Shown: one piece after another, positions 1 to 40,815 of the stretch
How the letters are laid out: every line of letters begins with the position of its first letter
Position numbering within the stretch: position 1 is the first letter of the stretch
Origin: Candidatus Woesebacteria bacterium
GTDB lineage: Bacteria; Patescibacteriota; Saccharimonadia; Saccharimonadales; EFPC-124
Direction of reading: 5' to 3'
Assembly (NCBI GenBank): GCA_050115675.1
Contig: JASFQB010000001.1
Location: forward strand, 162,616-203,430
DNA length: 40,815 bases
Notes under the pieces: model-generated
What the model saw: the letters and a program-made list of their open reading frames with translations, nothing else
Databases searched by the model: none
Told to the model about the DNA's origin: nothing
Position numbers and translations under genes: made by a program

Positions 1-1085
1 TGCGTGAGCGACGCTTCATTCCTTACAATTTGGACATTTTCTTCGACCTAAAAGCAATTTTTGACCAGTTTGAGAACTGGGCCTCGGCGCGAATTGAAGG
101 TAATCAAACCAGACTTCTTGATGCTGTTGATCCTGGTGTAAGGAGCGAAGTCGTAAAAACCACAGATTATCAAGAGCTTCAAAATTTGCGTGCGGCAACG
201 GCCTTTATTGATGAATATTGCAAAGAGAATAATCAGATCACCAAAGCTTTTATACTTGAGGTGCACAAAATTGTTACACAAAATTTACCGGTTGGCCAGA
301 ACTATCCCGGTGATGATAATCCCGGAGCTTTCCGACATAAAGATGTAGAGATTACGAAATCTTCTCACGTACCCCCATTAGGCGTGAAGGTGGGTGACTA
401 CATGGAGGAGCTAGTAGAATTTGCGAATTATGATGATGGAAAGCAATTCTATCTACTCAAATTGGCAATATTGCATCACCGCTTTACTTGGATACATCCT
501 TTTGGAAATGGCAATGGCCGTTTAGCACGCTTACTAACCTATGCGTCTTTGCAGATGATGGGTTATGGTGCATCAAAGTGGCGAATTATTAATCCTGCGA
601 TTGTCTTCTACACCAACCGCGAACTATATTATAAAAAATTAAGCGTTGCAGACAATGGCTCTGCAGAAGGGCTTTTAGAATGGGCGGATTATTTCCTGGA
701 GGGTTTGCTAAGGGAGACTAACAAAATCGACCGTCTATCAGATGGTCAATATGTAGTAGAGAAAATTATTAAACCCACTTTAAAAGACGCCCTAGAAGCA
801 TCCCGTATTGGTTCTCAAGAGTACGCAATTCTCAAGGCGTCCCTAACCCATCGAGAAGATATGAACATTGTGGCTGGAGATCTAGATTCAATATTGGGAG
901 AGAAAAAAACGCCCGTCTCACGAAGTAGAATTCTTGCAAGTCTGCGTAAAAATGGATTAATCAAGCCCGCTTGGAATAGCAAACAGAAGTACGTCATTCA
1001 ATTGACTTGCCCTGTATTGATCCGTCATCTAGTTTACGTGTTTGAGCAGGAGAATTTTATTAATGAAGACGTTAATAAAATTTAA
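1..1085 (+). CDS. Fic/DOC family protein (probable AMPylase), N-terminus probably outside the window
   Basis: Fic core HPFGNGNGRLAR (nt 495-530) fits H-x-F-x-[D/E]-G-N-G-R-x-x-R with N at the acidic position. S-A-R-I-E-G (nt 84-101) matches the [ST]xxxE[GN] inhibitory-helix motif. The frame is open from nt 3, and the listed ORF starts at a TTG at nt 30. Confidence 0.85.
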   Translation, partial: RERRFIPYNLDIFFDLKAIFDQFENWASARIEGNQTRLLDAVDPGVRSEVVKTTDYQELQNLRAATAFIDEYCKENNQITKAFILEVHKIVTQNLPVGQNYPGDDNPGAFRHKDVEITKSSHVPPLGVKVGDYMEELVEFANYDDGKQFYLLKLAILHHRFTWIHPFGNGNGRLARLLTYASLQMMGYGASKWRIINPAIVFYTNRELYYKKLSVADNGSAEGLLEWADYFLEGLLRETNKIDRLSDGQYVVEKIIKPTLKDALEASRIGSQEYAILKASLTHREDMNIVAGDLDSILGEKKTPVSRSRILASLRKNGLIKPAWNSKQKYVIQLTCPVLIRHLVYVFEQENFINEDVNKI

Positions 1086-1107
1086 GATCAATCCGTTAGA
1101 ATCGGTC

Positions 1108-1638
1108 ATGAAAACACTCAACCTAGAACAATTCAACCAACTTATTGCCTTGGCGCAGCTTAAGCTTCGCTTAAAACGCGAGCTGCGGTTTATCAATAGC
1201 ACCTCAGGCATGACAACTGATGATTGGCATGAGGCAGAGCTATTGTCTATTTCTGATCGCACTGGCAATAAAGGCATATTGCTACTGGCGCCAGACAACG
1301 ACATATTTGTTGTTCCGTACGAGCTGTCAAGAGGAATTGTCAACCGGCAGACTGGACGTGCTCAACCGATTATTTGTGATTTCTGCCGGACATGGCAGAG
1401 CGGAACCAATGCTGCCAGTGTTAGTTTTAGAAAAAACAGGCAGTCGCTTAATAGTGTTGGCTTTTTATGTTGTGGTGATCTGGCGTGCAGTCAGCATGTC
1501 CGTAGCAAAACGCATGTTTCATGCGTCTCAAGGGCGCAGCTTCCTGAAAGTTTAACAAATGAACAGCGTATCGATCGCCTGAAAGGTCGATTGCGGCAGA
1601 TTATTGTTGATCTTGATTTAAAGCCACTAATTGCTTAG
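1108..1638 (+). CDS. FBP domain-containing protein (EF-G-binding-protein-like C-terminal treble-clef zinc finger)
   Basis: ICDFCRTW...NSVGFLCCGDLACSQHVRSK resembles the actinobacterial FBP_C pattern ICSLC...NSVG.Y.C.DLACS.YVRGK. I chose the ATG at 1108, which avoids overlapping the Fic stop at 1085. Confidence 0.65.
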   Translation: MKTLNLEQFNQLIALAQLKLRLKRELRFINSTSGMTTDDWHEAELLSISDRTGNKGILLLAPDNDIFVVPYELSRGIVNRQTGRAQPIICDFCRTWQSGTNAASVSFRKNRQSLNSVGFLCCGDLACSQHVRSKTHVSCVSRAQLPESLTNEQRIDRLKGRLRQIIVDLDLKPLIA

Positions 1639-1694
1639 TCGTTTAGTCAAACAAGTTGTTGTACAATTACTGCAATAACCCTAGCCAACTCAAA

Positions 1695-2102
1695 TTATTC
1701 AATTCCATCGTGCGAGAACAATACGTCTTCTAGTACATGCTCTAGCGCTTTACTTATAAAGTGAATTGCATGGTTTTTTACTTCATTTTTGTTGATCCAC
1801 TTCAAATCATTGCACTTATGTGGCTCGCCAATCTTAGGCTCACCCTGCCATTTTTGAACTAAGAAATAGTAGTCAACATAATCTAGCTCTTTTTCGTGTC
1901 TTTGCATCGTATGTACAAGCTTTAAATCTTTACGATCAATATCTACACATACTTCTTCTTTGGCTTCGCGAACGCATGTGGTTAAAAAAGTTTCGTTGGG
2001 GTCAACGTGGCCCGCTGGTAGGGTGTATTCGCCGTCGCGGTAGCCAGTGCTGTAGTGACGTATCAGGAGTACTTTATTTTCTTGCTCTAGAATTATACAC
2101 AC
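1695..2102 (-). CDS. NUDIX hydrolase
   Basis: Nudix box GHVDPNETFLTTCVREAKEEVCV fits GX5EX7REUXEEXGU. Confidence 0.85.
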   Translation of the reverse strand: MCIILEQENKVLLIRHYSTGYRDGEYTLPAGHVDPNETFLTTCVREAKEEVCVDIDRKDLKLVHTMQRHEKELDYVDYYFLVQKWQGEPKIGEPHKCNDLKWINKNEVKNHAIHFISKALEHVLEDVLFSHDGIE

Positions 2103-2214
2103 TGCTGCACGCAGTTGGTGTCTGGTTTGGTTTATTCTATCTCCTGATGATGTTTTGTGACTAAGAGCAGTATCTTATATGTACGCGTTAAGAGCAAATT
2201 ATGTGCATGTGCAA

Positions 2215-2223
2215 TGCTATAAT
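2215..2223 (+). promoter_or_regulatory. Extended -10 element TGCTATAAT, candidate leaderless promoter
   Basis: TGCTATAAT ends 7 nt before the in-frame ATG at 2231. The 7-nt spacer (cactaaa) has no Shine-Dalgarno. Confidence 0.45.
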
Positions 2224-2230
2224 CACTAAA

Positions 2231-2800
2231 ATGACTACCACAAAGCACAACCTCCCCCTCCACAACCATCCAATCCTACAAACCCCATACATCTGGGGTC
2301 CTGTAACTTCGATGTTTGCCAACACGCCACCTGCTTTTGAGCGGACTGGTAATGTGCATGTTGTGCCGTTTATTGGCGATAATTGCATTTTAATGCACGC
2401 CATACAATCAGGTTGGTCCATGCCCGGTGGAACTCTGCTTCCAAGCGAATCTTTAGAGTCCGCTCTAAAGCGCGAACTTAAAGAAGAAATTGGCGCTAAC
2501 CTACTTAGCTATCAATTTTTTGGTGCCTGGGAGTCAAAATCGTCTTTGGCTGAGCCATACCGTCTGCATCTACCACATCCCGAATTTGCTATAGCGCTTG
2601 GCTGGGCAGATGTGCAAATTGTAGATTCTCCGTCTAGTGATAACGGCGTAGAGATGGAAACAATTACAGAGATTGTAATCTTGCCAGTAGAATCCGCCAT
2701 TGCTCAACTAAAAGCAAATGGCCGCGAGCATCTGGCGGCGGTGTATGAGTTGGCGGCGGGGTGTAGGACTTTATATTATAATGATAAGGTTCTTGCCTAA
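2231..2800 (+). CDS. NUDIX hydrolase
   Basis: Nudix box PGGTLLPSESLESALKRELKEEIGA. Start placed at ATG 2231 (MTTTKHN...) because of the -10 element just upstream. The listed ORF starts at 2201. Confidence 0.8.
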   Translation: MTTTKHNLPLHNHPILQTPYIWGPVTSMFANTPPAFERTGNVHVVPFIGDNCILMHAIQSGWSMPGGTLLPSESLESALKRELKEEIGANLLSYQFFGAWESKSSLAEPYRLHLPHPEFAIALGWADVQIVDSPSSDNGVEMETITEIVILPVESAIAQLKANGREHLAAVYELAAGCRTLYYNDKVLA

Positions 2801-2873
2801 ATTGAGTTCCTCTCGGTCTGCGCGCTAAATAAGAATGCGGCGACCATTGTGAAGCTGCGACAGAATATTATTA

Positions 2874-2879
2874 TATAAT
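2874..2879 (+). promoter_or_regulatory. -10 hexamer TATAAT, candidate leaderless promoter
   Basis: TATAAT ends 7 nt before ATG 2887. The spacer aagctca lacks an SD. Confidence 0.4.
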
Positions 2880-2886
2880 AAGCTCA

Positions 2887-3699
2887 ATGCTCACCAACGA
2901 ACACAAACACTACCCACACCTTACTTTCGACACCATCGATGGTGTAAAAGTAGTTGTCAAAGATATTACACCTGTTGAGACTGAGTTTTTTAGTGTATTC
3001 CCAAATCTTGATTCAGTTTTATACCCAATTGAAATTGCGAGTAGTAAAGCATACTATCCCTTTTGCCCCGACGGCACGATTACTGGTAAACCAAAAGCTA
3101 TCTGGGAACAGGCCGTACGCAACATTGCTCGGCTAAATAACGTTTTTGTTCCGCGTAACCTAGAATACATTCATAGCCTCGGCAAGCAGCACTATACAAC
3201 CAGATTTCAAGAAACACTCAATCTGGCGGCTCAACACAACATTAAATTACCCGAAACCGGACTAGACTTTGTGCAAACAAAAATAAGCCAGCTCAACTTT
3301 GCCGAATGCATAACACATGACGATCTTATTGCATTAAATATTCTTGTTGATAACAACACTGTTAAAATCATTGATTGGGAACACGCCAAACTTAATTTCC
3401 GCGAAAGCGACATCGGTAGACTGCTGGGTGATTTATACTTCGACGCGCCAGAACAAAACAAACATTATTACCCAACATCTTGGCATGACGATTTAGTAAT
3501 TATTTACCTAAAAGAAACCAAAAAGCTAAATCCAAGTTACAATTTGCGCACAGGCGCAGAAAACATCTTATTTGCTGAGCTTTGGAACCATTTGGGAGCT
3601 ATACGGGCAACGCTTAAAAGTGGCGACATTCACAGCGAATGGTTGCGGGCGAATGCTGAGAGTTTTGATGGCTTATGTGCGAAGATAAAGCTTTTATAA
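2887..3699 (+). CDS. Phosphotransferase family protein (APH/choline-kinase-like small-molecule kinase)
   Basis: HDDLIALNILVDNNTVKIIDWEHA contains the kinase catalytic loop HxDxxxxN and the downstream IDWE metal-binding motif typical of APH/ChoK-fold kinases. Confidence 0.7.
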   Translation: MLTNEHKHYPHLTFDTIDGVKVVVKDITPVETEFFSVFPNLDSVLYPIEIASSKAYYPFCPDGTITGKPKAIWEQAVRNIARLNNVFVPRNLEYIHSLGKQHYTTRFQETLNLAAQHNIKLPETGLDFVQTKISQLNFAECITHDDLIALNILVDNNTVKIIDWEHAKLNFRESDIGRLLGDLYFDAPEQNKHYYPTSWHDDLVIIYLKETKKLNPSYNLRTGAENILFAELWNHLGAIRATLKSGDIHSEWLRANAESFDGLCAKIKLL

Positions 3700-3787
3700 T
3701 GCGAGAGTTTCCACTAGCAGAACAACTCTAGGGCTATACATACTAGATTTCTGGTGGGATATAATAAATTGCAAAAGGGAAAAAATT

Positions 3788-4315
3788 ATGCTCGAAGTCG
3801 AACTAGAACTCACATACTTAGCCAAATACCTACCAGAAGGATTGTTTGATTCACCATCAAAAATCATCATAGATAATTATTATCCGCTGGATGGTGGTGG
3901 GCATCCTAAACTGCGTATTCGCAAAAATGGCGACAATTACGTTATAACAAAAAAGATTTCGGTGGATGGTAAAGATTTTTCGCATCAACACGAGCATACA
4001 ATTAAACTTACAGAGCATGAATATAACGACCTAACAAAAACACCTGGCCGCCAAGTAGCCAAACGACGCTATTTTTATCCGTACAATGGTAGGACGGCTG
4101 AGGTAGATGTGTTTTCTGGCGCGTTGGCGGGTTTGGTTTTGGTAGATTTTGAATTTAATGATAGGAAACAGCAGATGGATTTTGTTATGCCGGATTTTTG
4201 CCTGGCAGATGTCACACAAGACGAGATGATTGCCGGTGGGATGCTGGCAGGGAAAGCGTATGCTGATTTGGAGGTGGGGCTAGATATTTATGGGTATAAA
4301 CGATTGGATAGTTAA
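3788..4315 (+). CDS. CYTH domain protein (triphosphate tunnel metalloenzyme)
   Basis: N-terminal acidic strand LEVELELTYL (ExExK-like), LRIRKNGDNYVITKK, and C-terminal AEVDVF...LVLVDFEF are the alternating acidic/basic strands typical of CYTH. SD aaaaggga precedes the ATG. Confidence 0.7.
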   Translation: MLEVELELTYLAKYLPEGLFDSPSKIIIDNYYPLDGGGHPKLRIRKNGDNYVITKKISVDGKDFSHQHEHTIKLTEHEYNDLTKTPGRQVAKRRYFYPYNGRTAEVDVFSGALAGLVLVDFEFNDRKQQMDFVMPDFCLADVTQDEMIAGGMLAGKAYADLEVGLDIYGYKRLDS

Positions 4316-4323
4316 GTAGCCCC

Positions 4324-4728
4324 GTGAAAACAATTGCAAAGGCACTCGTACTTGATGCTGCGGGCAGTATATTGCTGCTTCGTCGTAGTTTGATTCATCC
4401 AAATTATCCGCATCATTTTGATTTTCCTGGTGGTGAGGTGGAGGATGGTGAGGATTTTAACGAAGCTTGCTGCCGGGAGCTGCTGGAAGAGACTGGCATT
4501 GTTGCATGTAAAGAAAATGTGACTAACGTTCATAAAAAACAGGCTACCCCCAATTTACTTCACGTTATTTGCCAGGTTAAACTTTTTAAGCCGCGACCCT
4601 CAGTTGTACTTAGCTGGGAGCATGATGATTTTGTTTGGTTGACTTTAGACGAGTTTTTGAGTAGTTCGGTTCCTAATAGCCCTGATGATTATTATCAGAC
4701 TGTTTTGAACTATCTTCGCTCCTTGTGA
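4324..4728 (+). CDS. NUDIX hydrolase
   Basis: Nudix box PGGEVEDGEDFNEACCRELLEETGI. GTG start lies 8 nt after the CYTH stop. Confidence 0.85.
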   Translation: MKTIAKALVLDAAGSILLLRRSLIHPNYPHHFDFPGGEVEDGEDFNEACCRELLEETGIVACKENVTNVHKKQATPNLLHVICQVKLFKPRPSVVLSWEHDDFVWLTLDEFLSSSVPNSPDDYYQTVLNYLRSL

Positions 4729-4821
4729 TTACAAGTTAGTAAGTTTTATAGTGATAGTTATTTTTTATAAAGTATTTGACGATTTTGGTGTTTATATTTT
4801 GTTAAAGTATTGTAAAGTAGC

Positions 4822-4830
4822 TGCTATAAT
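4822..4830 (+). promoter_or_regulatory. Extended -10 element TGCTATAAT
   Basis: Same 9-mer as at 2215, 11281 and 18556. Here it lies about 140 nt upstream of ATG 4971, which implies a long leader. Confidence 0.4.
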
Positions 4831-4970
4831 ATGTAGTATCCTAAGGTAGCGTACAAGAGGGTTGGTGGCTATGCGAAGAATAATGTAGCCACTTGCCTTC
4901 TTGTGCTTGTGTAAAGCATACTCGTGCCTTACGGGCGGCGAAAGCTGAGAAGCTTAACAAAGGAGTCATT

Positions 4971-5372
4971 ATGATTGAGCCGGCAATTGGTGTTCTATTT
5001 ATTGTGCCTCAACGCGTTGATCGCGAGCCCGTGATTGACGACTTGGCGCGTAAAATGTCTGGTCTGCTTTTGAGGGCTAAGGCCGATGTAGATCTTTCTG
5101 GTATTTATTATGCTGACATGCAACAGTTCTCTCCTCGTATTAGCACTAGGGGCGTGCACTCTTGTTGTTGTGGCGCTTGTAGTACTAATCAGGACTATGT
5201 CATTGGCCGGCTAGAGGGTTGCATCGTAGTTGTGACCAACTGGCTTGCTGTGCATTATTTGGTACATCATCGTTCGAGCGTGACGCAGTCTGATCTGGAT
5301 CTGATTGCTGGCCTTGACGGAAAGCTTGTCGAGCCAACGCCTGATCTTCTGATATCTCCAGCTTCAAGATAA
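4971..5372 (+). CDS. Hypothetical protein (Cys cluster HSCCCGACS)
   Basis: ATG preceded by aaAGGAGtcatt. A strong terminator lies downstream. No family recognised. Confidence 0.55.
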   Translation: MIEPAIGVLFIVPQRVDREPVIDDLARKMSGLLLRAKADVDLSGIYYADMQQFSPRISTRGVHSCCCGACSTNQDYVIGRLEGCIVVVTNWLAVHYLVHHRSSVTQSDLDLIAGLDGKLVEPTPDLLISPASR

Positions 5373-5410
5373 GTCTTGGCGGCTAGAAACTTTAGCCACT
5401 GTGCGTGAAA

Positions 5411-5457
5411 GGCCCGATACCAGCTTAATAAAAGCGGTATCGGGCCTGTAGTTTTTT
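5411..5457. terminator. Bidirectional rho-independent terminator between convergent genes
   Basis: 11-bp stem ggcccgatacc (5411-5421) / ggtatcgggcc (5436-5446), followed by a T6 run at 5452-5457. Confidence 0.75.
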
Positions 5458-5866
5458 ATGCATCAGGTTGAATGCTTCGTAGCCAAGCCAAGAGGTTGTC
5501 TAGCGTTGCGATGGTAGCTTGCTTAAAAGCTTCGTGATCTTCTTTTGTAGCTCCTCGCTTGCCGCGCATGCGCGCAATGTTGTAGGTGTGAAGGGCATCG
5601 TAAAATGGTTTGCGAATGCGACGCAAGTCTGTTTCTACAAGGGCGGGTGCGCCAGTTTCTGTCCATACTGCAATTACGTCGATGTCTGTAACGATGCTTT
5701 GCAGTTTGTCTTGTGTATCAGGACCAGTCTGTTCTAGCTCTTGTCGTGCTCTTTCCATTGAACAAATAGAGTTTGTAATGGCAACCTCGACTCGATCGCG
5801 CAGAGCTAGAGTACTGCTGTTGTCGGGGTATCCTCTAAACAGCTCGTCAAACTTTTGCTGTGCCAT
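5456..5866 (-). CDS. Hypothetical protein
   Basis: Start ATG at 5866 (MAQQKFDELF) is preceded by a GGGAG SD. The longer listed ORF (to 5917) lacks an SD. No family recognised. Confidence 0.5.
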   Translation of the reverse strand: MAQQKFDELFRGYPDNSSTLALRDRVEVAITNSICSMERARQELEQTGPDTQDKLQSIVTDIDVIAVWTETGAPALVETDLRRIRKPFYDALHTYNIARMRGKRGATKEDHEAFKQATIATLDNLLAWLRSIQPDA

Positions 5867-6054
5867 GCTGACTGCTCCCTGGTGTAGATGGCTGATTGAT
5901 ATATTATAACATATCAATCAAATTAATGATAGGTATTATGAGGTTGCTTTTGCGATGAGTTTATGCTAGTTTGTGGTTATTGTCATAAATAGTTCGAGGG
6001 GGTGACGACATAGTATTGCTTTTGTCCGTTGAATTGGCGGTATAAGGGGGAGCT

Positions 6055-6411
6055 ATGTCTAAAACTGACAAAGACCGACCGAATGGTATTCGTTGCGATG
6101 ATACTTATGCGAAGGGGCGGTATATCGAACATCGTCGTTGGCTAGGTTCGTGTGATTATCATCCTCGTAACAATACAATTTTGCATCAGCGGCGTTTTGA
6201 TCCACGCTTTCGTACTGGATGTAGTGGCAGATTGCAATGGCCGCGCTACGACTCTTATCGTTCAAGAAAACGAGATCGTGTTATGATTGAGCGTAGATTC
6301 CGTCGCGCTTGTCGCAAAGCGTTGCGTAATGCTGTTTTGGCGGACGTTGTTGACGATTCTGCAATTTTCTTACCACACCCGAGTTATTATTGTGGCATGA
6401 AGGTACTTTAG
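6055..6411 (+). CDS. Hypothetical Arg-rich basic protein
   Basis: SD aaGGGGGAGct precedes the ATG and a terminator follows directly. Very basic composition (RRFRRACRK, RSRKRDR). Confidence 0.5.
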   Translation: MSKTDKDRPNGIRCDDTYAKGRYIEHRRWLGSCDYHPRNNTILHQRRFDPRFRTGCSGRLQWPRYDSYRSRKRDRVMIERRFRRACRKALRNAVLADVVDDSAIFLPHPSYYCGMKVL

Positions 6412-6418
6412 TGAAAAC

Positions 6419-6445
6419 GCGGCGAAGCTATTCTTCGCCGCTTTT
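6419..6445 (+). terminator. Rho-independent terminator
   Basis: Stem gcggcgaag (6419-6427) / cttcgccgc (6433-6441) followed by TTTT. Confidence 0.7.
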
Positions 6446-6523
6446 AATTTTAAGCGCAAACATATACATTATAATCAGTGGGCGCTAATTCAAAAAAAAT
6501 CAGCAAAATCTGCCAGCTATGCT

Positions 6524-7993
6524 TTGTGGGCAGTGCTGTTGCTGGGTTTTTTGGGCGGGGTGCAGGCTGCGGACCCAATAATATCTTCTATCGCACTGGT
6601 TAGCGCGTCGCAGGAGTTGCATTTTTCGGCAAGTGTTGCAGCTTTGGCCTCGAGTATATCTACGCTGGCGTTGGCGGCAACAGTTATTGCAACTGGGTTG
6701 CTGGCGGACAGGTTGGGGCGCCGTCCTCTGCTGATCGTGGCGCTTGGTACGGCAATATGTGGTGATTTGCTGGTTGCAGCAAGTACAAATGAAATTATGT
6801 ATTTATTGGGGCGGACTGTTGCGGGTATTGGTTTGGGTGCGGTGTTTGCAGCGGCTTTTGCCTATGTGCGCGCGGTGGCGCCAAATCGTATGGGGGCGGC
6901 GTTGGGCCAGTTTACTGCTATGGCTGGGGTGGCTACGCTATTTGGCGGGTTATTTGGCGGTATGATGGTTACTGTCACCTGGCGATTGGCTTATTTAGTA
7001 GTGCCTGTGCTTTGCGCGCTGGGGATTTTGCTTATTCCGTTTGTGCTGCCCAAAGTGGCTCGCGTGCGTGGTGGAAAGATAGATATATTGGGTTTGCTAC
7101 TGATTGCTATTAGCACATCTGGTATTCTGTATGGTGTTTCGCAGGCATCTGACCACAGTTTGACCTCGCCGTTAACTTGGGGACCTGTATTGGGTGGAGT
7201 GATTGCTTTGGCGATGTTTGTTCTAGTGGAATTACGTTCGGCTAATGCTGTATTTCCGATTAAATTGTTTAAAAGCCCAGTATTTACTGCGGCTGCGCTG
7301 GCTGTGTTTGTTTGGAACTTTGCCCAGGCAGTGATTGTGCTGCAAATATCTAACTTGTGGCAATATGTAGAACACTACACACCCACAATGGTTACGCTGG
7401 GTCGGCTGCCGTTAAGTGTTATTGCTATTTTGGCCTCTGTTTTGGTCGGTCGTAGTTTGGCGCGCGGGCGCAGTGCGCGTTCGCAGATTTTGTTTGGTTT
7501 TGGCTGTGTGGCGCTTGGTCTTGCTAGCCTAGCTGTGTTGCCGCTGGGTGCGATGTATTGGGTGTATTTGCCATCGCTGGTGCTGATTGGTTTTGGTTTG
7601 CCGTACGTGGTGGTGACGTCTGGGCAGTTATATATGAGCGAGGCTCCGGCAAAATCTTTTGGACCTGTTACTTCGTCTAAAACCACTGTTGGCCAGTTTG
7701 GTTATGCCATTGGCTTGGCAGGGTCTGTGGTGATGGTTGATGGTCTGGCGGGCGGGGGTATTACGCGTAAGCTTATTGGCGCTGGAGTGCCGCAGTCGCA
7801 AACTGGGCAGGGATTGGACGCGGTTACGGCTTATGTAAACACAGGTGCTCAGCCAGCTACAGATGTTGTCCGCGAGGCACTGCAATCTGCCGCAGGTGCG
7901 TATTTGTCTGCTTTTAGTACTACAATGCTTGCTGTTGCCGTGGTGGCACTTACGATTGGGGTTGTCTCATATTTATTGTTGCGTCATCGTTAA
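6524..7993 (+). CDS. MFS transporter, DHA2-like (about 14 predicted TM segments)
   Basis: Hydrophobic throughout. The MFS loop motif GLLADRLGRRPLL sits between TM2 and TM3, and the length and TM count fit drug:H+ antiporter-2 type. TTG start. Confidence 0.8.
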   Translation: MWAVLLLGFLGGVQAADPIISSIALVSASQELHFSASVAALASSISTLALAATVIATGLLADRLGRRPLLIVALGTAICGDLLVAASTNEIMYLLGRTVAGIGLGAVFAAAFAYVRAVAPNRMGAALGQFTAMAGVATLFGGLFGGMMVTVTWRLAYLVVPVLCALGILLIPFVLPKVARVRGGKIDILGLLLIAISTSGILYGVSQASDHSLTSPLTWGPVLGGVIALAMFVLVELRSANAVFPIKLFKSPVFTAAALAVFVWNFAQAVIVLQISNLWQYVEHYTPTMVTLGRLPLSVIAILASVLVGRSLARGRSARSQILFGFGCVALGLASLAVLPLGAMYWVYLPSLVLIGFGLPYVVVTSGQLYMSEAPAKSFGPVTSSKTTVGQFGYAIGLAGSVVMVDGLAGGGITRKLIGAGVPQSQTGQGLDAVTAYVNTGAQPATDVVREALQSAAGAYLSAFSTTMLAVAVVALTIGVVSYLLLRHR

Positions 7994-8089
7994 CACTTAG
8001 TTTTGCTTGTAGGTATTGTATGTTTTACTGATTATGCTTATAATACTGATTAAGAGATAAAATAAACATACATAAGTGGGGATGGTGTT

Positions 8090-11000
8090 GTGTTTTTTGT
8101 GGTTAGACGTGCTTGTCGTGCGTGCGGTTACTTTGTTGCTATTTTGTTGGTTTCTTTGCTGCAGTCGTCAATCTGCAGTGCTTTAGTGCCATACGCTGCA
8201 TCGTCGGTTATTGGACAAGAATCATTTGATTATGGCTATAAAGGGCCGCAGTCTGTGGGTGCACCTTATGGTGTTAGTTTGGATGCCTCGTCTCATTTGC
8301 TTTTTATCGCAGATCAAAGTAAGAATCGAGTACTTGTGTTTGAGACGGATCCAATAAGCAATAAGCCAGCTAGCAAAACTGCTGTTCATGTTTTGGGTCA
8401 GCCAAATTTTGCGACCTATAGTGCAGGTAGTGGCGATAGTGGTATAAGCTGTCCACAGGGGGTATTTGCGGATAGTGCAAATAAAAAGCTTTATGTGGTT
8501 GATGGCGATAATAATAGGGTTGTAATCTTTGATTATTCGTTGGGAATTACTGATGGTATGGCTGCAAGTGATGTTTTGGGTCAGCCTGACTTTACTACGA
8601 CATCAGCTGGAACTACCAGTTCTAAGATGTATTATCCCGTTGGCATAGCTATGGATAGTGTGGAGCATAGGCTATTTATTGCTGAAGATGGCAACAATCG
8701 TGTTTTAGTGTTTAACCTTAACTCAAGTAATGTTTTGGTAGACTATACTGCTGACAATGTGCTTGGGCAAAGCAATTTCACTTCAAGCAGTGCGGCCACA
8801 ACAAGGTCTGGCTTATTTTCGCCAGCGTCTGTGGCTATGGATAGTGTGAATAATAGATTGTACATATCGGATAAGCGTAACAGTAGGGTGATAATTCATG
8901 ATATTTCCACAATATCGGACGGACAGGATGCCGTGGCGATGCTTGGACAGGTTGACTATTTTTCTAGGGTTACTGGCACTACTGCATCTAATTTTTATTA
9001 TTGTGATGGTATTGCGGTTGATATTGCAGGACATAGACTGTTCGTGTCGGAGCAAAATAATTATCGAATACTAGAATTCGACCTAGACTCGACAAACTTA
9101 CCAATTGACGGCGTGGCAGATGGTGTTATTGGTCAGACAGATTTTGTTTCAAGAAGTACAAGATATCTTGACATGGACACAGACACAATTGCTGCTGGTC
9201 AAGCTTTAATGTTTGATCCTATTAATAACTATTTGTATGCTTCAAACTACTTTTTGGATCGTGTAGGAATATTTGACGTGTCGTCAATTACGACTGGTGA
9301 GGACGTTGTGGACTTGATCGGTATGCAGCGCTATACTAGCGACTCGGTTGTGGACGTTGTGCGTCATCGTTTATTTGTTGTTGAATCGCAAGGCAATCGA
9401 GTTATGGTATATAATTTGGATTCCAATAACAACTTGATAGACACCACGCCAGACAATGTAATTGGCCAGTTGACGTTGGTTAGCCAAATTTCAGGCACGT
9501 CGGCCTCTAGGCTCAATTGCATTGATGCTTCGTGTTCAGTGGATTATGACGCCGATAGAGATATGTTATTTGTGGGTGATGGCGCCAATGGGCGTGTGTT
9601 ACTTTTTGATCTGTCAAGCGGCATAACTAATGGCATGGATGCCACGTATGTCTTGGGTAAGCCAGATTTTACGGATGCTTCATGTGGTAGTCCGACACAA
9701 CGAGATATGTGTGCTAACCACGGGGGGTTAACGTATGACTCTGTGAATAAAAGACTGTTTGTGGTGGATGGGTATAACTATCGTGTTTTGGTGTTTGATT
9801 TAACTACGCTTGAATCGTATAAGACTGCTTCGTATGTAATAGGTCAATCTGATTTTACTAGCTCAGATTATGGTACGTCTGCTACGCGGATGACATTAGA
9901 TTATGCGGGAATTAAAATCGATCCAACAACTCAATATCTATATGTTTCTGATGCCGAGAATAATCGAGTTATGGTATTTAATGCCTCGCCAGCTACCATT
10001 GCTAACGGCATGAGCGCCTCATATGTTATAGGCCAGCCAGACTTTACTAGCTCAGACTATGGTACTAGTCAGCAGTCTTTTGATTATCCCCAGGGCCTAG
10101 CGCTAGATACGTCGCGACAAGAGTTATATGTATTTGGATGGGGTAACATGCGAGTGATGCGTTTTGATCTGTCAAATCTTGCAACAAATATGAGCGCATC
10201 TGCGGTCATAGGCCAGCCGGATTTCACAACTGGCTCCACGAGAGTTGCTTCTCAGACGGCCTTCAGATCCGATAGTATAAACATGGGCTTTGATGTGGCA
10301 AACCGTCGACTGTATTTACCAGATTCCGTCAATCATCGCGTAATGGTGTTTGAGCTTGCGCACATATCAACCGCGACACTAAGTGATGCTACGGTAGGTG
10401 TTAATTATTCGGCGACCATTGAATCATCTGGAATACAGGGCACTGCTAGCTACTCGTTAGCTTCTGGGACACTGCCTACAGGACTCAGCTTTGATGCTTC
10501 TACTCATAAAATATCCGGTATGCCAACCCAGTCTGGAACATACACGTTCTCGATTAGTGTCGCTGATGATAATGGAGCGGTGGGTATAAATACGGATACT
10601 CGTTCCTACAGCTTGACAGTCGAGAATGGCGGCTCTGGGGGTGGAACCGACCCGTCTGGTGGTAGCGGCACCAGTTCAGCTAGTGCAGAAAGTGCTTCTG
10701 TCCGAGGTAGGGCATATGTGTATGCGCAGAGCGATGAAGAGCTTTTAACGCAGACGTCCTTAGACGAAATGTATCTAAGCTCTGTCACAGGTTTTTCAAG
10801 TATTTCTGGTCAGACCATAGACATTGTTATTGGGCAGGTAGTACACATGTCTTTGCAGAGTGGCCAGCAGCATACTGTAACTCTTAAATCTATAGCATCA
10901 GATCAAAGATCGGTAGTTGTTACTTTTGCCTCAACTCCACAAGATGTAACGCTTGATTGGAACGTTGCCAGGCCTGTTGATCTTGATGCTGATGGCAATC

Positions 11001-11239
11001 CTGATGTGATGGCTACTCTTGTTGATGTTGATGATGACGATACGGTTAGCTTAAACCTGAGGGATGTTAGTCTGCCAGTCGATCAATCGGCAACTGTCTT
11101 TAATGACGACGCTCAGAGCTTGAAGATGGACAATAGCGACGACAACTTTTGGGGAATTGCTGTGCTGATAATTGGAGCAATCGCAGTGCTTGTGGTCGCG
11201 ACTATTGGTGTAGTTGTTGCAAAAAAACGATATCAATAA
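8090..11239 (+). CDS. Giant surface protein: signal peptide, 12 NHL-type beta-propeller repeats, Ig-like domain, G/S linker, C-terminal module, TM tail anchor
   Basis: Twelve repeats of the form VLGQPDFT..(S/T)..G followed by N.RV.VFD(L). He_PIG/cadherin-like segment TLPTGLSFDASTHKISGMPTQSGTYTFSISVADDNG. C-terminal hydrophobic helix WGIAVLIIGAIAVLVVATIGVVVAKKRYQ. Confidence 0.8.
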   Translation: MFFVVRRACRACGYFVAILLVSLLQSSICSALVPYAASSVIGQESFDYGYKGPQSVGAPYGVSLDASSHLLFIADQSKNRVLVFETDPISNKPASKTAVHVLGQPNFATYSAGSGDSGISCPQGVFADSANKKLYVVDGDNNRVVIFDYSLGITDGMAASDVLGQPDFTTTSAGTTSSKMYYPVGIAMDSVEHRLFIAEDGNNRVLVFNLNSSNVLVDYTADNVLGQSNFTSSSAATTRSGLFSPASVAMDSVNNRLYISDKRNSRVIIHDISTISDGQDAVAMLGQVDYFSRVTGTTASNFYYCDGIAVDIAGHRLFVSEQNNYRILEFDLDSTNLPIDGVADGVIGQTDFVSRSTRYLDMDTDTIAAGQALMFDPINNYLYASNYFLDRVGIFDVSSITTGEDVVDLIGMQRYTSDSVVDVVRHRLFVVESQGNRVMVYNLDSNNNLIDTTPDNVIGQLTLVSQISGTSASRLNCIDASCSVDYDADRDMLFVGDGANGRVLLFDLSSGITNGMDATYVLGKPDFTDASCGSPTQRDMCANHGGLTYDSVNKRLFVVDGYNYRVLVFDLTTLESYKTASYVIGQSDFTSSDYGTSATRMTLDYAGIKIDPTTQYLYVSDAENNRVMVFNASPATIANGMSASYVIGQPDFTSSDYGTSQQSFDYPQGLALDTSRQELYVFGWGNMRVMRFDLSNLATNMSASAVIGQPDFTTGSTRVASQTAFRSDSINMGFDVANRRLYLPDSVNHRVMVFELAHISTATLSDATVGVNYSATIESSGIQGTASYSLASGTLPTGLSFDASTHKISGMPTQSGTYTFSISVADDNGAVGINTDTRSYSLTVENGGSGGGTDPSGGSGTSSASAESASVRGRAYVYAQSDEELLTQTSLDEMYLSSVTGFSSISGQTIDIVIGQVVHMSLQSGQQHTVTLKSIASDQRSVVVTFASTPQDVTLDWNVARPVDLDADGNPDVMATLVDVDDDDTVSLNLRDVSLPVDQSATVFNDDAQSLKMDNSDDNFWGIAVLIIGAIAVLVVATIGVVVAKKRYQ

Positions 11240-11280
11240 AACTACTCTTCAGGTGAATGTAAATACTGTTCTTGAGAGTC

Positions 11281-11289
11281 TGCTATAAT
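11281..11289 (+). promoter_or_regulatory. Extended -10 element TGCTATAAT, candidate leaderless promoter
   Basis: Ends 6 nt before ATG 11296. The spacer aacaca lacks an SD. Confidence 0.45.
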
Positions 11290-11295
11290 AACACA

Positions 11296-11979
11296 ATGAT
11301 ACACAAAAGTTTGGCTGCTTTTGACATTGACAGAACGTTAAGTAGGGAGTTCTTGGTCGTTCCAATTATGCGTGCCGAAGTGGAGTCTGGTCTTTTGGCT
11401 AGTGAGGTATTTACAGAGGTAATGAGATTACTCGCAGTGTTAAAAAGTGGCAAGCTAGGATATGAAGACACGGCACATCAAATACTAACGGTTCACGCAG
11501 AAGGGCTACAGGGTAGGACTGTCGATGAGCTATTTAGAAATTCACGTACATTTTTAAGTGATCATACTGAGCTGTTCCGTCAATTTGGTAGCGAAGTCAT
11601 GAGTTTGCTTCATTCAACGCATAAACTTTTGGCTGTGACCGCCGAGCCAGAGTATATGGCGCAGGCAGTTGTTGAAACGCTAGATATGGATGGAGCTATA
11701 TCAAGCGTATATCAAACTGAAGATGGGCAATTTACTGGTAAAGTAAATAGGTCGCTAGCGTATCGTAGAGAAAAACGTCGTCTTTTGGGTGAAATGCGAC
11801 CTGATTTTGCTTTTGGCGACAGTGTAGGTGACGCAGATATGCTTTTGCATGCGCATCATGCCTTCTGCATTAACCCAGATGTTGAGCTTGCTGCTATAGC
11901 CCAAAGGCACAATTGGAGAGTATTTAACGGCGAAGAAGACACTGAAAAAATCATTCAATCTATCTCATGCTGTTTATGA
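11296..11979 (+). CDS. HAD-superfamily hydrolase (subfamily IB / SerB-like)
   Basis: Motif I AAFDIDRTL (DxDxT) and motif IV GDSVGDADML. Confidence 0.75.
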   Translation: MIHKSLAAFDIDRTLSREFLVVPIMRAEVESGLLASEVFTEVMRLLAVLKSGKLGYEDTAHQILTVHAEGLQGRTVDELFRNSRTFLSDHTELFRQFGSEVMSLLHSTHKLLAVTAEPEYMAQAVVETLDMDGAISSVYQTEDGQFTGKVNRSLAYRREKRRLLGEMRPDFAFGDSVGDADMLLHAHHAFCINPDVELAAIAQRHNWRVFNGEEDTEKIIQSISCCL

Positions 11980-12010
11980 TATGTTTCCTTGACGACTGAT
12001 CAGCCATTTC

Positions 12011-12280
12011 ATGTTTGGAATCCATCTTGATTCACCTCAGCCCCTCCCTAATCAGTTGGGGCTACAATATAAGTGGTATGGAGGACGATCTAATCGATTT
12101 GCTGCTAGCGTCGCCAGACAGCATGACCCGATATTCAAGGCTTTGTACGAGAAGAAACGAGCTGAAGGAAAGACCTACACGGTTGCGGTTTGCATAGTGG
12201 CGCGAAAAATGCTCACCGTGATACGCGCCATTTGGCTGGGCGATGTGGACTGCCAATTGCCGGAAACAAAAACCACCTGA
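12011..12280 (+). pseudogene. IS110-family transposase remnant (C-terminal fragment of about 85 aa only)
   Basis: ARQHDPIFKALYEKKRAEGKTYTVAVCIVARKMLTVIRAIW matches the conserved C-terminal tail of IS110/IS116/IS902 transposases. The DEDD catalytic N-terminal domain is absent and the fragment abuts the HAD stop. Confidence 0.65.
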
Positions 12281-12400
12281 AGGCTCAAGCATGAGCTTGA
12301 GCGCTCGGGTGGTGCCCTCTGGACACCACGCCTCCCGAAGTTGCTCGGGAATTGCGATGCCCAGAGGGTTGATACAGGTTGGCGTCAGGTGACGCCTAGC

Positions 12401-12862
12401 TCACTCCGTCGGCGCTTGCCACACGACGCTGCCACCGAAGGTGACGAGCCGGGGGCTGACGCGCAGCACGTAGGTGCCAGCGCCGCTCGCGGCCAGGTCG
12501 TACGTCCACCCGTTCAGGTAGATCCCGACACCGCGGAAGCGGTATTCGAGATCCTTGATCACGGGGATGGGCGACGTGAGTCCGTGCGCGTCCGAGTGCT
12601 CGCCGATCTTCTTGAACGTGAACTCGATTTCCTCGTTCTTGCCGTAGGGCTTGTGGTCCCAGAAGATGTGGAGGCGGTCGGCCACGGTGGACGCGAGGAG
12701 TTCGCAGATCCGCTCGCGCATCTCCGGCGTCGAGGTGTTGCCGCTCATCTTCGGGTCGGACACGTAGACGCGCTCGGTGAAGAAGAGCCTGATGGCCTCG
12801 GCGGGGTCGGAGACGGCGTACGGGAACGCGGTGGGCTCGGTGTGGCTTGTGGAGGTGCTCAT
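12401..12862 (-). CDS. Hypothetical protein on a high-GC (foreign-looking) segment
   Basis: Hand counts of three 60-nt samples (12421-12600) give 62-70% G+C. Flanking samples at 11281-11340 and 13501-13560 give 33-47%. ATG at 12862 follows aaAGGAtggtacctgaa. No family recognised. Confidence 0.65.
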   Translation of the reverse strand: MSTSTSHTEPTAFPYAVSDPAEAIRLFFTERVYVSDPKMSGNTSTPEMRERICELLASTVADRLHIFWDHKPYGKNEEIEFTFKKIGEHSDAHGLTSPIPVIKDLEYRFRGVGIYLNGWTYDLAASGAGTYVLRVSPRLVTFGGSVVWQAPTE

Positions 12863-12941
12863 TTCAGGTACCATCCTTTCGGAATGGTCGTAGGGAATGG
12901 CATGTGCAACGGTACGCCTGTACGTACTTAGCACTTTATAC

Positions 12942-12970
12942 ATAATAGCATAAGACCTTTAATATGTCAA
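12942..12970 (-). promoter_or_regulatory. Near-consensus sigma70-type promoter, TTGACA-17 nt-TATTAT
   Basis: On the minus strand, TTGACA (12965-12970), a 17-nt spacer and TATTAT (12942-12947). This lies about 80 nt upstream of ATG 12862. Confidence 0.55.
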
Positions 12971-13452
12971 GGGTTACGTAAATTTTGCCAAATCTCCTGA
13001 CACAAACAGAATGACTTGACATGGGTATATGAGGCCTTCCAGATAAATCAAAAAAAGAACTTGATGACCGCAAAAAGCACACGTTTGTTAACGATAGCGG
13101 CAAAATCAGAGTAATGCCAGGTTGGATATAAGCATCGATAGCGCTCGATATTCAACGTTGGGCGCTATTTTAATGTTAATCCGTTTTGTGCGGTAGATCG
13201 CTAGCCGATAATATTGCATTCGTTATCAATTGCAATTGCCCGAGCACTAAGGGAGATATTGAAGAAACGGCAGATCCAATCGCGGACAGTGCAAATTCGT
13301 TTTAATAGCCCATCTGTAAGTGTCGTTATGAATAATCAACAGCATGAAATTATATAATGCAAGGATGCTTAGAGTTTTGGGCAACTATGTATTTGCAATT
13401 AAGTCAGAGTGGCTGTTATACTAAAAGTGATTAAGCTTTGAGGTTTGGGGAA

Positions 13453-16002
13453 ATGGCAAAACTTAAACGTGTTTGTCTGCTGGTTTTGGGGCTGTTTATG
13501 TCGTTGTTTTCGGCAACCGTTACAAATGTCGGAACAGCATATTCTATGAGCGGCAGTGGAACATCTGAGGATCCCTACCAAATTGCCACTTGTAGTGACC
13601 TGCAAGATATCTCTTTACACACAAGCTCTTATTATGTATTAACGGGCGACATCGATTGCTCAGAATCATCATCTTGGAACGGTGGTTTGGGTTTTGCGCC
13701 GATCAATGGTTTTAGTGGCTCGCTAAACGGGCAGGGCTATAAAATCGAAAACTTTACCATAAATCGTGCAGGCACAAGCAATATAGGCATGTTTGGGTCG
13801 AGTGCAGGCGCTGCCACTATTCAAAACCTATCTTTTATTGGTGCATCTGTGACGGGTGGTAGTTATACTGGCGTACTGATCGGCCTAAACAGTAGCGGTA
13901 CAACCATTCAAAAAGTTGCTATTAGCGGATCGGTAACGGGCACGACCGATGCTGGACTGTTGGCTGGTTCGTTAAGGACTGGCTCGTCAGTATCTGAAGT
14001 AGCGGTTACGGGTACGCTGTATGCCTCAAGCTCATACTCTGGCGGTATGGTTGGTATTTTGCGAGATAGCACAATCACCAACAGCTACGCCAACGTGACC
14101 ATGACTGGCAATACAAACTCGGTTGCAGGTTTGGCTGGTTCGGTTTACACAAACAGCGGCACCGCCGGTATTACTAACAGTTACAGTGCGGGCAGTATTG
14201 CATCAACATCCAACCAGGCAGGGCTCGTCGGCGAGACCGCAACAAGCGGCAGCACAATGACATTTACTAATAACTTTAGCGTTATGTCTTTGCAAGCAAG
14301 TGGCAGCCGAGGCGCAATGTTTGGTTTTATGGTTAGTGGTACTGGTCAAATGAATATTAGTGGACAATATTTTGACGCTACTGCTGCCAATTCATTAAAC
14401 TGCAATAACACATATTCGATAGCTGGTTGTACTGCGGTAAATACCGACGGTACAGATGGCTCTCATTTCGAAAACACCACAGCTGTTGCGCCACTTAGCA
14501 GCTGGGATTTTACAAATGTTTGGCAGCAAACCAGCGGACTGCCAACCTTGCGTAATGCCAGCTTTCCGTCAACTCCTGGCACCCCAACTGATTTAACGGT
14601 CACGGCAGGCACAAGCGAGACGGCTGAGCTTAGCTGGACAGCGCCAAGCGACGGCGGCTCAAGTATTACAGACTACTCTATTCAGTATCAAGTTGAAGGC
14701 GCAGGCAGCTGGACTAGCTGGAGTCACACGGCATCGGCAGCGACATCTGCCTCCGTAACTGGGCTTACGAATGGTACCACGTATTTGTTTCGCGTTGCTG
14801 CCGTAAATGGCATGGGCATGGGTAGCTATGCCACCTCGAGCGGTACGTTGATAGCAACAACACCGTCCGATCCTCTAGATTTTGCCGTATCTACAAGTGA
14901 CCAAACTGCCAGCTTAAGCTGGACAACACCTACGGATGACGGTGGTCAAAGCATTACGGATTACTTTATTCAGTATCAGCTTCAAGGCGCAGGCAGCTGG
15001 ACAACGTGGTCGCACTCAGCCAGTGTTAGCACCTCATCTTCAATAACCAGCCTTACTAATGGCGAATATTACGGCTTTAGAGTTGCTGCTATAAATTCTA
15101 TGGGCGCTAGCTCTTATGCTACACTTTCGTCTATATTAGTGGCAACTACGCCAAGCGCACCGCAAAGCTTAACGATTATATCTGGCAGCGATGTTGATTT
15201 GTCATGGTCTGCACCTGCTGACAATGGCGGTAGCGCGGTAACTGGATACGATTTTTATTATAGAATACACGGTGCTTCTAGCTGGACCGAAGTTGCTGAT
15301 TTAACAAGCGCTAGCTATACGCTAAGCGGACTTACGTCAGGTACATATTATGACTACAAAGTAGCGGCCAAAAACGTAAAAGGCGAAGGAGCTGCTCTTC
15401 AGCAAGACAACGTTTTGTATAGCTACAGTTCGGGTGGGTCCTCATCTTCATCGTCAACTTCTAGCTCAGGCGGCTCATCATATATAACAACAAGGGCAGT
15501 TGCCAGCTTGCTAAATAGTGACGATGATTCAACAACAGTTGCTATTGATTTGGACGATTTGGCAGATTACATAAGTGGCAAAGCTCAAGAATTAAGTCTG
15601 TCTTTGCAGCAAGTAGTCAGTTTTACAATAGAGCGCAATGGCTTAACAGAGACTCATACAGCTACAATTACAGAGATAAATAATGATTATATAATGCTAA
15701 CAGTAAGATCAACTCCATTTACACTGCGTATCGATTTAGGCGAGACGAAACCAATAATAATTGATGGGTCAGAGGTTATGAGAGTTAGCTACTTAGGTCT
15801 TAATGCTGATGGGCAAGCTGATTTAACGTTTACGCAAGTTAGTGCGCAAGATGTGTCTGATACTGAAAATGACCAAATAGTAGAGCCTTCAGTAGAAGAA
15901 AGCGATAGTAGTTTAGGTATTATGGTGGCAATTGGATCTGTTTTAGCATTAGTTATTTATATAGTTTTGATGGCGCTTAAGCGAAAAAACAAAGTTAGTT
16001 AG
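13453..16002 (+). CDS. Giant surface protein: signal peptide, GLUG-repeat region, three FN3 domains, Ser-rich linker, C-terminal module, TM tail anchor
   Basis: MAKLKRVCLLVLGLFMSLF signal and the PYQI..C.DLQDI start typical of GLUG proteins. Repeated G(L/M)(L/V)(A/G)G motifs. Three roughly 95-aa units with LSW..P.D(D)GG..IT(D/G)Y and Y.FRVAA.N. C-terminal helix LGIMVAIGSVLALVIYIVLMALKRK. Confidence 0.8.
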   Translation: MAKLKRVCLLVLGLFMSLFSATVTNVGTAYSMSGSGTSEDPYQIATCSDLQDISLHTSSYYVLTGDIDCSESSSWNGGLGFAPINGFSGSLNGQGYKIENFTINRAGTSNIGMFGSSAGAATIQNLSFIGASVTGGSYTGVLIGLNSSGTTIQKVAISGSVTGTTDAGLLAGSLRTGSSVSEVAVTGTLYASSSYSGGMVGILRDSTITNSYANVTMTGNTNSVAGLAGSVYTNSGTAGITNSYSAGSIASTSNQAGLVGETATSGSTMTFTNNFSVMSLQASGSRGAMFGFMVSGTGQMNISGQYFDATAANSLNCNNTYSIAGCTAVNTDGTDGSHFENTTAVAPLSSWDFTNVWQQTSGLPTLRNASFPSTPGTPTDLTVTAGTSETAELSWTAPSDGGSSITDYSIQYQVEGAGSWTSWSHTASAATSASVTGLTNGTTYLFRVAAVNGMGMGSYATSSGTLIATTPSDPLDFAVSTSDQTASLSWTTPTDDGGQSITDYFIQYQLQGAGSWTTWSHSASVSTSSSITSLTNGEYYGFRVAAINSMGASSYATLSSILVATTPSAPQSLTIISGSDVDLSWSAPADNGGSAVTGYDFYYRIHGASSWTEVADLTSASYTLSGLTSGTYYDYKVAAKNVKGEGAALQQDNVLYSYSSGGSSSSSSTSSSGGSSYITTRAVASLLNSDDDSTTVAIDLDDLADYISGKAQELSLSLQQVVSFTIERNGLTETHTATITEINNDYIMLTVRSTPFTLRIDLGETKPIIIDGSEVMRVSYLGLNADGQADLTFTQVSAQDVSDTENDQIVEPSVEESDSSLGIMVAIGSVLALVIYIVLMALKRKNKVS

Positions 16003-16129
16003 TTTAAGCTGTTTTTAGACTTAGCTTGGTTAAGCGTAAAAGTGCTAATTTACTTGTTTTGCGTTATAATGTTACATGTAAGTTACAGTCATACAAAACG
16101 GAGGTAACATAGTTGGTCTGATATCCAGG

Positions 16130-16558
16130 ATGCTGGGTTTTGATAAGATGTGGCGCGAAGTCAAAAGCCAAACAAGGCAGTGCTTTGTGAGTGCATACGA
16201 GACGGTTTGCAGAGGTTTTGAAACTAATGTTCCGTACAGCGTAGACCAGCTTAGGCTCGCGGCCGCGAATGGTCAGACAGTAAACCTGATTGCTGATTTG
16301 TCTGGCGTGGAATTCGGATTTAGACTACTCCCCGAAACGTTGAGTCCTGCCTCAGTGCATGTTAGGCATGTAACGCTAAAAATTGGTGGCAAAACTCAAC
16401 AATGTAAACAGAATGAACATCGCAGACTCACCTTTGTAAACCACAATGGCTACATTAAAGTGGTGACTGGTTGGGTGCAGGCGTTGAGGGGTGCTCGTGT
16501 ATATCGAGCACCCTTGCAAATAGCTTGCGTATTGATAGGTTTTCTATTGTATCATTGA
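16130..16558 (+). CDS. Hypothetical protein (weak call)
   Basis: 142-aa ORF with no clear SD. The only strong SD (GGAGG, 16100-16104) serves a 2-codon TTG mini-ORF. A 9-bp hairpin (16489-16513) lies inside the ORF. No family recognised. Confidence 0.3.
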   Translation: MLGFDKMWREVKSQTRQCFVSAYETVCRGFETNVPYSVDQLRLAAANGQTVNLIADLSGVEFGFRLLPETLSPASVHVRHVTLKIGGKTQQCKQNEHRRLTFVNHNGYIKVVTGWVQALRGARVYRAPLQIACVLIGFLLYH

Positions 16559-16617
16559 CATTTTTAAATTAATATTATATTTTAGTTGTGAGCTCGTTCT
16601 AATCACTAGGGGGCATT

Positions 16618-17028
16618 GTGAGCTGTTGTTCTATCATAGAGCGTGCAAAGCGCCCGTTGAAATTTATGGGAGTAGGCGTATTTATGACAGCAGTTAACGC
16701 AGGAGTGCTCGTGCTGCTTGTTGACGGATTTGGAATGTTGCCTGTTGCGGCAAACCTCTCTAGAGTGGCATTTACTACGCAGTTGCACTTTTTGCTTCAT
16801 CGCAAGTTTACTTGGAAAGGCAATCATGTCACTACGCTTTGGCAGCAGTGGTATCGCTATCACTTGTTAAAAGTGCTAAGTGTTTTAATGGGGCAGTTGG
16901 GCTTTATGTTGTTTTACTTGTTGGCTGGCTTGCCCTGTGTTCTTGCATTTTTGGCCAGTATTACACTAGTAGGCGTATTAAACCTTCTGCTTTTTGACAA
17001 ACTTGTATTTATGCTTGCAAAAAAGTAA
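16618..17028 (+). CDS. GtrA-like family membrane protein
   Basis: FMGVGVFMTAVNAGVLVLLVD..GMLPVAANLSRVAFTTQLHFLLHRKFTW matches the GtrA pattern (..G..n..v...l......p..A...a.......f.l.r.wtF). Four TM segments. Confidence 0.75.
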   Translation: MSCCSIIERAKRPLKFMGVGVFMTAVNAGVLVLLVDGFGMLPVAANLSRVAFTTQLHFLLHRKFTWKGNHVTTLWQQWYRYHLLKVLSVLMGQLGFMLFYLLAGLPCVLAFLASITLVGVLNLLLFDKLVFMLAKK

Positions 17029-17041
17029 TATCTGTTAGCTC

Positions 17042-17064
17042 GCCCCCGCTGATATAGCGGGGGC
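17042..17064 (+). terminator. GC-rich hairpin after the GtrA-like gene (no U-tract)
   Basis: Stem gcccccgct (17042-17050) / agcgggggc (17056-17064). It is followed by an A-rich rather than a T-rich tract. Confidence 0.4.
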
Positions 17065-17148
17065 ATTAAAATAAAAAAGGTGTTGCAATGTGCTAAAATA
17101 TATGATTTAATAGTCATGTTCATCGTACCGTCTATGAAAGGGCTAAAG

Positions 17149-17622
17149 ATGCGCAGGTGGCTGACTTGGATTGGTGCTGCGATTGCTGTAATTTTGGTGG
17201 TGGCGCTTATTGGCGTCGGTATCTGGTACAGCGAAAAGCAGCGGCAAGACCAGCTGGCTGACTTCAAGGCAGACGTGATTGCCAGTGGCTTTACATTGGC
17301 CCCGGTCAAGGACAATCCGTCCATTGAGGACGAGACCAAGACCAAGGGTACGGGCGCCAAGGCTAAGACCAAGACCAAGACTACCTTCGAGGCAATCGTT
17401 CTTGTCGATGGTTGTGCTGTCGAGCTTGAGCGTAACATGGACGAAGACCGCAACATTGGAAAGCGTGGCGGTCGCATCATCGAACTGTACGAGCTTGATG
17501 AGGGTGTGGATGCCAGGGGTGACGAGATTGAGATCGACGATGCTCCCATCGCGCCTACACCCAGCCAGGTTTCGCAGTACCTCGGGTCTGATAGGCGATT
17601 TGCCTTTTGCCTGAGGGTATGA
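17149..17622 (+). CDS. Hypothetical N-terminally anchored protein on a GC-elevated segment
   Basis: MRRWLTWIGAAIAVILVVALIGVGIWY anchor and a KTKGTGAKAKTKTKTT low-complexity stretch. The sample at 17281-17340 is 58% G+C. Shadow ORFs occur in several frames. A terminator follows directly. Confidence 0.5.
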   Translation: MRRWLTWIGAAIAVILVVALIGVGIWYSEKQRQDQLADFKADVIASGFTLAPVKDNPSIEDETKTKGTGAKAKTKTKTTFEAIVLVDGCAVELERNMDEDRNIGKRGGRIIELYELDEGVDARGDEIEIDDAPIAPTPSQVSQYLGSDRRFAFCLRV

Positions 17623-17637
17623 CGCAGTGATGACGAT

Positions 17638-17670
17638 GCGAGGCCGCAATTTGGCCTCGCATTTTCTTTT
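17638..17670 (+). terminator. Rho-independent terminator
   Basis: Stem gcgaggcc (17638-17645) / ggcctcgc (17653-17660) followed by attttctttt. Confidence 0.75.
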
Positions 17671-17674
17671 AAAA

Positions 17675-18261
17675 TTATTTATAGGCGGGCAAATTTATGC
17701 AAGATATTGTAAGGTCTATAGCGTATAAAATAAGTAATATCCAAAAAACTGTGCTTATTTGTGAATTTTTTAATCTTAAAAAATAACTTTGGCAAAATGG
17801 ATATACCCAATAAATAAAAGCTGTTGCGGCCAAGCCAAACACAAGGCTGGTTTGCAGGCTTATGTAGCCGTTTAGGTTAAAAAAGTTGGTAGAATAATCC
17901 CAAAATTTGTATTGGCTAAAAAAGTGGGCGGCAAAAACTGCACTAAAATACTCAACAAAACTAGTAACGATAGTACTTAGTGTAAAAGTTACAATAACAT
18001 TAATTTTCTGTTTTTTACTAAAGGCGCAATAAATAAGATTATTGCTGTCACGCCCAGTCCGTAGGGTGCAGAAAGTGAAATTGCTGTAATGATTATAGGA
18101 TGCCAGGCGGGCGCGCCTGTAAACAAGTGATAAAACTGTGCGCAAAAAACCTCAAGATAGTGCCCAATAAGTGCAAAAAGCCAAAAATAAATATAAAGCG
18201 TTTGCCAGTACCTTGCTGTCTTCCACTGTGTATTTGACAAATTCTTGTGTTTTTTTATCAT
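17675..18261 (-). pseudogene. Frameshifted gene for a PF06541-like membrane protein ('putative ABC-transporter type IV' family)
   Basis: The N-terminal part (...GHYLEVF...APYGLGVTAIILFIAPLVK) is in the 17989-18357 ORF frame. The C-terminal part (KQKINVIVTF...VEYFS...FWDYSTNFFNLNGYISLQTSLVFG) is in the 17675-18145 ORF frame. The frames join at the A6 run (plus-strand T6 at 18011-18016). Confidence 0.65.
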
Positions 18262-18382
18262 ATAGCTTTGTAAATTATTAAACTTATTATAATTATAAAC
18301 AATAGTAGATTTACTTGAAACTGTAGAGTGGCATTTGATAAAATAGTCTCTGTTCATTTACTATGACAGTTTGGGGGTAGAC

Positions 18383-18493
18383 ATGCGTTGGACGTGTCCA
18401 AATTGCGGCACGACAGGCAATCGTGGAAGAGTTTGTAGAGGTTGCGGCGCGGTTGTTGCTAAATTTACGAATCTTTTTAGCCGTTTTAACTGA
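18383..18493 (+). CDS. 36-aa zinc-ribbon microprotein (not in the ORF track)
   Basis: MRWTCPNCGTTGNRGRVCRGCGAVVAKFTNLFSRFN carries a CPxC...CxxC pair. A GGGGG SD lies 5 nt upstream and a strong terminator 18 nt downstream. Confidence 0.5.
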   Translation: MRWTCPNCGTTGNRGRVCRGCGAVVAKFTNLFSRFN

Positions 18494-18510
18494 ATATAGA
18501 AATGGAATGC

Positions 18511-18541
18511 CGGGCCCAGTTGCAAATCTGGGCCCGTTTTT
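18511..18541 (+). terminator. Rho-independent terminator
   Basis: Stem cgggcccag (18511-18519) / ctgggcccg (18528-18536) followed by TTTTT. Confidence 0.8.
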
Positions 18542-18555
18542 AAATAATTTATAAA

Positions 18556-18564
18556 TGCTATAAT
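18556..18564 (+). promoter_or_regulatory. Extended -10 element TGCTATAAT, candidate leaderless promoter
   Basis: Ends 7 nt before ATG 18572. The spacer aaaatta lacks an SD. Confidence 0.45.
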
Positions 18565-18571
18565 AAAATTA

Positions 18572-19792
18572 ATGCTTAGGGTAGCTAAAAAACGCCGGCT
18601 AATTTTTGGGATTATAATTGCGTTGGTTGTCGTTGTTGTTGCGTCGATCTCTGCTTATGTTGGTTTGATGCTACTTTTACCCTTGCCAAAACCAACTATT
18701 ACGATAAGCGTGCAGTCTGAATCTTTGGATACTGGGGTAGCTAAAGATATGAATTGGCCTGCTAGTGGTAGTGCTGCTATTAGTTTGCCCGATTTTGATA
18801 TTGTAGAGTCAAATAATTCGGGCAGGCCAATACCAACTGCCAGTATGGCTAAAGCTATTTTGGCTATGGCGGTGCTTAAACAGCGTCCTATCGAGTTTGG
18901 TCAAACTGGCCCAACTCTTACTTTGACGGATGCAGATTATCAGTATTATCTTGATGAAATTGCCAGACAGGGGTCTATTGTTGCTGTGCGCTCTGGCGAG
19001 CAACTGACTCAATATCAGGCACTTCAAGCGTTGCTTTTGCCCTCTGGCAACAACATGGCTACTACGTTGGCGGTTTGGGCGTTTGGGTCAGAGTCTAAAT
19101 ATGTTGAGTACGCAAATAACATGATTAAAGACTTGGGTTTGACAAACACGACCATTGCGGACGCCAGCGGCTACTCTGCTTCTACGGTAAGCACGGTAGA
19201 AGATTTGGTTGTTATTGGCAACGAGGCCATAAAAGATCCAGTTTTAAAAGAGATTGTGTCTCAAAAAACTGCAACGGTGCCAGTTGCTGGACGCTTAGTT
19301 AACACCAATAGCACTTTGGGAGTGAGCGGCATAAACGGTATAAAAACTGGGCAAACTACAGCTTCGGGCGATTGCCTGTTATTTTCGGCAACGCAAACAA
19401 TTGGCGGTGAAGACATTACGTTAATTGGTGTTTTGCAGGCTATGCCTGGCGATTATGGCGCAATCGAGGCTGCACCTGGGCTGGTAGATCAAGGATACAG
19501 TAATTTTACCGTTGTCGAGGGTATTGCTGAGGGGCAAATTGTTGGATCGGTTTCGGTGCCTTGGGGATTGTCAGTTAATATTACGGCCGTTGATAAAATA
19601 GAACAAACTGTTTGGATGGGCACAGAGCTAGACCGTGTCGTAGAAGCAACTGCGGCGTTTTCGGGCAAGGTTGGGCAGGTGATTGTGGGTGACAAATCTA
19701 CAGATTTAGTTTTAGAATCGTCAATTGAAGAGCCCGACGCTTGGTGGCGACTAACTCATCCAGCCGAAATGATAAAGGCAGGTGGTCAGTGA
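18572..19792 (+). CDS. D-alanyl-D-alanine carboxypeptidase (peptidase S11, PBP5-like)
   Basis: All three active-site motifs appear in order: SMAK (SxxK), SGN and KTG (GIKTGQT). N-terminal membrane anchor. Confidence 0.85.
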   Translation: MLRVAKKRRLIFGIIIALVVVVVASISAYVGLMLLLPLPKPTITISVQSESLDTGVAKDMNWPASGSAAISLPDFDIVESNNSGRPIPTASMAKAILAMAVLKQRPIEFGQTGPTLTLTDADYQYYLDEIARQGSIVAVRSGEQLTQYQALQALLLPSGNNMATTLAVWAFGSESKYVEYANNMIKDLGLTNTTIADASGYSASTVSTVEDLVVIGNEAIKDPVLKEIVSQKTATVPVAGRLVNTNSTLGVSGINGIKTGQTTASGDCLLFSATQTIGGEDITLIGVLQAMPGDYGAIEAAPGLVDQGYSNFTVVEGIAEGQIVGSVSVPWGLSVNITAVDKIEQTVWMGTELDRVVEATAAFSGKVGQVIVGDKSTDLVLESSIEEPDAWWRLTHPAEMIKAGGQ

Positions 19793-20658
19793 ATTTTATA
19801 AAAAATCATCCGATATTTACTTTTTTGTTTGTGGCATATGTATTTTCGGGCCTTATGTGGCTGATGAGTTTTGCCATTGCTGGGGCGAATGGCTTTACGA
19901 TTTATAGCAATTCTTCGATATTTTTAATATTTGCACGAGGATTTTCTAGCCCGCTGCATTTTGTTACTGTTGTGCTTTATGGTCTTGCTGTTTATGGTCC
20001 GTTGCTTGCTGCGATTATTGTGCAGCGAGTTTTGTATGGTCGTGGTGCGCTAAATATGATTTTGTCTCAACTTAATTTTAAAATTAAGTTTAAATGGTTT
20101 TTGCTTGCTGTGGCAATTGCAATATCAATAAATGTGCCAGTGGTTTTTGCGATATTTGTCTCGACGGGGTTTTTAAACATTGGTTGGATGGTGGCTCCGC
20201 TATATTGGTTGGCAATTGTTTTGCCGTACTTTATTTATCAGTTGCTTACTAGTGGTTTAGAGGAGCCAGGCTGGCGAGGTTTTTTGTTGCCATATTTACT
20301 AAAAAAGCACTCGTCTGACACTGTCAGCGGACTGGTTGGTTTGGCTTGGGCTGCGTGGCACTATCCATTGTTGCTAACGATGTACTGGGGTAATGATGCC
20401 ACTTCGATTTTGGCTACTTTTGGTGGTTTTACGCTTGCAATTATTGGTGCTTCGTTTATTTACACTTGGCTGTACAAAAAGACAAAAAGTCTATGGCTTG
20501 CAATTGTGTTTCATGCGGCCATGAATACTGCTTCGCTATTTATGGCCACAACAGGCGAGCCACTACTCTCTTCTTTGCCAGCTTTGGCGACTTGGGTGAT
20601 TGTATTTATATTAGGAATAATCGATAAAAGGTCGATTAAAAATGTCGCACGCCCTTAA
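19789..20658 (+). CDS. CPBP family intramembrane glutamic endopeptidase (CAAX protease-like)
   Basis: EEPGWRGFLLPYL (EExxxR motif), WAAWH and FHAAMN motifs, polytopic. GTG start at 19789 overlaps the upstream TGA (GTGA). Confidence 0.8.
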   Translation: MNFIKNHPIFTFLFVAYVFSGLMWLMSFAIAGANGFTIYSNSSIFLIFARGFSSPLHFVTVVLYGLAVYGPLLAAIIVQRVLYGRGALNMILSQLNFKIKFKWFLLAVAIAISINVPVVFAIFVSTGFLNIGWMVAPLYWLAIVLPYFIYQLLTSGLEEPGWRGFLLPYLLKKHSSDTVSGLVGLAWAAWHYPLLLTMYWGNDATSILATFGGFTLAIIGASFIYTWLYKKTKSLWLAIVFHAAMNTASLFMATTGEPLLSSLPALATWVIVFILGIIDKRSIKNVARP

Positions 20659-20727
20659 AAGCTATTGCGCGTTTTTGCGCATTGTTTTATTATAACTGAG
20701 GTAGTTTGATCGATTTTTGGAGGAAAA

Positions 20728-21726
20728 ATGGTCAAGCCAGTTCGTTTTGGTGTTATCGGGTGCGGTGGTCACTCTGCATCTCATATTATGCCAGGTGTGC
20801 ACGCCGGGCTAGAGCTGGTTGCGGTTTACGATCGAAGTAAAAGAGCGATGAGTGCAGCAGTTGCGCCTGCCGTTGCGGCGAGTCAAAACGTGCGACAGTG
20901 CAACAGCTACGACGAACTTTTGGGCATGTCCGAAGTGCAAGCTGTTATTGTTATTACTGGCGATGCTGATCACCCTGGTCATTTGTGGCAGGCGGTTCAA
21001 AGCGGCAAGCATACGCTAGCCGAGAAGCCTATGGCTATTGATAATGACGGGCTGCGTTTGGTTAAGAATGCTTTTGCGGTGGCAAAACATCGTGGACTAA
21101 TTGTAAGCACGTGCCATCCGCGACGCGTGAGTGATCCTTATATGTGGCCCAAGAACAGCCTTGGTTGGCTTGTGCGAACCTGCGGCAAGCTTGAAAGAGT
21201 TGAACTGATGTTTGACTATCCAGTGCCAAAAAAACCTGGTAAGCACGAAAGCCTTATGGTTGATCATTTCTCGCACGAGATTGATTATCTGCGCTGGCTT
21301 CTTAGTGGACTTGCGCCAAATGAACTTCCGTTTGCTGTAAGCCGTAAGAGCGATGGAGCGGATGAATACGTCGCCGACGGCGTTATGGGTGATGTTGAAT
21401 TTGAGTTTTCTGGCTCAAGAAAAAACACTAGCACAAAACGTGTCTTTGCCGAATATATTACTTTGCGGTTTAGTAATGGCTGGTGTAAGGTATCCACTGT
21501 TGATGGGCGAGTTGAGATTCATGGCAAAGGAAAATCAACAACATATGCATCTGCGGGCCCTACTGATTATAATAAGCACTTTGCTAGGTTGATGGCTGGC
21601 TTTGCTGCAGAAATTAGTGGTCAGCCTACAAGCTACTCGATTTCGGTGCGCGATATGTTGGTTAATACAGAGTCGACAATTCGTCTGGCGCAACATGGCA
21701 GCTTTACGTACGCGCCCGCGCCATAG
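20728..21726 (+). CDS. Gfo/Idh/MocA family oxidoreductase
   Basis: N-terminal Rossmann VRFGVIGCGGHSA and the conserved EKPMA motif. GGAGG SD upstream. Confidence 0.8.
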   Translation: MVKPVRFGVIGCGGHSASHIMPGVHAGLELVAVYDRSKRAMSAAVAPAVAASQNVRQCNSYDELLGMSEVQAVIVITGDADHPGHLWQAVQSGKHTLAEKPMAIDNDGLRLVKNAFAVAKHRGLIVSTCHPRRVSDPYMWPKNSLGWLVRTCGKLERVELMFDYPVPKKPGKHESLMVDHFSHEIDYLRWLLSGLAPNELPFAVSRKSDGADEYVADGVMGDVEFEFSGSRKNTSTKRVFAEYITLRFSNGWCKVSTVDGRVEIHGKGKSTTYASAGPTDYNKHFARLMAGFAAEISGQPTSYSISVRDMLVNTESTIRLAQHGSFTYAPAP

Positions 21727-21732
21727 TTAAAT

Positions 21733-21772
21733 GGGGTGAGGTCTAGAAGTTCTGACCTTACCCCTATTTTTT
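21733..21772. terminator. Terminator hairpin between convergent genes
   Basis: Stem ggggtgaggtc (21733-21743) / gaccttacccc (21754-21764, one G-U pair) followed by T6 at 21767-21772. Confidence 0.7.
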
Positions 21773-22400
21773 ATGCTAGCTTTTGCCCTACTTTAATTGA
21801 ACATCTTTCCAGGACATGCCTGGTGGCAAACGTTAGCTCTTCTGACAGCGCTTCCGCAGGTGTGAGCCATATGGGTTTTGAGCCTTCTGTTTCTTGAACT
21901 TGAACTTCAGCACTGCTTGGTACTCTGATTGCGTAGATGTGCCAAAGGTGATTGTCGCATCCGCGTCTGCATTCGTCTCCGACAATGTTGAGAGTCTCGA
22001 TTGGAACTAGCTGACTTACTTTTGAGCTAATCCCTGTTTCTTCTTGCAGCTCGCGCTGCGCGGAAACAATGGGATTCTCAACTCGTTCGTTGTACCTGTT
22101 AACGTGTCCGGCTGGAATTGTGTAACCAAACGGGTGTCTTGATCTGTTAAAAAACAGCCACTTGCCGTCGTTATTTACAACGCAGATACCAGCTATTCTG
22201 TGCCAGTATGTAGCACTTGGACTTAGCCAGTACTCAACTTCAGGATCAATGATGATGGCCCTCGTGGCAGCGTGTCCACAAGTCTCGCAGATGTAGCTAT
22301 CTAGCCCGCGAATCTTGGTGTGAATTGGGTTTTCAGATTGGCAGCTAACACAGTAGGTGTGGACTGCATCGTCTGTCGGAAGACTGAAAGCGAGTCTCAT
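21771..22400 (-). CDS. NUDIX hydrolase with N-terminal zinc ribbon
   Basis: CVSCQ...CETCGH zinc ribbon, then Nudix box PAGHVNRYNERVENPIVSAQRELQEETGI. ATG at 22400 follows GAGGGG. Confidence 0.8.
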   Translation of the reverse strand: MRLAFSLPTDDAVHTYCVSCQSENPIHTKIRGLDSYICETCGHAATRAIIIDPEVEYWLSPSATYWHRIAGICVVNNDGKWLFFNRSRHPFGYTIPAGHVNRYNERVENPIVSAQRELQEETGISSKVSQLVPIETLNIVGDECRRGCDNHLWHIYAIRVPSSAEVQVQETEGSKPIWLTPAEALSEELTFATRHVLERCSIKVGQKLA

Positions 22401-22501
22401 AACTCTACCCCTCAAACTCTAGACTAAAGCAACCATAGTATTGTATAGCTGCCATGTTTTAATGTAAAGAGCGTAACATTAATTAGTTTAGTTCATGATT
22501 A

Positions 22502-22516
22502 TGCTACAATTATAAT
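22502..22516 (+). promoter_or_regulatory. Tandem -10-like elements TGCTACAAT and TATAAT just upstream of the kinase ATG
   Basis: TATAAT (22511-22516) ends 5 nt before ATG 22522. TACAAT ends 11 nt before it. There is no SD in between. Confidence 0.35.
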
Positions 22517-22521
22517 ACGCT

Positions 22522-25500
22522 ATGAAGGAGCAATCAGTTAAGCCGGGTTACGCAAAGGTATGGATAAATAGCAGGCATATTATTGTTTGCGAACTTGTTG
22601 GATTGATAGACGAAAGTGTTACGGATGTTTCTATACCGCAAACAGACGCAGCCGCAAAAGAATTGACATTGCAGGGTCGTCCCGTGTTGCTGCTTATTGA
22701 TGCTAGTAGGGCTACGAGCCAAACTAGCGGTGCTAGACTGGCAACAAAAGAGCTGGCTAAGATGCGCATTCAAAAAATTGCGGTTTGTGGCAAAGAAGCT
22801 TCTTTGATGCTTGCTGCTCAATATTTAATGCATATAACGAAGGCTGCTAAGTTTGCAAAATCGTTTAGAACATTTAAAAACGCTCAGGATTGGTTGATCA
22901 ATCCTTTTGTTGGGGCATCTTTGTCTCATGATAAAAGCATTGTTGGTGCAGTGTTTATCGGTGGTGTTGGCATAGTTGCGCTTTTGGCTAGTTTTTTACT
23001 TAAGACTATTATTGTTAATCCTGTAATTGCTGTGACATTTGTTGCATTATCGGCAGCTTTGCTTGTTTTTGGACTAAGTTTTAAACGGGGTGGAGGCGCT
23101 AGAAAAAGCCTCAATGCTGTTTTGGCCTGCTGGGTTATGATACTTGCTTCTTTAGTGTGGTTAAGGGTGTTTTGGGGAATCGATTCTAGTATTGACCACT
23201 GGTTGCTTTCTGATATCGTAACGCCGTATGCATATATTACGCCAAGGTCTGCTTTTAACTTTGCGCTTGTGGGTGTTGCTTTGTTGGTGCTGGCTATGGA
23301 TCATAGGCGTAAGTGGGAGCAGTATTTATTGCAATTTGTTTTGTTTGCCATATTTATAAATTCTGTTCTTACGGTTTTTGGATCGGCGTTTGGTGTTAAT
23401 TTTGCAGAGTCTATTGGATTTATCCCCATGCCTACTGTTGAGGCTCTTTGTTTTATGGCCGCAGCAAGCTCTATGTGGTTTTTGCTTGAACCGACTAAAG
23501 GGTTTAAGAGGGCGTTTGAATCTATTGAAAAATATCAACTTGTAATCATAACCTTCTCTGTAATGCTAATTGCTACGGGTGCTTTATGGCAACTTAGTCT
23601 AGCGGATTTAAGATCAAATATTAACTCTGCAGCACAGCGAGCTTATGCAGAACAGCAAAACTCTTTTGACGAAAGACTAGCTAGTTATACTAGCGTTCTT
23701 TATGGATACAAGTCCTTGTTTGAGGCGAGTAACGAGGTGACGTCACAGGAGTTTGAAACGTATTTCGATTCTTCAGAGACCAAAAAAAACTACCCTGGCT
23801 TGAACGGGATAGCCTTTATCAAAAAAGTTTTGACAGAGGATCAACAGCAGTTTGTAGACCATATGCGTCAGCAGCCTGTATCAGTAAATCCTAATTTTGC
23901 AGATTTCAATATTAGACCGCAAAGTGATCAAAACACGCTATACGTACTGTCATATATTGAACCAAATGATGTCGAGGGAGCTGTTGGATATGACTTAAGT
24001 AGTAGCGAAACACGGCGTAATACGTTAGAGAAATCGCGTGATACGGGCGAGATTGCCACGACGGGGACAGTAAACATTAACGCTGCTTTACCTGGTGACG
24101 CTGTAGAGAAGCTTGGTTTCTTTTCGACCCTGCCAATATACTCTGGCAAGGTTGGCTCGTCTGTGTCTGTCACAGTTGAAGATAGGCAAAGTAGTCTTTT
24201 GGGTTATGTAAATGCCTCTTTTGTTTACGAGACATTATTCGCGGACGTTTTTAAAGGAGCGGTTAATTCGGATGTTAAGTTTATAGTAAAAGACCTGGCT
24301 ACAGATACTGTGTTATATGGACAAAATTCGGATATATCTTCGGATGCTATTCCCGCATATCAGGGTAACATAAACATTAATGGGCGAATTTGGCAATTGC
24401 AAATGTACTCGAATAGCAATTTTGGAGCTAGTGATTCTGAAAGGCTGGTGCCAGTAATCGTAATTGTTGGTGGAATTGTTTTGTCTTTTTTGGCAGCGTT
24501 TTTAACATTGTCTCAAATTCTTAAGCGCCAGGAGGCAATGGGGATTGCCGAAATTATGACAGAAGATTTAAGTAATGAGCGCAACAATGCTGTAGTCGCT
24601 CGAGGCAAAAATGATACTATTCTTGCAAGCATAGGCGATGCAGTTTTTGCTATAGACAACAAAAATAGAATTACCTTGTTTAACTATGCCGCAGAGGTCA
24701 TAAGTGGACATTCTTCCAAAGAGGCTGTCGGCAAAAAGTATGATCAAATTTTAAAATTTGAACACCTAGAAAAGGGAGCATTCAGGGCAACCTCGAGTTT
24801 TATTAAGAGTGCTTTGGATGGTCGAATTGCGCATATCCAAGATAACTCATATTTGGTTCGCAAGGATGGGAGCAGGGTTGTGGTGTCGGATTCTGCCGCA
24901 CCAATAAAAGACGATAGAAAAAAAATTGTGGGCGCGGTTGTCGTATTTAGGGACGCAACTCGCGAAACAGAACTAAGTAAAGCCAAAGATGAATTTGTAT
25001 CTTTAGCATCGCATCAGCTGCGCACGCCTTTATCGGCTATAAATTGGTATTCAGAGATGCTGTTGAGTGGCGATGCGGGCAAGTTAAATAAAGAGCAGAG
25101 TAATTACTTGCAAGAAATATATAGTGGCAATCAGAGAATGATAAAACTGGTCAACTCATTATTGGATGTCTCGCGTATTGATCTTGGAAAGTTTATTAAT
25201 GAGCCCGTATCTGTATCTATAGGGTCTGTTGTTAAAAGTTTAAGAATTGAGCTATCAGAAAGTATTAAAGATAAAAAAATTGATTTTATTTTTCATATAT
25301 CTAAAAAGGTGCCTCACGTTAAGGCTGATCCAAAGCTTATTAGAATAGTGATGCAAAATTTGTTTTCTAATGCTATTAAGTATTCAAGAATGGGTGGCAA
25401 GATTGAGGTTAACGTGCGGTTGGCAGGCCCGGAAGATCGCCCAAACCGTAGATGTCCAGCCAATAAAGCTTGCATAATTATGACCGTAAAAGATGAGGGT

Positions 25501-25722
25501 ATCGGCATACCTAAGATGCAACAGCCTCATATTTTCGAAAAGCTGTTTCGTGCAGACAATGCACAAACGCAAGAGGTTGAGGGCAATGGACTTGGATTAT
25601 ATCTTGTGCGAGAGATAGTAACACGCCTTGGTGGATTAGTGTGGTTTACCTCGGAAGAAAACAAAGGAACAACATTTAATGTGATTGTGCCTTTAGAAAC
25701 CGAAAGGATAAACAGCAAATAA
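22522..25722 (+). CDS. Sensor histidine kinase: STAS-like N-terminal domain, multi-TM region, CHASE, TM, PAS, HisKA, HATPase_c
   Basis: H-box FVSLASHQLRTPLSAI, N-box QNLFSNAIKY and G-boxes DEGIGI / GNGLGLYLV. PAS segment ILASIGDAVFAIDNKNRITLFN...VVVFRDATRE. CHASE-like periplasmic segment NYPGLNGIAFIKKV...LYVLSYIEPN...AVGYDLSS...R..L.KSRDTGE flanked by TM helices. Confidence 0.9.
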   Translation: MKEQSVKPGYAKVWINSRHIIVCELVGLIDESVTDVSIPQTDAAAKELTLQGRPVLLLIDASRATSQTSGARLATKELAKMRIQKIAVCGKEASLMLAAQYLMHITKAAKFAKSFRTFKNAQDWLINPFVGASLSHDKSIVGAVFIGGVGIVALLASFLLKTIIVNPVIAVTFVALSAALLVFGLSFKRGGGARKSLNAVLACWVMILASLVWLRVFWGIDSSIDHWLLSDIVTPYAYITPRSAFNFALVGVALLVLAMDHRRKWEQYLLQFVLFAIFINSVLTVFGSAFGVNFAESIGFIPMPTVEALCFMAAASSMWFLLEPTKGFKRAFESIEKYQLVIITFSVMLIATGALWQLSLADLRSNINSAAQRAYAEQQNSFDERLASYTSVLYGYKSLFEASNEVTSQEFETYFDSSETKKNYPGLNGIAFIKKVLTEDQQQFVDHMRQQPVSVNPNFADFNIRPQSDQNTLYVLSYIEPNDVEGAVGYDLSSSETRRNTLEKSRDTGEIATTGTVNINAALPGDAVEKLGFFSTLPIYSGKVGSSVSVTVEDRQSSLLGYVNASFVYETLFADVFKGAVNSDVKFIVKDLATDTVLYGQNSDISSDAIPAYQGNININGRIWQLQMYSNSNFGASDSERLVPVIVIVGGIVLSFLAAFLTLSQILKRQEAMGIAEIMTEDLSNERNNAVVARGKNDTILASIGDAVFAIDNKNRITLFNYAAEVISGHSSKEAVGKKYDQILKFEHLEKGAFRATSSFIKSALDGRIAHIQDNSYLVRKDGSRVVVSDSAAPIKDDRKKIVGAVVVFRDATRETELSKAKDEFVSLASHQLRTPLSAINWYSEMLLSGDAGKLNKEQSNYLQEIYSGNQRMIKLVNSLLDVSRIDLGKFINEPVSVSIGSVVKSLRIELSESIKDKKIDFIFHISKKVPHVKADPKLIRIVMQNLFSNAIKYSRMGGKIEVNVRLAGPEDRPNRRCPANKACIIMTVKDEGIGIPKMQQPHIFEKLFRADNAQTQEVEGNGLGLYLVREIVTRLGGLVWFTSEENKGTTFNVIVPLETERINSK

Positions 25723-25757
25723 TTATGATACAATGTTAACTAAATAGAGGCAATGTA

Positions 25758-26120
25758 ATGACAAAGAACATTCTAATAATCGAAGACGAAAAACCCTTAG
25801 CAAAGGCAATGGAGTTAAAATTAAAAAAAGCTGGACATAATGTTCAGGTGTTTTATGACGGTCAAGGTGGTCTAGATGCTGCGGCAAAGCAAAAATTTGA
25901 TGTAGTTCTTCTTGACTTGATTATGCCGGTCTTAGATGGGTTCCAGGTTTTAGAAAAACTAAACAGCATGTCGTATAAGCCGTCGATTTTTGTACTTTCT
26001 AATCTTAGTCAGATAGAAGACGAGCAAAGAGCAATCAAACTGGGGGCAAAAAAATATTTAGTCAAGTCCGACACACCACTTACGACCATTGTAGATTACG
26101 TTAATAACACTGCTACGTAA
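25758..26120 (+). CDS. Single-domain response regulator (CheY-like receiver)
   Basis: ILIIEDE...VVLLDLIMPVLDG...LSNL...KKYLVKS places the acidic pocket, phospho-acceptor Asp, and Ser and Lys at the canonical positions. No output domain. Confidence 0.9.
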   Translation: MTKNILIIEDEKPLAKAMELKLKKAGHNVQVFYDGQGGLDAAAKQKFDVVLLDLIMPVLDGFQVLEKLNSMSYKPSIFVLSNLSQIEDEQRAIKLGAKKYLVKSDTPLTTIVDYVNNTAT

Positions 26121-26138
26121 GTGCAAGTAGAGGTGGGT

Positions 26139-27815
26139 ATGTATCCAGAAATTGGTGCACTAAAATCTATATTAACTGGCCAAGATTATATATCTCAAAA
26201 AGATAGCAACTTGGCAGAAAAGGCGTCAAAAAATTCTGACGAGTATGTTGATTATTTATTACGAGAAGGTTTGCTAACAAAGGCGTTGCTTGGGCAGGCT
26301 CTAGCAGAAGCATATAGGCTGCCGTATTCTGACTTGGTGATGCACCCACCTTTAAAAGAAGATATATCTAAGATTCCTGAGGATCTGGCTAAAAAACAAA
26401 GAGTGGTTGTTGTTAAGGATGCTGTAGATTTAACAACAATTGCGACTGATTCCCCTAATAATATTGATGCGACTGCATTAAAGAGTGTTTTGTCAAACAA
26501 GGCAATTAAATTGACATATGCTTTGCCGGAATATATCGCCGCAACGCTTTCTGGCTATCAGCGTCCGCTAGAGACAAGATTTTCGCAAATTATTGCTGGT
26601 AGTAGAAGAATTGCCCCAGAGATTGTAGAAGAAATTATAAAAGACGCCGTTGCGTATCGTGCGTCTGATATTCACTTTGAGCCACATCAAAACAGCGTTG
26701 TTGTGCGCTTTAGGGTTGATGGCAGACTGCGTAATGCAGGAACCATCCCAAAAGAATTTTACGAAAATGTTTTAAACCGTATAAAGGTAGAAGCGGGCTT
26801 AAGGATAGACGAGCATTACGCGGCGCAAGATGGCGCAATCCAAAAAAAACTTGAGTCTCGCACGGTTGATTTGCGTGTATCGCTTATTCCGACCGTTGAT
26901 GGCGAAAAAGTAGTAATGCGTGTTTTGGGGTCGTATGTTCAAAGCTTTAACTTTGCAGATGTTGGTTTGAGTGATGCAAATCGCGAAAAGCTATACAATT
27001 ACGCAAATAAACCGTTTGGTATGATTTTGGCAACTGGCCCTACTGGTTCGGGTAAAACAACTACGCTATATTCCTTGATAAAAATGTTAAATACACCCAG
27101 TGTCAATATTACTAGTATTGAGGACCCTGTGGAGTATAAAATTTTTGGAGTTAATCAAATTCAGGTGCGCGAAGCTACGGGCATTACTTTTGCTAAGGGG
27201 TTAAGATCTATCGTCCGCCAAGATCCAGATATTATTTTGGTTGGCGAAATTAGAGATCGTGAGACTGCCGAAATATCGGTAAATGCTGCGCTAACGGGAC
27301 ATTTGTTACTTTCTACATTTCATGCTAACGATGCCGCTACGGCAATACCGCGCCTAGTTGATATGGGAGTGGAGCCGTTTTTGATTGCCTCTACTTTAGA
27401 GGTTGTTATTGCACGGCGTTTGGTGCGCACAATCTGCAATAGCTGTAAATTTGGCATGCCTTTAGCTAATGCAATAAGTTCTTTGCAAAATAATAAAGCC
27501 AAAATAGAAACATATTTTTCTGCTAATGATACAGTTTATGCTGGCAAGGGCTGCGAGGTTTGTGGAAATACTGGGTATAGCGGTCGTACGGCACTGTTTG
27601 AACTTGTTGAGATCACTCCAGAAATGCAAGACTTAATACTAAAAAAACCATCAACACGCGAAGTCGCCGAACTTAGCCATGGGCAAGGTTCTAAAACCAT
27701 GTTTGAGGATGGCATAGACAAAATTAAAGGGGGGCAAACAACCATAAGCGAGGTTTTGCGTGTGGTAGAGGCTCCAAAAAATGACGAGCGGAGTGATCAG
27801 TGGCAGGGGCAATAG
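26139..27815 (+). CDS. pilB: Type IV pilus assembly ATPase PilB (GspE family)
   Basis: T2SSE N-terminal domain (LLREGLLTKALLGQALAEAYRLPY), Walker A GPTGSGKTTT, Asp/His boxes, Walker B ILVGEIRD and tetracysteine CNSC...CEVC. ATG 26139 follows GAGGTG. An alternative GTG at 26121 abuts the receiver stop. Confidence 0.93.
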   Translation: MYPEIGALKSILTGQDYISQKDSNLAEKASKNSDEYVDYLLREGLLTKALLGQALAEAYRLPYSDLVMHPPLKEDISKIPEDLAKKQRVVVVKDAVDLTTIATDSPNNIDATALKSVLSNKAIKLTYALPEYIAATLSGYQRPLETRFSQIIAGSRRIAPEIVEEIIKDAVAYRASDIHFEPHQNSVVVRFRVDGRLRNAGTIPKEFYENVLNRIKVEAGLRIDEHYAAQDGAIQKKLESRTVDLRVSLIPTVDGEKVVMRVLGSYVQSFNFADVGLSDANREKLYNYANKPFGMILATGPTGSGKTTTLYSLIKMLNTPSVNITSIEDPVEYKIFGVNQIQVREATGITFAKGLRSIVRQDPDIILVGEIRDRETAEISVNAALTGHLLLSTFHANDAATAIPRLVDMGVEPFLIASTLEVVIARRLVRTICNSCKFGMPLANAISSLQNNKAKIETYFSANDTVYAGKGCEVCGNTGYSGRTALFELVEITPEMQDLILKKPSTREVAELSHGQGSKTMFEDGIDKIKGGQTTISEVLRVVEAPKNDERSDQWQGQ

Positions 27816-28891
27816 AAACACTAGCGCATCGCAAGCAGGTGTATCTTCCGAGCAAAGATCGTATGTATTTTACGGCAAACTTGGCGCTGCTTTTGCAGGC
27901 TGCTGTGCCATTGGGCGATATTTTAACTTCAATGCAGCAGGCAACTAAGTCTAGTAAGTTTAAAAAAATATTAGATGACATGAAGTCAGATATTGCAGAA
28001 GGTATGCCTTTATGGAAAGTCATGGAGAGGTCAAGAATCGTTTCTTGGCAAACTGTGTCGTTGGCAAAGTTGGGCGAAGAATCTGGTAATTTGGCGCAAA
28101 ATTTAAAAATTGCCGCACAGCAAGAGCAAAAACAGCATGCGCTTCGATCAAAAATTACTACAGCGATGCTGTATCCGGCTTTTGTTTTTGGTATAACAAT
28201 TGTTGTTGGAATAGGTATTGTTTGGTTTTTGTTGCCGCGGCTTGCCGACACCTTTGCGGGTTTGGGCGTAGATTTGCCACTAATTACACAGATTGTAATA
28301 GCAATTGGTAAATTTGTGGGACAAAATGGTTTTTGGCTGATACCTGCGGTTATTGGTGTAATTACGCTGTTAGTTTACGTGTTATTTATTGCAAAAGCAA
28401 CTAAGTCAATTGGCAGAAGCTTACTGTTTCATACCCCGGGCGTGTCGCGTTTAATGCAAGAAGTGGAGGTGGCTAGTTTTGGCTATTTATTTGGTACTTT
28501 GCTTGGCGCGGGCTTAAGTGTTACTCAATCTTTGCGCATGATGTACGAGGCAGAAAACACTCCCGAATACAAAAAACTGTATAGCTTTTTGTATAATTCT
28601 TTTGACGATGGCTATAATTTAAAAACTAGCCTTGATAAGTACAAAAACAGCCAAAAATTGTTACCGCCAACAGTCCAGCAAATTGCAATTGCGGGCGAAA
28701 GCTCGGGCAATTTATCTCAGTCGTTGCTTGAAATAGGCAAAATTTACGAAGAAAAATCTGACACGACAGCTCAAAACTTGCAGGCAGTTCTTGAACCAAT
28801 TTTGCTAGTAATAGTTTGGCTTGGTGTTTTGTCGGTGGCTGTAGCGGTTATTTTGCCAATTTACAGCCTGGTTGGGGGTTTGCAGGCGTGA
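27800..28891 (+). CDS. pilC: Type IV pilus platform protein PilC (GspF family)
   Basis: Two T2SSF-type halves, each with TM helices (LLLQAAVPLGDIL...; LGTLLGAGLSVTQSLRM...). GTG start overlaps pilB by 16 nt. Confidence 0.88.
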   Translation: MAGAIETLAHRKQVYLPSKDRMYFTANLALLLQAAVPLGDILTSMQQATKSSKFKKILDDMKSDIAEGMPLWKVMERSRIVSWQTVSLAKLGEESGNLAQNLKIAAQQEQKQHALRSKITTAMLYPAFVFGITIVVGIGIVWFLLPRLADTFAGLGVDLPLITQIVIAIGKFVGQNGFWLIPAVIGVITLLVYVLFIAKATKSIGRSLLFHTPGVSRLMQEVEVASFGYLFGTLLGAGLSVTQSLRMMYEAENTPEYKKLYSFLYNSFDDGYNLKTSLDKYKNSQKLLPPTVQQIAIAGESSGNLSQSLLEIGKIYEEKSDTTAQNLQAVLEPILLVIVWLGVLSVAVAVILPIYSLVGGLQA

Positions 28892-29325
28892 GAGATGATG
28901 GTTTTAGCTTGTTGGAAGTATTGTTGTCTGTAGCAATTCTTGTTATGTTGGCGGGATTGTCGTTACCGGTTTTTGCGTCTTTTAACAATCGCAACGATTT
29001 AGATATTGCTGCTCAGTCGCTGGTTGACTCGCTACGGCGTGCACAGGTTTATGCGCGTGGCGTAAAGGCGGACGATCAATGGGGCGTGAATGTGCAGCAG
29101 GGTTCAATTACGGTATTTAAGGGGTCGGACTTTAATGCCAGAGATAGCTCTTATGACGAAGTGATAAGTATGCCATCAACTTTAACGCCAAGTGATATGA
29201 CTATGGTTGTATTTGCAAAAAACAACGCCAATCCTAGTCAGGCTGGTAGCTTTACATTAAGTTCGTCAGCGGCAAGCCAGATAAAAACGGTAACAATAAA
29301 TGAAAAAGGTACTGTCGAATATTAA
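28888..29325 (+). CDS. Prepilin-type minor pilin, GspH/FimT-like
   Basis: Class III signal VRDDG|FSLLEVLLSVAILVML (G-1, F+1, E+5). GspH-like DLDIAAQSLVDSLRRAQVYA. GTG start overlaps the pilC stop (GTGA). Confidence 0.8.
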   Translation: MRDDGFSLLEVLLSVAILVMLAGLSLPVFASFNNRNDLDIAAQSLVDSLRRAQVYARGVKADDQWGVNVQQGSITVFKGSDFNARDSSYDEVISMPSTLTPSDMTMVVFAKNNANPSQAGSFTLSSSAASQIKTVTINEKGTVEY

Positions 29326-30709
29326 ACTCAAACATCAAGATGGATTCTCGCCCATTGAGGTTTTATTGGCCGTTACGGTTTTTGGTATGTTTGTGGTAGC
29401 TTTGGTTGGCGTAATGGTTTTTGGGCAGTCGTCTGTTGCTAGTGCGGGCTATAATGAGCGCGCAACTTTTTTGGCGCAAGAGGCGCTTGACGCTGTTGGT
29501 AATATTCGAGACGAAAATATAAACAATATTAGCGATGGCACGTATGGCCTCGTGCAAAGTGGCGGAGTTTGGACTCTTGCAGAAACTCCAGACATTACGG
29601 ACGTTTATGCCAGATCCGTAACTATTTCTAGTATTGACGCTTACCGCAAAAATATAAATGCGCACGTAACTTGGTCGTACCGGGAAGGTCAAAAAAGCGT
29701 TGACCTGCAACGGTTACTAACGGGCTGGGGAAGCGTTGGAAAAACTTGGCTAAATGCTATAAAGGCTGGGTCGTACAATATATCTGGCACAAACAATGCG
29801 CTGAAAGTTGCCACCAGCGGCAATTATGCCTATGTTGTTCGCGGCAGTGGAAGTCCAAACTTTGCAGCAATAGACATTAGTGATTCTGCGACACCTGCTT
29901 TGGTGGGTGAACTAAGCTCACTAGCATCAAGTCCGACGGATATTTTTGTAAATGGCAATTATGCTTTTGTAACAACTTCGTCAAATTCGGCGGAGTTGCA
30001 GATAATTGATGTATCAAATCCAGCAGCGCCAACTATTGCTGGTACATATAATGCTCCGGGCAACGCAAATGGGTTGGCGGTTTTTGTTGAAGGTAGTTAT
30101 GCATATTTGGCTCGTGCGTCAAACGGAAATTCGCAAGAATTTTCAATTTTAGATATAAGTAATCCTGCATCTCCATTGCTTCTTGGGTCGTATAGCGACA
30201 ACATTTCTATGCGCGATGTGGTTGTGGGCGGCAACTACGCGTATATTGGAACAAGTTCGGTCTCGCAGGAGGTTTTGGTGATGGACGTGAATAACCCTGT
30301 TAGTCCAAATTTAGTAGCCACAATAAATATTGATGGCAATAAGTCCGTGTCTGCGTTGGCAAAAAGTGGCAATGTGCTTTTTGTGGCCAGATCAAGCAGC
30401 TTAGCAGCACTTGACGTTAGCGATCCTTTGGCTCCAGTGGTTGTGTCAGAAATATCCTCAGACGGTGGGGTAAATATTAACGATTTATCGGTAGATACCA
30501 CGGGCAACAACTATATTTTTATGGGCACAGATTTTGCGACTGGCGAGTTTCAGATTATTGATATGTCTGACCTTGCCAATATGACAGTAGTAAAAACGGT
30601 AGATGCAGACGGCGACATCAACGGTGTGTCGTACGATGCGGCTTTGGACGTGGTGGCTGGGGTTGGCGTGTCAAATAATGAGGAGTTAACGGTATTTGTC
30701 AAAAATTAA
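29300..30709 (+). CDS. Prepilin-like protein fused to a 7-bladed LVIVD-type beta-propeller
   Basis: Signal MKKVLSNIKLKHQDG|FSPIEVLLAVTVFGMFVV. From about aa 150 (nt 29750) there are seven units of the form G(N/S)YA(Y/F)V....(E/S)(L/F).I(I/L)D(V/I)S(N/D)P..P. Confidence 0.8.
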   Translation: MKKVLSNIKLKHQDGFSPIEVLLAVTVFGMFVVALVGVMVFGQSSVASAGYNERATFLAQEALDAVGNIRDENINNISDGTYGLVQSGGVWTLAETPDITDVYARSVTISSIDAYRKNINAHVTWSYREGQKSVDLQRLLTGWGSVGKTWLNAIKAGSYNISGTNNALKVATSGNYAYVVRGSGSPNFAAIDISDSATPALVGELSSLASSPTDIFVNGNYAFVTTSSNSAELQIIDVSNPAAPTIAGTYNAPGNANGLAVFVEGSYAYLARASNGNSQEFSILDISNPASPLLLGSYSDNISMRDVVVGGNYAYIGTSSVSQEVLVMDVNNPVSPNLVATINIDGNKSVSALAKSGNVLFVARSSSLAALDVSDPLAPVVVSEISSDGGVNINDLSVDTTGNNYIFMGTDFATGEFQIIDMSDLANMTVVKTVDADGDINGVSYDAALDVVAGVGVSNNEELTVFVKN

Positions 30710-30710
30710 T

Positions 30711-31229
30711 ATGAGTACTACACAAACCCCAAACATAAATAATCGTCTTGCAGGCTTTACTTTGATAGAACTTTTGCTTTACGTTGCCATAGTTGGTAGT
30801 TTACTTTTGGCTGTTGTTGCCTTTGTGATACTGTCGTTAGATTTGCGAGTAAAAAGTCAGGCGATATCAGAGGTGGATCAGCAGGGCGTTGCAATTATCC
30901 AGCAAATACAATACGCGATTAAAAATGCCAATTATGTAGTCTCTCCATCCCCTGGTGTATCTGCAGAAAGTTTAAGTTTAGCTGGGGCAAATTCTGTTAC
31001 GTTTAGCTTTTATTCAGACGCGATTGTTGTGTCAGAAGATGGTGGTAGTGATATTGCCTTGTCAAATAGCAAAGTAAAAATAAGCGATTTGCAGTTTACT
31101 AATTTATCTCGTCCGGGCACAAAAGGAATTGTGAAGGTTAGCCTTACGATTAGTCGCGTAAATACGTCTGGAGGGCAAGAATATAATTATCAAAAAACAT
31201 TCACAACCTCTGTGACGGTAGGGCAATAG
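30711..31229 (+). CDS. Prepilin-type minor pilin
   Basis: Signal MSTTQTPNINNRLAG|FTLIELLLYVAIVGSLLLAVV. ATG lies 1 nt after the upstream stop. Confidence 0.8.
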   Translation: MSTTQTPNINNRLAGFTLIELLLYVAIVGSLLLAVVAFVILSLDLRVKSQAISEVDQQGVAIIQQIQYAIKNANYVVSPSPGVSAESLSLAGANSVTFSFYSDAIVVSEDGGSDIALSNSKVKISDLQFTNLSRPGTKGIVKVSLTISRVNTSGGQEYNYQKTFTTSVTVGQ

Positions 31230-31230
31230 T

Positions 31231-31626
31231 ATGAGTGGTTATTGCAAAAAAGCAGACGGATATGTTGCACTAATAGCTGTTTTAATAGCTGGGGCTTTGG
31301 GGCTGGCGGTTTCTGTTGCGCTTTTGCTTGCGGGGACGGATAGCCAGCGTTCGGCGCTTGTTGTTAAACAATCGGCAAAGGCTAGTAGTGCTGCAAAATC
31401 GTGCATAGAAGAAGCAATGCAGCAAATTCGTTTTGATCATTCTTATACTGGTTCCGGATTACTCGAATTAAATGATTCAGATTGTCAGTACGACGTCACG
31501 GATGTAGGCTCAGAAAAAGATATAAACGCAACTGGGCAATCGGGCAGCGTTGTAAAGAAAGTCCAAGCGCGTGTTACAATAACATTATTAAGTATATCTA
31601 TTGCATCTTGGCAAGAAGTAGATTAA
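31231..31626 (+). CDS. PilX-like pseudopilin (no Glu at +5)
   Basis: MSGYCKKADG|YVALIAVLIAGALGLAVSVALLL is a hydrophobic pilin-like N-terminus without E5, as in PilX_N-type proteins. It starts 1 nt after the upstream stop. Confidence 0.65.
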   Translation: MSGYCKKADGYVALIAVLIAGALGLAVSVALLLAGTDSQRSALVVKQSAKASSAAKSCIEEAMQQIRFDHSYTGSGLLELNDSDCQYDVTDVGSEKDINATGQSGSVVKKVQARVTITLLSISIASWQEVD

Positions 31627-31643
31627 AAAGCAAAAGGAGTGGT

Positions 31644-32108
31644 ATGTCAAACTCGCATAATATTAAAGATAAAAAAGGCTTTACGCTGCTAGAAGTTTTA
31701 CTTGTGGTTGCAATTATTGCAATTTTAGCAGGGATTGTAATTTTGGCAATTAACCCTGGCAAACAACTGGCAGATACCAGAAACGCGCAAAGACAGGCTG
31801 ACGTCTCTACAATAATTAGCGCAATTTATCAATATTCGCTTGATAACGATGGCAATGTTCCGGCTGGAATTACAACAACTGCAACAGAGATCTGCGCTAC
31901 AGGAGCAGCTAGTTGTACAGGCTTGGTTGATCTAAATGTCTTGACAGCAAATGGTGTTTATCTTGTGTCTTTGCCGTCTGATCCTCAGTGTAATACTGTT
32001 TGTGCTACAAATGGCAATGGCTATAGAGTTGTGAAAGATGCTAACGGTCGCATTACAGTAAGCGCGCCATATGCAGAGCAGGGTAGAGACATATCTGTGA
32101 GCAGGTAG
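31644..32108 (+). CDS. Type IV pilin, probable major subunit (PilA/PilE-like)
   Basis: MSNSHNIKDKKG|FTLLEVLLVVAIIAILAGIVILAINP, and two Cys pairs in the C-terminal head (CATGAASC, CNTVC). Strong SD aaAGGAGtggt. The listed ORF start at 31482 is an upstream extension overlapping the previous gene. Confidence 0.85.
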   Translation: MSNSHNIKDKKGFTLLEVLLVVAIIAILAGIVILAINPGKQLADTRNAQRQADVSTIISAIYQYSLDNDGNVPAGITTTATEICATGAASCTGLVDLNVLTANGVYLVSLPSDPQCNTVCATNGNGYRVVKDANGRITVSAPYAEQGRDISVSR

Positions 32109-32112
32109 CAAA

Positions 32113-32226
32113 ATGATACCAAGGCGCACCAATCAGCTAAAAGTTGATCCACTGTCTTACCTCCTTGTAATAACCTTTACGGTGTTGTCACTTGTGTTTT
32201 TGGGTATGGCAATCTGGCGATACTGA
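32113..32226 (+). CDS. 37-aa single-TM microprotein (not in the ORF track)
   Basis: MIPRRTNQLKVDPLSYLLVITFTVLSLVFLGMAIWRY. ATG lies 4 nt after the pilin stop. It is the last ORF before the hairpin at 32237. The SD is weak. Confidence 0.35.
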   Translation: MIPRRTNQLKVDPLSYLLVITFTVLSLVFLGMAIWRY

Positions 32227-32236
32227 TTAAATGAAA

Positions 32237-32278
32237 AACGCCCAGAGTTATTCACATACGTAAACAACTCTGGGCGTT
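32237..32278. terminator. Long hairpin between the pilin operon and the convergent gene
   Basis: 13-bp stem aacgcccagagtt (32237-32249) / aactctgggcgtt (32266-32278). An A5 run on the plus-strand 5' side gives a U-tract for the minus-strand transcript. Confidence 0.65.
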
Positions 32279-32283
32279 GTGCG

Positions 32284-32859
32284 CTACTTGATGAGTAGCG
32301 ACATCAGGGCTCCCTCGAACGGCAGGCCGTTGACTAGTTCGATCTCGACAGCCAGTCCAAGCGCGGCAGCGACCTCGATCCTGTCGTGCTTGGCAAGTTC
32401 GTCGAGGTTGACGGTCATCTGGCGGCCAAGTGCCCACGAGATTGCCAGGAGTGCGCGTTGCAGATTTGTATCTGGCAACTGCTCTGGAACCTCGGGCGTG
32501 AATGCCCGAGTGGTTGTGGGGTAGGCGATGCCAAGACTGTCAAGCGGCTCGCCACTATTCAGCGAGTCGCTCCACCACTGAAACCGCATGAGTGTTTGCG
32601 CAAGCTTTTTCAGTAGTCTGCCTTCGTCTTCGCGGCCTTCAGGCTTGCAGTGGGCAAGGACAGTTTTGCTAGCTGACGCCACACCCATGCAACCGTATTT
32701 GAAGTCTCCAAAGGCCTCGTTGTCGTCGCTCTCGGCGTAGACTTGGATTAGGCGGCTCGCAGCTTCGGCGAGAGTGACCTCGAACAGCCCCTCGTCTTCC
32801 AGTCTGGCGTAAGAGCCTTCTGGTGTGTTTAGGTAGCGATTAAGATCCAACAGGCGCAT
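32284..32859 (-). CDS. Hypothetical protein on a GC-elevated segment
   Basis: Samples at 32341-32400 and 32701-32760 are 60-62% G+C by hand count. SD aaAGGAGcgatgga precedes the ATG. No family recognised. Confidence 0.6.
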   Translation of the reverse strand: MRLLDLNRYLNTPEGSYARLEDEGLFEVTLAEAASRLIQVYAESDDNEAFGDFKYGCMGVASASKTVLAHCKPEGREDEGRLLKKLAQTLMRFQWWSDSLNSGEPLDSLGIAYPTTTRAFTPEVPEQLPDTNLQRALLAISWALGRQMTVNLDELAKHDRIEVAAALGLAVEIELVNGLPFEGALMSLLIK

Positions 32860-32900
32860 TCCATCGCTCCTTTGTGTGTAGGATATGCACTCTAGGTCTC

Positions 32901-32929
32901 ATTATAATATATTTTTTTGCATATGTCAA
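32901..32929 (-). promoter_or_regulatory. Perfect consensus sigma70-type promoter, TTGACA-17 nt-TATAAT
   Basis: On the minus strand, TTGACA (32924-32929), a 17-nt spacer and TATAAT (32901-32906). This lies about 40 nt upstream of ATG 32859. Confidence 0.6.
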
Positions 32930-33014
32930 TGTTACCTAAAGGCGAATATCCCCCAAGCAAATAAAGCTGATTGTCTTGAGGGGATGGTTGCCTATCTAAA
33001 ATTAAAACCGCTTA

Positions 33015-33047
33015 AAGCAATTTCTGCTCTAAGCGGTTAATGACTAG
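33015..33047 (-). terminator. Rho-independent terminator of the 119-aa gene
   Basis: Roughly 13-bp stem (33015-33028 / 33034-33047, one mismatch). On the minus strand it is followed by ttttaatttt. Confidence 0.65.
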
Positions 33048-33403
33048 GCCGCAAGTTCGATCATTTGATTGATACAGCTGTTAAGTCTAAAGCTTGCAAG
33101 CTCTTCTCGGTCGGTTACCATGCGGCAATATACAAACATCCATTCGCCAATGAGTACGTGCGCAAGTACGCAATGGTCCGTACAGGGGTTGTTGTCGCGT
33201 AAAAGCGTCAATAGCACCTCTTGCTGATTGTCGGTTGTGCGGGTTTCTCGCGGGACGCCAATAAAAATTAATTCAGCGTCGATTATAGGGTTGCGCTGGT
33301 TGCGGTAGGCTTCGAGCCATGATTGCACCGTTTTGTCGGTATTAATTCCTTGAGTCGTGTCAGTGACGACGACGAGCCTCATGGCTAAATCAAAAGCGCT
33401 CAT
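33044..33403 (-). CDS. Hypothetical protein
   Basis: 119-aa ORF with SD aaaGGGAGcaag and its own terminator. No family recognised. Confidence 0.5.
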   Translation of the reverse strand: MSAFDLAMRLVVVTDTTQGINTDKTVQSWLEAYRNQRNPIIDAELIFIGVPRETRTTDNQQEVLLTLLRDNNPCTDHCVLAHVLIGEWMFVYCRMVTDREELASFRLNSCINQMIELAA

Positions 33404-33541
33404 CTTGCTCCCTTTCGATAGTCGAAAGATATAATCGTATTATACAATCAAAAACCATTTTTACAAATACTGATATAAAAATCAACAAAAAGCAAGAATA
33501 TAGTATAATATTTTGGTCGACACCTACGCTTGGAGGCTGTT

Positions 33542-33961
33542 GTGAACTCTTGCGTCAATCCATTTGGTAGCGTATTTAAAAACCCAACCTTGCTTCAACG
33601 GCTTATTTGCGCAAGGCTAGAATTGGATCGACAGCAGCGTTACAGTACATTGGTGCAGTTTGGTAATCTTACGGGTTGCCTGATGCGCTGTATGACTGCT
33701 CGAAAAGCGTGTATTGATGATCCAGATTTGGGTATTGCGTCTGATGAGTTAATGCGCATCGAGGATGAAATATCTAGTGTGGTTGAGGCTGCAGTTCAAT
33801 TGTGGCCAATTGGGTGCGGTGACAGTATCGCAATTACTCAACGCAGCAGGCATGACTTGGCGGTGCAACGGGTGATCGAAGTTGCTATGAAATATGGCTT
33901 TACAGATATTGAAGGATATTTTTTGGCACATCCATATCCAGTTGAGGTAAGTGTGATCTGA
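33542..33961 (+). CDS. Hypothetical protein
   Basis: GTG at 33542 lies 5 nt after GGAGG. The listed TTG at 33530 overlaps the SD. A TAGTATAAT -10 element is at 33501-33509. No family recognised. Confidence 0.5.
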   Translation: MNSCVNPFGSVFKNPTLLQRLICARLELDRQQRYSTLVQFGNLTGCLMRCMTARKACIDDPDLGIASDELMRIEDEISSVVEAAVQLWPIGCGDSIAITQRSRHDLAVQRVIEVAMKYGFTDIEGYFLAHPYPVEVSVI

Positions 33962-33966
33962 AAGTT

Positions 33967-34049
33967 CCCCAGAGTGCCAGTTGCATTCTGGGGATATAAA
34001 TTTTGAAGTTGGGCGACAGTGTAAGCTGTCGCCCTGTTTTGCAGTTTTA
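33967..34049. terminator. Two tandem hairpins between convergent genes
   Basis: First stem ccccagagtgc (33967-33977) / gcattctgggg (33983-33993). Second stem gggcgacag (34011-34019) / ctgtcgccc (34026-34034), followed by tgttttgcagtttt. Confidence 0.6.
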
Positions 34050-34053
34050 TCCT

Positions 34054-35658
34054 TTAATTACAGACTTTGTATTTAAGACACCGATATTTAAGCAAAAAAG
34101 CCGTTGCGTCAAAAGTAGTCTCGCTGTTAGATGGAATGAGTCCCAGGTACTCTGGGGGGATTGGAGATTCACCAGTAATCTGAAAGGCAACCCAAGAAAC
34201 TAGCGCTGGCGATGATGGCACAATATATCTAAGGTGTCCATCTTCGGTTACGCCATCCCAGGATGCCAAAAATGATCCAGTATGTGCCGGTCGGTAAAAC
34301 GTACCTGACTTCATATATAGCATGCCATTGGTAATCTGCGATCTAATCGTTGTTGCAGCGGCAGCGTCTGCAAAAGCCTGCGAGTTCTTGTTGCCGTAGT
34401 TGTATCCAAGTTCTGTCTGGAGCGCTCCAAAAATCGAAGTGCGAATTCCACTCATTTCGTTGCAACTAAATGGCGTGCACTTTGGTACGCCGTAGCCCGT
34501 GCGGTTCCATTGACCCTGCAAATGGACAGCGATTTCTGCTGGAGTTGATCCTTGCAGCCACCAGCTGTTTTTGGGGTGCTCGTAATTTGGGTCTCGATAT
34601 TTTTGAAGCGTCGTAAGCGCCTGCCAAGCTTGCAAAAAGGTGTCTCTAGCGCCTATTTCTAGATATGTCTTCCTAAAAAGACAAACCTTGCTTTTGTATG
34701 CATATGCTAAACTTGTTGATTGTGGCAGATGGTCGCAGTCTTCGTAGGCTGCTTCATCAAAAGGCAGCTCGTCTGATAGTTCGTTCGACAGGTCAAACAG
34801 AGGTGCACGCATATCTAGTCCTGCAGTATAGCCATTGCTTTGCAAGAACCTTGCCAGAGTATCTGCTTTGCTCACATTACCTCGCTTAAGCCAGTACATG
34901 TATGCTGCTTGTGTAGCATGGCGCACAGTGTAGCGTAGCATACGCAGTTTGGTTGTATCTGCCTTTGATATGTTAATGGTTTCTTCTTTTGTATTGTTGT
35001 CAGAATACGTTGTCAATTTAAATTCGTCCAGCCATAGCTCCACGGGTTGTTTAACCTGTTTAGGTGTGAGCGATATTGAAAACTCATCAGATGTAGTGTT
35101 CCAGTCAATGGAAACATCTACCGAAAAAGCGTTTCGTTGCGATGATGAACTAAAAACGACAGCATAATCTTCTGTGTTTTTCCCAAAAGAGCCAGGATTG
35201 ATAGAGGATGTGGGTTTGCAGGGGGTTTCTAGGCACTCTTCGACTTCTTCGCCAAGAAGCACCCACTGGTTTGTGTCAGTAAAATGAGCCTTTAGTGGCA
35301 CTCCAGAGGCCTCGCTCTGTACGGCCATATTGTTACCAATCGGCTTGTAAAGCGAGTTGATGTACAGTTCTGCCGAAGCGATTGCGGTATTGAGCTCTTC
35401 AAGCGTTGGTGCTTTGGTCGTTGGTAGTCTACTGAAGTCCAATCCCCAGTCGCGGCTAACCGTCATCGCAATAGGAATTCCGCCAGTCGCAGTAATTGTC
35501 AGACATAGTGCAAACAGTGCGTAGCGCCAGCGGTACCATTTTGAGTATTTAGCATGGCGTCTTTTTGGCGCAAATGTGCGCATTGTTAAAAAGCGTGCCA
35601 GTGTGGCAATGTACCATCGTTTACGCGGTTTGGTAGCGGCCGCCATCAAAGCGGTCAT
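34054..35658 (-). CDS. Hypothetical membrane-anchored exported protein (534 aa)
   Basis: Very basic N-terminus (KPRKRWY..., KRRHAKYSKWYRWR), then one TM helix (YALFALCLTITATGGIPIAMTV) and a large extracytoplasmic portion of about 450 aa. No family recognised. Confidence 0.6.
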   Translation of the reverse strand: MTALMAAATKPRKRWYIATLARFLTMRTFAPKRRHAKYSKWYRWRYALFALCLTITATGGIPIAMTVSRDWGLDFSRLPTTKAPTLEELNTAIASAELYINSLYKPIGNNMAVQSEASGVPLKAHFTDTNQWVLLGEEVEECLETPCKPTSSINPGSFGKNTEDYAVVFSSSSQRNAFSVDVSIDWNTTSDEFSISLTPKQVKQPVELWLDEFKLTTYSDNNTKEETINISKADTTKLRMLRYTVRHATQAAYMYWLKRGNVSKADTLARFLQSNGYTAGLDMRAPLFDLSNELSDELPFDEAAYEDCDHLPQSTSLAYAYKSKVCLFRKTYLEIGARDTFLQAWQALTTLQKYRDPNYEHPKNSWWLQGSTPAEIAVHLQGQWNRTGYGVPKCTPFSCNEMSGIRTSIFGALQTELGYNYGNKNSQAFADAAAATTIRSQITNGMLYMKSGTFYRPAHTGSFLASWDGVTEDGHLRYIVPSSPALVSWVAFQITGESPIPPEYLGLIPSNSETTFDATAFLLKYRCLKYKVCN

Positions 35659-35779
35659 TTTTTACCCCTAACTCTAGCACAATCAGGTTCCCTTCGTGAA
35701 AGATGTTAAGGTATGCAAAACAAAACAATATTAAGCTGAAACGGAGTCAATGTCAACTGCTTTGCTGCTGTAAAAAAGT

Positions 35780-37162
35780 CTACGCTACTGGCAGATTGTG
35801 TTCTACGATCTTTTGTGAACCAGTTCCAAGGTCGTTGATTTTTGGAGTGTTGTTGTTGCCGTGACAGTCATTGCTGGTAATTATGTAATTGTCCGAGGCG
35901 CCTTCGTCAATATGAATCGCATATCCTTGTGTGTCACCCTGCTGGTATCCGCCGCCAATGCGACAATCTACAATCGAAAATTCGCTTATGCCACCACCAA
36001 CTTCTACGCCATGTCGTGCTGCAGAGGAGGTTTGAGAATTAGCAATGATGTCACAGGCCGAAATATGTACATCTTGGCCTCCAGCAAGCCTAAAACCGGC
36101 CAAGCCGTTATGAAATATTTTGCCGCCAACCCAGCGAACACCCTGAACGATGCCGCCGCCTGGTCGATCGATTAGCACACCATAGTTCGTAGCGGTTCCA
36201 GACCAACAGTTTGTAAAGGTGAAACCTACGGAGTTGCCTGTGTCGGTATTTGATATGTGTACGTTGTTGTCACTACAGGTGTCCATAATTAGGTTATTGA
36301 AAAAACCAAAACGAGACTCTCGGCCTGCTGCAGGATTTATGTAAAGTCCAGTATTAAAGCGTAGTAGGTCGACGTTGCTTACTACAAGTGTTTCTCCACC
36401 GTTCCAGTAGATACCACTGCCTGTATTGGATACATCGGGATTATCAAACACGCAATTGTTAACGTACCAGTCAAATCCACTCATCAAGTCGTGGTCAAGA
36501 TATAGGCCGTGCTCTTTAGTGTCGCGAACATCTGTAGAGTCAAGCCAAACTTCGGTTGTATTAGAAAATTGCAAAGAACGGTACTGTTTTTCTATTAATA
36601 AATTTTGTAACCAAATTTTAAAACATTTTGTTAAATAAATGCCGCGACCGGCTGTTTTTTGACCGTCGGCATTAATGCGCATATTTTGGATTGCACAATG
36701 AGCGCGTGTGGTTGAGCCGTTGCCAATTTTAAATACGTCAATATCTAGTGCGCCGCTTGCAACTCTAATTATTGTAGATGGTCCAACGCCCGTAATAATA
36801 GTTGCATCTTTGTCGATTGTTAAAGTTGAACTAACGACATACGTTCCGGCCGGAATTACTACCTTACCTCCACTAGTAGAAATGGCGTCAATAGCAGATT
36901 GCAGAGCAGAGGTGTCATCGGTTGATCCATCTCCTTTTGCTCCGTAAGATTTAGCATTTATTGTTGGAGTAAGTAAAGTTTGAACGCCAGAAGCTAAATC
37001 ACTTTGAGGTATACCACTGCTGGGCTTTTGATAATATGCGTCTAAAGTTCCGTCAGATCGTAACTTTAAAGCACCATCGCTTGAATGTTCTTGCGTTAAA
37101 AAGTCGTTTAAAATTGCTCCCCAGGTGCCTTGGTCCTGGCCTGATCTAGGCAGTCGTGCCAT
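35780..37162 (-). CDS. Right-handed parallel beta-helix protein (pectate-lyase-superfamily / tailspike-like glycanase), no signal peptide
   Basis: NAKSYGAKGDGSTDDTSALQSAIDAISTSGGKVVIPAGTYVVSSTLTI is the Pectate_lyase_3-type N-cap. Repeated PbH1-like turns follow (IQNMRINADG, VNNCVFDN, FNNLIMDTCSDNNVHISN, ISACDIIANS, IITSNDCHGN). The N-terminus is MARLPRSGQDQGTWGAILNDFL. Confidence 0.75.
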   Translation of the reverse strand: MARLPRSGQDQGTWGAILNDFLTQEHSSDGALKLRSDGTLDAYYQKPSSGIPQSDLASGVQTLLTPTINAKSYGAKGDGSTDDTSALQSAIDAISTSGGKVVIPAGTYVVSSTLTIDKDATIITGVGPSTIIRVASGALDIDVFKIGNGSTTRAHCAIQNMRINADGQKTAGRGIYLTKCFKIWLQNLLIEKQYRSLQFSNTTEVWLDSTDVRDTKEHGLYLDHDLMSGFDWYVNNCVFDNPDVSNTGSGIYWNGGETLVVSNVDLLRFNTGLYINPAAGRESRFGFFNNLIMDTCSDNNVHISNTDTGNSVGFTFTNCWSGTATNYGVLIDRPGGGIVQGVRWVGGKIFHNGLAGFRLAGGQDVHISACDIIANSQTSSAARHGVEVGGGISEFSIVDCRIGGGYQQGDTQGYAIHIDEGASDNYIITSNDCHGNNNTPKINDLGTGSQKIVEHNLPVA

Positions 37163-37372
37163 TGTTTTCCTCCGTGTTGCAAATCAATATACAGATAAAA
37201 TCGGATGATTTATTAGATTATCTATTCACTTAAGATATCCTAACAACAACTCCCGCAAATGACAATGCTTTTGCTTAAATTTTACATCATTTTAAATACG
37301 GCGACTCCTTACGTTTCTTGAAAAACGCAAGGTTTGCGAGAGGTCTCGCAGGGCAGTCGCCATGCCCTAAAA

Positions 37373-37624
37373 TTAGTCGTTTTGTGACAAGCTGCTGATT
37401 TTTTTGTCTATGCCAGCGCACTTTACTATAAACAAGAAAGCCGATGTAGGTAGCATTGTTACAATCAACAAAACGCCAATATAAACTCCCGCGCCAGTCA
37501 CTGCGTAAAACAAGCAAATTAATACAAGCCCAATCATAAATGCCACAAACGTAAAAAACGATGCTAGTAGATAATGGTATCTTTTTTGTTCAAGAAATTC
37601 CAGCTCATCGGATTTCTCGGACAT
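37373..37624 (-). CDS. Small membrane protein (83 aa, 2 TM)
   Basis: ATG at 37624 follows ttAGGAGcaatc. Two hydrophobic helices (YLLASFFTFVAFMIGLVLICLFY; GVYIGVLLIVTMLPTSAFLFIV). The longer 139-aa listed ORF lacks an SD. Confidence 0.5.
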   Translation of the reverse strand: MSEKSDELEFLEQKRYHYLLASFFTFVAFMIGLVLICLFYAVTGAGVYIGVLLIVTMLPTSAFLFIVKCAGIDKKISSLSQND

Positions 37625-37991
37625 GATTGCTCCTAAATGCTGGGTGCGCGAGGTCTGCATGGCTATTTTGACATTGTGCTTGCTATATGTCAAGAGATCG
37701 TGCGACCAGTAATATGCTAGCAGAGTCGAGTTTTGTCTAGTTATAAACTTGGTTAAGTGATCCGTTTTTTGCAAACATATTTTTGACGCCAAGTATTTTG
37801 TGCTTCAGTTTCATTTTGCTGCATAAAACAGCGGCGATATGTTGGCTTAGATCATAATTGGCTAGGCTGTTTTCTAAAAATAGTACTTTCTAGTTTTAAC
37901 GTCTCGCCAAGAGCTACAGCATTAATTTGCCTCCTTATTTAATCCGTTGTATAATATGCCTGTCCAATCTTGCTCACATTAAGGGGTAGCC

Positions 37992-38645
37992 ATGCACTTG
38001 CTCGTCAAACCATTTATGGAGACGCCAAGCTGGTCGATCTATGCTTTGTTTGCAGTGGCAGTAGTAGTGATCCTGGTCATTTCGTTTATAGTGCGCCGTT
38101 CTACAGTAAATGGTAGAGTGGTTTTTAAGAGTGGATACGAGGCCATTAACGAGACCGGAGAAGCTACAGATCCAAAGCTTGACCCTCGCAATTTGCAAAT
38201 CGGGTCGCGATTTCGCTATCAGCCAGGGGGTGATGTTTTTACGATTGTAGGCATCATTGTTCTTAATAACGGCAGCGTCTCGTGGGCTCACTACTTTGCT
38301 CAGCCTGATGGTAGGCAGGATCCAGAGATTAGGCGTTTTTCGTTTGGTAATAGCGCAATTGTTGCTTGGGAGTCACTGAGCTCTGGTCTTGTCTTCGATG
38401 ACTCCGGCGTTCAGTACGGCGGCAAGTCGTATAAGCGCCATGCGGCGGAGCGAGGTTCAGTCGAGTATGCCTTGCATGGCAAGACCTGGGATAGGGGGCA
38501 AGGCGAGAGCGGCTGGTTGACGTATCGTATGTATGTTGGTCCAGATTCTAAAGAATGGCTGATGTACGAGCGGCCAAGTGATTCAAGTGGCTGGCAGGTT
38601 TACTACGGATGTGAGGAGCCATCAACGCATTTTGAGCTTATCTGA
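37992..38645 (+). CDS. N-terminally anchored protein, possibly DUF4178-like
   Basis: TM helix WSIYALFAVAVVVILVISFIV. The pattern FTIVG....G.VSWAHY....WL.YR.Y.G....WLMYE.....W.VYYG recalls DUF4178. SD aaGGGGtagcc. Confidence 0.45.
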   Translation: MHLLVKPFMETPSWSIYALFAVAVVVILVISFIVRRSTVNGRVVFKSGYEAINETGEATDPKLDPRNLQIGSRFRYQPGGDVFTIVGIIVLNNGSVSWAHYFAQPDGRQDPEIRRFSFGNSAIVAWESLSSGLVFDDSGVQYGGKSYKRHAAERGSVEYALHGKTWDRGQGESGWLTYRMYVGPDSKEWLMYERPSDSSGWQVYYGCEEPSTHFELI

Positions 38646-38655
38646 TGCGACATGT

Positions 38656-38696
38656 GCATGTAGTTAGGGAAGTGCCTTAGCTACATGCATTTTTTT
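38656..38696 (+). terminator. Rho-independent terminator
   Basis: Stem gcatgtag (38656-38663) / ctacatgc (38681-38688) followed by T7 at 38690-38696. Confidence 0.7.
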
Positions 38697-38829
38697 ATTC
38701 TTCAAAAAAATTGAATAATTAATTTATTCATTAAAATAATGTAATAATCTATACAATATAGTAACAAAAACAACAAAAATGTTGTAAAGATCGATTTTAT
38801 TAAACTTTATATTGCGCTACAATAAGGTC

Positions 38830-39384
38830 ATGAAATGGAGCAAAGTCTTGAAACGTAAAACTCTTATTTTAATAATAGCGGCAAGCCTTTTAGCGTTTAA
38901 CGCAACGCCTTTGTGCGCAGAGGCGCAAACTACTCAATTGCAATCTACTCAGCAAGGTGTGTTGCAGACGCAAGATAAGGATAAAACATCAAAGGTGGGG
39001 AGCAGCGCTAACGTTGGAGAATCTTTGCAGCCAGCTTCTAGCGGAAAAAGCTATGCACAAGCAACACGTGGCTTAACTGTGGCTGGTGACACACAAGTGC
39101 AAACTCAAAGTCAAGGAACTTCACAATGGGTAACCTTGACGGCAGCAACCGTAGGCTTGGTGGCATTTGCAGCGATTGTGTATGTTGCTAAAACTAGACG
39201 TCGAAAGCATACAGGGGAGTACCGTTTGCCGTCAGAGCGCCCTGTAGAAGACGAAGAGATTGAAGAAGTATTTAGTCTAGAGGAGGAGTCTACGCCAAAG
39301 GCAAAAAAGACTAAAAAATCTTCAAAAAATACTGTTAGTAAATCAAAAAAAACAAAAAAATCTAAATCAAAAAAACGCAAATAG
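38830..39384 (+). CDS. Secreted/anchored protein with an acidic then poly-Lys cytoplasmic tail
   Basis: Signal peptide MKWSKVLKRKTLILIIAASLLAFNATPLCAEA, a Q/T/S-rich ectodomain and a TM helix WVTLTAATVGLVAFAAIVYV. The tail is EDEEIEEVFSLEEE followed by KAKKTKKSSKNTVSKSKKTKKSKSKKRK. Confidence 0.6.
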   Translation: MKWSKVLKRKTLILIIAASLLAFNATPLCAEAQTTQLQSTQQGVLQTQDKDKTSKVGSSANVGESLQPASSGKSYAQATRGLTVAGDTQVQTQSQGTSQWVTLTAATVGLVAFAAIVYVAKTRRRKHTGEYRLPSERPVEDEEIEEVFSLEEESTPKAKKTKKSSKNTVSKSKKTKKSKSKKRK

Positions 39385-39468
39385 CAGCATATAGATATCG
39401 ACAGCTTGTTTTTGTGTGTGATATTGTCGTTGTGTATATCGGCGTCATGTTTCTATTTAGGAGCGCTT

Positions 39469-39918
39469 ATGTGGTACCGTCCAGTAATTAATGAGCCGGG
39501 ATTGGCTCGTAAGATCAATGATCTGAGTTCGAGGATTTTTAGATGTCAGGTTTACGAAACTGTCGGTGAAATGCTTGATGTGACCTTTGTTTCTGACGTG
39601 GGTGTTGAATGCGTAAGTGTTTGGGCGCGACTTGTTGATCCGACAACTTATGGACGCAATGAATTTATCGACGCTAAGATAAGGTATGGTGGAGCTGCTC
39701 TCAGTAATAGGCGATCTACAAAAGGCGTATCGTTTGGCTTAGATGGCAACCATCTGCCTGCTGCAATAATTTTTGGACGAGCTTCGCTATTTAATTCTAT
39801 ACCCTTGAGTGCTTTGGTTGTGCGAGCTGACTCTTGGCAGAGTAAGTCATATTTTAAAAAACAGCTAACCATAATGATTGGCGCCATTAATTCAGCTATG
39901 CCAACTGCTCCAGAGTGA
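39469..39918 (+). CDS. Hypothetical protein
   Basis: ATG at 39469 lies 5 nt after AGGAG. The listed TTG start (39406) lacks an SD. No family recognised. Confidence 0.5.
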   Translation: MWYRPVINEPGLARKINDLSSRIFRCQVYETVGEMLDVTFVSDVGVECVSVWARLVDPTTYGRNEFIDAKIRYGGAALSNRRSTKGVSFGLDGNHLPAAIIFGRASLFNSIPLSALVVRADSWQSKSYFKKQLTIMIGAINSAMPTAPE

Positions 39919-39922
39919 TACA

Positions 39923-39945
39923 AAACCCCGGCATGTCCGGGGTTT
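39923..39945. terminator. Bidirectional terminator hairpin
   Basis: Stem aaaccccgg (39923-39931) / ccggggttt (39937-39945), between convergent genes. Confidence 0.65.
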
Positions 39946-39951
39946 ATTCGT

Positions 39952-40572
39952 TTAATCTATTATGTTGCATATTCCTTCAATAATGTCGGCAGTCACTTCG
40001 TCTCGCGTTTTAGATCCATCTATCTCAACTAGCAAGTTTTTTTGACGATAAAACTCTATAACGGGCATGGTTTGTTGCGCAAAGTTTACTAGGCGAGTTT
40101 TTATCACCTCTTGGTTGTCGTCATCGCGACCGCCGCGATCGTGCAACGTAGTTTGTGCTGTGTTAAAGCGCTTCCACACCTCTGGCTCTTGCAATGCTAA
40201 AAATATAACTGCTTTTATGGGATGATTGGAAGATTCGGTCGCTTTTAATATGGTAGTTTCTTCGCCCTGCATGCGGCCCACCGAGCTTAGAATTAGTGGC
40301 TTGCCGTCAAACTTTGGTTGGGATAAATAGGGAAGCACCATGTTAAAATACTCGTCGCTAGGAATAAGCCCGCCGCTATCTAAAATCTTTTCTATCTTTG
40401 CTGGCTCGTGGTGGCTGCGCAAAATGTCTCCACCGGCAATAAGTTCGCCGCCCAACATTTGGGCAATTTTGCGAGCTTGAGTGTCTTTGCCGGCAAAAGG
40501 GCAGCCAAAAATGTTTATAGACCCACTACCAAGCCATTGTTCTATTTTAATAATTTTATCAGTAACATCCAT
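39952..40572 (-). CDS. adk: Adenylate kinase (short type, atypical P-loop)
   Basis: P-loop GCPFAGKDTQ (compare GAPGAGKGTQ), IAGGDILR (compare ISTGDMLR), LILSSVGR (compare LLDGFPR), and GRDDDNQEVIKTRL...FY...IDGSKTRDEVTADI, which matches the Adk C-terminus. The start is ATG 40572 or 40587. The 40707 start adds an implausible hydrophobic extension. Confidence 0.75.
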   Translation of the reverse strand: MDVTDKIIKIEQWLGSGSINIFGCPFAGKDTQARKIAQMLGGELIAGGDILRSHHEPAKIEKILDSGGLIPSDEYFNMVLPYLSQPKFDGKPLILSSVGRMQGEETTILKATESSNHPIKAVIFLALQEPEVWKRFNTAQTTLHDRGGRDDDNQEVIKTRLVNFAQQTMPVIEFYRQKNLLVEIDGSKTRDEVTADIIEGICNIID

Positions 40573-40815
40573 AAGCAGATTGTACATTATATATCTGTTT
40601 TTTGCACTTGTTGTAAATTGCATTTGTACAATTAAGAAGGCCCAGTTCGCACGCAAAAACCACGCACAAACCAGGCCAAAACACTTCAACACAAAGCACA
40701 AAAACAAGCAAAATTAAACAGCCAGCGCAACACTGTTTAAGTATCACGCTGGCCAAACACATATCAAACAATTGTAAAATTAATAGTGGTAGACCTAAAC
40801 TAATGGTGACGTTAA

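Follow-up and report, generated by a model that had tools for sequence, protein, structure and literature searches.

Similarity to described systems

Insertion sequences of the IS200 type are approximately 700 bp in length, encode an ORF of around 150 amino acids, possess a 5' hairpin and a stem-loop over the ribosome-binding site, and are present at low copy number with a weak promoter. Phage 'morons' are carried by prophages as transcription units of their own (Cumby et al. 2012, PMC3594210), and members of the IS110 family are bridge-RNA-guided recombinases (Durrant et al. 2024, PMC11208160), some of which are reported to target structured intergenic repeats (bioRxiv 10.64898/2026.03.19.712850). 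Within a 40,815-nucleotide stretch of DNA from a Candidatus Woesebacteria bacterium of the Saccharimonadales (termed here the window) we encountered a region, located at approximately 12264-12970 on the minus strand, that on balance appears to be a single copy of a rare, self-contained expression cassette of about 700 nt.

In common with a moron, this cassette comprises one accessory gene with its own predicted promoter and terminator, seems to spread by horizontal transfer, has a GC content unlike that of its neighbours and is inserted between unrelated genes. It differs in that it occupies chromosomal or island surroundings and not a recognisable prophage (no phage genes surround it in the window), in that its UTR structures are elaborate, conserved and outlast the protein sequence, and in that its GC excess affects silent sites only and is maintained even between deeply diverged members. 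The size, ORF length, 5' hairpin, occluded ribosome-binding site and low copy number are reminiscent of IS200 (IS200/IS605 family), whereas the predicted promoter is strong, the protein shows neither an HUH/Y1 signature nor fold similarity, and evidence of transposition is absent. Integron cassettes are likewise compact single-gene units with a 3' imperfect palindrome that occur in varied contexts; in contrast, the unit described here has its own promoter, is single-copy without an array and has no integrase nearby or among the window ORFs scanned, and we rejected this assignment on these grounds. Unlike an attC site, its 3' element exhibits G-U-rich pairing and strand-specific scores, pointing to a structure formed in RNA rather than in single-stranded DNA. 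Finally, the predicted transcript shares with hok-type (type I toxin) mRNAs, and with other long-lived, tightly folded bacterial messages whose ribosome-binding site is gated, a strong fold, structures that would protect its ends and a Shine-Dalgarno sequence that is sequestered, but the product is a 153-aa protein, modelled as soluble and alpha/beta, rather than a membrane peptide of about 50 aa, and a promoter scan revealed no antisense promoter-like site inside the cassette.

Location and composition of the locus

An earlier note on this DNA had drawn attention to a gene and 3' flank of high GC content, and this description is borne out by region 12281-12862, the GC peak of the window (66% versus 43.8%). 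When calculated in 300-nt windows, mean GC across the whole stretch is 0.439 (sd 0.052); the top window, 12301-12600, reaches 0.663 (4.3 sd over the mean), and every 300-nt window from 12201 to 12900 has a GC of at least 0.62. The edges of the shift also lie where they had been placed: in 30-nt bins, GC climbs at about 12291, a few nt beyond the stop of the ORF at 12011-12280, and has dropped to 0.30 in the bin at 12921-12950, which lies 5' of the start codon of the 153-aa ORF. The latter (12401-12862, minus strand; 462 nt, GC 0.654) has GC1, GC2 and GC3 values of 0.56, 0.47 and 0.93 respectively, compared with a mean GC3 of 0.41 (sd 0.07) for the 38 remaining window ORFs and host gene means of 0.52 for GC1 and 0.40 for GC2. 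As reported, the locus lies between two giant genes, represented by ORFs of 1049 aa (8090-11239) and 854 aa (13438-16002), an interval that also contains a gene encoding a HAD-IB hydrolase (11272-11979). An independent Logan contig from the same wetland run (114,665 bp, depth 45) covers 10800-14200 with zero differences, and the locus is therefore not a chimera.

Architecture of the cassette

Along the module, a promoter with an extended -10 is followed by a hairpin at the 5' terminus of the leader, by a second hairpin that holds the ribosome-binding site, by the CDS and finally by a 3' UTR of three hairpins; these parts are kept together with sharp ends at 13 loci in unrelated genomic contexts. 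The family has around 13 members, which are mutually related and do not provide independent samples for the covariation and composition statistics given below. The promoter TTGACA-17-TATTAT (12970-12942, minus strand), already recognised in the earlier note, is predicted from 11 of 12 consensus positions together with a TG extended -10. Conservation of the module begins with the -35 hexamer, detected by promoter scan at 12965-12970, and the extended -10 (12942-12950) comprises TG at 12949-12950, one base and TATTAT at 12942-12947, separated from the -35 by a 17-nt spacer. TTGAC is invariant in alignment A2 (10 loci) and is found also in L010, L011 and L012; TGnTAnnAT is common to all aligned loci. 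Since both elements, the -35 and the TG-extended -10, are retained 17 nt apart and at a constant distance from the gene in 13 of 13 loci with unrelated contexts, the promoter travels with the gene, contrary to the suggestion that it was native to the resident DNA.

Stem-loop P1 (12904-12934, minus strand), derived from RNAalifold and pair counts in alignment A3, starts at the predicted transcription start (about 12935) and hence represents a 5'-terminal hairpin. It has an outer helix of 4 bp, an inner helix of 6 bp and an invariant loop, (U)ACAG(G); compensatory changes are observed at five of the six inner pairs in this alignment. The second hairpin of the 5' UTR, P2 (12871-12887, minus strand; CCAUUCC-GAAA-GGAUGG), is GNRA-capped and kept in 13 loci. 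Its 3' arm and loop hold the Shine-Dalgarno sequence (AAAGGAUGG), with the ATG located 8 nt downstream. P2 reads CCGYUCC...GGACGG in L005 and L012, both arms being altered together, and a second copy of CCAUUCC at approximately 12894-12900 offers an alternative pairing in the single-sequence fold. Over the 5' UTR as a whole 92.7% of cells are paired, versus 27-56% with slid partners, and seven pairs are compensatory; the corresponding covariance model (R2) gives one match per locus, on the sense strand only.

The trailer begins with hairpin H1 (12381-12396, minus strand; GGCGUCA-CC-UGACGCC), directly 3' of the stop codon, which is followed by a long hairpin, H2 (12315-12368, minus strand), of 21-23 bp with a 2x2 internal loop. 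In H2, 95% of cells are paired over nine loci, compensatory changes occur at four pairs and there are many sense-strand G-U pairs. The module ends in an intrinsic-terminator-like structure (12264-12314, minus strand) composed of hairpin H3 (CACCACCC...GGGUGGUG-type) at 12273-12314 and a U-run at 12264-12272; the U-run is shared by the window, L005 and L012 alone, other members having the hairpin without it. The 3' UTR (about 135 nt) shows 94.4% paired cells, versus 35-48% with slid partners, together with nine compensatory pairs and sense-strand G-U pairs, and with its covariance model (R1) sense-strand matches reach 90-136 bits, versus 20-38 bits for the antisense strand. The single-sequence fold of this UTR has an MFE of -78.8 kcal/mol (z=-8.15) and that of the whole predicted transcript a z of -6.0, while structure in the CDS beyond that expected from codon composition is modest (mean z about -1.3). 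Neither UTR fold was matched in Rfam. Over 167 kb of loci the two covariance models matched once per locus and nowhere else; as no further copy of the 3' element exists in the window or these 167 kb, we discarded the idea that it is a dispersed repeat or a general type of terminator. Weak, diverged look-alikes of the 3' element follow two neighbouring genes in L008.

The 5' loop sequence UACAGG is complementary to a CCUGUA motif in the 3' UTR of most close members. A 5'-3' 'kissing' interaction between the two is absent from L001, L004, L010 and L012 and is not claimed here. We also rejected as a gene the 196-aa antisense 'shadow' ORF (12341-12931, plus strand), which is interrupted by stops in four of 12 family members in the codon-aligned antisense frame and results from the high GC3 of the opposite strand.

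The imported block and its debris

Window positions 13041-12101 are collinear with positions 354-1300 of L005 (blastn, 87% identity), and this 941-bp block (12101-13041) arrived horizontally. At one end it carries what is left of an IS110-family transposase gene, cut down to its 3' part (12101-12280, plus strand; C-terminal 60 or so codons). IS-derived DNA spans about 12101 to 12263, and the last six or so codons of the stub with its TGA (12278-12280) are antisense to the module terminator. The 89-codon ORF at 12011-12280, correctly identified in the earlier note as an IS110 C-terminal tail, matches positions 290-338 of 343 in NCBIfam NF033542 (IS110; E=1.4e-5, far below the family cut-off), and its residues 31-89 align at 83% identity (tblastn, over 60 aa) with the C-terminal end of an IS110-type ORF of L005 that is longer and is annotated as PF02371 Transposase_20; the first 30 codons of the 89-codon ORF are unrelated sequence. 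No Pfam match was obtained for this ORF at E<=1, the N-terminal DEDD/RuvC-like catalytic domain (DEDD_Tnp_IS110) is absent, and the Transposase_20 domain is represented by its last 60 or so residues only. IS110 relatives in L005 and run X3 extend beyond window position ~12101-12107, and the piece in the window is a truncated, dead remnant, as had been suspected.

The similarity of the stub to IS110 elements extends to the C-terminal 60 or so residues and to its position at the foot of a conserved hairpin, which fits the targeting of structured repeats described in the preprint cited above. It differs from them in having no catalytic N-terminal domain and in lacking most of the C-terminal domain. 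A bridge RNA is probably missing as well: Rfam searches of 11900-13200 and of the whole window gave no match, as would be expected of a truncated element. Neither is IS110 a general partner of the cassette: the tail occurs in the window and L005 and is absent from the other 11 loci, and comparison of the junction with L012, which has no IS, places the insertion just past the module terminator. Delivery of the gene by the insertion sequence, as formerly envisaged, is not supported by this arrangement.

At the other end of the block, collinearity with L005 (71% identity over the remnant) identifies the 3' end of a DUF3768 gene (12971-13041, minus strand). In L005 this gene is intact upstream of the module (ORF 135-431; PF12599, E=1.1e-15). 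The IS110 stub and DUF3768 remnant adjoin the module only in the window and L005, between which the 5' UTR is 73% identical and is flanked by two 93% segments. Related runs, which held short fragments only, revealed no empty site or insertion joint. The cassette probably arrived within a larger element that had the order DUF3768-cassette-IS110. Later deletions would have trimmed the two flanks as far as 12101 and 13041 and spared the cassette.

Distribution and exchange of the family

Homologs of the 153-aa protein were found in 11 clusters and in L009. A HMMER search of 1.84 billion representative proteins returned family members only, with no actinobacterial, phage or plasmid homologue, and 5.8 billion clusters contained no homologue outside the family. 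Searches with tblastn of 50,697 phage and 72,556 plasmid records gave no match, IMG/VR and INPHARED contained no relatives, and scans of metagenome and viral contigs with protein patterns and DNA probes found nothing. Two long proteins that matched the profile, P0011 and P0012, proved to be spurious, representing a eukaryotic Sushi-repeat protein and low-complexity sequence. The gene is present in one of 185,579 GTDB species genomes, a Saccharimonadales MAG that provides the sole family locus with a taxonomic label. As far as the data allow, the best hits lie within the same lineage, although the gene does not share the GC content of its hosts; the earlier note had named best hits restricted to one lineage and of similar GC as evidence against its reading.

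Some members are located within integrative or conjugative-type islands. For example, L001 is accompanied by genes for a relaxase, a serine recombinase, PLD, HD, DUF3800 and RadC, L002 by a serine recombinase and an S24 peptidase, L006 by a HigB/HigA-like pair and L005 by DUF3768 and IS110. The predicted RNA elements are better conserved in sequence than the protein: between the window and L012 the 3' UTR is 79-84% identical, compared with 53% for the CDS and 29% for the protein. Identity in the UTRs correlates weakly with that in the CDS (rho 0.31-0.33), and the terminator hairpin of the window resembles that of L012 and not that of L009. Since the relationships of the RNA elements disagree with the CDS tree, parts of the cassette recombine. 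The evidence leans towards horizontal exchange of the cassette among Saccharibacteria-like (Saccharimonadales) genomes and mobile elements.

The orphan protein

Proteins of the family range from 127 to 168 aa in length. The AlphaFold2 model of the 153-aa product (MSTSTSH...WQAPTE; pLDDT 79, pTM 0.78) is that of a soluble alpha/beta protein. The earlier note could assign it to no family, and this is upheld: scans of the protein and of distant members against Pfam, NCBIfam, PADLOC and PHROGs gave no match, seven family members had no match at E<=1 among the PADLOC-DB defence HMMs, sequence searches of the PDB with the single protein and with a profile returned only noise (E>0.03), and Foldseek detected no relative in the PDB or BFVD. 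E78 is the sole invariant polar residue in the family and dN/dS is 0.3-0.8. With one invariant polar residue, fast evolution, a patchy distribution and neighbours of mobile-element or defence type, the protein is most likely a non-enzymatic binding factor in conflict between mobile element and host or between cells, a functional guess based on context and evolutionary rate alone.

High GC at silent sites

Third bases of the CDS are 60% C and 33% G, and codon choice is opposite to that of the host: TTC is used at 8/8 positions versus 10% in host genes, ATC at 8/8 versus 14%, and CTC at 7/10 versus 4%. FYMINK and GARP residues make up 0.23 and 0.27 of the protein, similar to the host values of 0.25 and 0.23, and the GC enrichment is consequently confined to synonymous sites. 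Throughout the family there is no positive correlation between the GC3 of the gene and that of its host. Members in the window, L001, L002 and L003 have a GC3 of 0.81-0.93 where that of host genes is 0.40-0.46. In four low-GC hosts other than that of the window the gene has a GC3 of 0.70-0.86; in L010 the value is 0.70 on a contig of 45% GC. In higher-GC hosts the gene is similar to its neighbours in L011 (host 0.79, gene 0.80) and L008 (0.74 and 0.74), and partly so in L004 and in L012 (0.73 and 0.88, with neighbours up to 0.88).

Comparison of the window with L005 provides a collinear yardstick. Third positions differ at 12/153 sites in the CDS versus 25/59 in the IS110 tail, whose positions 1 and 2 differ at only 7-10%. 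This approximately fivefold lower silent-site divergence in the CDS (p=2.5e-8) points to synonymous constraint, or else the CDS may have been replaced recently through recombination. Polarised substitutions on the window branch lie in the expected direction and are not significant (p=0.11-0.14).

In our preferred reading, which we regard as slightly more likely than not, the near-consensus sigma-70 promoter with its extended -10 would drive the cassette. The 5'-terminal hairpin, the 3' hairpins and the GC-rich body would give a long-lived and heavily folded mRNA, translation of which may be gated at the hairpin over the ribosome-binding site. High GC would belong to the cassette itself, a fixation bias maintaining it at synonymous sites (through selection that acts on the mRNA or DNA, or through gene conversion that is biased), and would not be the fading signature of an actinobacterial donor. 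A more far-reaching reading, which we consider somewhat unlikely, is that the module is an undescribed type of mobile single-gene cassette of the Patescibacteria with an exchangeable RNA chassis, made up of the 5'-terminal stem-loop, the gated ribosome-binding site and the three-hairpin trailer. Selection would then keep nearly all silent positions of the coding body at G or C irrespective of host composition, and the message, exceptionally stable or resistant to nucleases, would serve a conflict protein that evolves fast and has a new fold.

A somewhat unlikely but reasonable alternative is that the cassette is native to Saccharibacteria-like lineages of 56-60% GC, from which it has been repeatedly and recently exported with no selection on silent sites, its high GC3 being donor composition that has yet to ameliorate. 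Such a reservoir could explain much of the anomaly without selection, since a GC3 of 0.75-0.9 is ordinary in donors of this kind, the gene is compositionally at home in L011, L008 and L012, and its mid-GC amino-acid composition suits them; the mosaicism, moreover, shows that transfer and recombination are frequent. However, five members reside in hosts of 47% GC or less with a mutual dS of 0.4-1.4, so that about five independent recent exports are needed, and the known members include as many low-GC as high-GC hosts. In addition, the top GC3 values (0.92-0.93) are above those of neighbouring genes in every sampled high-GC host, and simple unameliorated transfer predicts something other than the fivefold reduction in silent divergence relative to the collinear neighbour.

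We consider it improbable that GC-biased gene conversion between the conserved UTR flanks has driven silent sites to G or C and made the CDS more uniform with no benefit to RNA or protein. This process would be in keeping with the mosaic history of UTRs and CDS, with the low divergence of the CDS relative to its flanks, with GC enrichment only at sites free to vary and with the finding that, among recent third-position changes, one in two exchanges C for G or G for C. Nevertheless, the promoter spacer and unpaired UTR segments are AT-rich in every member, and a 73% identical 5' UTR between 93% segments (window versus L005) is not what a simple conversion tract would leave.

It is very unlikely that the gene was gained recently from a high-GC source, for instance an actinobacterium, through delivery by an IS110 element that has since decayed, and is expressed from a resident AT-rich promoter, the model advanced in the earlier note. 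Its appeal is evident, as a GC3 of 0.93 and codons ending in C or G resemble those of a genome of about 70% GC, the IS110 remnant adjoins the gene and the block is clearly imported. The model has already been largely refuted, given that the promoter belongs to the conserved module at 13/13 loci, that IS110 occurs at 2/13 loci, after the terminator and without carrying the gene, and that GC1, GC2 and the amino acids are host-like and unlike those of a 70% GC proteome. The searches of proteins, clusters, species genomes, phages and plasmids described above, all devoid of an outside homologue, speak against an actinobacterial source in particular; horizontal acquisition is supported by the foreign composition and the imported block, and an actinobacterial or high-GC donor is not supported. 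Lastly, there is only the slightest probability that the module is a miniature, autonomous IS200-like element with a new kind of transposase since, despite a size and layout parallel to IS200, sharp ends in many contexts and structured ends on one strand, the 153-aa protein has no HUH motif or catalytic Tyr and no Y1_Tnp fold.

Implications

These observations indicate that, in the genome of an epibiont, a GC island next to an IS stub should not be taken to show that a gene was captured from an actinobacterial host. The family is limited to about 13 known copies and the cassette is known from sequence alone. In hosts ranging from 43% to 59% GC the same gene keeps a GC3 of 0.7-0.93, with a neutral yardstick adjoining it, and the cassette may thus offer a natural system in which to ask whether mutation alone sets synonymous GC or whether selection or biased conversion shapes it too. 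If the reading of a mobile cassette with selected silent sites is true, it would constitute a natural case of selection for GC at silent sites that is cleanly separable from mutational bias. For the poorly annotated accessory genome of Saccharibacteria, the cassette contributes a pair of conserved RNA structures that are new, together with the fold of an orphan protein, and, as Saccharibacteria are now transformable, its predicted strong and portable promoter and UTR set may serve in these organisms.

Composition and distribution of the gene at 12.4 kb

The GC content of the window, measured in 300-nt windows (mean 0.439, sd 0.052), reaches its maximum of 0.663 at 12301-12600, where a minus-strand orphan ORF (12401-12862) encodes a protein of 153 amino acids. 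The high GC content reported for this ORF in an earlier note is thus a real anomaly and the strongest in the window: G+C at the first, second and third codon positions (GC1, GC2 and GC3) is 0.56, 0.47 and 0.93, compared with an average GC3 of 0.41 (sd 0.07) in the 38 other ORFs. The junctions at 12.4 kb are not an assembly artefact, since a separate Logan contig from the same wetland metagenome run (114.7 kb, depth 45) covers 10800-14200 with 0 differences. The enrichment is limited to silent sites. Amino acid composition (FYMINK 0.23, GARP 0.27) lies near the host means (0.25 and 0.23), and codon choice is the opposite of that in host genes (TTC 8/8 versus 10%, ATC 8/8 versus 14%, CTC 7/10 versus 4%). 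A 196-aa antisense ORF was rejected as a gene, being a shadow of the high GC3 that is interrupted by stop codons in 4 of 12 family members.

Eight relatives of the protein were recovered by word-indexed searching across 5.8 billion clusters. Profile searching of 1.84 billion representatives with HMMER yielded only four more, all distant and none lying beyond the family; two further profile matches were spurious. A second profile search gave 11 clusters in total. The family comprises about 13 mutually related members from wetland, wastewater, activated sludge and soil, and a taxonomic label is available for a single locus, the sole carrier among 185,579 GTDB species genomes being a MAG labelled uncultured Candidatus Saccharimonadales. 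No homologue was found by tblastn among INPHARED phages or PLSDB plasmids, and no relative is present in IMG/VR. Actinobacteria, named in the earlier note as a plausible high-GC donor, are among the best-sampled bacteria, and the complete absence of homologues from them argues strongly against such an origin, which we consider unlikely.

A self-contained cassette with conserved untranslated regions

Homology between the loci carrying these genes (L001-L014) starts at the -35 hexamer and stops approximately 135 nt beyond the stop codon, as judged by blastn and a 10-locus alignment, and the flanks are unrelated. The same layout is found in the distant members L010, L011 and L012-L014. The predicted promoter, TTGACA-17-TATTAT (12970-12942, minus strand), matches the consensus at 11 of 12 positions and has a TG extended -10. 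Its near-consensus character had been recognised earlier, but not its origin: TTGAC, the 17-nt spacing and TGnTAnnAT are kept in all loci amid unrelated flanks, and the promoter therefore belongs to the cassette rather than to the resident DNA.

Both untranslated regions are predicted to be highly structured (all elements on the minus strand). The leader opens with stem-loop P1 (12904-12934), located directly at the predicted start (~12935), which has an invariant (U)ACAG(G) loop and compensatory changes in 5 of 6 inner pairs. It is followed by hairpin P2 (CCAUUCC-GAAA-GGAUGG, 12871-12887), which contains the Shine-Dalgarno sequence and has both arms altered together in L005 and L012. Overall, 92.7% of cells in the 5' UTR alignment are paired, compared with 27-56% with slid partners. 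The trailer consists of hairpin H1 (12381-12396), the long hairpin H2 (12315-12368) and H3 (12273-12314), which precedes a U-run (12264-12272); 94.4% of its cells are paired (35-48% in controls), with nine compensatory pairs and many G-U pairs on the sense strand. Folded as a single sequence the trailer reaches -78.8 kcal/mol (z=-8.15), the z-score of the entire transcript being -6.0. Covariance models of the two regions match once per family locus and nowhere else in 167 kb, with scores of 90-136 bits on the sense strand versus 20-38 on the antisense strand. Rfam contains nothing resembling either structure.

The leader carries two copies of CCAUUCC (12871-12900), and the ribosome-binding-site GGAUGG can pair with either of them: with the upstream copy in the MFE fold of the single sequence, and with the adjacent one in the consensus of the alignment. 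This arrangement could be an alternative-pairing switch. The P1 loop UACAGG (12917-12922) is exactly complementary to single-stranded CCUGUA between H1 and H2 (12373-12378). This complementarity is found in most close members and is absent in L001, L004, L010 and L012, and may reflect an interaction of the 5' end with the 3' end that is limited to some lineages. In L008, where the trailer of the family gene itself scores poorly, weak and diverged look-alikes (20 and 27 bits) follow two small neighbouring genes (718-817 and 2930-3039, plus strand); trailers of this design may be more widespread in this organism.

Identity of the untranslated regions follows that of the CDS weakly over all pairs (rho 0.31-0.33). 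Between the window and L012 the protein is 29% identical and the CDS 53%, compared with 79-84% for the 3' UTR. The terminator hairpin of the window is nearly identical to that of L012 and unlike that of L009, while its protein is 78% identical to the L009 protein, which argues for a mosaic history. On these comparisons the RNA elements outlast the protein sequence, and parts of the cassette recombine.

The adjacent IS110 fragment

IS110 elements encode bridge-RNA-guided recombinases (PMC11208160). An 89-codon ORF (12011-12280) aligns with no more than the final ~50 positions of the NCBIfam model for IS110 (E=1.4e-5), which confirms the C-terminal stump described earlier. In L005, a collinear relative of the window, the IS110-type ORF continues to the contig end, and the DUF3768 gene ahead of the cassette is complete; in the related sequencing run X3 the IS likewise extends beyond window position ~12107. 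The window retains IS sequence at 12101-12263 and DUF3768 at 12971-13041, and the stub is evidently a dead fragment. The IS end was placed just past the U-run by reference to L012, in which this terminator and U-run occur without an IS. The last ~6 codons of the transposase frame and its TGA stop (12262-12280) are antisense to the terminator stem and U-run, so that the IS end adjoins the base of a conserved hairpin; a preprint reports structured intergenic repeats as targets of some IS110 elements (bioRxiv 10.64898/2026.03.19.712850). No empty insertion site was found in a presence/absence search of short fragments from related runs. As an IS110 tail occurs in no family locus besides the window and L005, the element is a neighbour gained once in this lineage, and not the vehicle of the family as had been suggested.

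Possible maintenance of G and C at silent sites

Every relative is GC3-rich (0.70-0.93) regardless of genome, and the anomaly is therefore a property of the family and not of the window copy alone. Mean GC3 of the neighbouring host genes and GC3 of the family gene are 0.41 and 0.93 in the window, 0.40 and 0.84 in L002, 0.42 and 0.81 in L003, 0.46 and 0.86 in L001, 0.56 and 0.88 in L007, 0.57 and 0.92 in L009, 0.67 and 0.76 in L004, 0.73 and 0.88 in L012, 0.74 and 0.74 in L008, and 0.79 and 0.80 in L011, with no positive correlation between the two (rho = -0.45, not significant). In L010 the contig is 45% GC and the family gene has a GC3 of 0.70. Higher-GC relatives serving as a reservoir are a live alternative source of this composition, since in L008 and L011 the gene matches its surroundings in composition.

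We favour selection or biased conversion that keeps silent sites at G or C, on the combined evidence of third-position divergence, changes on the window branch and folding of the CDS. The window (12101-13041) and L005 (354-1300) share a collinear 941-bp block of 87% identity, in which identity is 0.71 for the DUF3768 remnant, 0.93 for the promoter, 0.73 for the 5' UTR, 0.93 for the CDS, 0.89 for the 3' UTR and 0.80 for the IS110 tail. Codon positions 1, 2 and 3 are changed equally in the CDS (identities 0.935, 0.941 and 0.922), compared with 0.90, 0.93 and 0.58 in the IS110 tail, a pattern that we read as ordinary purifying selection on protein. Third positions differ at 12 of 153 sites in the CDS and 25 of 59 in the adjacent tail (fivefold, p=2.5e-8); recent replacement of the CDS by recombination is an alternative explanation of this contrast. 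GC-to-AT changes on the window branch number nine at positions 1 and 2 and three at position 3, where 4 of 8 changes are C-to-G or G-to-C swaps; the direction fits a silent-site bias but is not significant (p=0.11-0.14). CDS structure beyond codon composition is modest (mean z about -1.3) and negative in 11 of 12 members.

Other GC-rich ORFs and neighbouring genes

A second GC-rich orphan ORF (32284-32859, minus strand; 191 aa, GC 57%, GC3 0.66) has no Pfam match. The unit in which it lies (32234-32927, minus strand) is self-contained: it has TTGACA-17-TATAAT, a ribosome-binding site (AAGGAG) and a clean terminator of the intrinsic type, and its untranslated regions are unrelated to those at 12.4 kb. 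Moron-like units rich in GC may occur repeatedly in this genome. The third-highest GC3 in the window (0.61) belongs to an ORF at 17080-17622 (plus strand) that overlaps long opposite-strand ORFs (16914-17549 and 17143-17649). L002 likewise has a GC-rich (~59%) orphan ORF (2489-2912, minus strand) with different untranslated regions, 1.2 kb from the family member on a contig of 44% GC.

Elsewhere in the window, type IV pilus genes come after a CHASE-PAS histidine kinase gene (22522-25722) in the stretch 22522-28891. They encode a PilB-like T2SSE ATPase (26121-27815) and a T2SSF platform protein (27800-28891), and an LVIVD-repeat beta-propeller protein is encoded nearby (29300-30709). This gene content fits a pilus-dependent, surface-attached lifestyle. 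The gene for the most distant family protein, P0014, is located immediately upstream of an operon for cytochrome oxidase (COX_ARM, COX1, COX3, COX4_pro; L012-L014, 10671-14899) on a 519-kb contig of 56% GC, an arrangement found in at least three independent assemblies.

Relation to known elements and possible role

Among known concepts the phage moron comes nearest, as it likewise has a promoter and a terminator of its own, an unusual GC content and horizontal spread (PMC3594210). The cassette differs in lacking a prophage setting and in its conserved UTR structures and GC excess at silent sites only, two features that appear new relative to morons. IS200 elements, integron cassettes and hok-type mRNAs each resemble the cassette in single features, but the cassette fails the tests that define them.

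Family members often lie beside mobile-element or conflict genes, for example relaxase, serine recombinase, PLD, HD, DUF3800 and RadC genes in L001, serine recombinase and S24 peptidase in L002, a HigB/HigA-like pair in L006, and DUF3768 and IS110 in L005; no partner gene is kept across the family loci. The protein has nine invariant columns over 14 sequences, eight of them Ala, Gly, Pro or hydrophobic, and E78 is the only invariant polar residue, a pattern that does not resemble a catalytic site. Across the family dN/dS is 0.3-0.8. The comparison of loci establishes the architecture of the cassette and its horizontal exchange. We suggest that it is a moron-like accessory cassette that would yield a stable mRNA whose translation is gated, and that its product may be a fast-evolving binding protein acting in conflict between mobile element and host or between cells.

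What the first reader, a model, noticed from the sequence alone, without database searches (positions are those of the whole stretch)
29300..30709. Pilin fused to a seven-bladed beta-propeller, a possible built-in tip adhesin analogous to PilY1
The ORF begins with a complete class III (prepilin) signal: a basic leader, G|FSPIE with Glu at +5, and a hydrophobic helix. A pilin-sized domain of about 145 aa follows. Seven repeats of the G-N-Y-A-Y/F-V ... I-D-V/I-S-N/D-P-x-x-P type, which I recognise as LVIVD-like beta-propeller blades, occupy nt 29750-30706. The gene sits among minor-pilin genes (GspH/FimT-like, pilin-like, PilX-like) before the major pilin. In Pseudomonas or Neisseria, minor pilins prime the fibre and present the separate beta-propeller adhesin PilY1/PilC in that arrangement. 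Here the propeller is covalently attached to a pilin N-terminus, so it could be inserted into the fibre itself and displayed at the tip. I do not know of a characterised example with this repeat type.
Basis: partly seen in the sequence, partly recalled or inferred. Interest (0 to 1): 0.7.

Follow-up and report, generated by a model that had tools for sequence, protein, structure and literature searches.

The report
Pilus tip subunit carrying a propeller
A minor subunit of the type IV pilus of an uncultivated Saccharibacteria-type bacterium carries a seven-bladed propeller domain, one of many interchangeable 'cargo' domains this subunit displays in related bacteria, probably to grip host cells; it is a real example of a known design (a modular pilin), not a new kind of system.

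Summary
ORF 29300-30709 (+, 469 aa) has a conserved prepilin signal (G15|F16, invariant Glu+5). It has a small pilin module (residues 16-146) and a C-terminal seven-bladed LVIVD beta-propeller (Pfam E=8e-34; AlphaFold pLDDT 90, 28 strands = 7x4). It lies in a tightly coupled operon: HK-RR-PilB-PilC-H-[this gene]-W-X-major pilin.

First, the design is not unprecedented. Pilin-LVIVD architectures were catalogued in 2021 (about 30 proteins). In the cultivated Saccharibacterium TM7x, a pilin with a different (RCC1) seven-bladed propeller, PilX2, is required for the host-binding pilus.

Second, the pilin module is a conserved carrier. In 62 syntenic loci the same slot holds no cargo, Cys-knots, beta-domains with or without FN3, lectin-like domains, other repeat domains or the LVIVD propeller. 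The four neighbouring pilins keep constant length. Carriers about 80% identical bear different cargo, so cargo has been swapped repeatedly.

The X pilin never has Glu+5 (0/55), so it is the likely cap. The propeller-bearing subunit then sits just below it in the tip complex.

Function as a tip-displayed binding module is inferred, not shown. Verdict: a new member of a known kind, of moderate interest.

The parts
22522..25722 (+). Sensor histidine kinase (CHASE-PAS-HisKA-HATPase), first gene of the conserved cluster
   Evidence: Pfam CHASE 1e-34, HisKA 1e-17, HATPase_c 2e-25. An HK lies upstream in many syntenic loci.
25758..26120 (+). Response regulator (receiver domain only)
   Evidence: Pfam Response_reg 2.5e-22. 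It is conserved directly upstream of PilB in most loci.
26121..27815 (+). PilB-type assembly ATPase with an MshEN-like N-terminal domain
   Evidence: Pfam T2SSE 6.6e-118 and MshEN 3e-5.
27800..28891 (+). PilC-type platform protein
   Evidence: Pfam T2SSF 3.9e-44, two stretches.
28888..29325 (+). Minor pilin H (GspH/FimT-like), 145 aa. The GTG start overlaps the pilC stop (GTGA). Signal MRDDG|FSLLE.
   Evidence: N_methyl 1e-4. Weak GspH (3e-5) and PRK10506 (4e-6) hits. The sequence was read. Independent gene call of 145 aa.
29300..30709 (+). The finding: a modular minor pilin of 469 aa, made of an I/PilV-position carrier pilin plus an LVIVD propeller
29300..29344 (+). Class III leader peptide (residues 1-15, ending in Gly15)
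   Evidence: G15, F16 and S17 are at least 90% conserved and E20 is invariant.
29345..29737 (+). Carrier pilin module (residues 16-146): alpha1 helix 18-72 and beta-sheet 80-141, ending at the invariant W143
   Evidence: AF2 models. The module aligns end to end with carriers that bear other cargo, with 17 invariant positions. 784 cluster representatives match at E<=1e-10.
29747..30706 (+). Seven-bladed LVIVD beta-propeller cargo (residues 150-469)
   Evidence: PF08309 8e-34. 28 strands in the AF2 model. Seven repeat units. Foldseek hits to seven-bladed propellers.
30711..31229 (+). Minor pilin W (J-position), 172 aa, signal LAG|FTLIE. It starts 1 nt after the upstream stop.
   Evidence: N_methyl 3e-4. 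Weak ComGF, HpsB and GspJ hits. Sequence read. Constant length of about 176 aa in 61 loci.
31231..31626 (+). Minor pilin X (K-position), 131 aa, KKADG|YVALI with no Glu+5; the presumed cap subunit
   Evidence: Sequence read. Glu+5 is absent in 0/55 orthologues, with the motif G|Y[VI]AL. Length is constant at 126-137 aa. No Pfam or NCBIfam family hit.
31644..32108 (+). Major pilin, 154 aa, signal KDKKG|FTLLE, preceded by a strong AAGGAG ribosome-binding site
   Evidence: N_methyl 2.4e-8. TIGR02532 6e-8. Sequence read. Independent gene call of 154 aa.

Best explanation
The gene encodes a modular minor type IV pilin. A prepilin peptidase is expected to cut after Gly15. The N-terminal helix and small head (residues 16-146) form an I/PilV-position core minor pilin. 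Together with the co-translated H, W and X pilins it would form the priming complex from which the pilus grows. X, which lacks Glu+5, would cap that complex. This subunit keeps Glu+5, so it would dock beside or just below X. Its C-terminal seven-bladed LVIVD propeller, joined by a linker of about 10 residues after W143, would then be carried out of the cell at the distal end of the fibre.

The propeller is cargo, not machinery. It is one of many alternative surface-binding modules that this carrier displays in related Patescibacteria. It most likely binds a ligand on the surface of the bacterium that the episymbiont lives on.

What is shown: the gene structure, signal, fold, operon, carrier conservation and cargo interchange. 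What is inferred: cleavage, tip location and ligand binding. The ligand is unknown.
For: Signal and start. G15, F16 and S17 are at least 90% conserved and E20 is invariant. The gene call is confirmed independently.

Fold. AF2 pLDDT is 90.4, with a pilin lollipop plus a 7x4-strand propeller. LVIVD scores E=8e-34.

Operon. The order is HK-RR-PilB-PilC-H-carrier-W-X-A. Junctions are overlapping or 1 nt apart through H-V-W-X, and only the major pilin has a strong SD. The same order appears in all 62 loci that have usable flanks.

Carrier and cargo. The module alone finds 784 cluster representatives at E<=1e-10. It is always N-terminal, in proteins of 111-1266 aa. Of the top 150, 51 carry LVIVD, 65 carry another extension of at least 60 aa, and 34 have less than 60 aa. 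In 78 complete syntenic genes the cargo is: none (8); a Cys-knot of about 56 aa (27) or a tandem knot (2); LVIVD (23); 18 others of 186 to 1136 aa. Cargo with Pfam labels includes fn3, ConA-like lectin with DUF2341, and SpaA/Cna_B, which are typical adhesin parts. The lengths of H, W, X and A are constant; only this slot varies.

Swapping. Carrier identity is the same within and between cargo classes (53.7% against 53.3%). Carriers 78-80% identical bear LVIVD in one locus and a Cys-knot in another.

Cargo-less orthologues exist in the same operon, so the propeller is not needed for the machinery.

X lacks Glu+5 in 0/55 loci. Tip complexes are capped by a Glu5-less subunit, and assembly runs from tip to base (PMC10191384).

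Precedents. The modular pilins PilB and PilC of S. sanguinis are adhesins (PMC8179133). The propeller pilin PilX2 of TM7x is required for the host-binding pilus T4P-2 (PMC12206443).

The propeller is related to the surface-displayed 'choice-of-anchor B' family (TIGR04312, 7.8e-18, below its cut-off).
Against: There is no direct evidence of processing, pilus incorporation, tip location or binding. No ligand is known for any LVIVD propeller.

Pfam N_methyl does not score on this protein itself, although it does on many homologues.

The I/PilV assignment of the carrier is weak. PilV scores 22 bits against a cut-off of 52, XpsI scores 21 against 150, and the best fold match is EpsI at E=0.15.

I could not model the H-V-W-X complex, so steric compatibility is untested.

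No prepilin peptidase, PilT or PilMNO was found among the window ORFs I scanned. About ten of the smaller ORFs were not scanned.

The B-C and D-A loop face, which binds ligands in WD40 propellers, is the more conserved face here. The binding surface is therefore not obvious.
Confidence: 0.6

Rival explanations
1. Surface receptor anchored by a pilin-type helix but never carried on a long fibre. The class III signal and helix would serve only as a membrane or short-pseudopilus anchor, as in the archaeal 'bindosome' sugar-binding proteins or T2SS pseudopili. The propeller would then sit at the cell surface.
For: No retraction ATPase, PilMNO or prepilin peptidase was seen among the window ORFs I scanned. 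LVIVD propellers are related to the 'choice-of-anchor' surface proteins, which use many different anchors. Nothing here shows fibre incorporation.
Against: The gene is embedded in a translationally coupled H-I-J-K-type minor-pilin set, next to a major pilin with a strong RBS, in 62 of 62 loci. Glu+5, which serves subunit docking in filaments, is invariant (PMC10191384). Saccharibacteria make real T4P that reach their hosts (PMC12206443; PMC11880426).
Confidence: 0.15
2. The propeller is a structural or priming element, like the C-terminal propeller of PilY1. It would stabilise or cap the minor-pilin complex and counteract retraction rather than bind a ligand.
For: PilY1/PilC share a seven-bladed propeller that interacts with the tip minor pilins (PMC8179133; PMC10191384). 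One face of the LVIVD propeller is well conserved.
Against: Orthologous operons work with no cargo at all, or with a 56-aa Cys-knot, in the same slot. Cargo classes are exchanged between carriers about 80% identical. There is no PilY1/PilC Pfam match. No PilT gene is present in the operon.
Confidence: 0.1
3. The propeller is an enzyme, for example a hydrolase acting on the host envelope, delivered on the pilus.
For: The best PDB fold match is a propeller phosphotriesterase (5hrm, E=1.8e-12). Modular pilins with peptidase modules exist (PMC8179133).
Against: No His, Cys or clustered acidic residues are conserved. The conserved polar residues are repeat-structural: the YAY motif and one Glu per blade. 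5hrm shows only 15% identity and does not match at the sequence level (E=0.39). The alternative cargoes are adhesin- or lectin-like.
Confidence: 0.07
4. The subunit is inserted sporadically along the shaft rather than only at the tip, so the fibre is decorated with several propellers.
For: The subunit has Glu+5 like shaft pilins. Raynaud et al. do not exclude a body location for modular pilins if the linker is flexible.
Against: The linker is short, about 10 residues. A 320-aa propeller on a 130-aa pilin is bulky. The gene belongs to the coupled H-V-W-X set, not to the major pilin's expression unit. Core HIJK-type pilins are located at the tip.
Confidence: 0.08

Closest known systems
Modular type IV pilins (Streptococcus sanguinis PilB with a vWA module, PilC with a lectin module; Raynaud et al. 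2021, PMC8179133)
   Same: A small N-terminal pilin module with a class III signal, a short linker, and a bulky C-terminal module that is not specific to pilus biology. The module is proposed to be exposed at the tip and to mediate adhesion. The same paper's Dataset S1 lists IPR012902-(IPR013211)n, i.e. pilin-LVIVD architectures, in 30 proteins.
   Different: The cargo fold here is an LVIVD propeller of unknown function, not vWA or lectin. The host organism is a patescibacterial episymbiont. Here the carrier is one orthologous slot in a conserved H-I-J-K operon, and its cargo is swapped between lineages. The pilin-LVIVD architecture itself has never been studied experimentally as far as the searched literature shows.
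PilX2 of Nanosynbacter lyticus TM7x (Grossman et al., ISME J 2025, PMC12206443)
   Same: A Saccharibacteria minor pilin with a C-terminal seven-bladed beta-propeller, encoded in a FimT-V-W-X-major pilin gene set. It is required for T4P-2, the host-tethering pilus, and is proposed to be the adhesin.
   Different: Its blades are described as RCC1 repeats, whereas the window protein has LVIVD repeats and no RCC1 Pfam hit at E<=1. PilX2 occupies the X position next to the major pilin and has no predicted PilD signal. The window protein occupies the V/I position and has a canonical G|F...E5 signal. In 54 loci of the window's operon type, X is always 126-137 aa with no cargo. A direct sequence comparison was not possible because no TM7x sequence was available in the tools.
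PilY1 / PilC tip adhesins of Pseudomonas, Neisseria and Myxococcus
   Same: A seven-bladed propeller located at the pilus tip together with the H-I-J-K minor pilins. It has a role in adhesion.
   Different: PilY1 is not a pilin; it docks non-covalently on the minor pilins. Its propeller (IPR008707) is described as the carrier and its N-terminal domains as the effectors. Here the pilin is the carrier and the propeller is the effector. No PF05567-type match was found.
GspI / PilV / PilI ('I' subunit of the HIJK tip complex)
   Same: It is the second gene of the H-I-J-K order. It has a small head of about 130 aa and keeps Glu+5. JGI annotates several homologues as 'PilV'. The best fold hit is EpsI, and there are weak PilV and XpsI profile hits.
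   Different: All of these matches fall below curated or significance thresholds. No known I subunit carries a 320-aa C-terminal domain.
LVIVD / 'choice-of-anchor B' cell-surface propellers (PF08309, TIGR04312)
   Same: The same repeat family. The propeller-only part matches proteins in Aminicenantes, Bacteroidota, Planctomycetota and archaea, among others.
   Different: Those proteins lack the pilin N-terminus. Full-length matches in reference genomes were found only in Saccharibacteria/Saccharimonadia MAGs.

Membership tests
Type IV pilin (class III signal peptide protein) | Short basic leader ending in Gly, a hydrophobic +1 residue, Glu at +5, followed by a hydrophobic helix of about 20 residues | tested here: met
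   The sequence reads MKKVLSNIKLKHQDG|FSPIEVLLAVTVFGMFVVALVGVMVFG. G15, F16 and S17 are at least 90% conserved and E20 is invariant in 54 homologues.
Type IV pilin (class III signal peptide protein) | Profile match to N_methyl (PF07963 / TIGR02532) | tested here: inconclusive
   There is no hit at E<=1 on the window protein itself. PF07963 is precomputed on many full-length homologues and scores on cargo variants that carry the same module.
Type IV pilin (class III signal peptide protein) | Lollipop fold: a long N-terminal alpha1 helix packed on an antiparallel beta-sheet | tested here: met
   AF2 gives a helix at 18-72 and strands at 80-141, with pLDDT 87-90.
Type IV pilin (class III signal peptide protein) | Cleavage and N-methylation by a prepilin peptidase, and incorporation into a filament | not testable with these tools
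   This needs biochemistry. No peptidase gene was found among the window ORFs I scanned.
Type IV pilin (class III signal peptide protein) | Encoded with the assembly ATPase, the platform protein and other pilins | tested here: met
   PilB, PilC, four other pilins and the same order in 62 loci.
Modular pilin (sensu Raynaud et al. 2021) | An N-terminal pilin module fused through a short linker to a domain that is not specific to pilus biology | tested here: met
   Module 16-146, a linker of about 10 residues, and an LVIVD propeller at 150-469. The same architecture, IPR012902-IPR013211, is listed in Dataset S1.
LVIVD repeat beta-propeller (PF08309) | Score above the Pfam gathering threshold, with multiple repeats | tested here: met
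   115.2 bits against 20.2, in 5 scored stretches. Seven units are visible in the sequence.
LVIVD repeat beta-propeller (PF08309) | A closed propeller fold | tested here: met
   28 strands (7x4) at pLDDT above 90. Foldseek probability is 1.0 to seven-bladed propellers. This is a predicted structure, not a solved one.
PilY1 / PilC tip adhesin (PF05567, IPR008707) | Sequence match to the PilY1/PilC C-terminal propeller family | tested here: not met
   No such Pfam hit at E<=1.
PilY1 / PilC tip adhesin (PF05567, IPR008707) | A non-pilin protein that docks on the minor pilins | tested here: not met
   The window protein is itself a pilin with a class III signal.
GspI / PilV 'I' minor pilin | Profile match above the curated cut-off | tested here: not met
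   TIGR02523 PilV scores 22.4 bits against a cut-off of 52.2. NF047828 XpsI scores 21 bits against 150.
GspI / PilV 'I' minor pilin | Structural similarity to solved I subunits | tested here: inconclusive
   The top Foldseek hit is EpsI (2ret_C), but with E=0.15 and probability 0.72.
GspI / PilV 'I' minor pilin | Second position in an H-I-J-K gene order, with a Glu5-less K subunit | tested here: met
   The order is H(28888)-this gene-W-X, and X lacks Glu+5 in 0/55 loci.
TM7x PilX2-type propeller pilin | RCC1-repeat propeller | tested here: not met
   No RCC1 family hit at E<=1; the blades are LVIVD. The description of PilX2 comes from PMC12206443.
TM7x PilX2-type propeller pilin | Sequence homology of the pilin module to PilX2 | not tested
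   No TM7x sequence could be fetched with the tools available. By position, PilX2 is the X pilin and this protein is the V pilin.
Choice-of-anchor B (TIGR04312) | Score above the NCBIfam cut-off | tested here: not met
   64.9 bits against a cut-off of 100, at E=7.8e-18. It is related but not a member by the curated threshold.

The most novel reading that the evidence does not exclude
The second minor pilin (I/PilV position) of a widespread patescibacterial type IV pilus operon is a dedicated cargo-display slot. A conserved carrier of about 145 aa has its C-terminus, right after an invariant Trp, repeatedly exchanged between at least eight unrelated binding modules: the LVIVD propeller, two other repeat domains, Cys-knots, a beta-domain with or without FN3, LamG/DUF2341, others, or nothing. 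The other four pilins stay fixed. On this reading the slot is the episymbiont's host-recognition determinant and evolves by cassette exchange, much as phage receptor-binding proteins do. The window's LVIVD propeller would be one allele class.
Probability: 0.4. Interest if true: 0.65.

Novelty: new member of a known kind. Interest (0 to 1): 0.42.

Why it matters
How ultrasmall Patescibacteria find and hold their host cells is largely unknown. Type IV pili are the best-supported attachment device, and in the one genetically tractable case a propeller-bearing minor pilin is the key component.

This window shows a second, independent way of putting a propeller on the pilus: a different repeat family on a different minor pilin. 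The locus survey shows that this position is a hot spot for exchanging surface-binding domains across many lineages. If cargo type tracks host type, it would allow partners of uncultivated episymbionts to be predicted from sequence. It would also give LVIVD repeats, a widespread domain with no known function, a testable role.

The gene itself is an ordinary member of a family that was already catalogued.

Tried and rejected
(1) The search for related loci with the 54-sequence alignment A1 and with the mixed-cargo module alignment A4 failed because neither had a sufficiently conserved stretch. The smaller alignments A2 and A5 worked.

(2) A profile search of PDB sequences gave nothing significant for either module: best hits were Kelch at 0.004 and LT-IIB at 0.04. 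There is no solved close relative.

(3) The Foldseek search with the pilin module alone gave no hit at E<=0.001. EpsI came top but was not significant.

(4) The Foldseek search against viral structures returned only generic propellers, some of them in large phage proteins. This says nothing specific about receptor binding.

(5) Literature searches for LVIVD with pilin or propeller found no study of this fusion. The Cell 2023 Tn-seq paper and the Mycosynbacter cryo-ET paper do not discuss it.

(6) Single-linkage clustering of cargo sequences merged almost everything, because multi-domain cargoes share modules such as the Cys-knot and the beta-domain. I used a propeller profile plus stricter coverage instead.

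(7) My regular expression for Glu+5 mis-registered on the W pilins. The printed segments (..LIEL..) show that Glu+5 is present.

(8) I considered a start codon downstream of the signal and rejected it, because of the conservation of residues 1-20 and the independent gene call.

(9) I considered that the carrier-module proteins of about 270 aa were truncated LVIVD genes. They are not: they are complete genes with a different beta-domain.
Full report
1. THE OBSERVATION

The ORF 29300..30709 (+, ATG, 469 aa) is present. It begins MKKVLSNIKLKHQDG|FSPIEVLL.... I aligned 54 full-length homologues of 37-64% identity. M1, G15, F16 and S17 are at least 90% conserved, and E20 (Glu+5 of the mature protein) is invariant. 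The class III signal is therefore part of the protein, and a downstream start is excluded.

An independent gene call on the public contig that carries the identical protein (Logan SRR11713588, 114,665 bp) gives products of 145, 469, 172, 131 and 154 aa for the five pilin genes. This matches the boundaries I derived from the sequence.

Pfam scores LVIVD (PF08309) at E=8.1e-34, 115 bits against a gathering score of 20.2, in five stretches. It also gives a weaker Beta_propel hit. Seven repeat units of 43-49 aa can be written out between residues 150 and 469, i.e. nt 29747-30706.

2. STRUCTURE

AlphaFold2 with the 54-sequence alignment gives a confident model (mean pLDDT 90.4, pTM 0.74). It has an alpha1 helix at 18-72, a six-stranded sheet at 80-141, and a short dip in confidence around residues 141-150. 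After that come 28 strands between 154 and 467, i.e. seven four-stranded blades.

Foldseek against the PDB returns only propellers. The top hit is the seven-bladed phosphotriesterase 5hrm (E=1.8e-12), followed by seven-bladed WD40 domains such as WDR5 (TM 0.80 normalised to the target). A propeller of seven blades is therefore supported. It remains a prediction: no sequence relative of either module is in the PDB.

3. CONTEXT IN THE WINDOW

The gene sits in a co-directional cluster:
- CHASE-PAS histidine kinase (22522-25722)
- response regulator (25758-26120)
- PilB ATPase (26121-27815; T2SSE E=7e-118)
- PilC platform protein (27800-28891; T2SSF E=4e-44)
- pilin H (28888-29325; weak GspH-type hits)
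- this gene
- pilin W (30711-31229)
- pilin X (31231-31626)
- major pilin (31644-32108; N_methyl 2e-8)

H starts on the stop codon of pilC (GTGA). This gene starts 26 nt inside H. W and X each start 1 nt after the preceding stop. Only the major pilin has a spacer with a strong AAGGAG site. That pattern fits an equimolar minor-pilin complex and an abundant major pilin. This is an inference.

The order H, small Glu5-containing pilin, W, Glu5-less X, major pilin is the H-I-J-K order of core minor pilins.

4. THE FAMILY

The full-length protein has more than 1,900 relatives at E<=0.001 in the 5.8-billion-protein collection. Almost all of the best 120 are 450-500 aa and cover 96-100% of the query (the few exceptions are longer forms of about 760-800 aa). 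Where they have names, these are 'Tfp pilus assembly protein PilV', 'prepilin-type N-terminal cleavage/methylation domain-containing protein' or 'hypothetical'. The named sources are Saccharimonadales/Saccharimonadia, Moraniibacteriota and Gracilibacteria MAGs.

In species-representative genomes, full-length matches occur only in Saccharibacteria/Saccharimonadia MAGs. The propeller alone matches proteins of many other phyla and of archaea. A few relatives of 760-800 aa have additional LVIVD repeats, consistent with two propellers.

5. THE PILIN MODULE IS A CARRIER WITH INTERCHANGEABLE CARGO

In Saccharibacteria UBA2018 (L010) the syntenic gene shares only residues 1-143 with the window protein (41% identity). 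It continues into a different repeat domain of 416 aa with W-N-G-S-x-W motifs and no Pfam hit.

I then searched 1.84 billion cluster representatives with residues 1-150 alone. This gave 1,889 hits at E<=0.001 and 784 at E<=1e-10. In the top 150 the module is always N-terminal, and total lengths run from 111 to 1,266 aa. Of these 150:
- 51 carry the LVIVD propeller
- 27 carry a Thr/Ser-rich beta-domain of about 130 aa
- 21 carry the W-N-G-S-x-W repeats
- a few carry Cys-rich domains
- several carry FN3 arrays, ConA-like lectin with DUF2341, or SpaA/Cna_B-type domains
- 34 have less than 60 aa after the module

Carrier modules from different cargo classes align end to end with 17 invariant positions. 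The junction lies just after the invariant W143.

6. THE SAME OPERON SLOT HOLDS ALL THESE VARIANTS

A metagenome scan seeded with non-LVIVD carriers returned 80 loci. I analysed these together with nine of the reference-genome loci. 78 carrier genes are complete at the 3' end. Their cargo is:
- none: 8
- a Cys-knot of 48-63 aa: 27
- a tandem knot: 2
- 186-310 aa: 6
- LVIVD, 319-346 aa: 23
- 363-481 aa: 10
- 884 aa and 1,136 aa: 2
The proportions are biased by the seed patterns.

In all 62 loci with usable flanks the order is (HK)-RR-PilB-PilC-H-carrier-W-X-A, whatever the cargo. H (126-150 aa), W (about 176 aa, with one outlier), X (126-137 aa) and A (about 154 aa) keep their length. Only the carrier varies.

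Carrier identity within the LVIVD class (53.7%) equals that between LVIVD and other classes (53.3%). Carriers 78-80% identical bear LVIVD in one locus and a Cys-knot in another (L071/L075, L036/L064). Cargo has therefore been exchanged repeatedly. It did not diverge once.

7. HOW IT MOST LIKELY WORKS

Tip complexes of core minor pilins are capped by a subunit lacking Glu5. Filaments grow from tip to base. Glu5 pairs with the N-terminal amine of the subunit above (PMC10191384).

In 55 orthologous loci X never has Glu+5; its motif is G|Y[VI]AL. H has Glu+5 in 40 of 51 loci, the major pilin in 59 of 61, and the carrier always. I therefore place X at the apex and the propeller-bearing subunit directly beside or below it. 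This still puts the propeller at the distal end of the fibre.

Cargo-less orthologues in the same operon show that the machinery does not need the propeller. This argues against a PilY1-like structural role.

No His or Cys is conserved in the propeller. The conserved polar residues are the repeated YAY motif and one Glu per blade, which argues against a metallo-hydrolase site like that of 5hrm.

The pilin module is more conserved than the propeller (55.7% against 45.3% mean pairwise identity). Within the propeller, the A-B and C-D loops and the innermost strand vary most. I read the face that carries those loops as the candidate ligand side. This is speculative.

Processing, incorporation, tip location and binding are all inferred. 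The ligand is unknown.

8. COMPARISON WITH WHAT IS KNOWN

(a) Modular pilins. Raynaud et al. 2021 showed that PilB of S. sanguinis is a pilin with a grafted vWA adhesin module. They found more than 1,200 modular pilins with 264 architectures. Their Dataset S1 lists IPR012902 followed by 1-13 copies of IPR013211 in 30 proteins. IPR013211 is the LVIVD repeat. The architecture was therefore already catalogued, described as being of unknown function, and not studied.

(b) TM7x PilX2. This is a minor pilin with a seven-bladed RCC1-type propeller. It is the only minor pilin required for the host-tethering pilus T4P-2 and is proposed as the adhesin. Its locus reads pilZ2 (FimT-like)-pilV2-pilW2-pilX2-pilA2. 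There the propeller sits on the X-position pilin, which has no predicted PilD signal. In the window it sits on the V-position pilin, which has a canonical signal, and the repeat family is different (no RCC1 hit). I read the two as independent fusions with the same logic. I could not compare the sequences directly.

(c) PilY1/PilC. The fold class and the location are the same, but there is no family match and the logic is reversed: PilY1 is a non-pilin whose propeller docks on the minor pilins.

(d) GspI/PilV. The position, size, Glu5 and weak hits agree, but nothing reaches a threshold.

9. VERDICT

It needs three corrections: the subunit is not the very tip, the PilY1 analogy is loose, and the design is not unprecedented.

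The gene is a new member of a known kind, a modular pilin with the pilin-LVIVD architecture. If cargo determines host recognition, this would be a useful handle on the partner specificity of uncultivated episymbionts.

Noticed in passing
window 32200-34000: Directly downstream of the major pilin, ORFs on both strands (191, 119 and 143 aa) have no Pfam match. GC rises to 0.474 against about 0.42 in the pilus operon. The genes downstream of the major pilin differ in size and arrangement in L001, L003 and L010. This may be an inserted or lineage-specific segment.
   Followed up: partly
window 8090-11239 and 13438-16002: Two large putative surface proteins lie upstream. One is a 1,049-aa NHL-repeat/He_PIG protein, which is another beta-propeller type. 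The other is an 854-aa protein with three FN3 domains. FN3 and He_PIG also occur as pilin cargo elsewhere (Dataset S1 of PMC8179133).
   Followed up: no
window 29300-29325; L001 5950-5975; L003 6019-6044; L010 6001-6026: The 26-nt overlap between the end of pilin H (...GTVEY*) and the start of the carrier gene is conserved in length in all four loci inspected. This suggests obligatory translational coupling.
   Followed up: partly
L028 (Ga0209542_10002443), upstream of 7001: Between PilC and pilin H this locus has about six consecutive ORFs whose best match is the major pilin (pattern PilB-PilC-A-A-A-A-A-A-H). This would be an array of major-pilin paralogues.
   Followed up: no
L043 124-1460: The cargo on the same carrier consists of about seven repeats of roughly 44 aa with the motif YYD..N..LKYA.C...C....SW..(V/I).D..G.VG. 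This is an unannotated, probably propeller-like repeat with a Cys pair per unit.
   Followed up: no
L037, L053, L064, L074 and 23 other loci, directly after the carrier module: The commonest cargo in the metagenome sample is a six-Cys domain of about 56 aa (C..Y....GY..G.CR.N..QC..N.E.Y...GD..C.....DTCC). It occurs singly, in tandem, or combined with other domains, and has no Pfam match.
   Followed up: partly
window 26121-27815: The PilB ATPase has an N-terminal MshEN-type domain (E=3e-5). The operon is preceded by a CHASE-PAS histidine kinase and a receiver-only response regulator in most loci. This hints at signal-controlled pilus assembly.
   Followed up: no
L005, first W-type ORF after the carrier: The W pilin appears to be 332 aa here against about 176 aa in the other 60 loci. 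It may be a fused or mis-delimited gene, or a rare second cargo site.
   Followed up: no
window 30-1085: A Fic/DOC domain protein (E=3e-16) lies at the window start. It is followed by NUDIX, APH-like kinase and CYTH domain genes. These are unrelated to the pilus cluster.
   Followed up: no
P0224 (1,266 aa), P0251 (944 aa), P0127 (849 aa), P0255 (657 aa): Some carriers bear an LVIVD propeller together with further domains, or bear two propellers. In P0127 and P0255 the propeller starts only 200-400 residues after the carrier.
   Followed up: no
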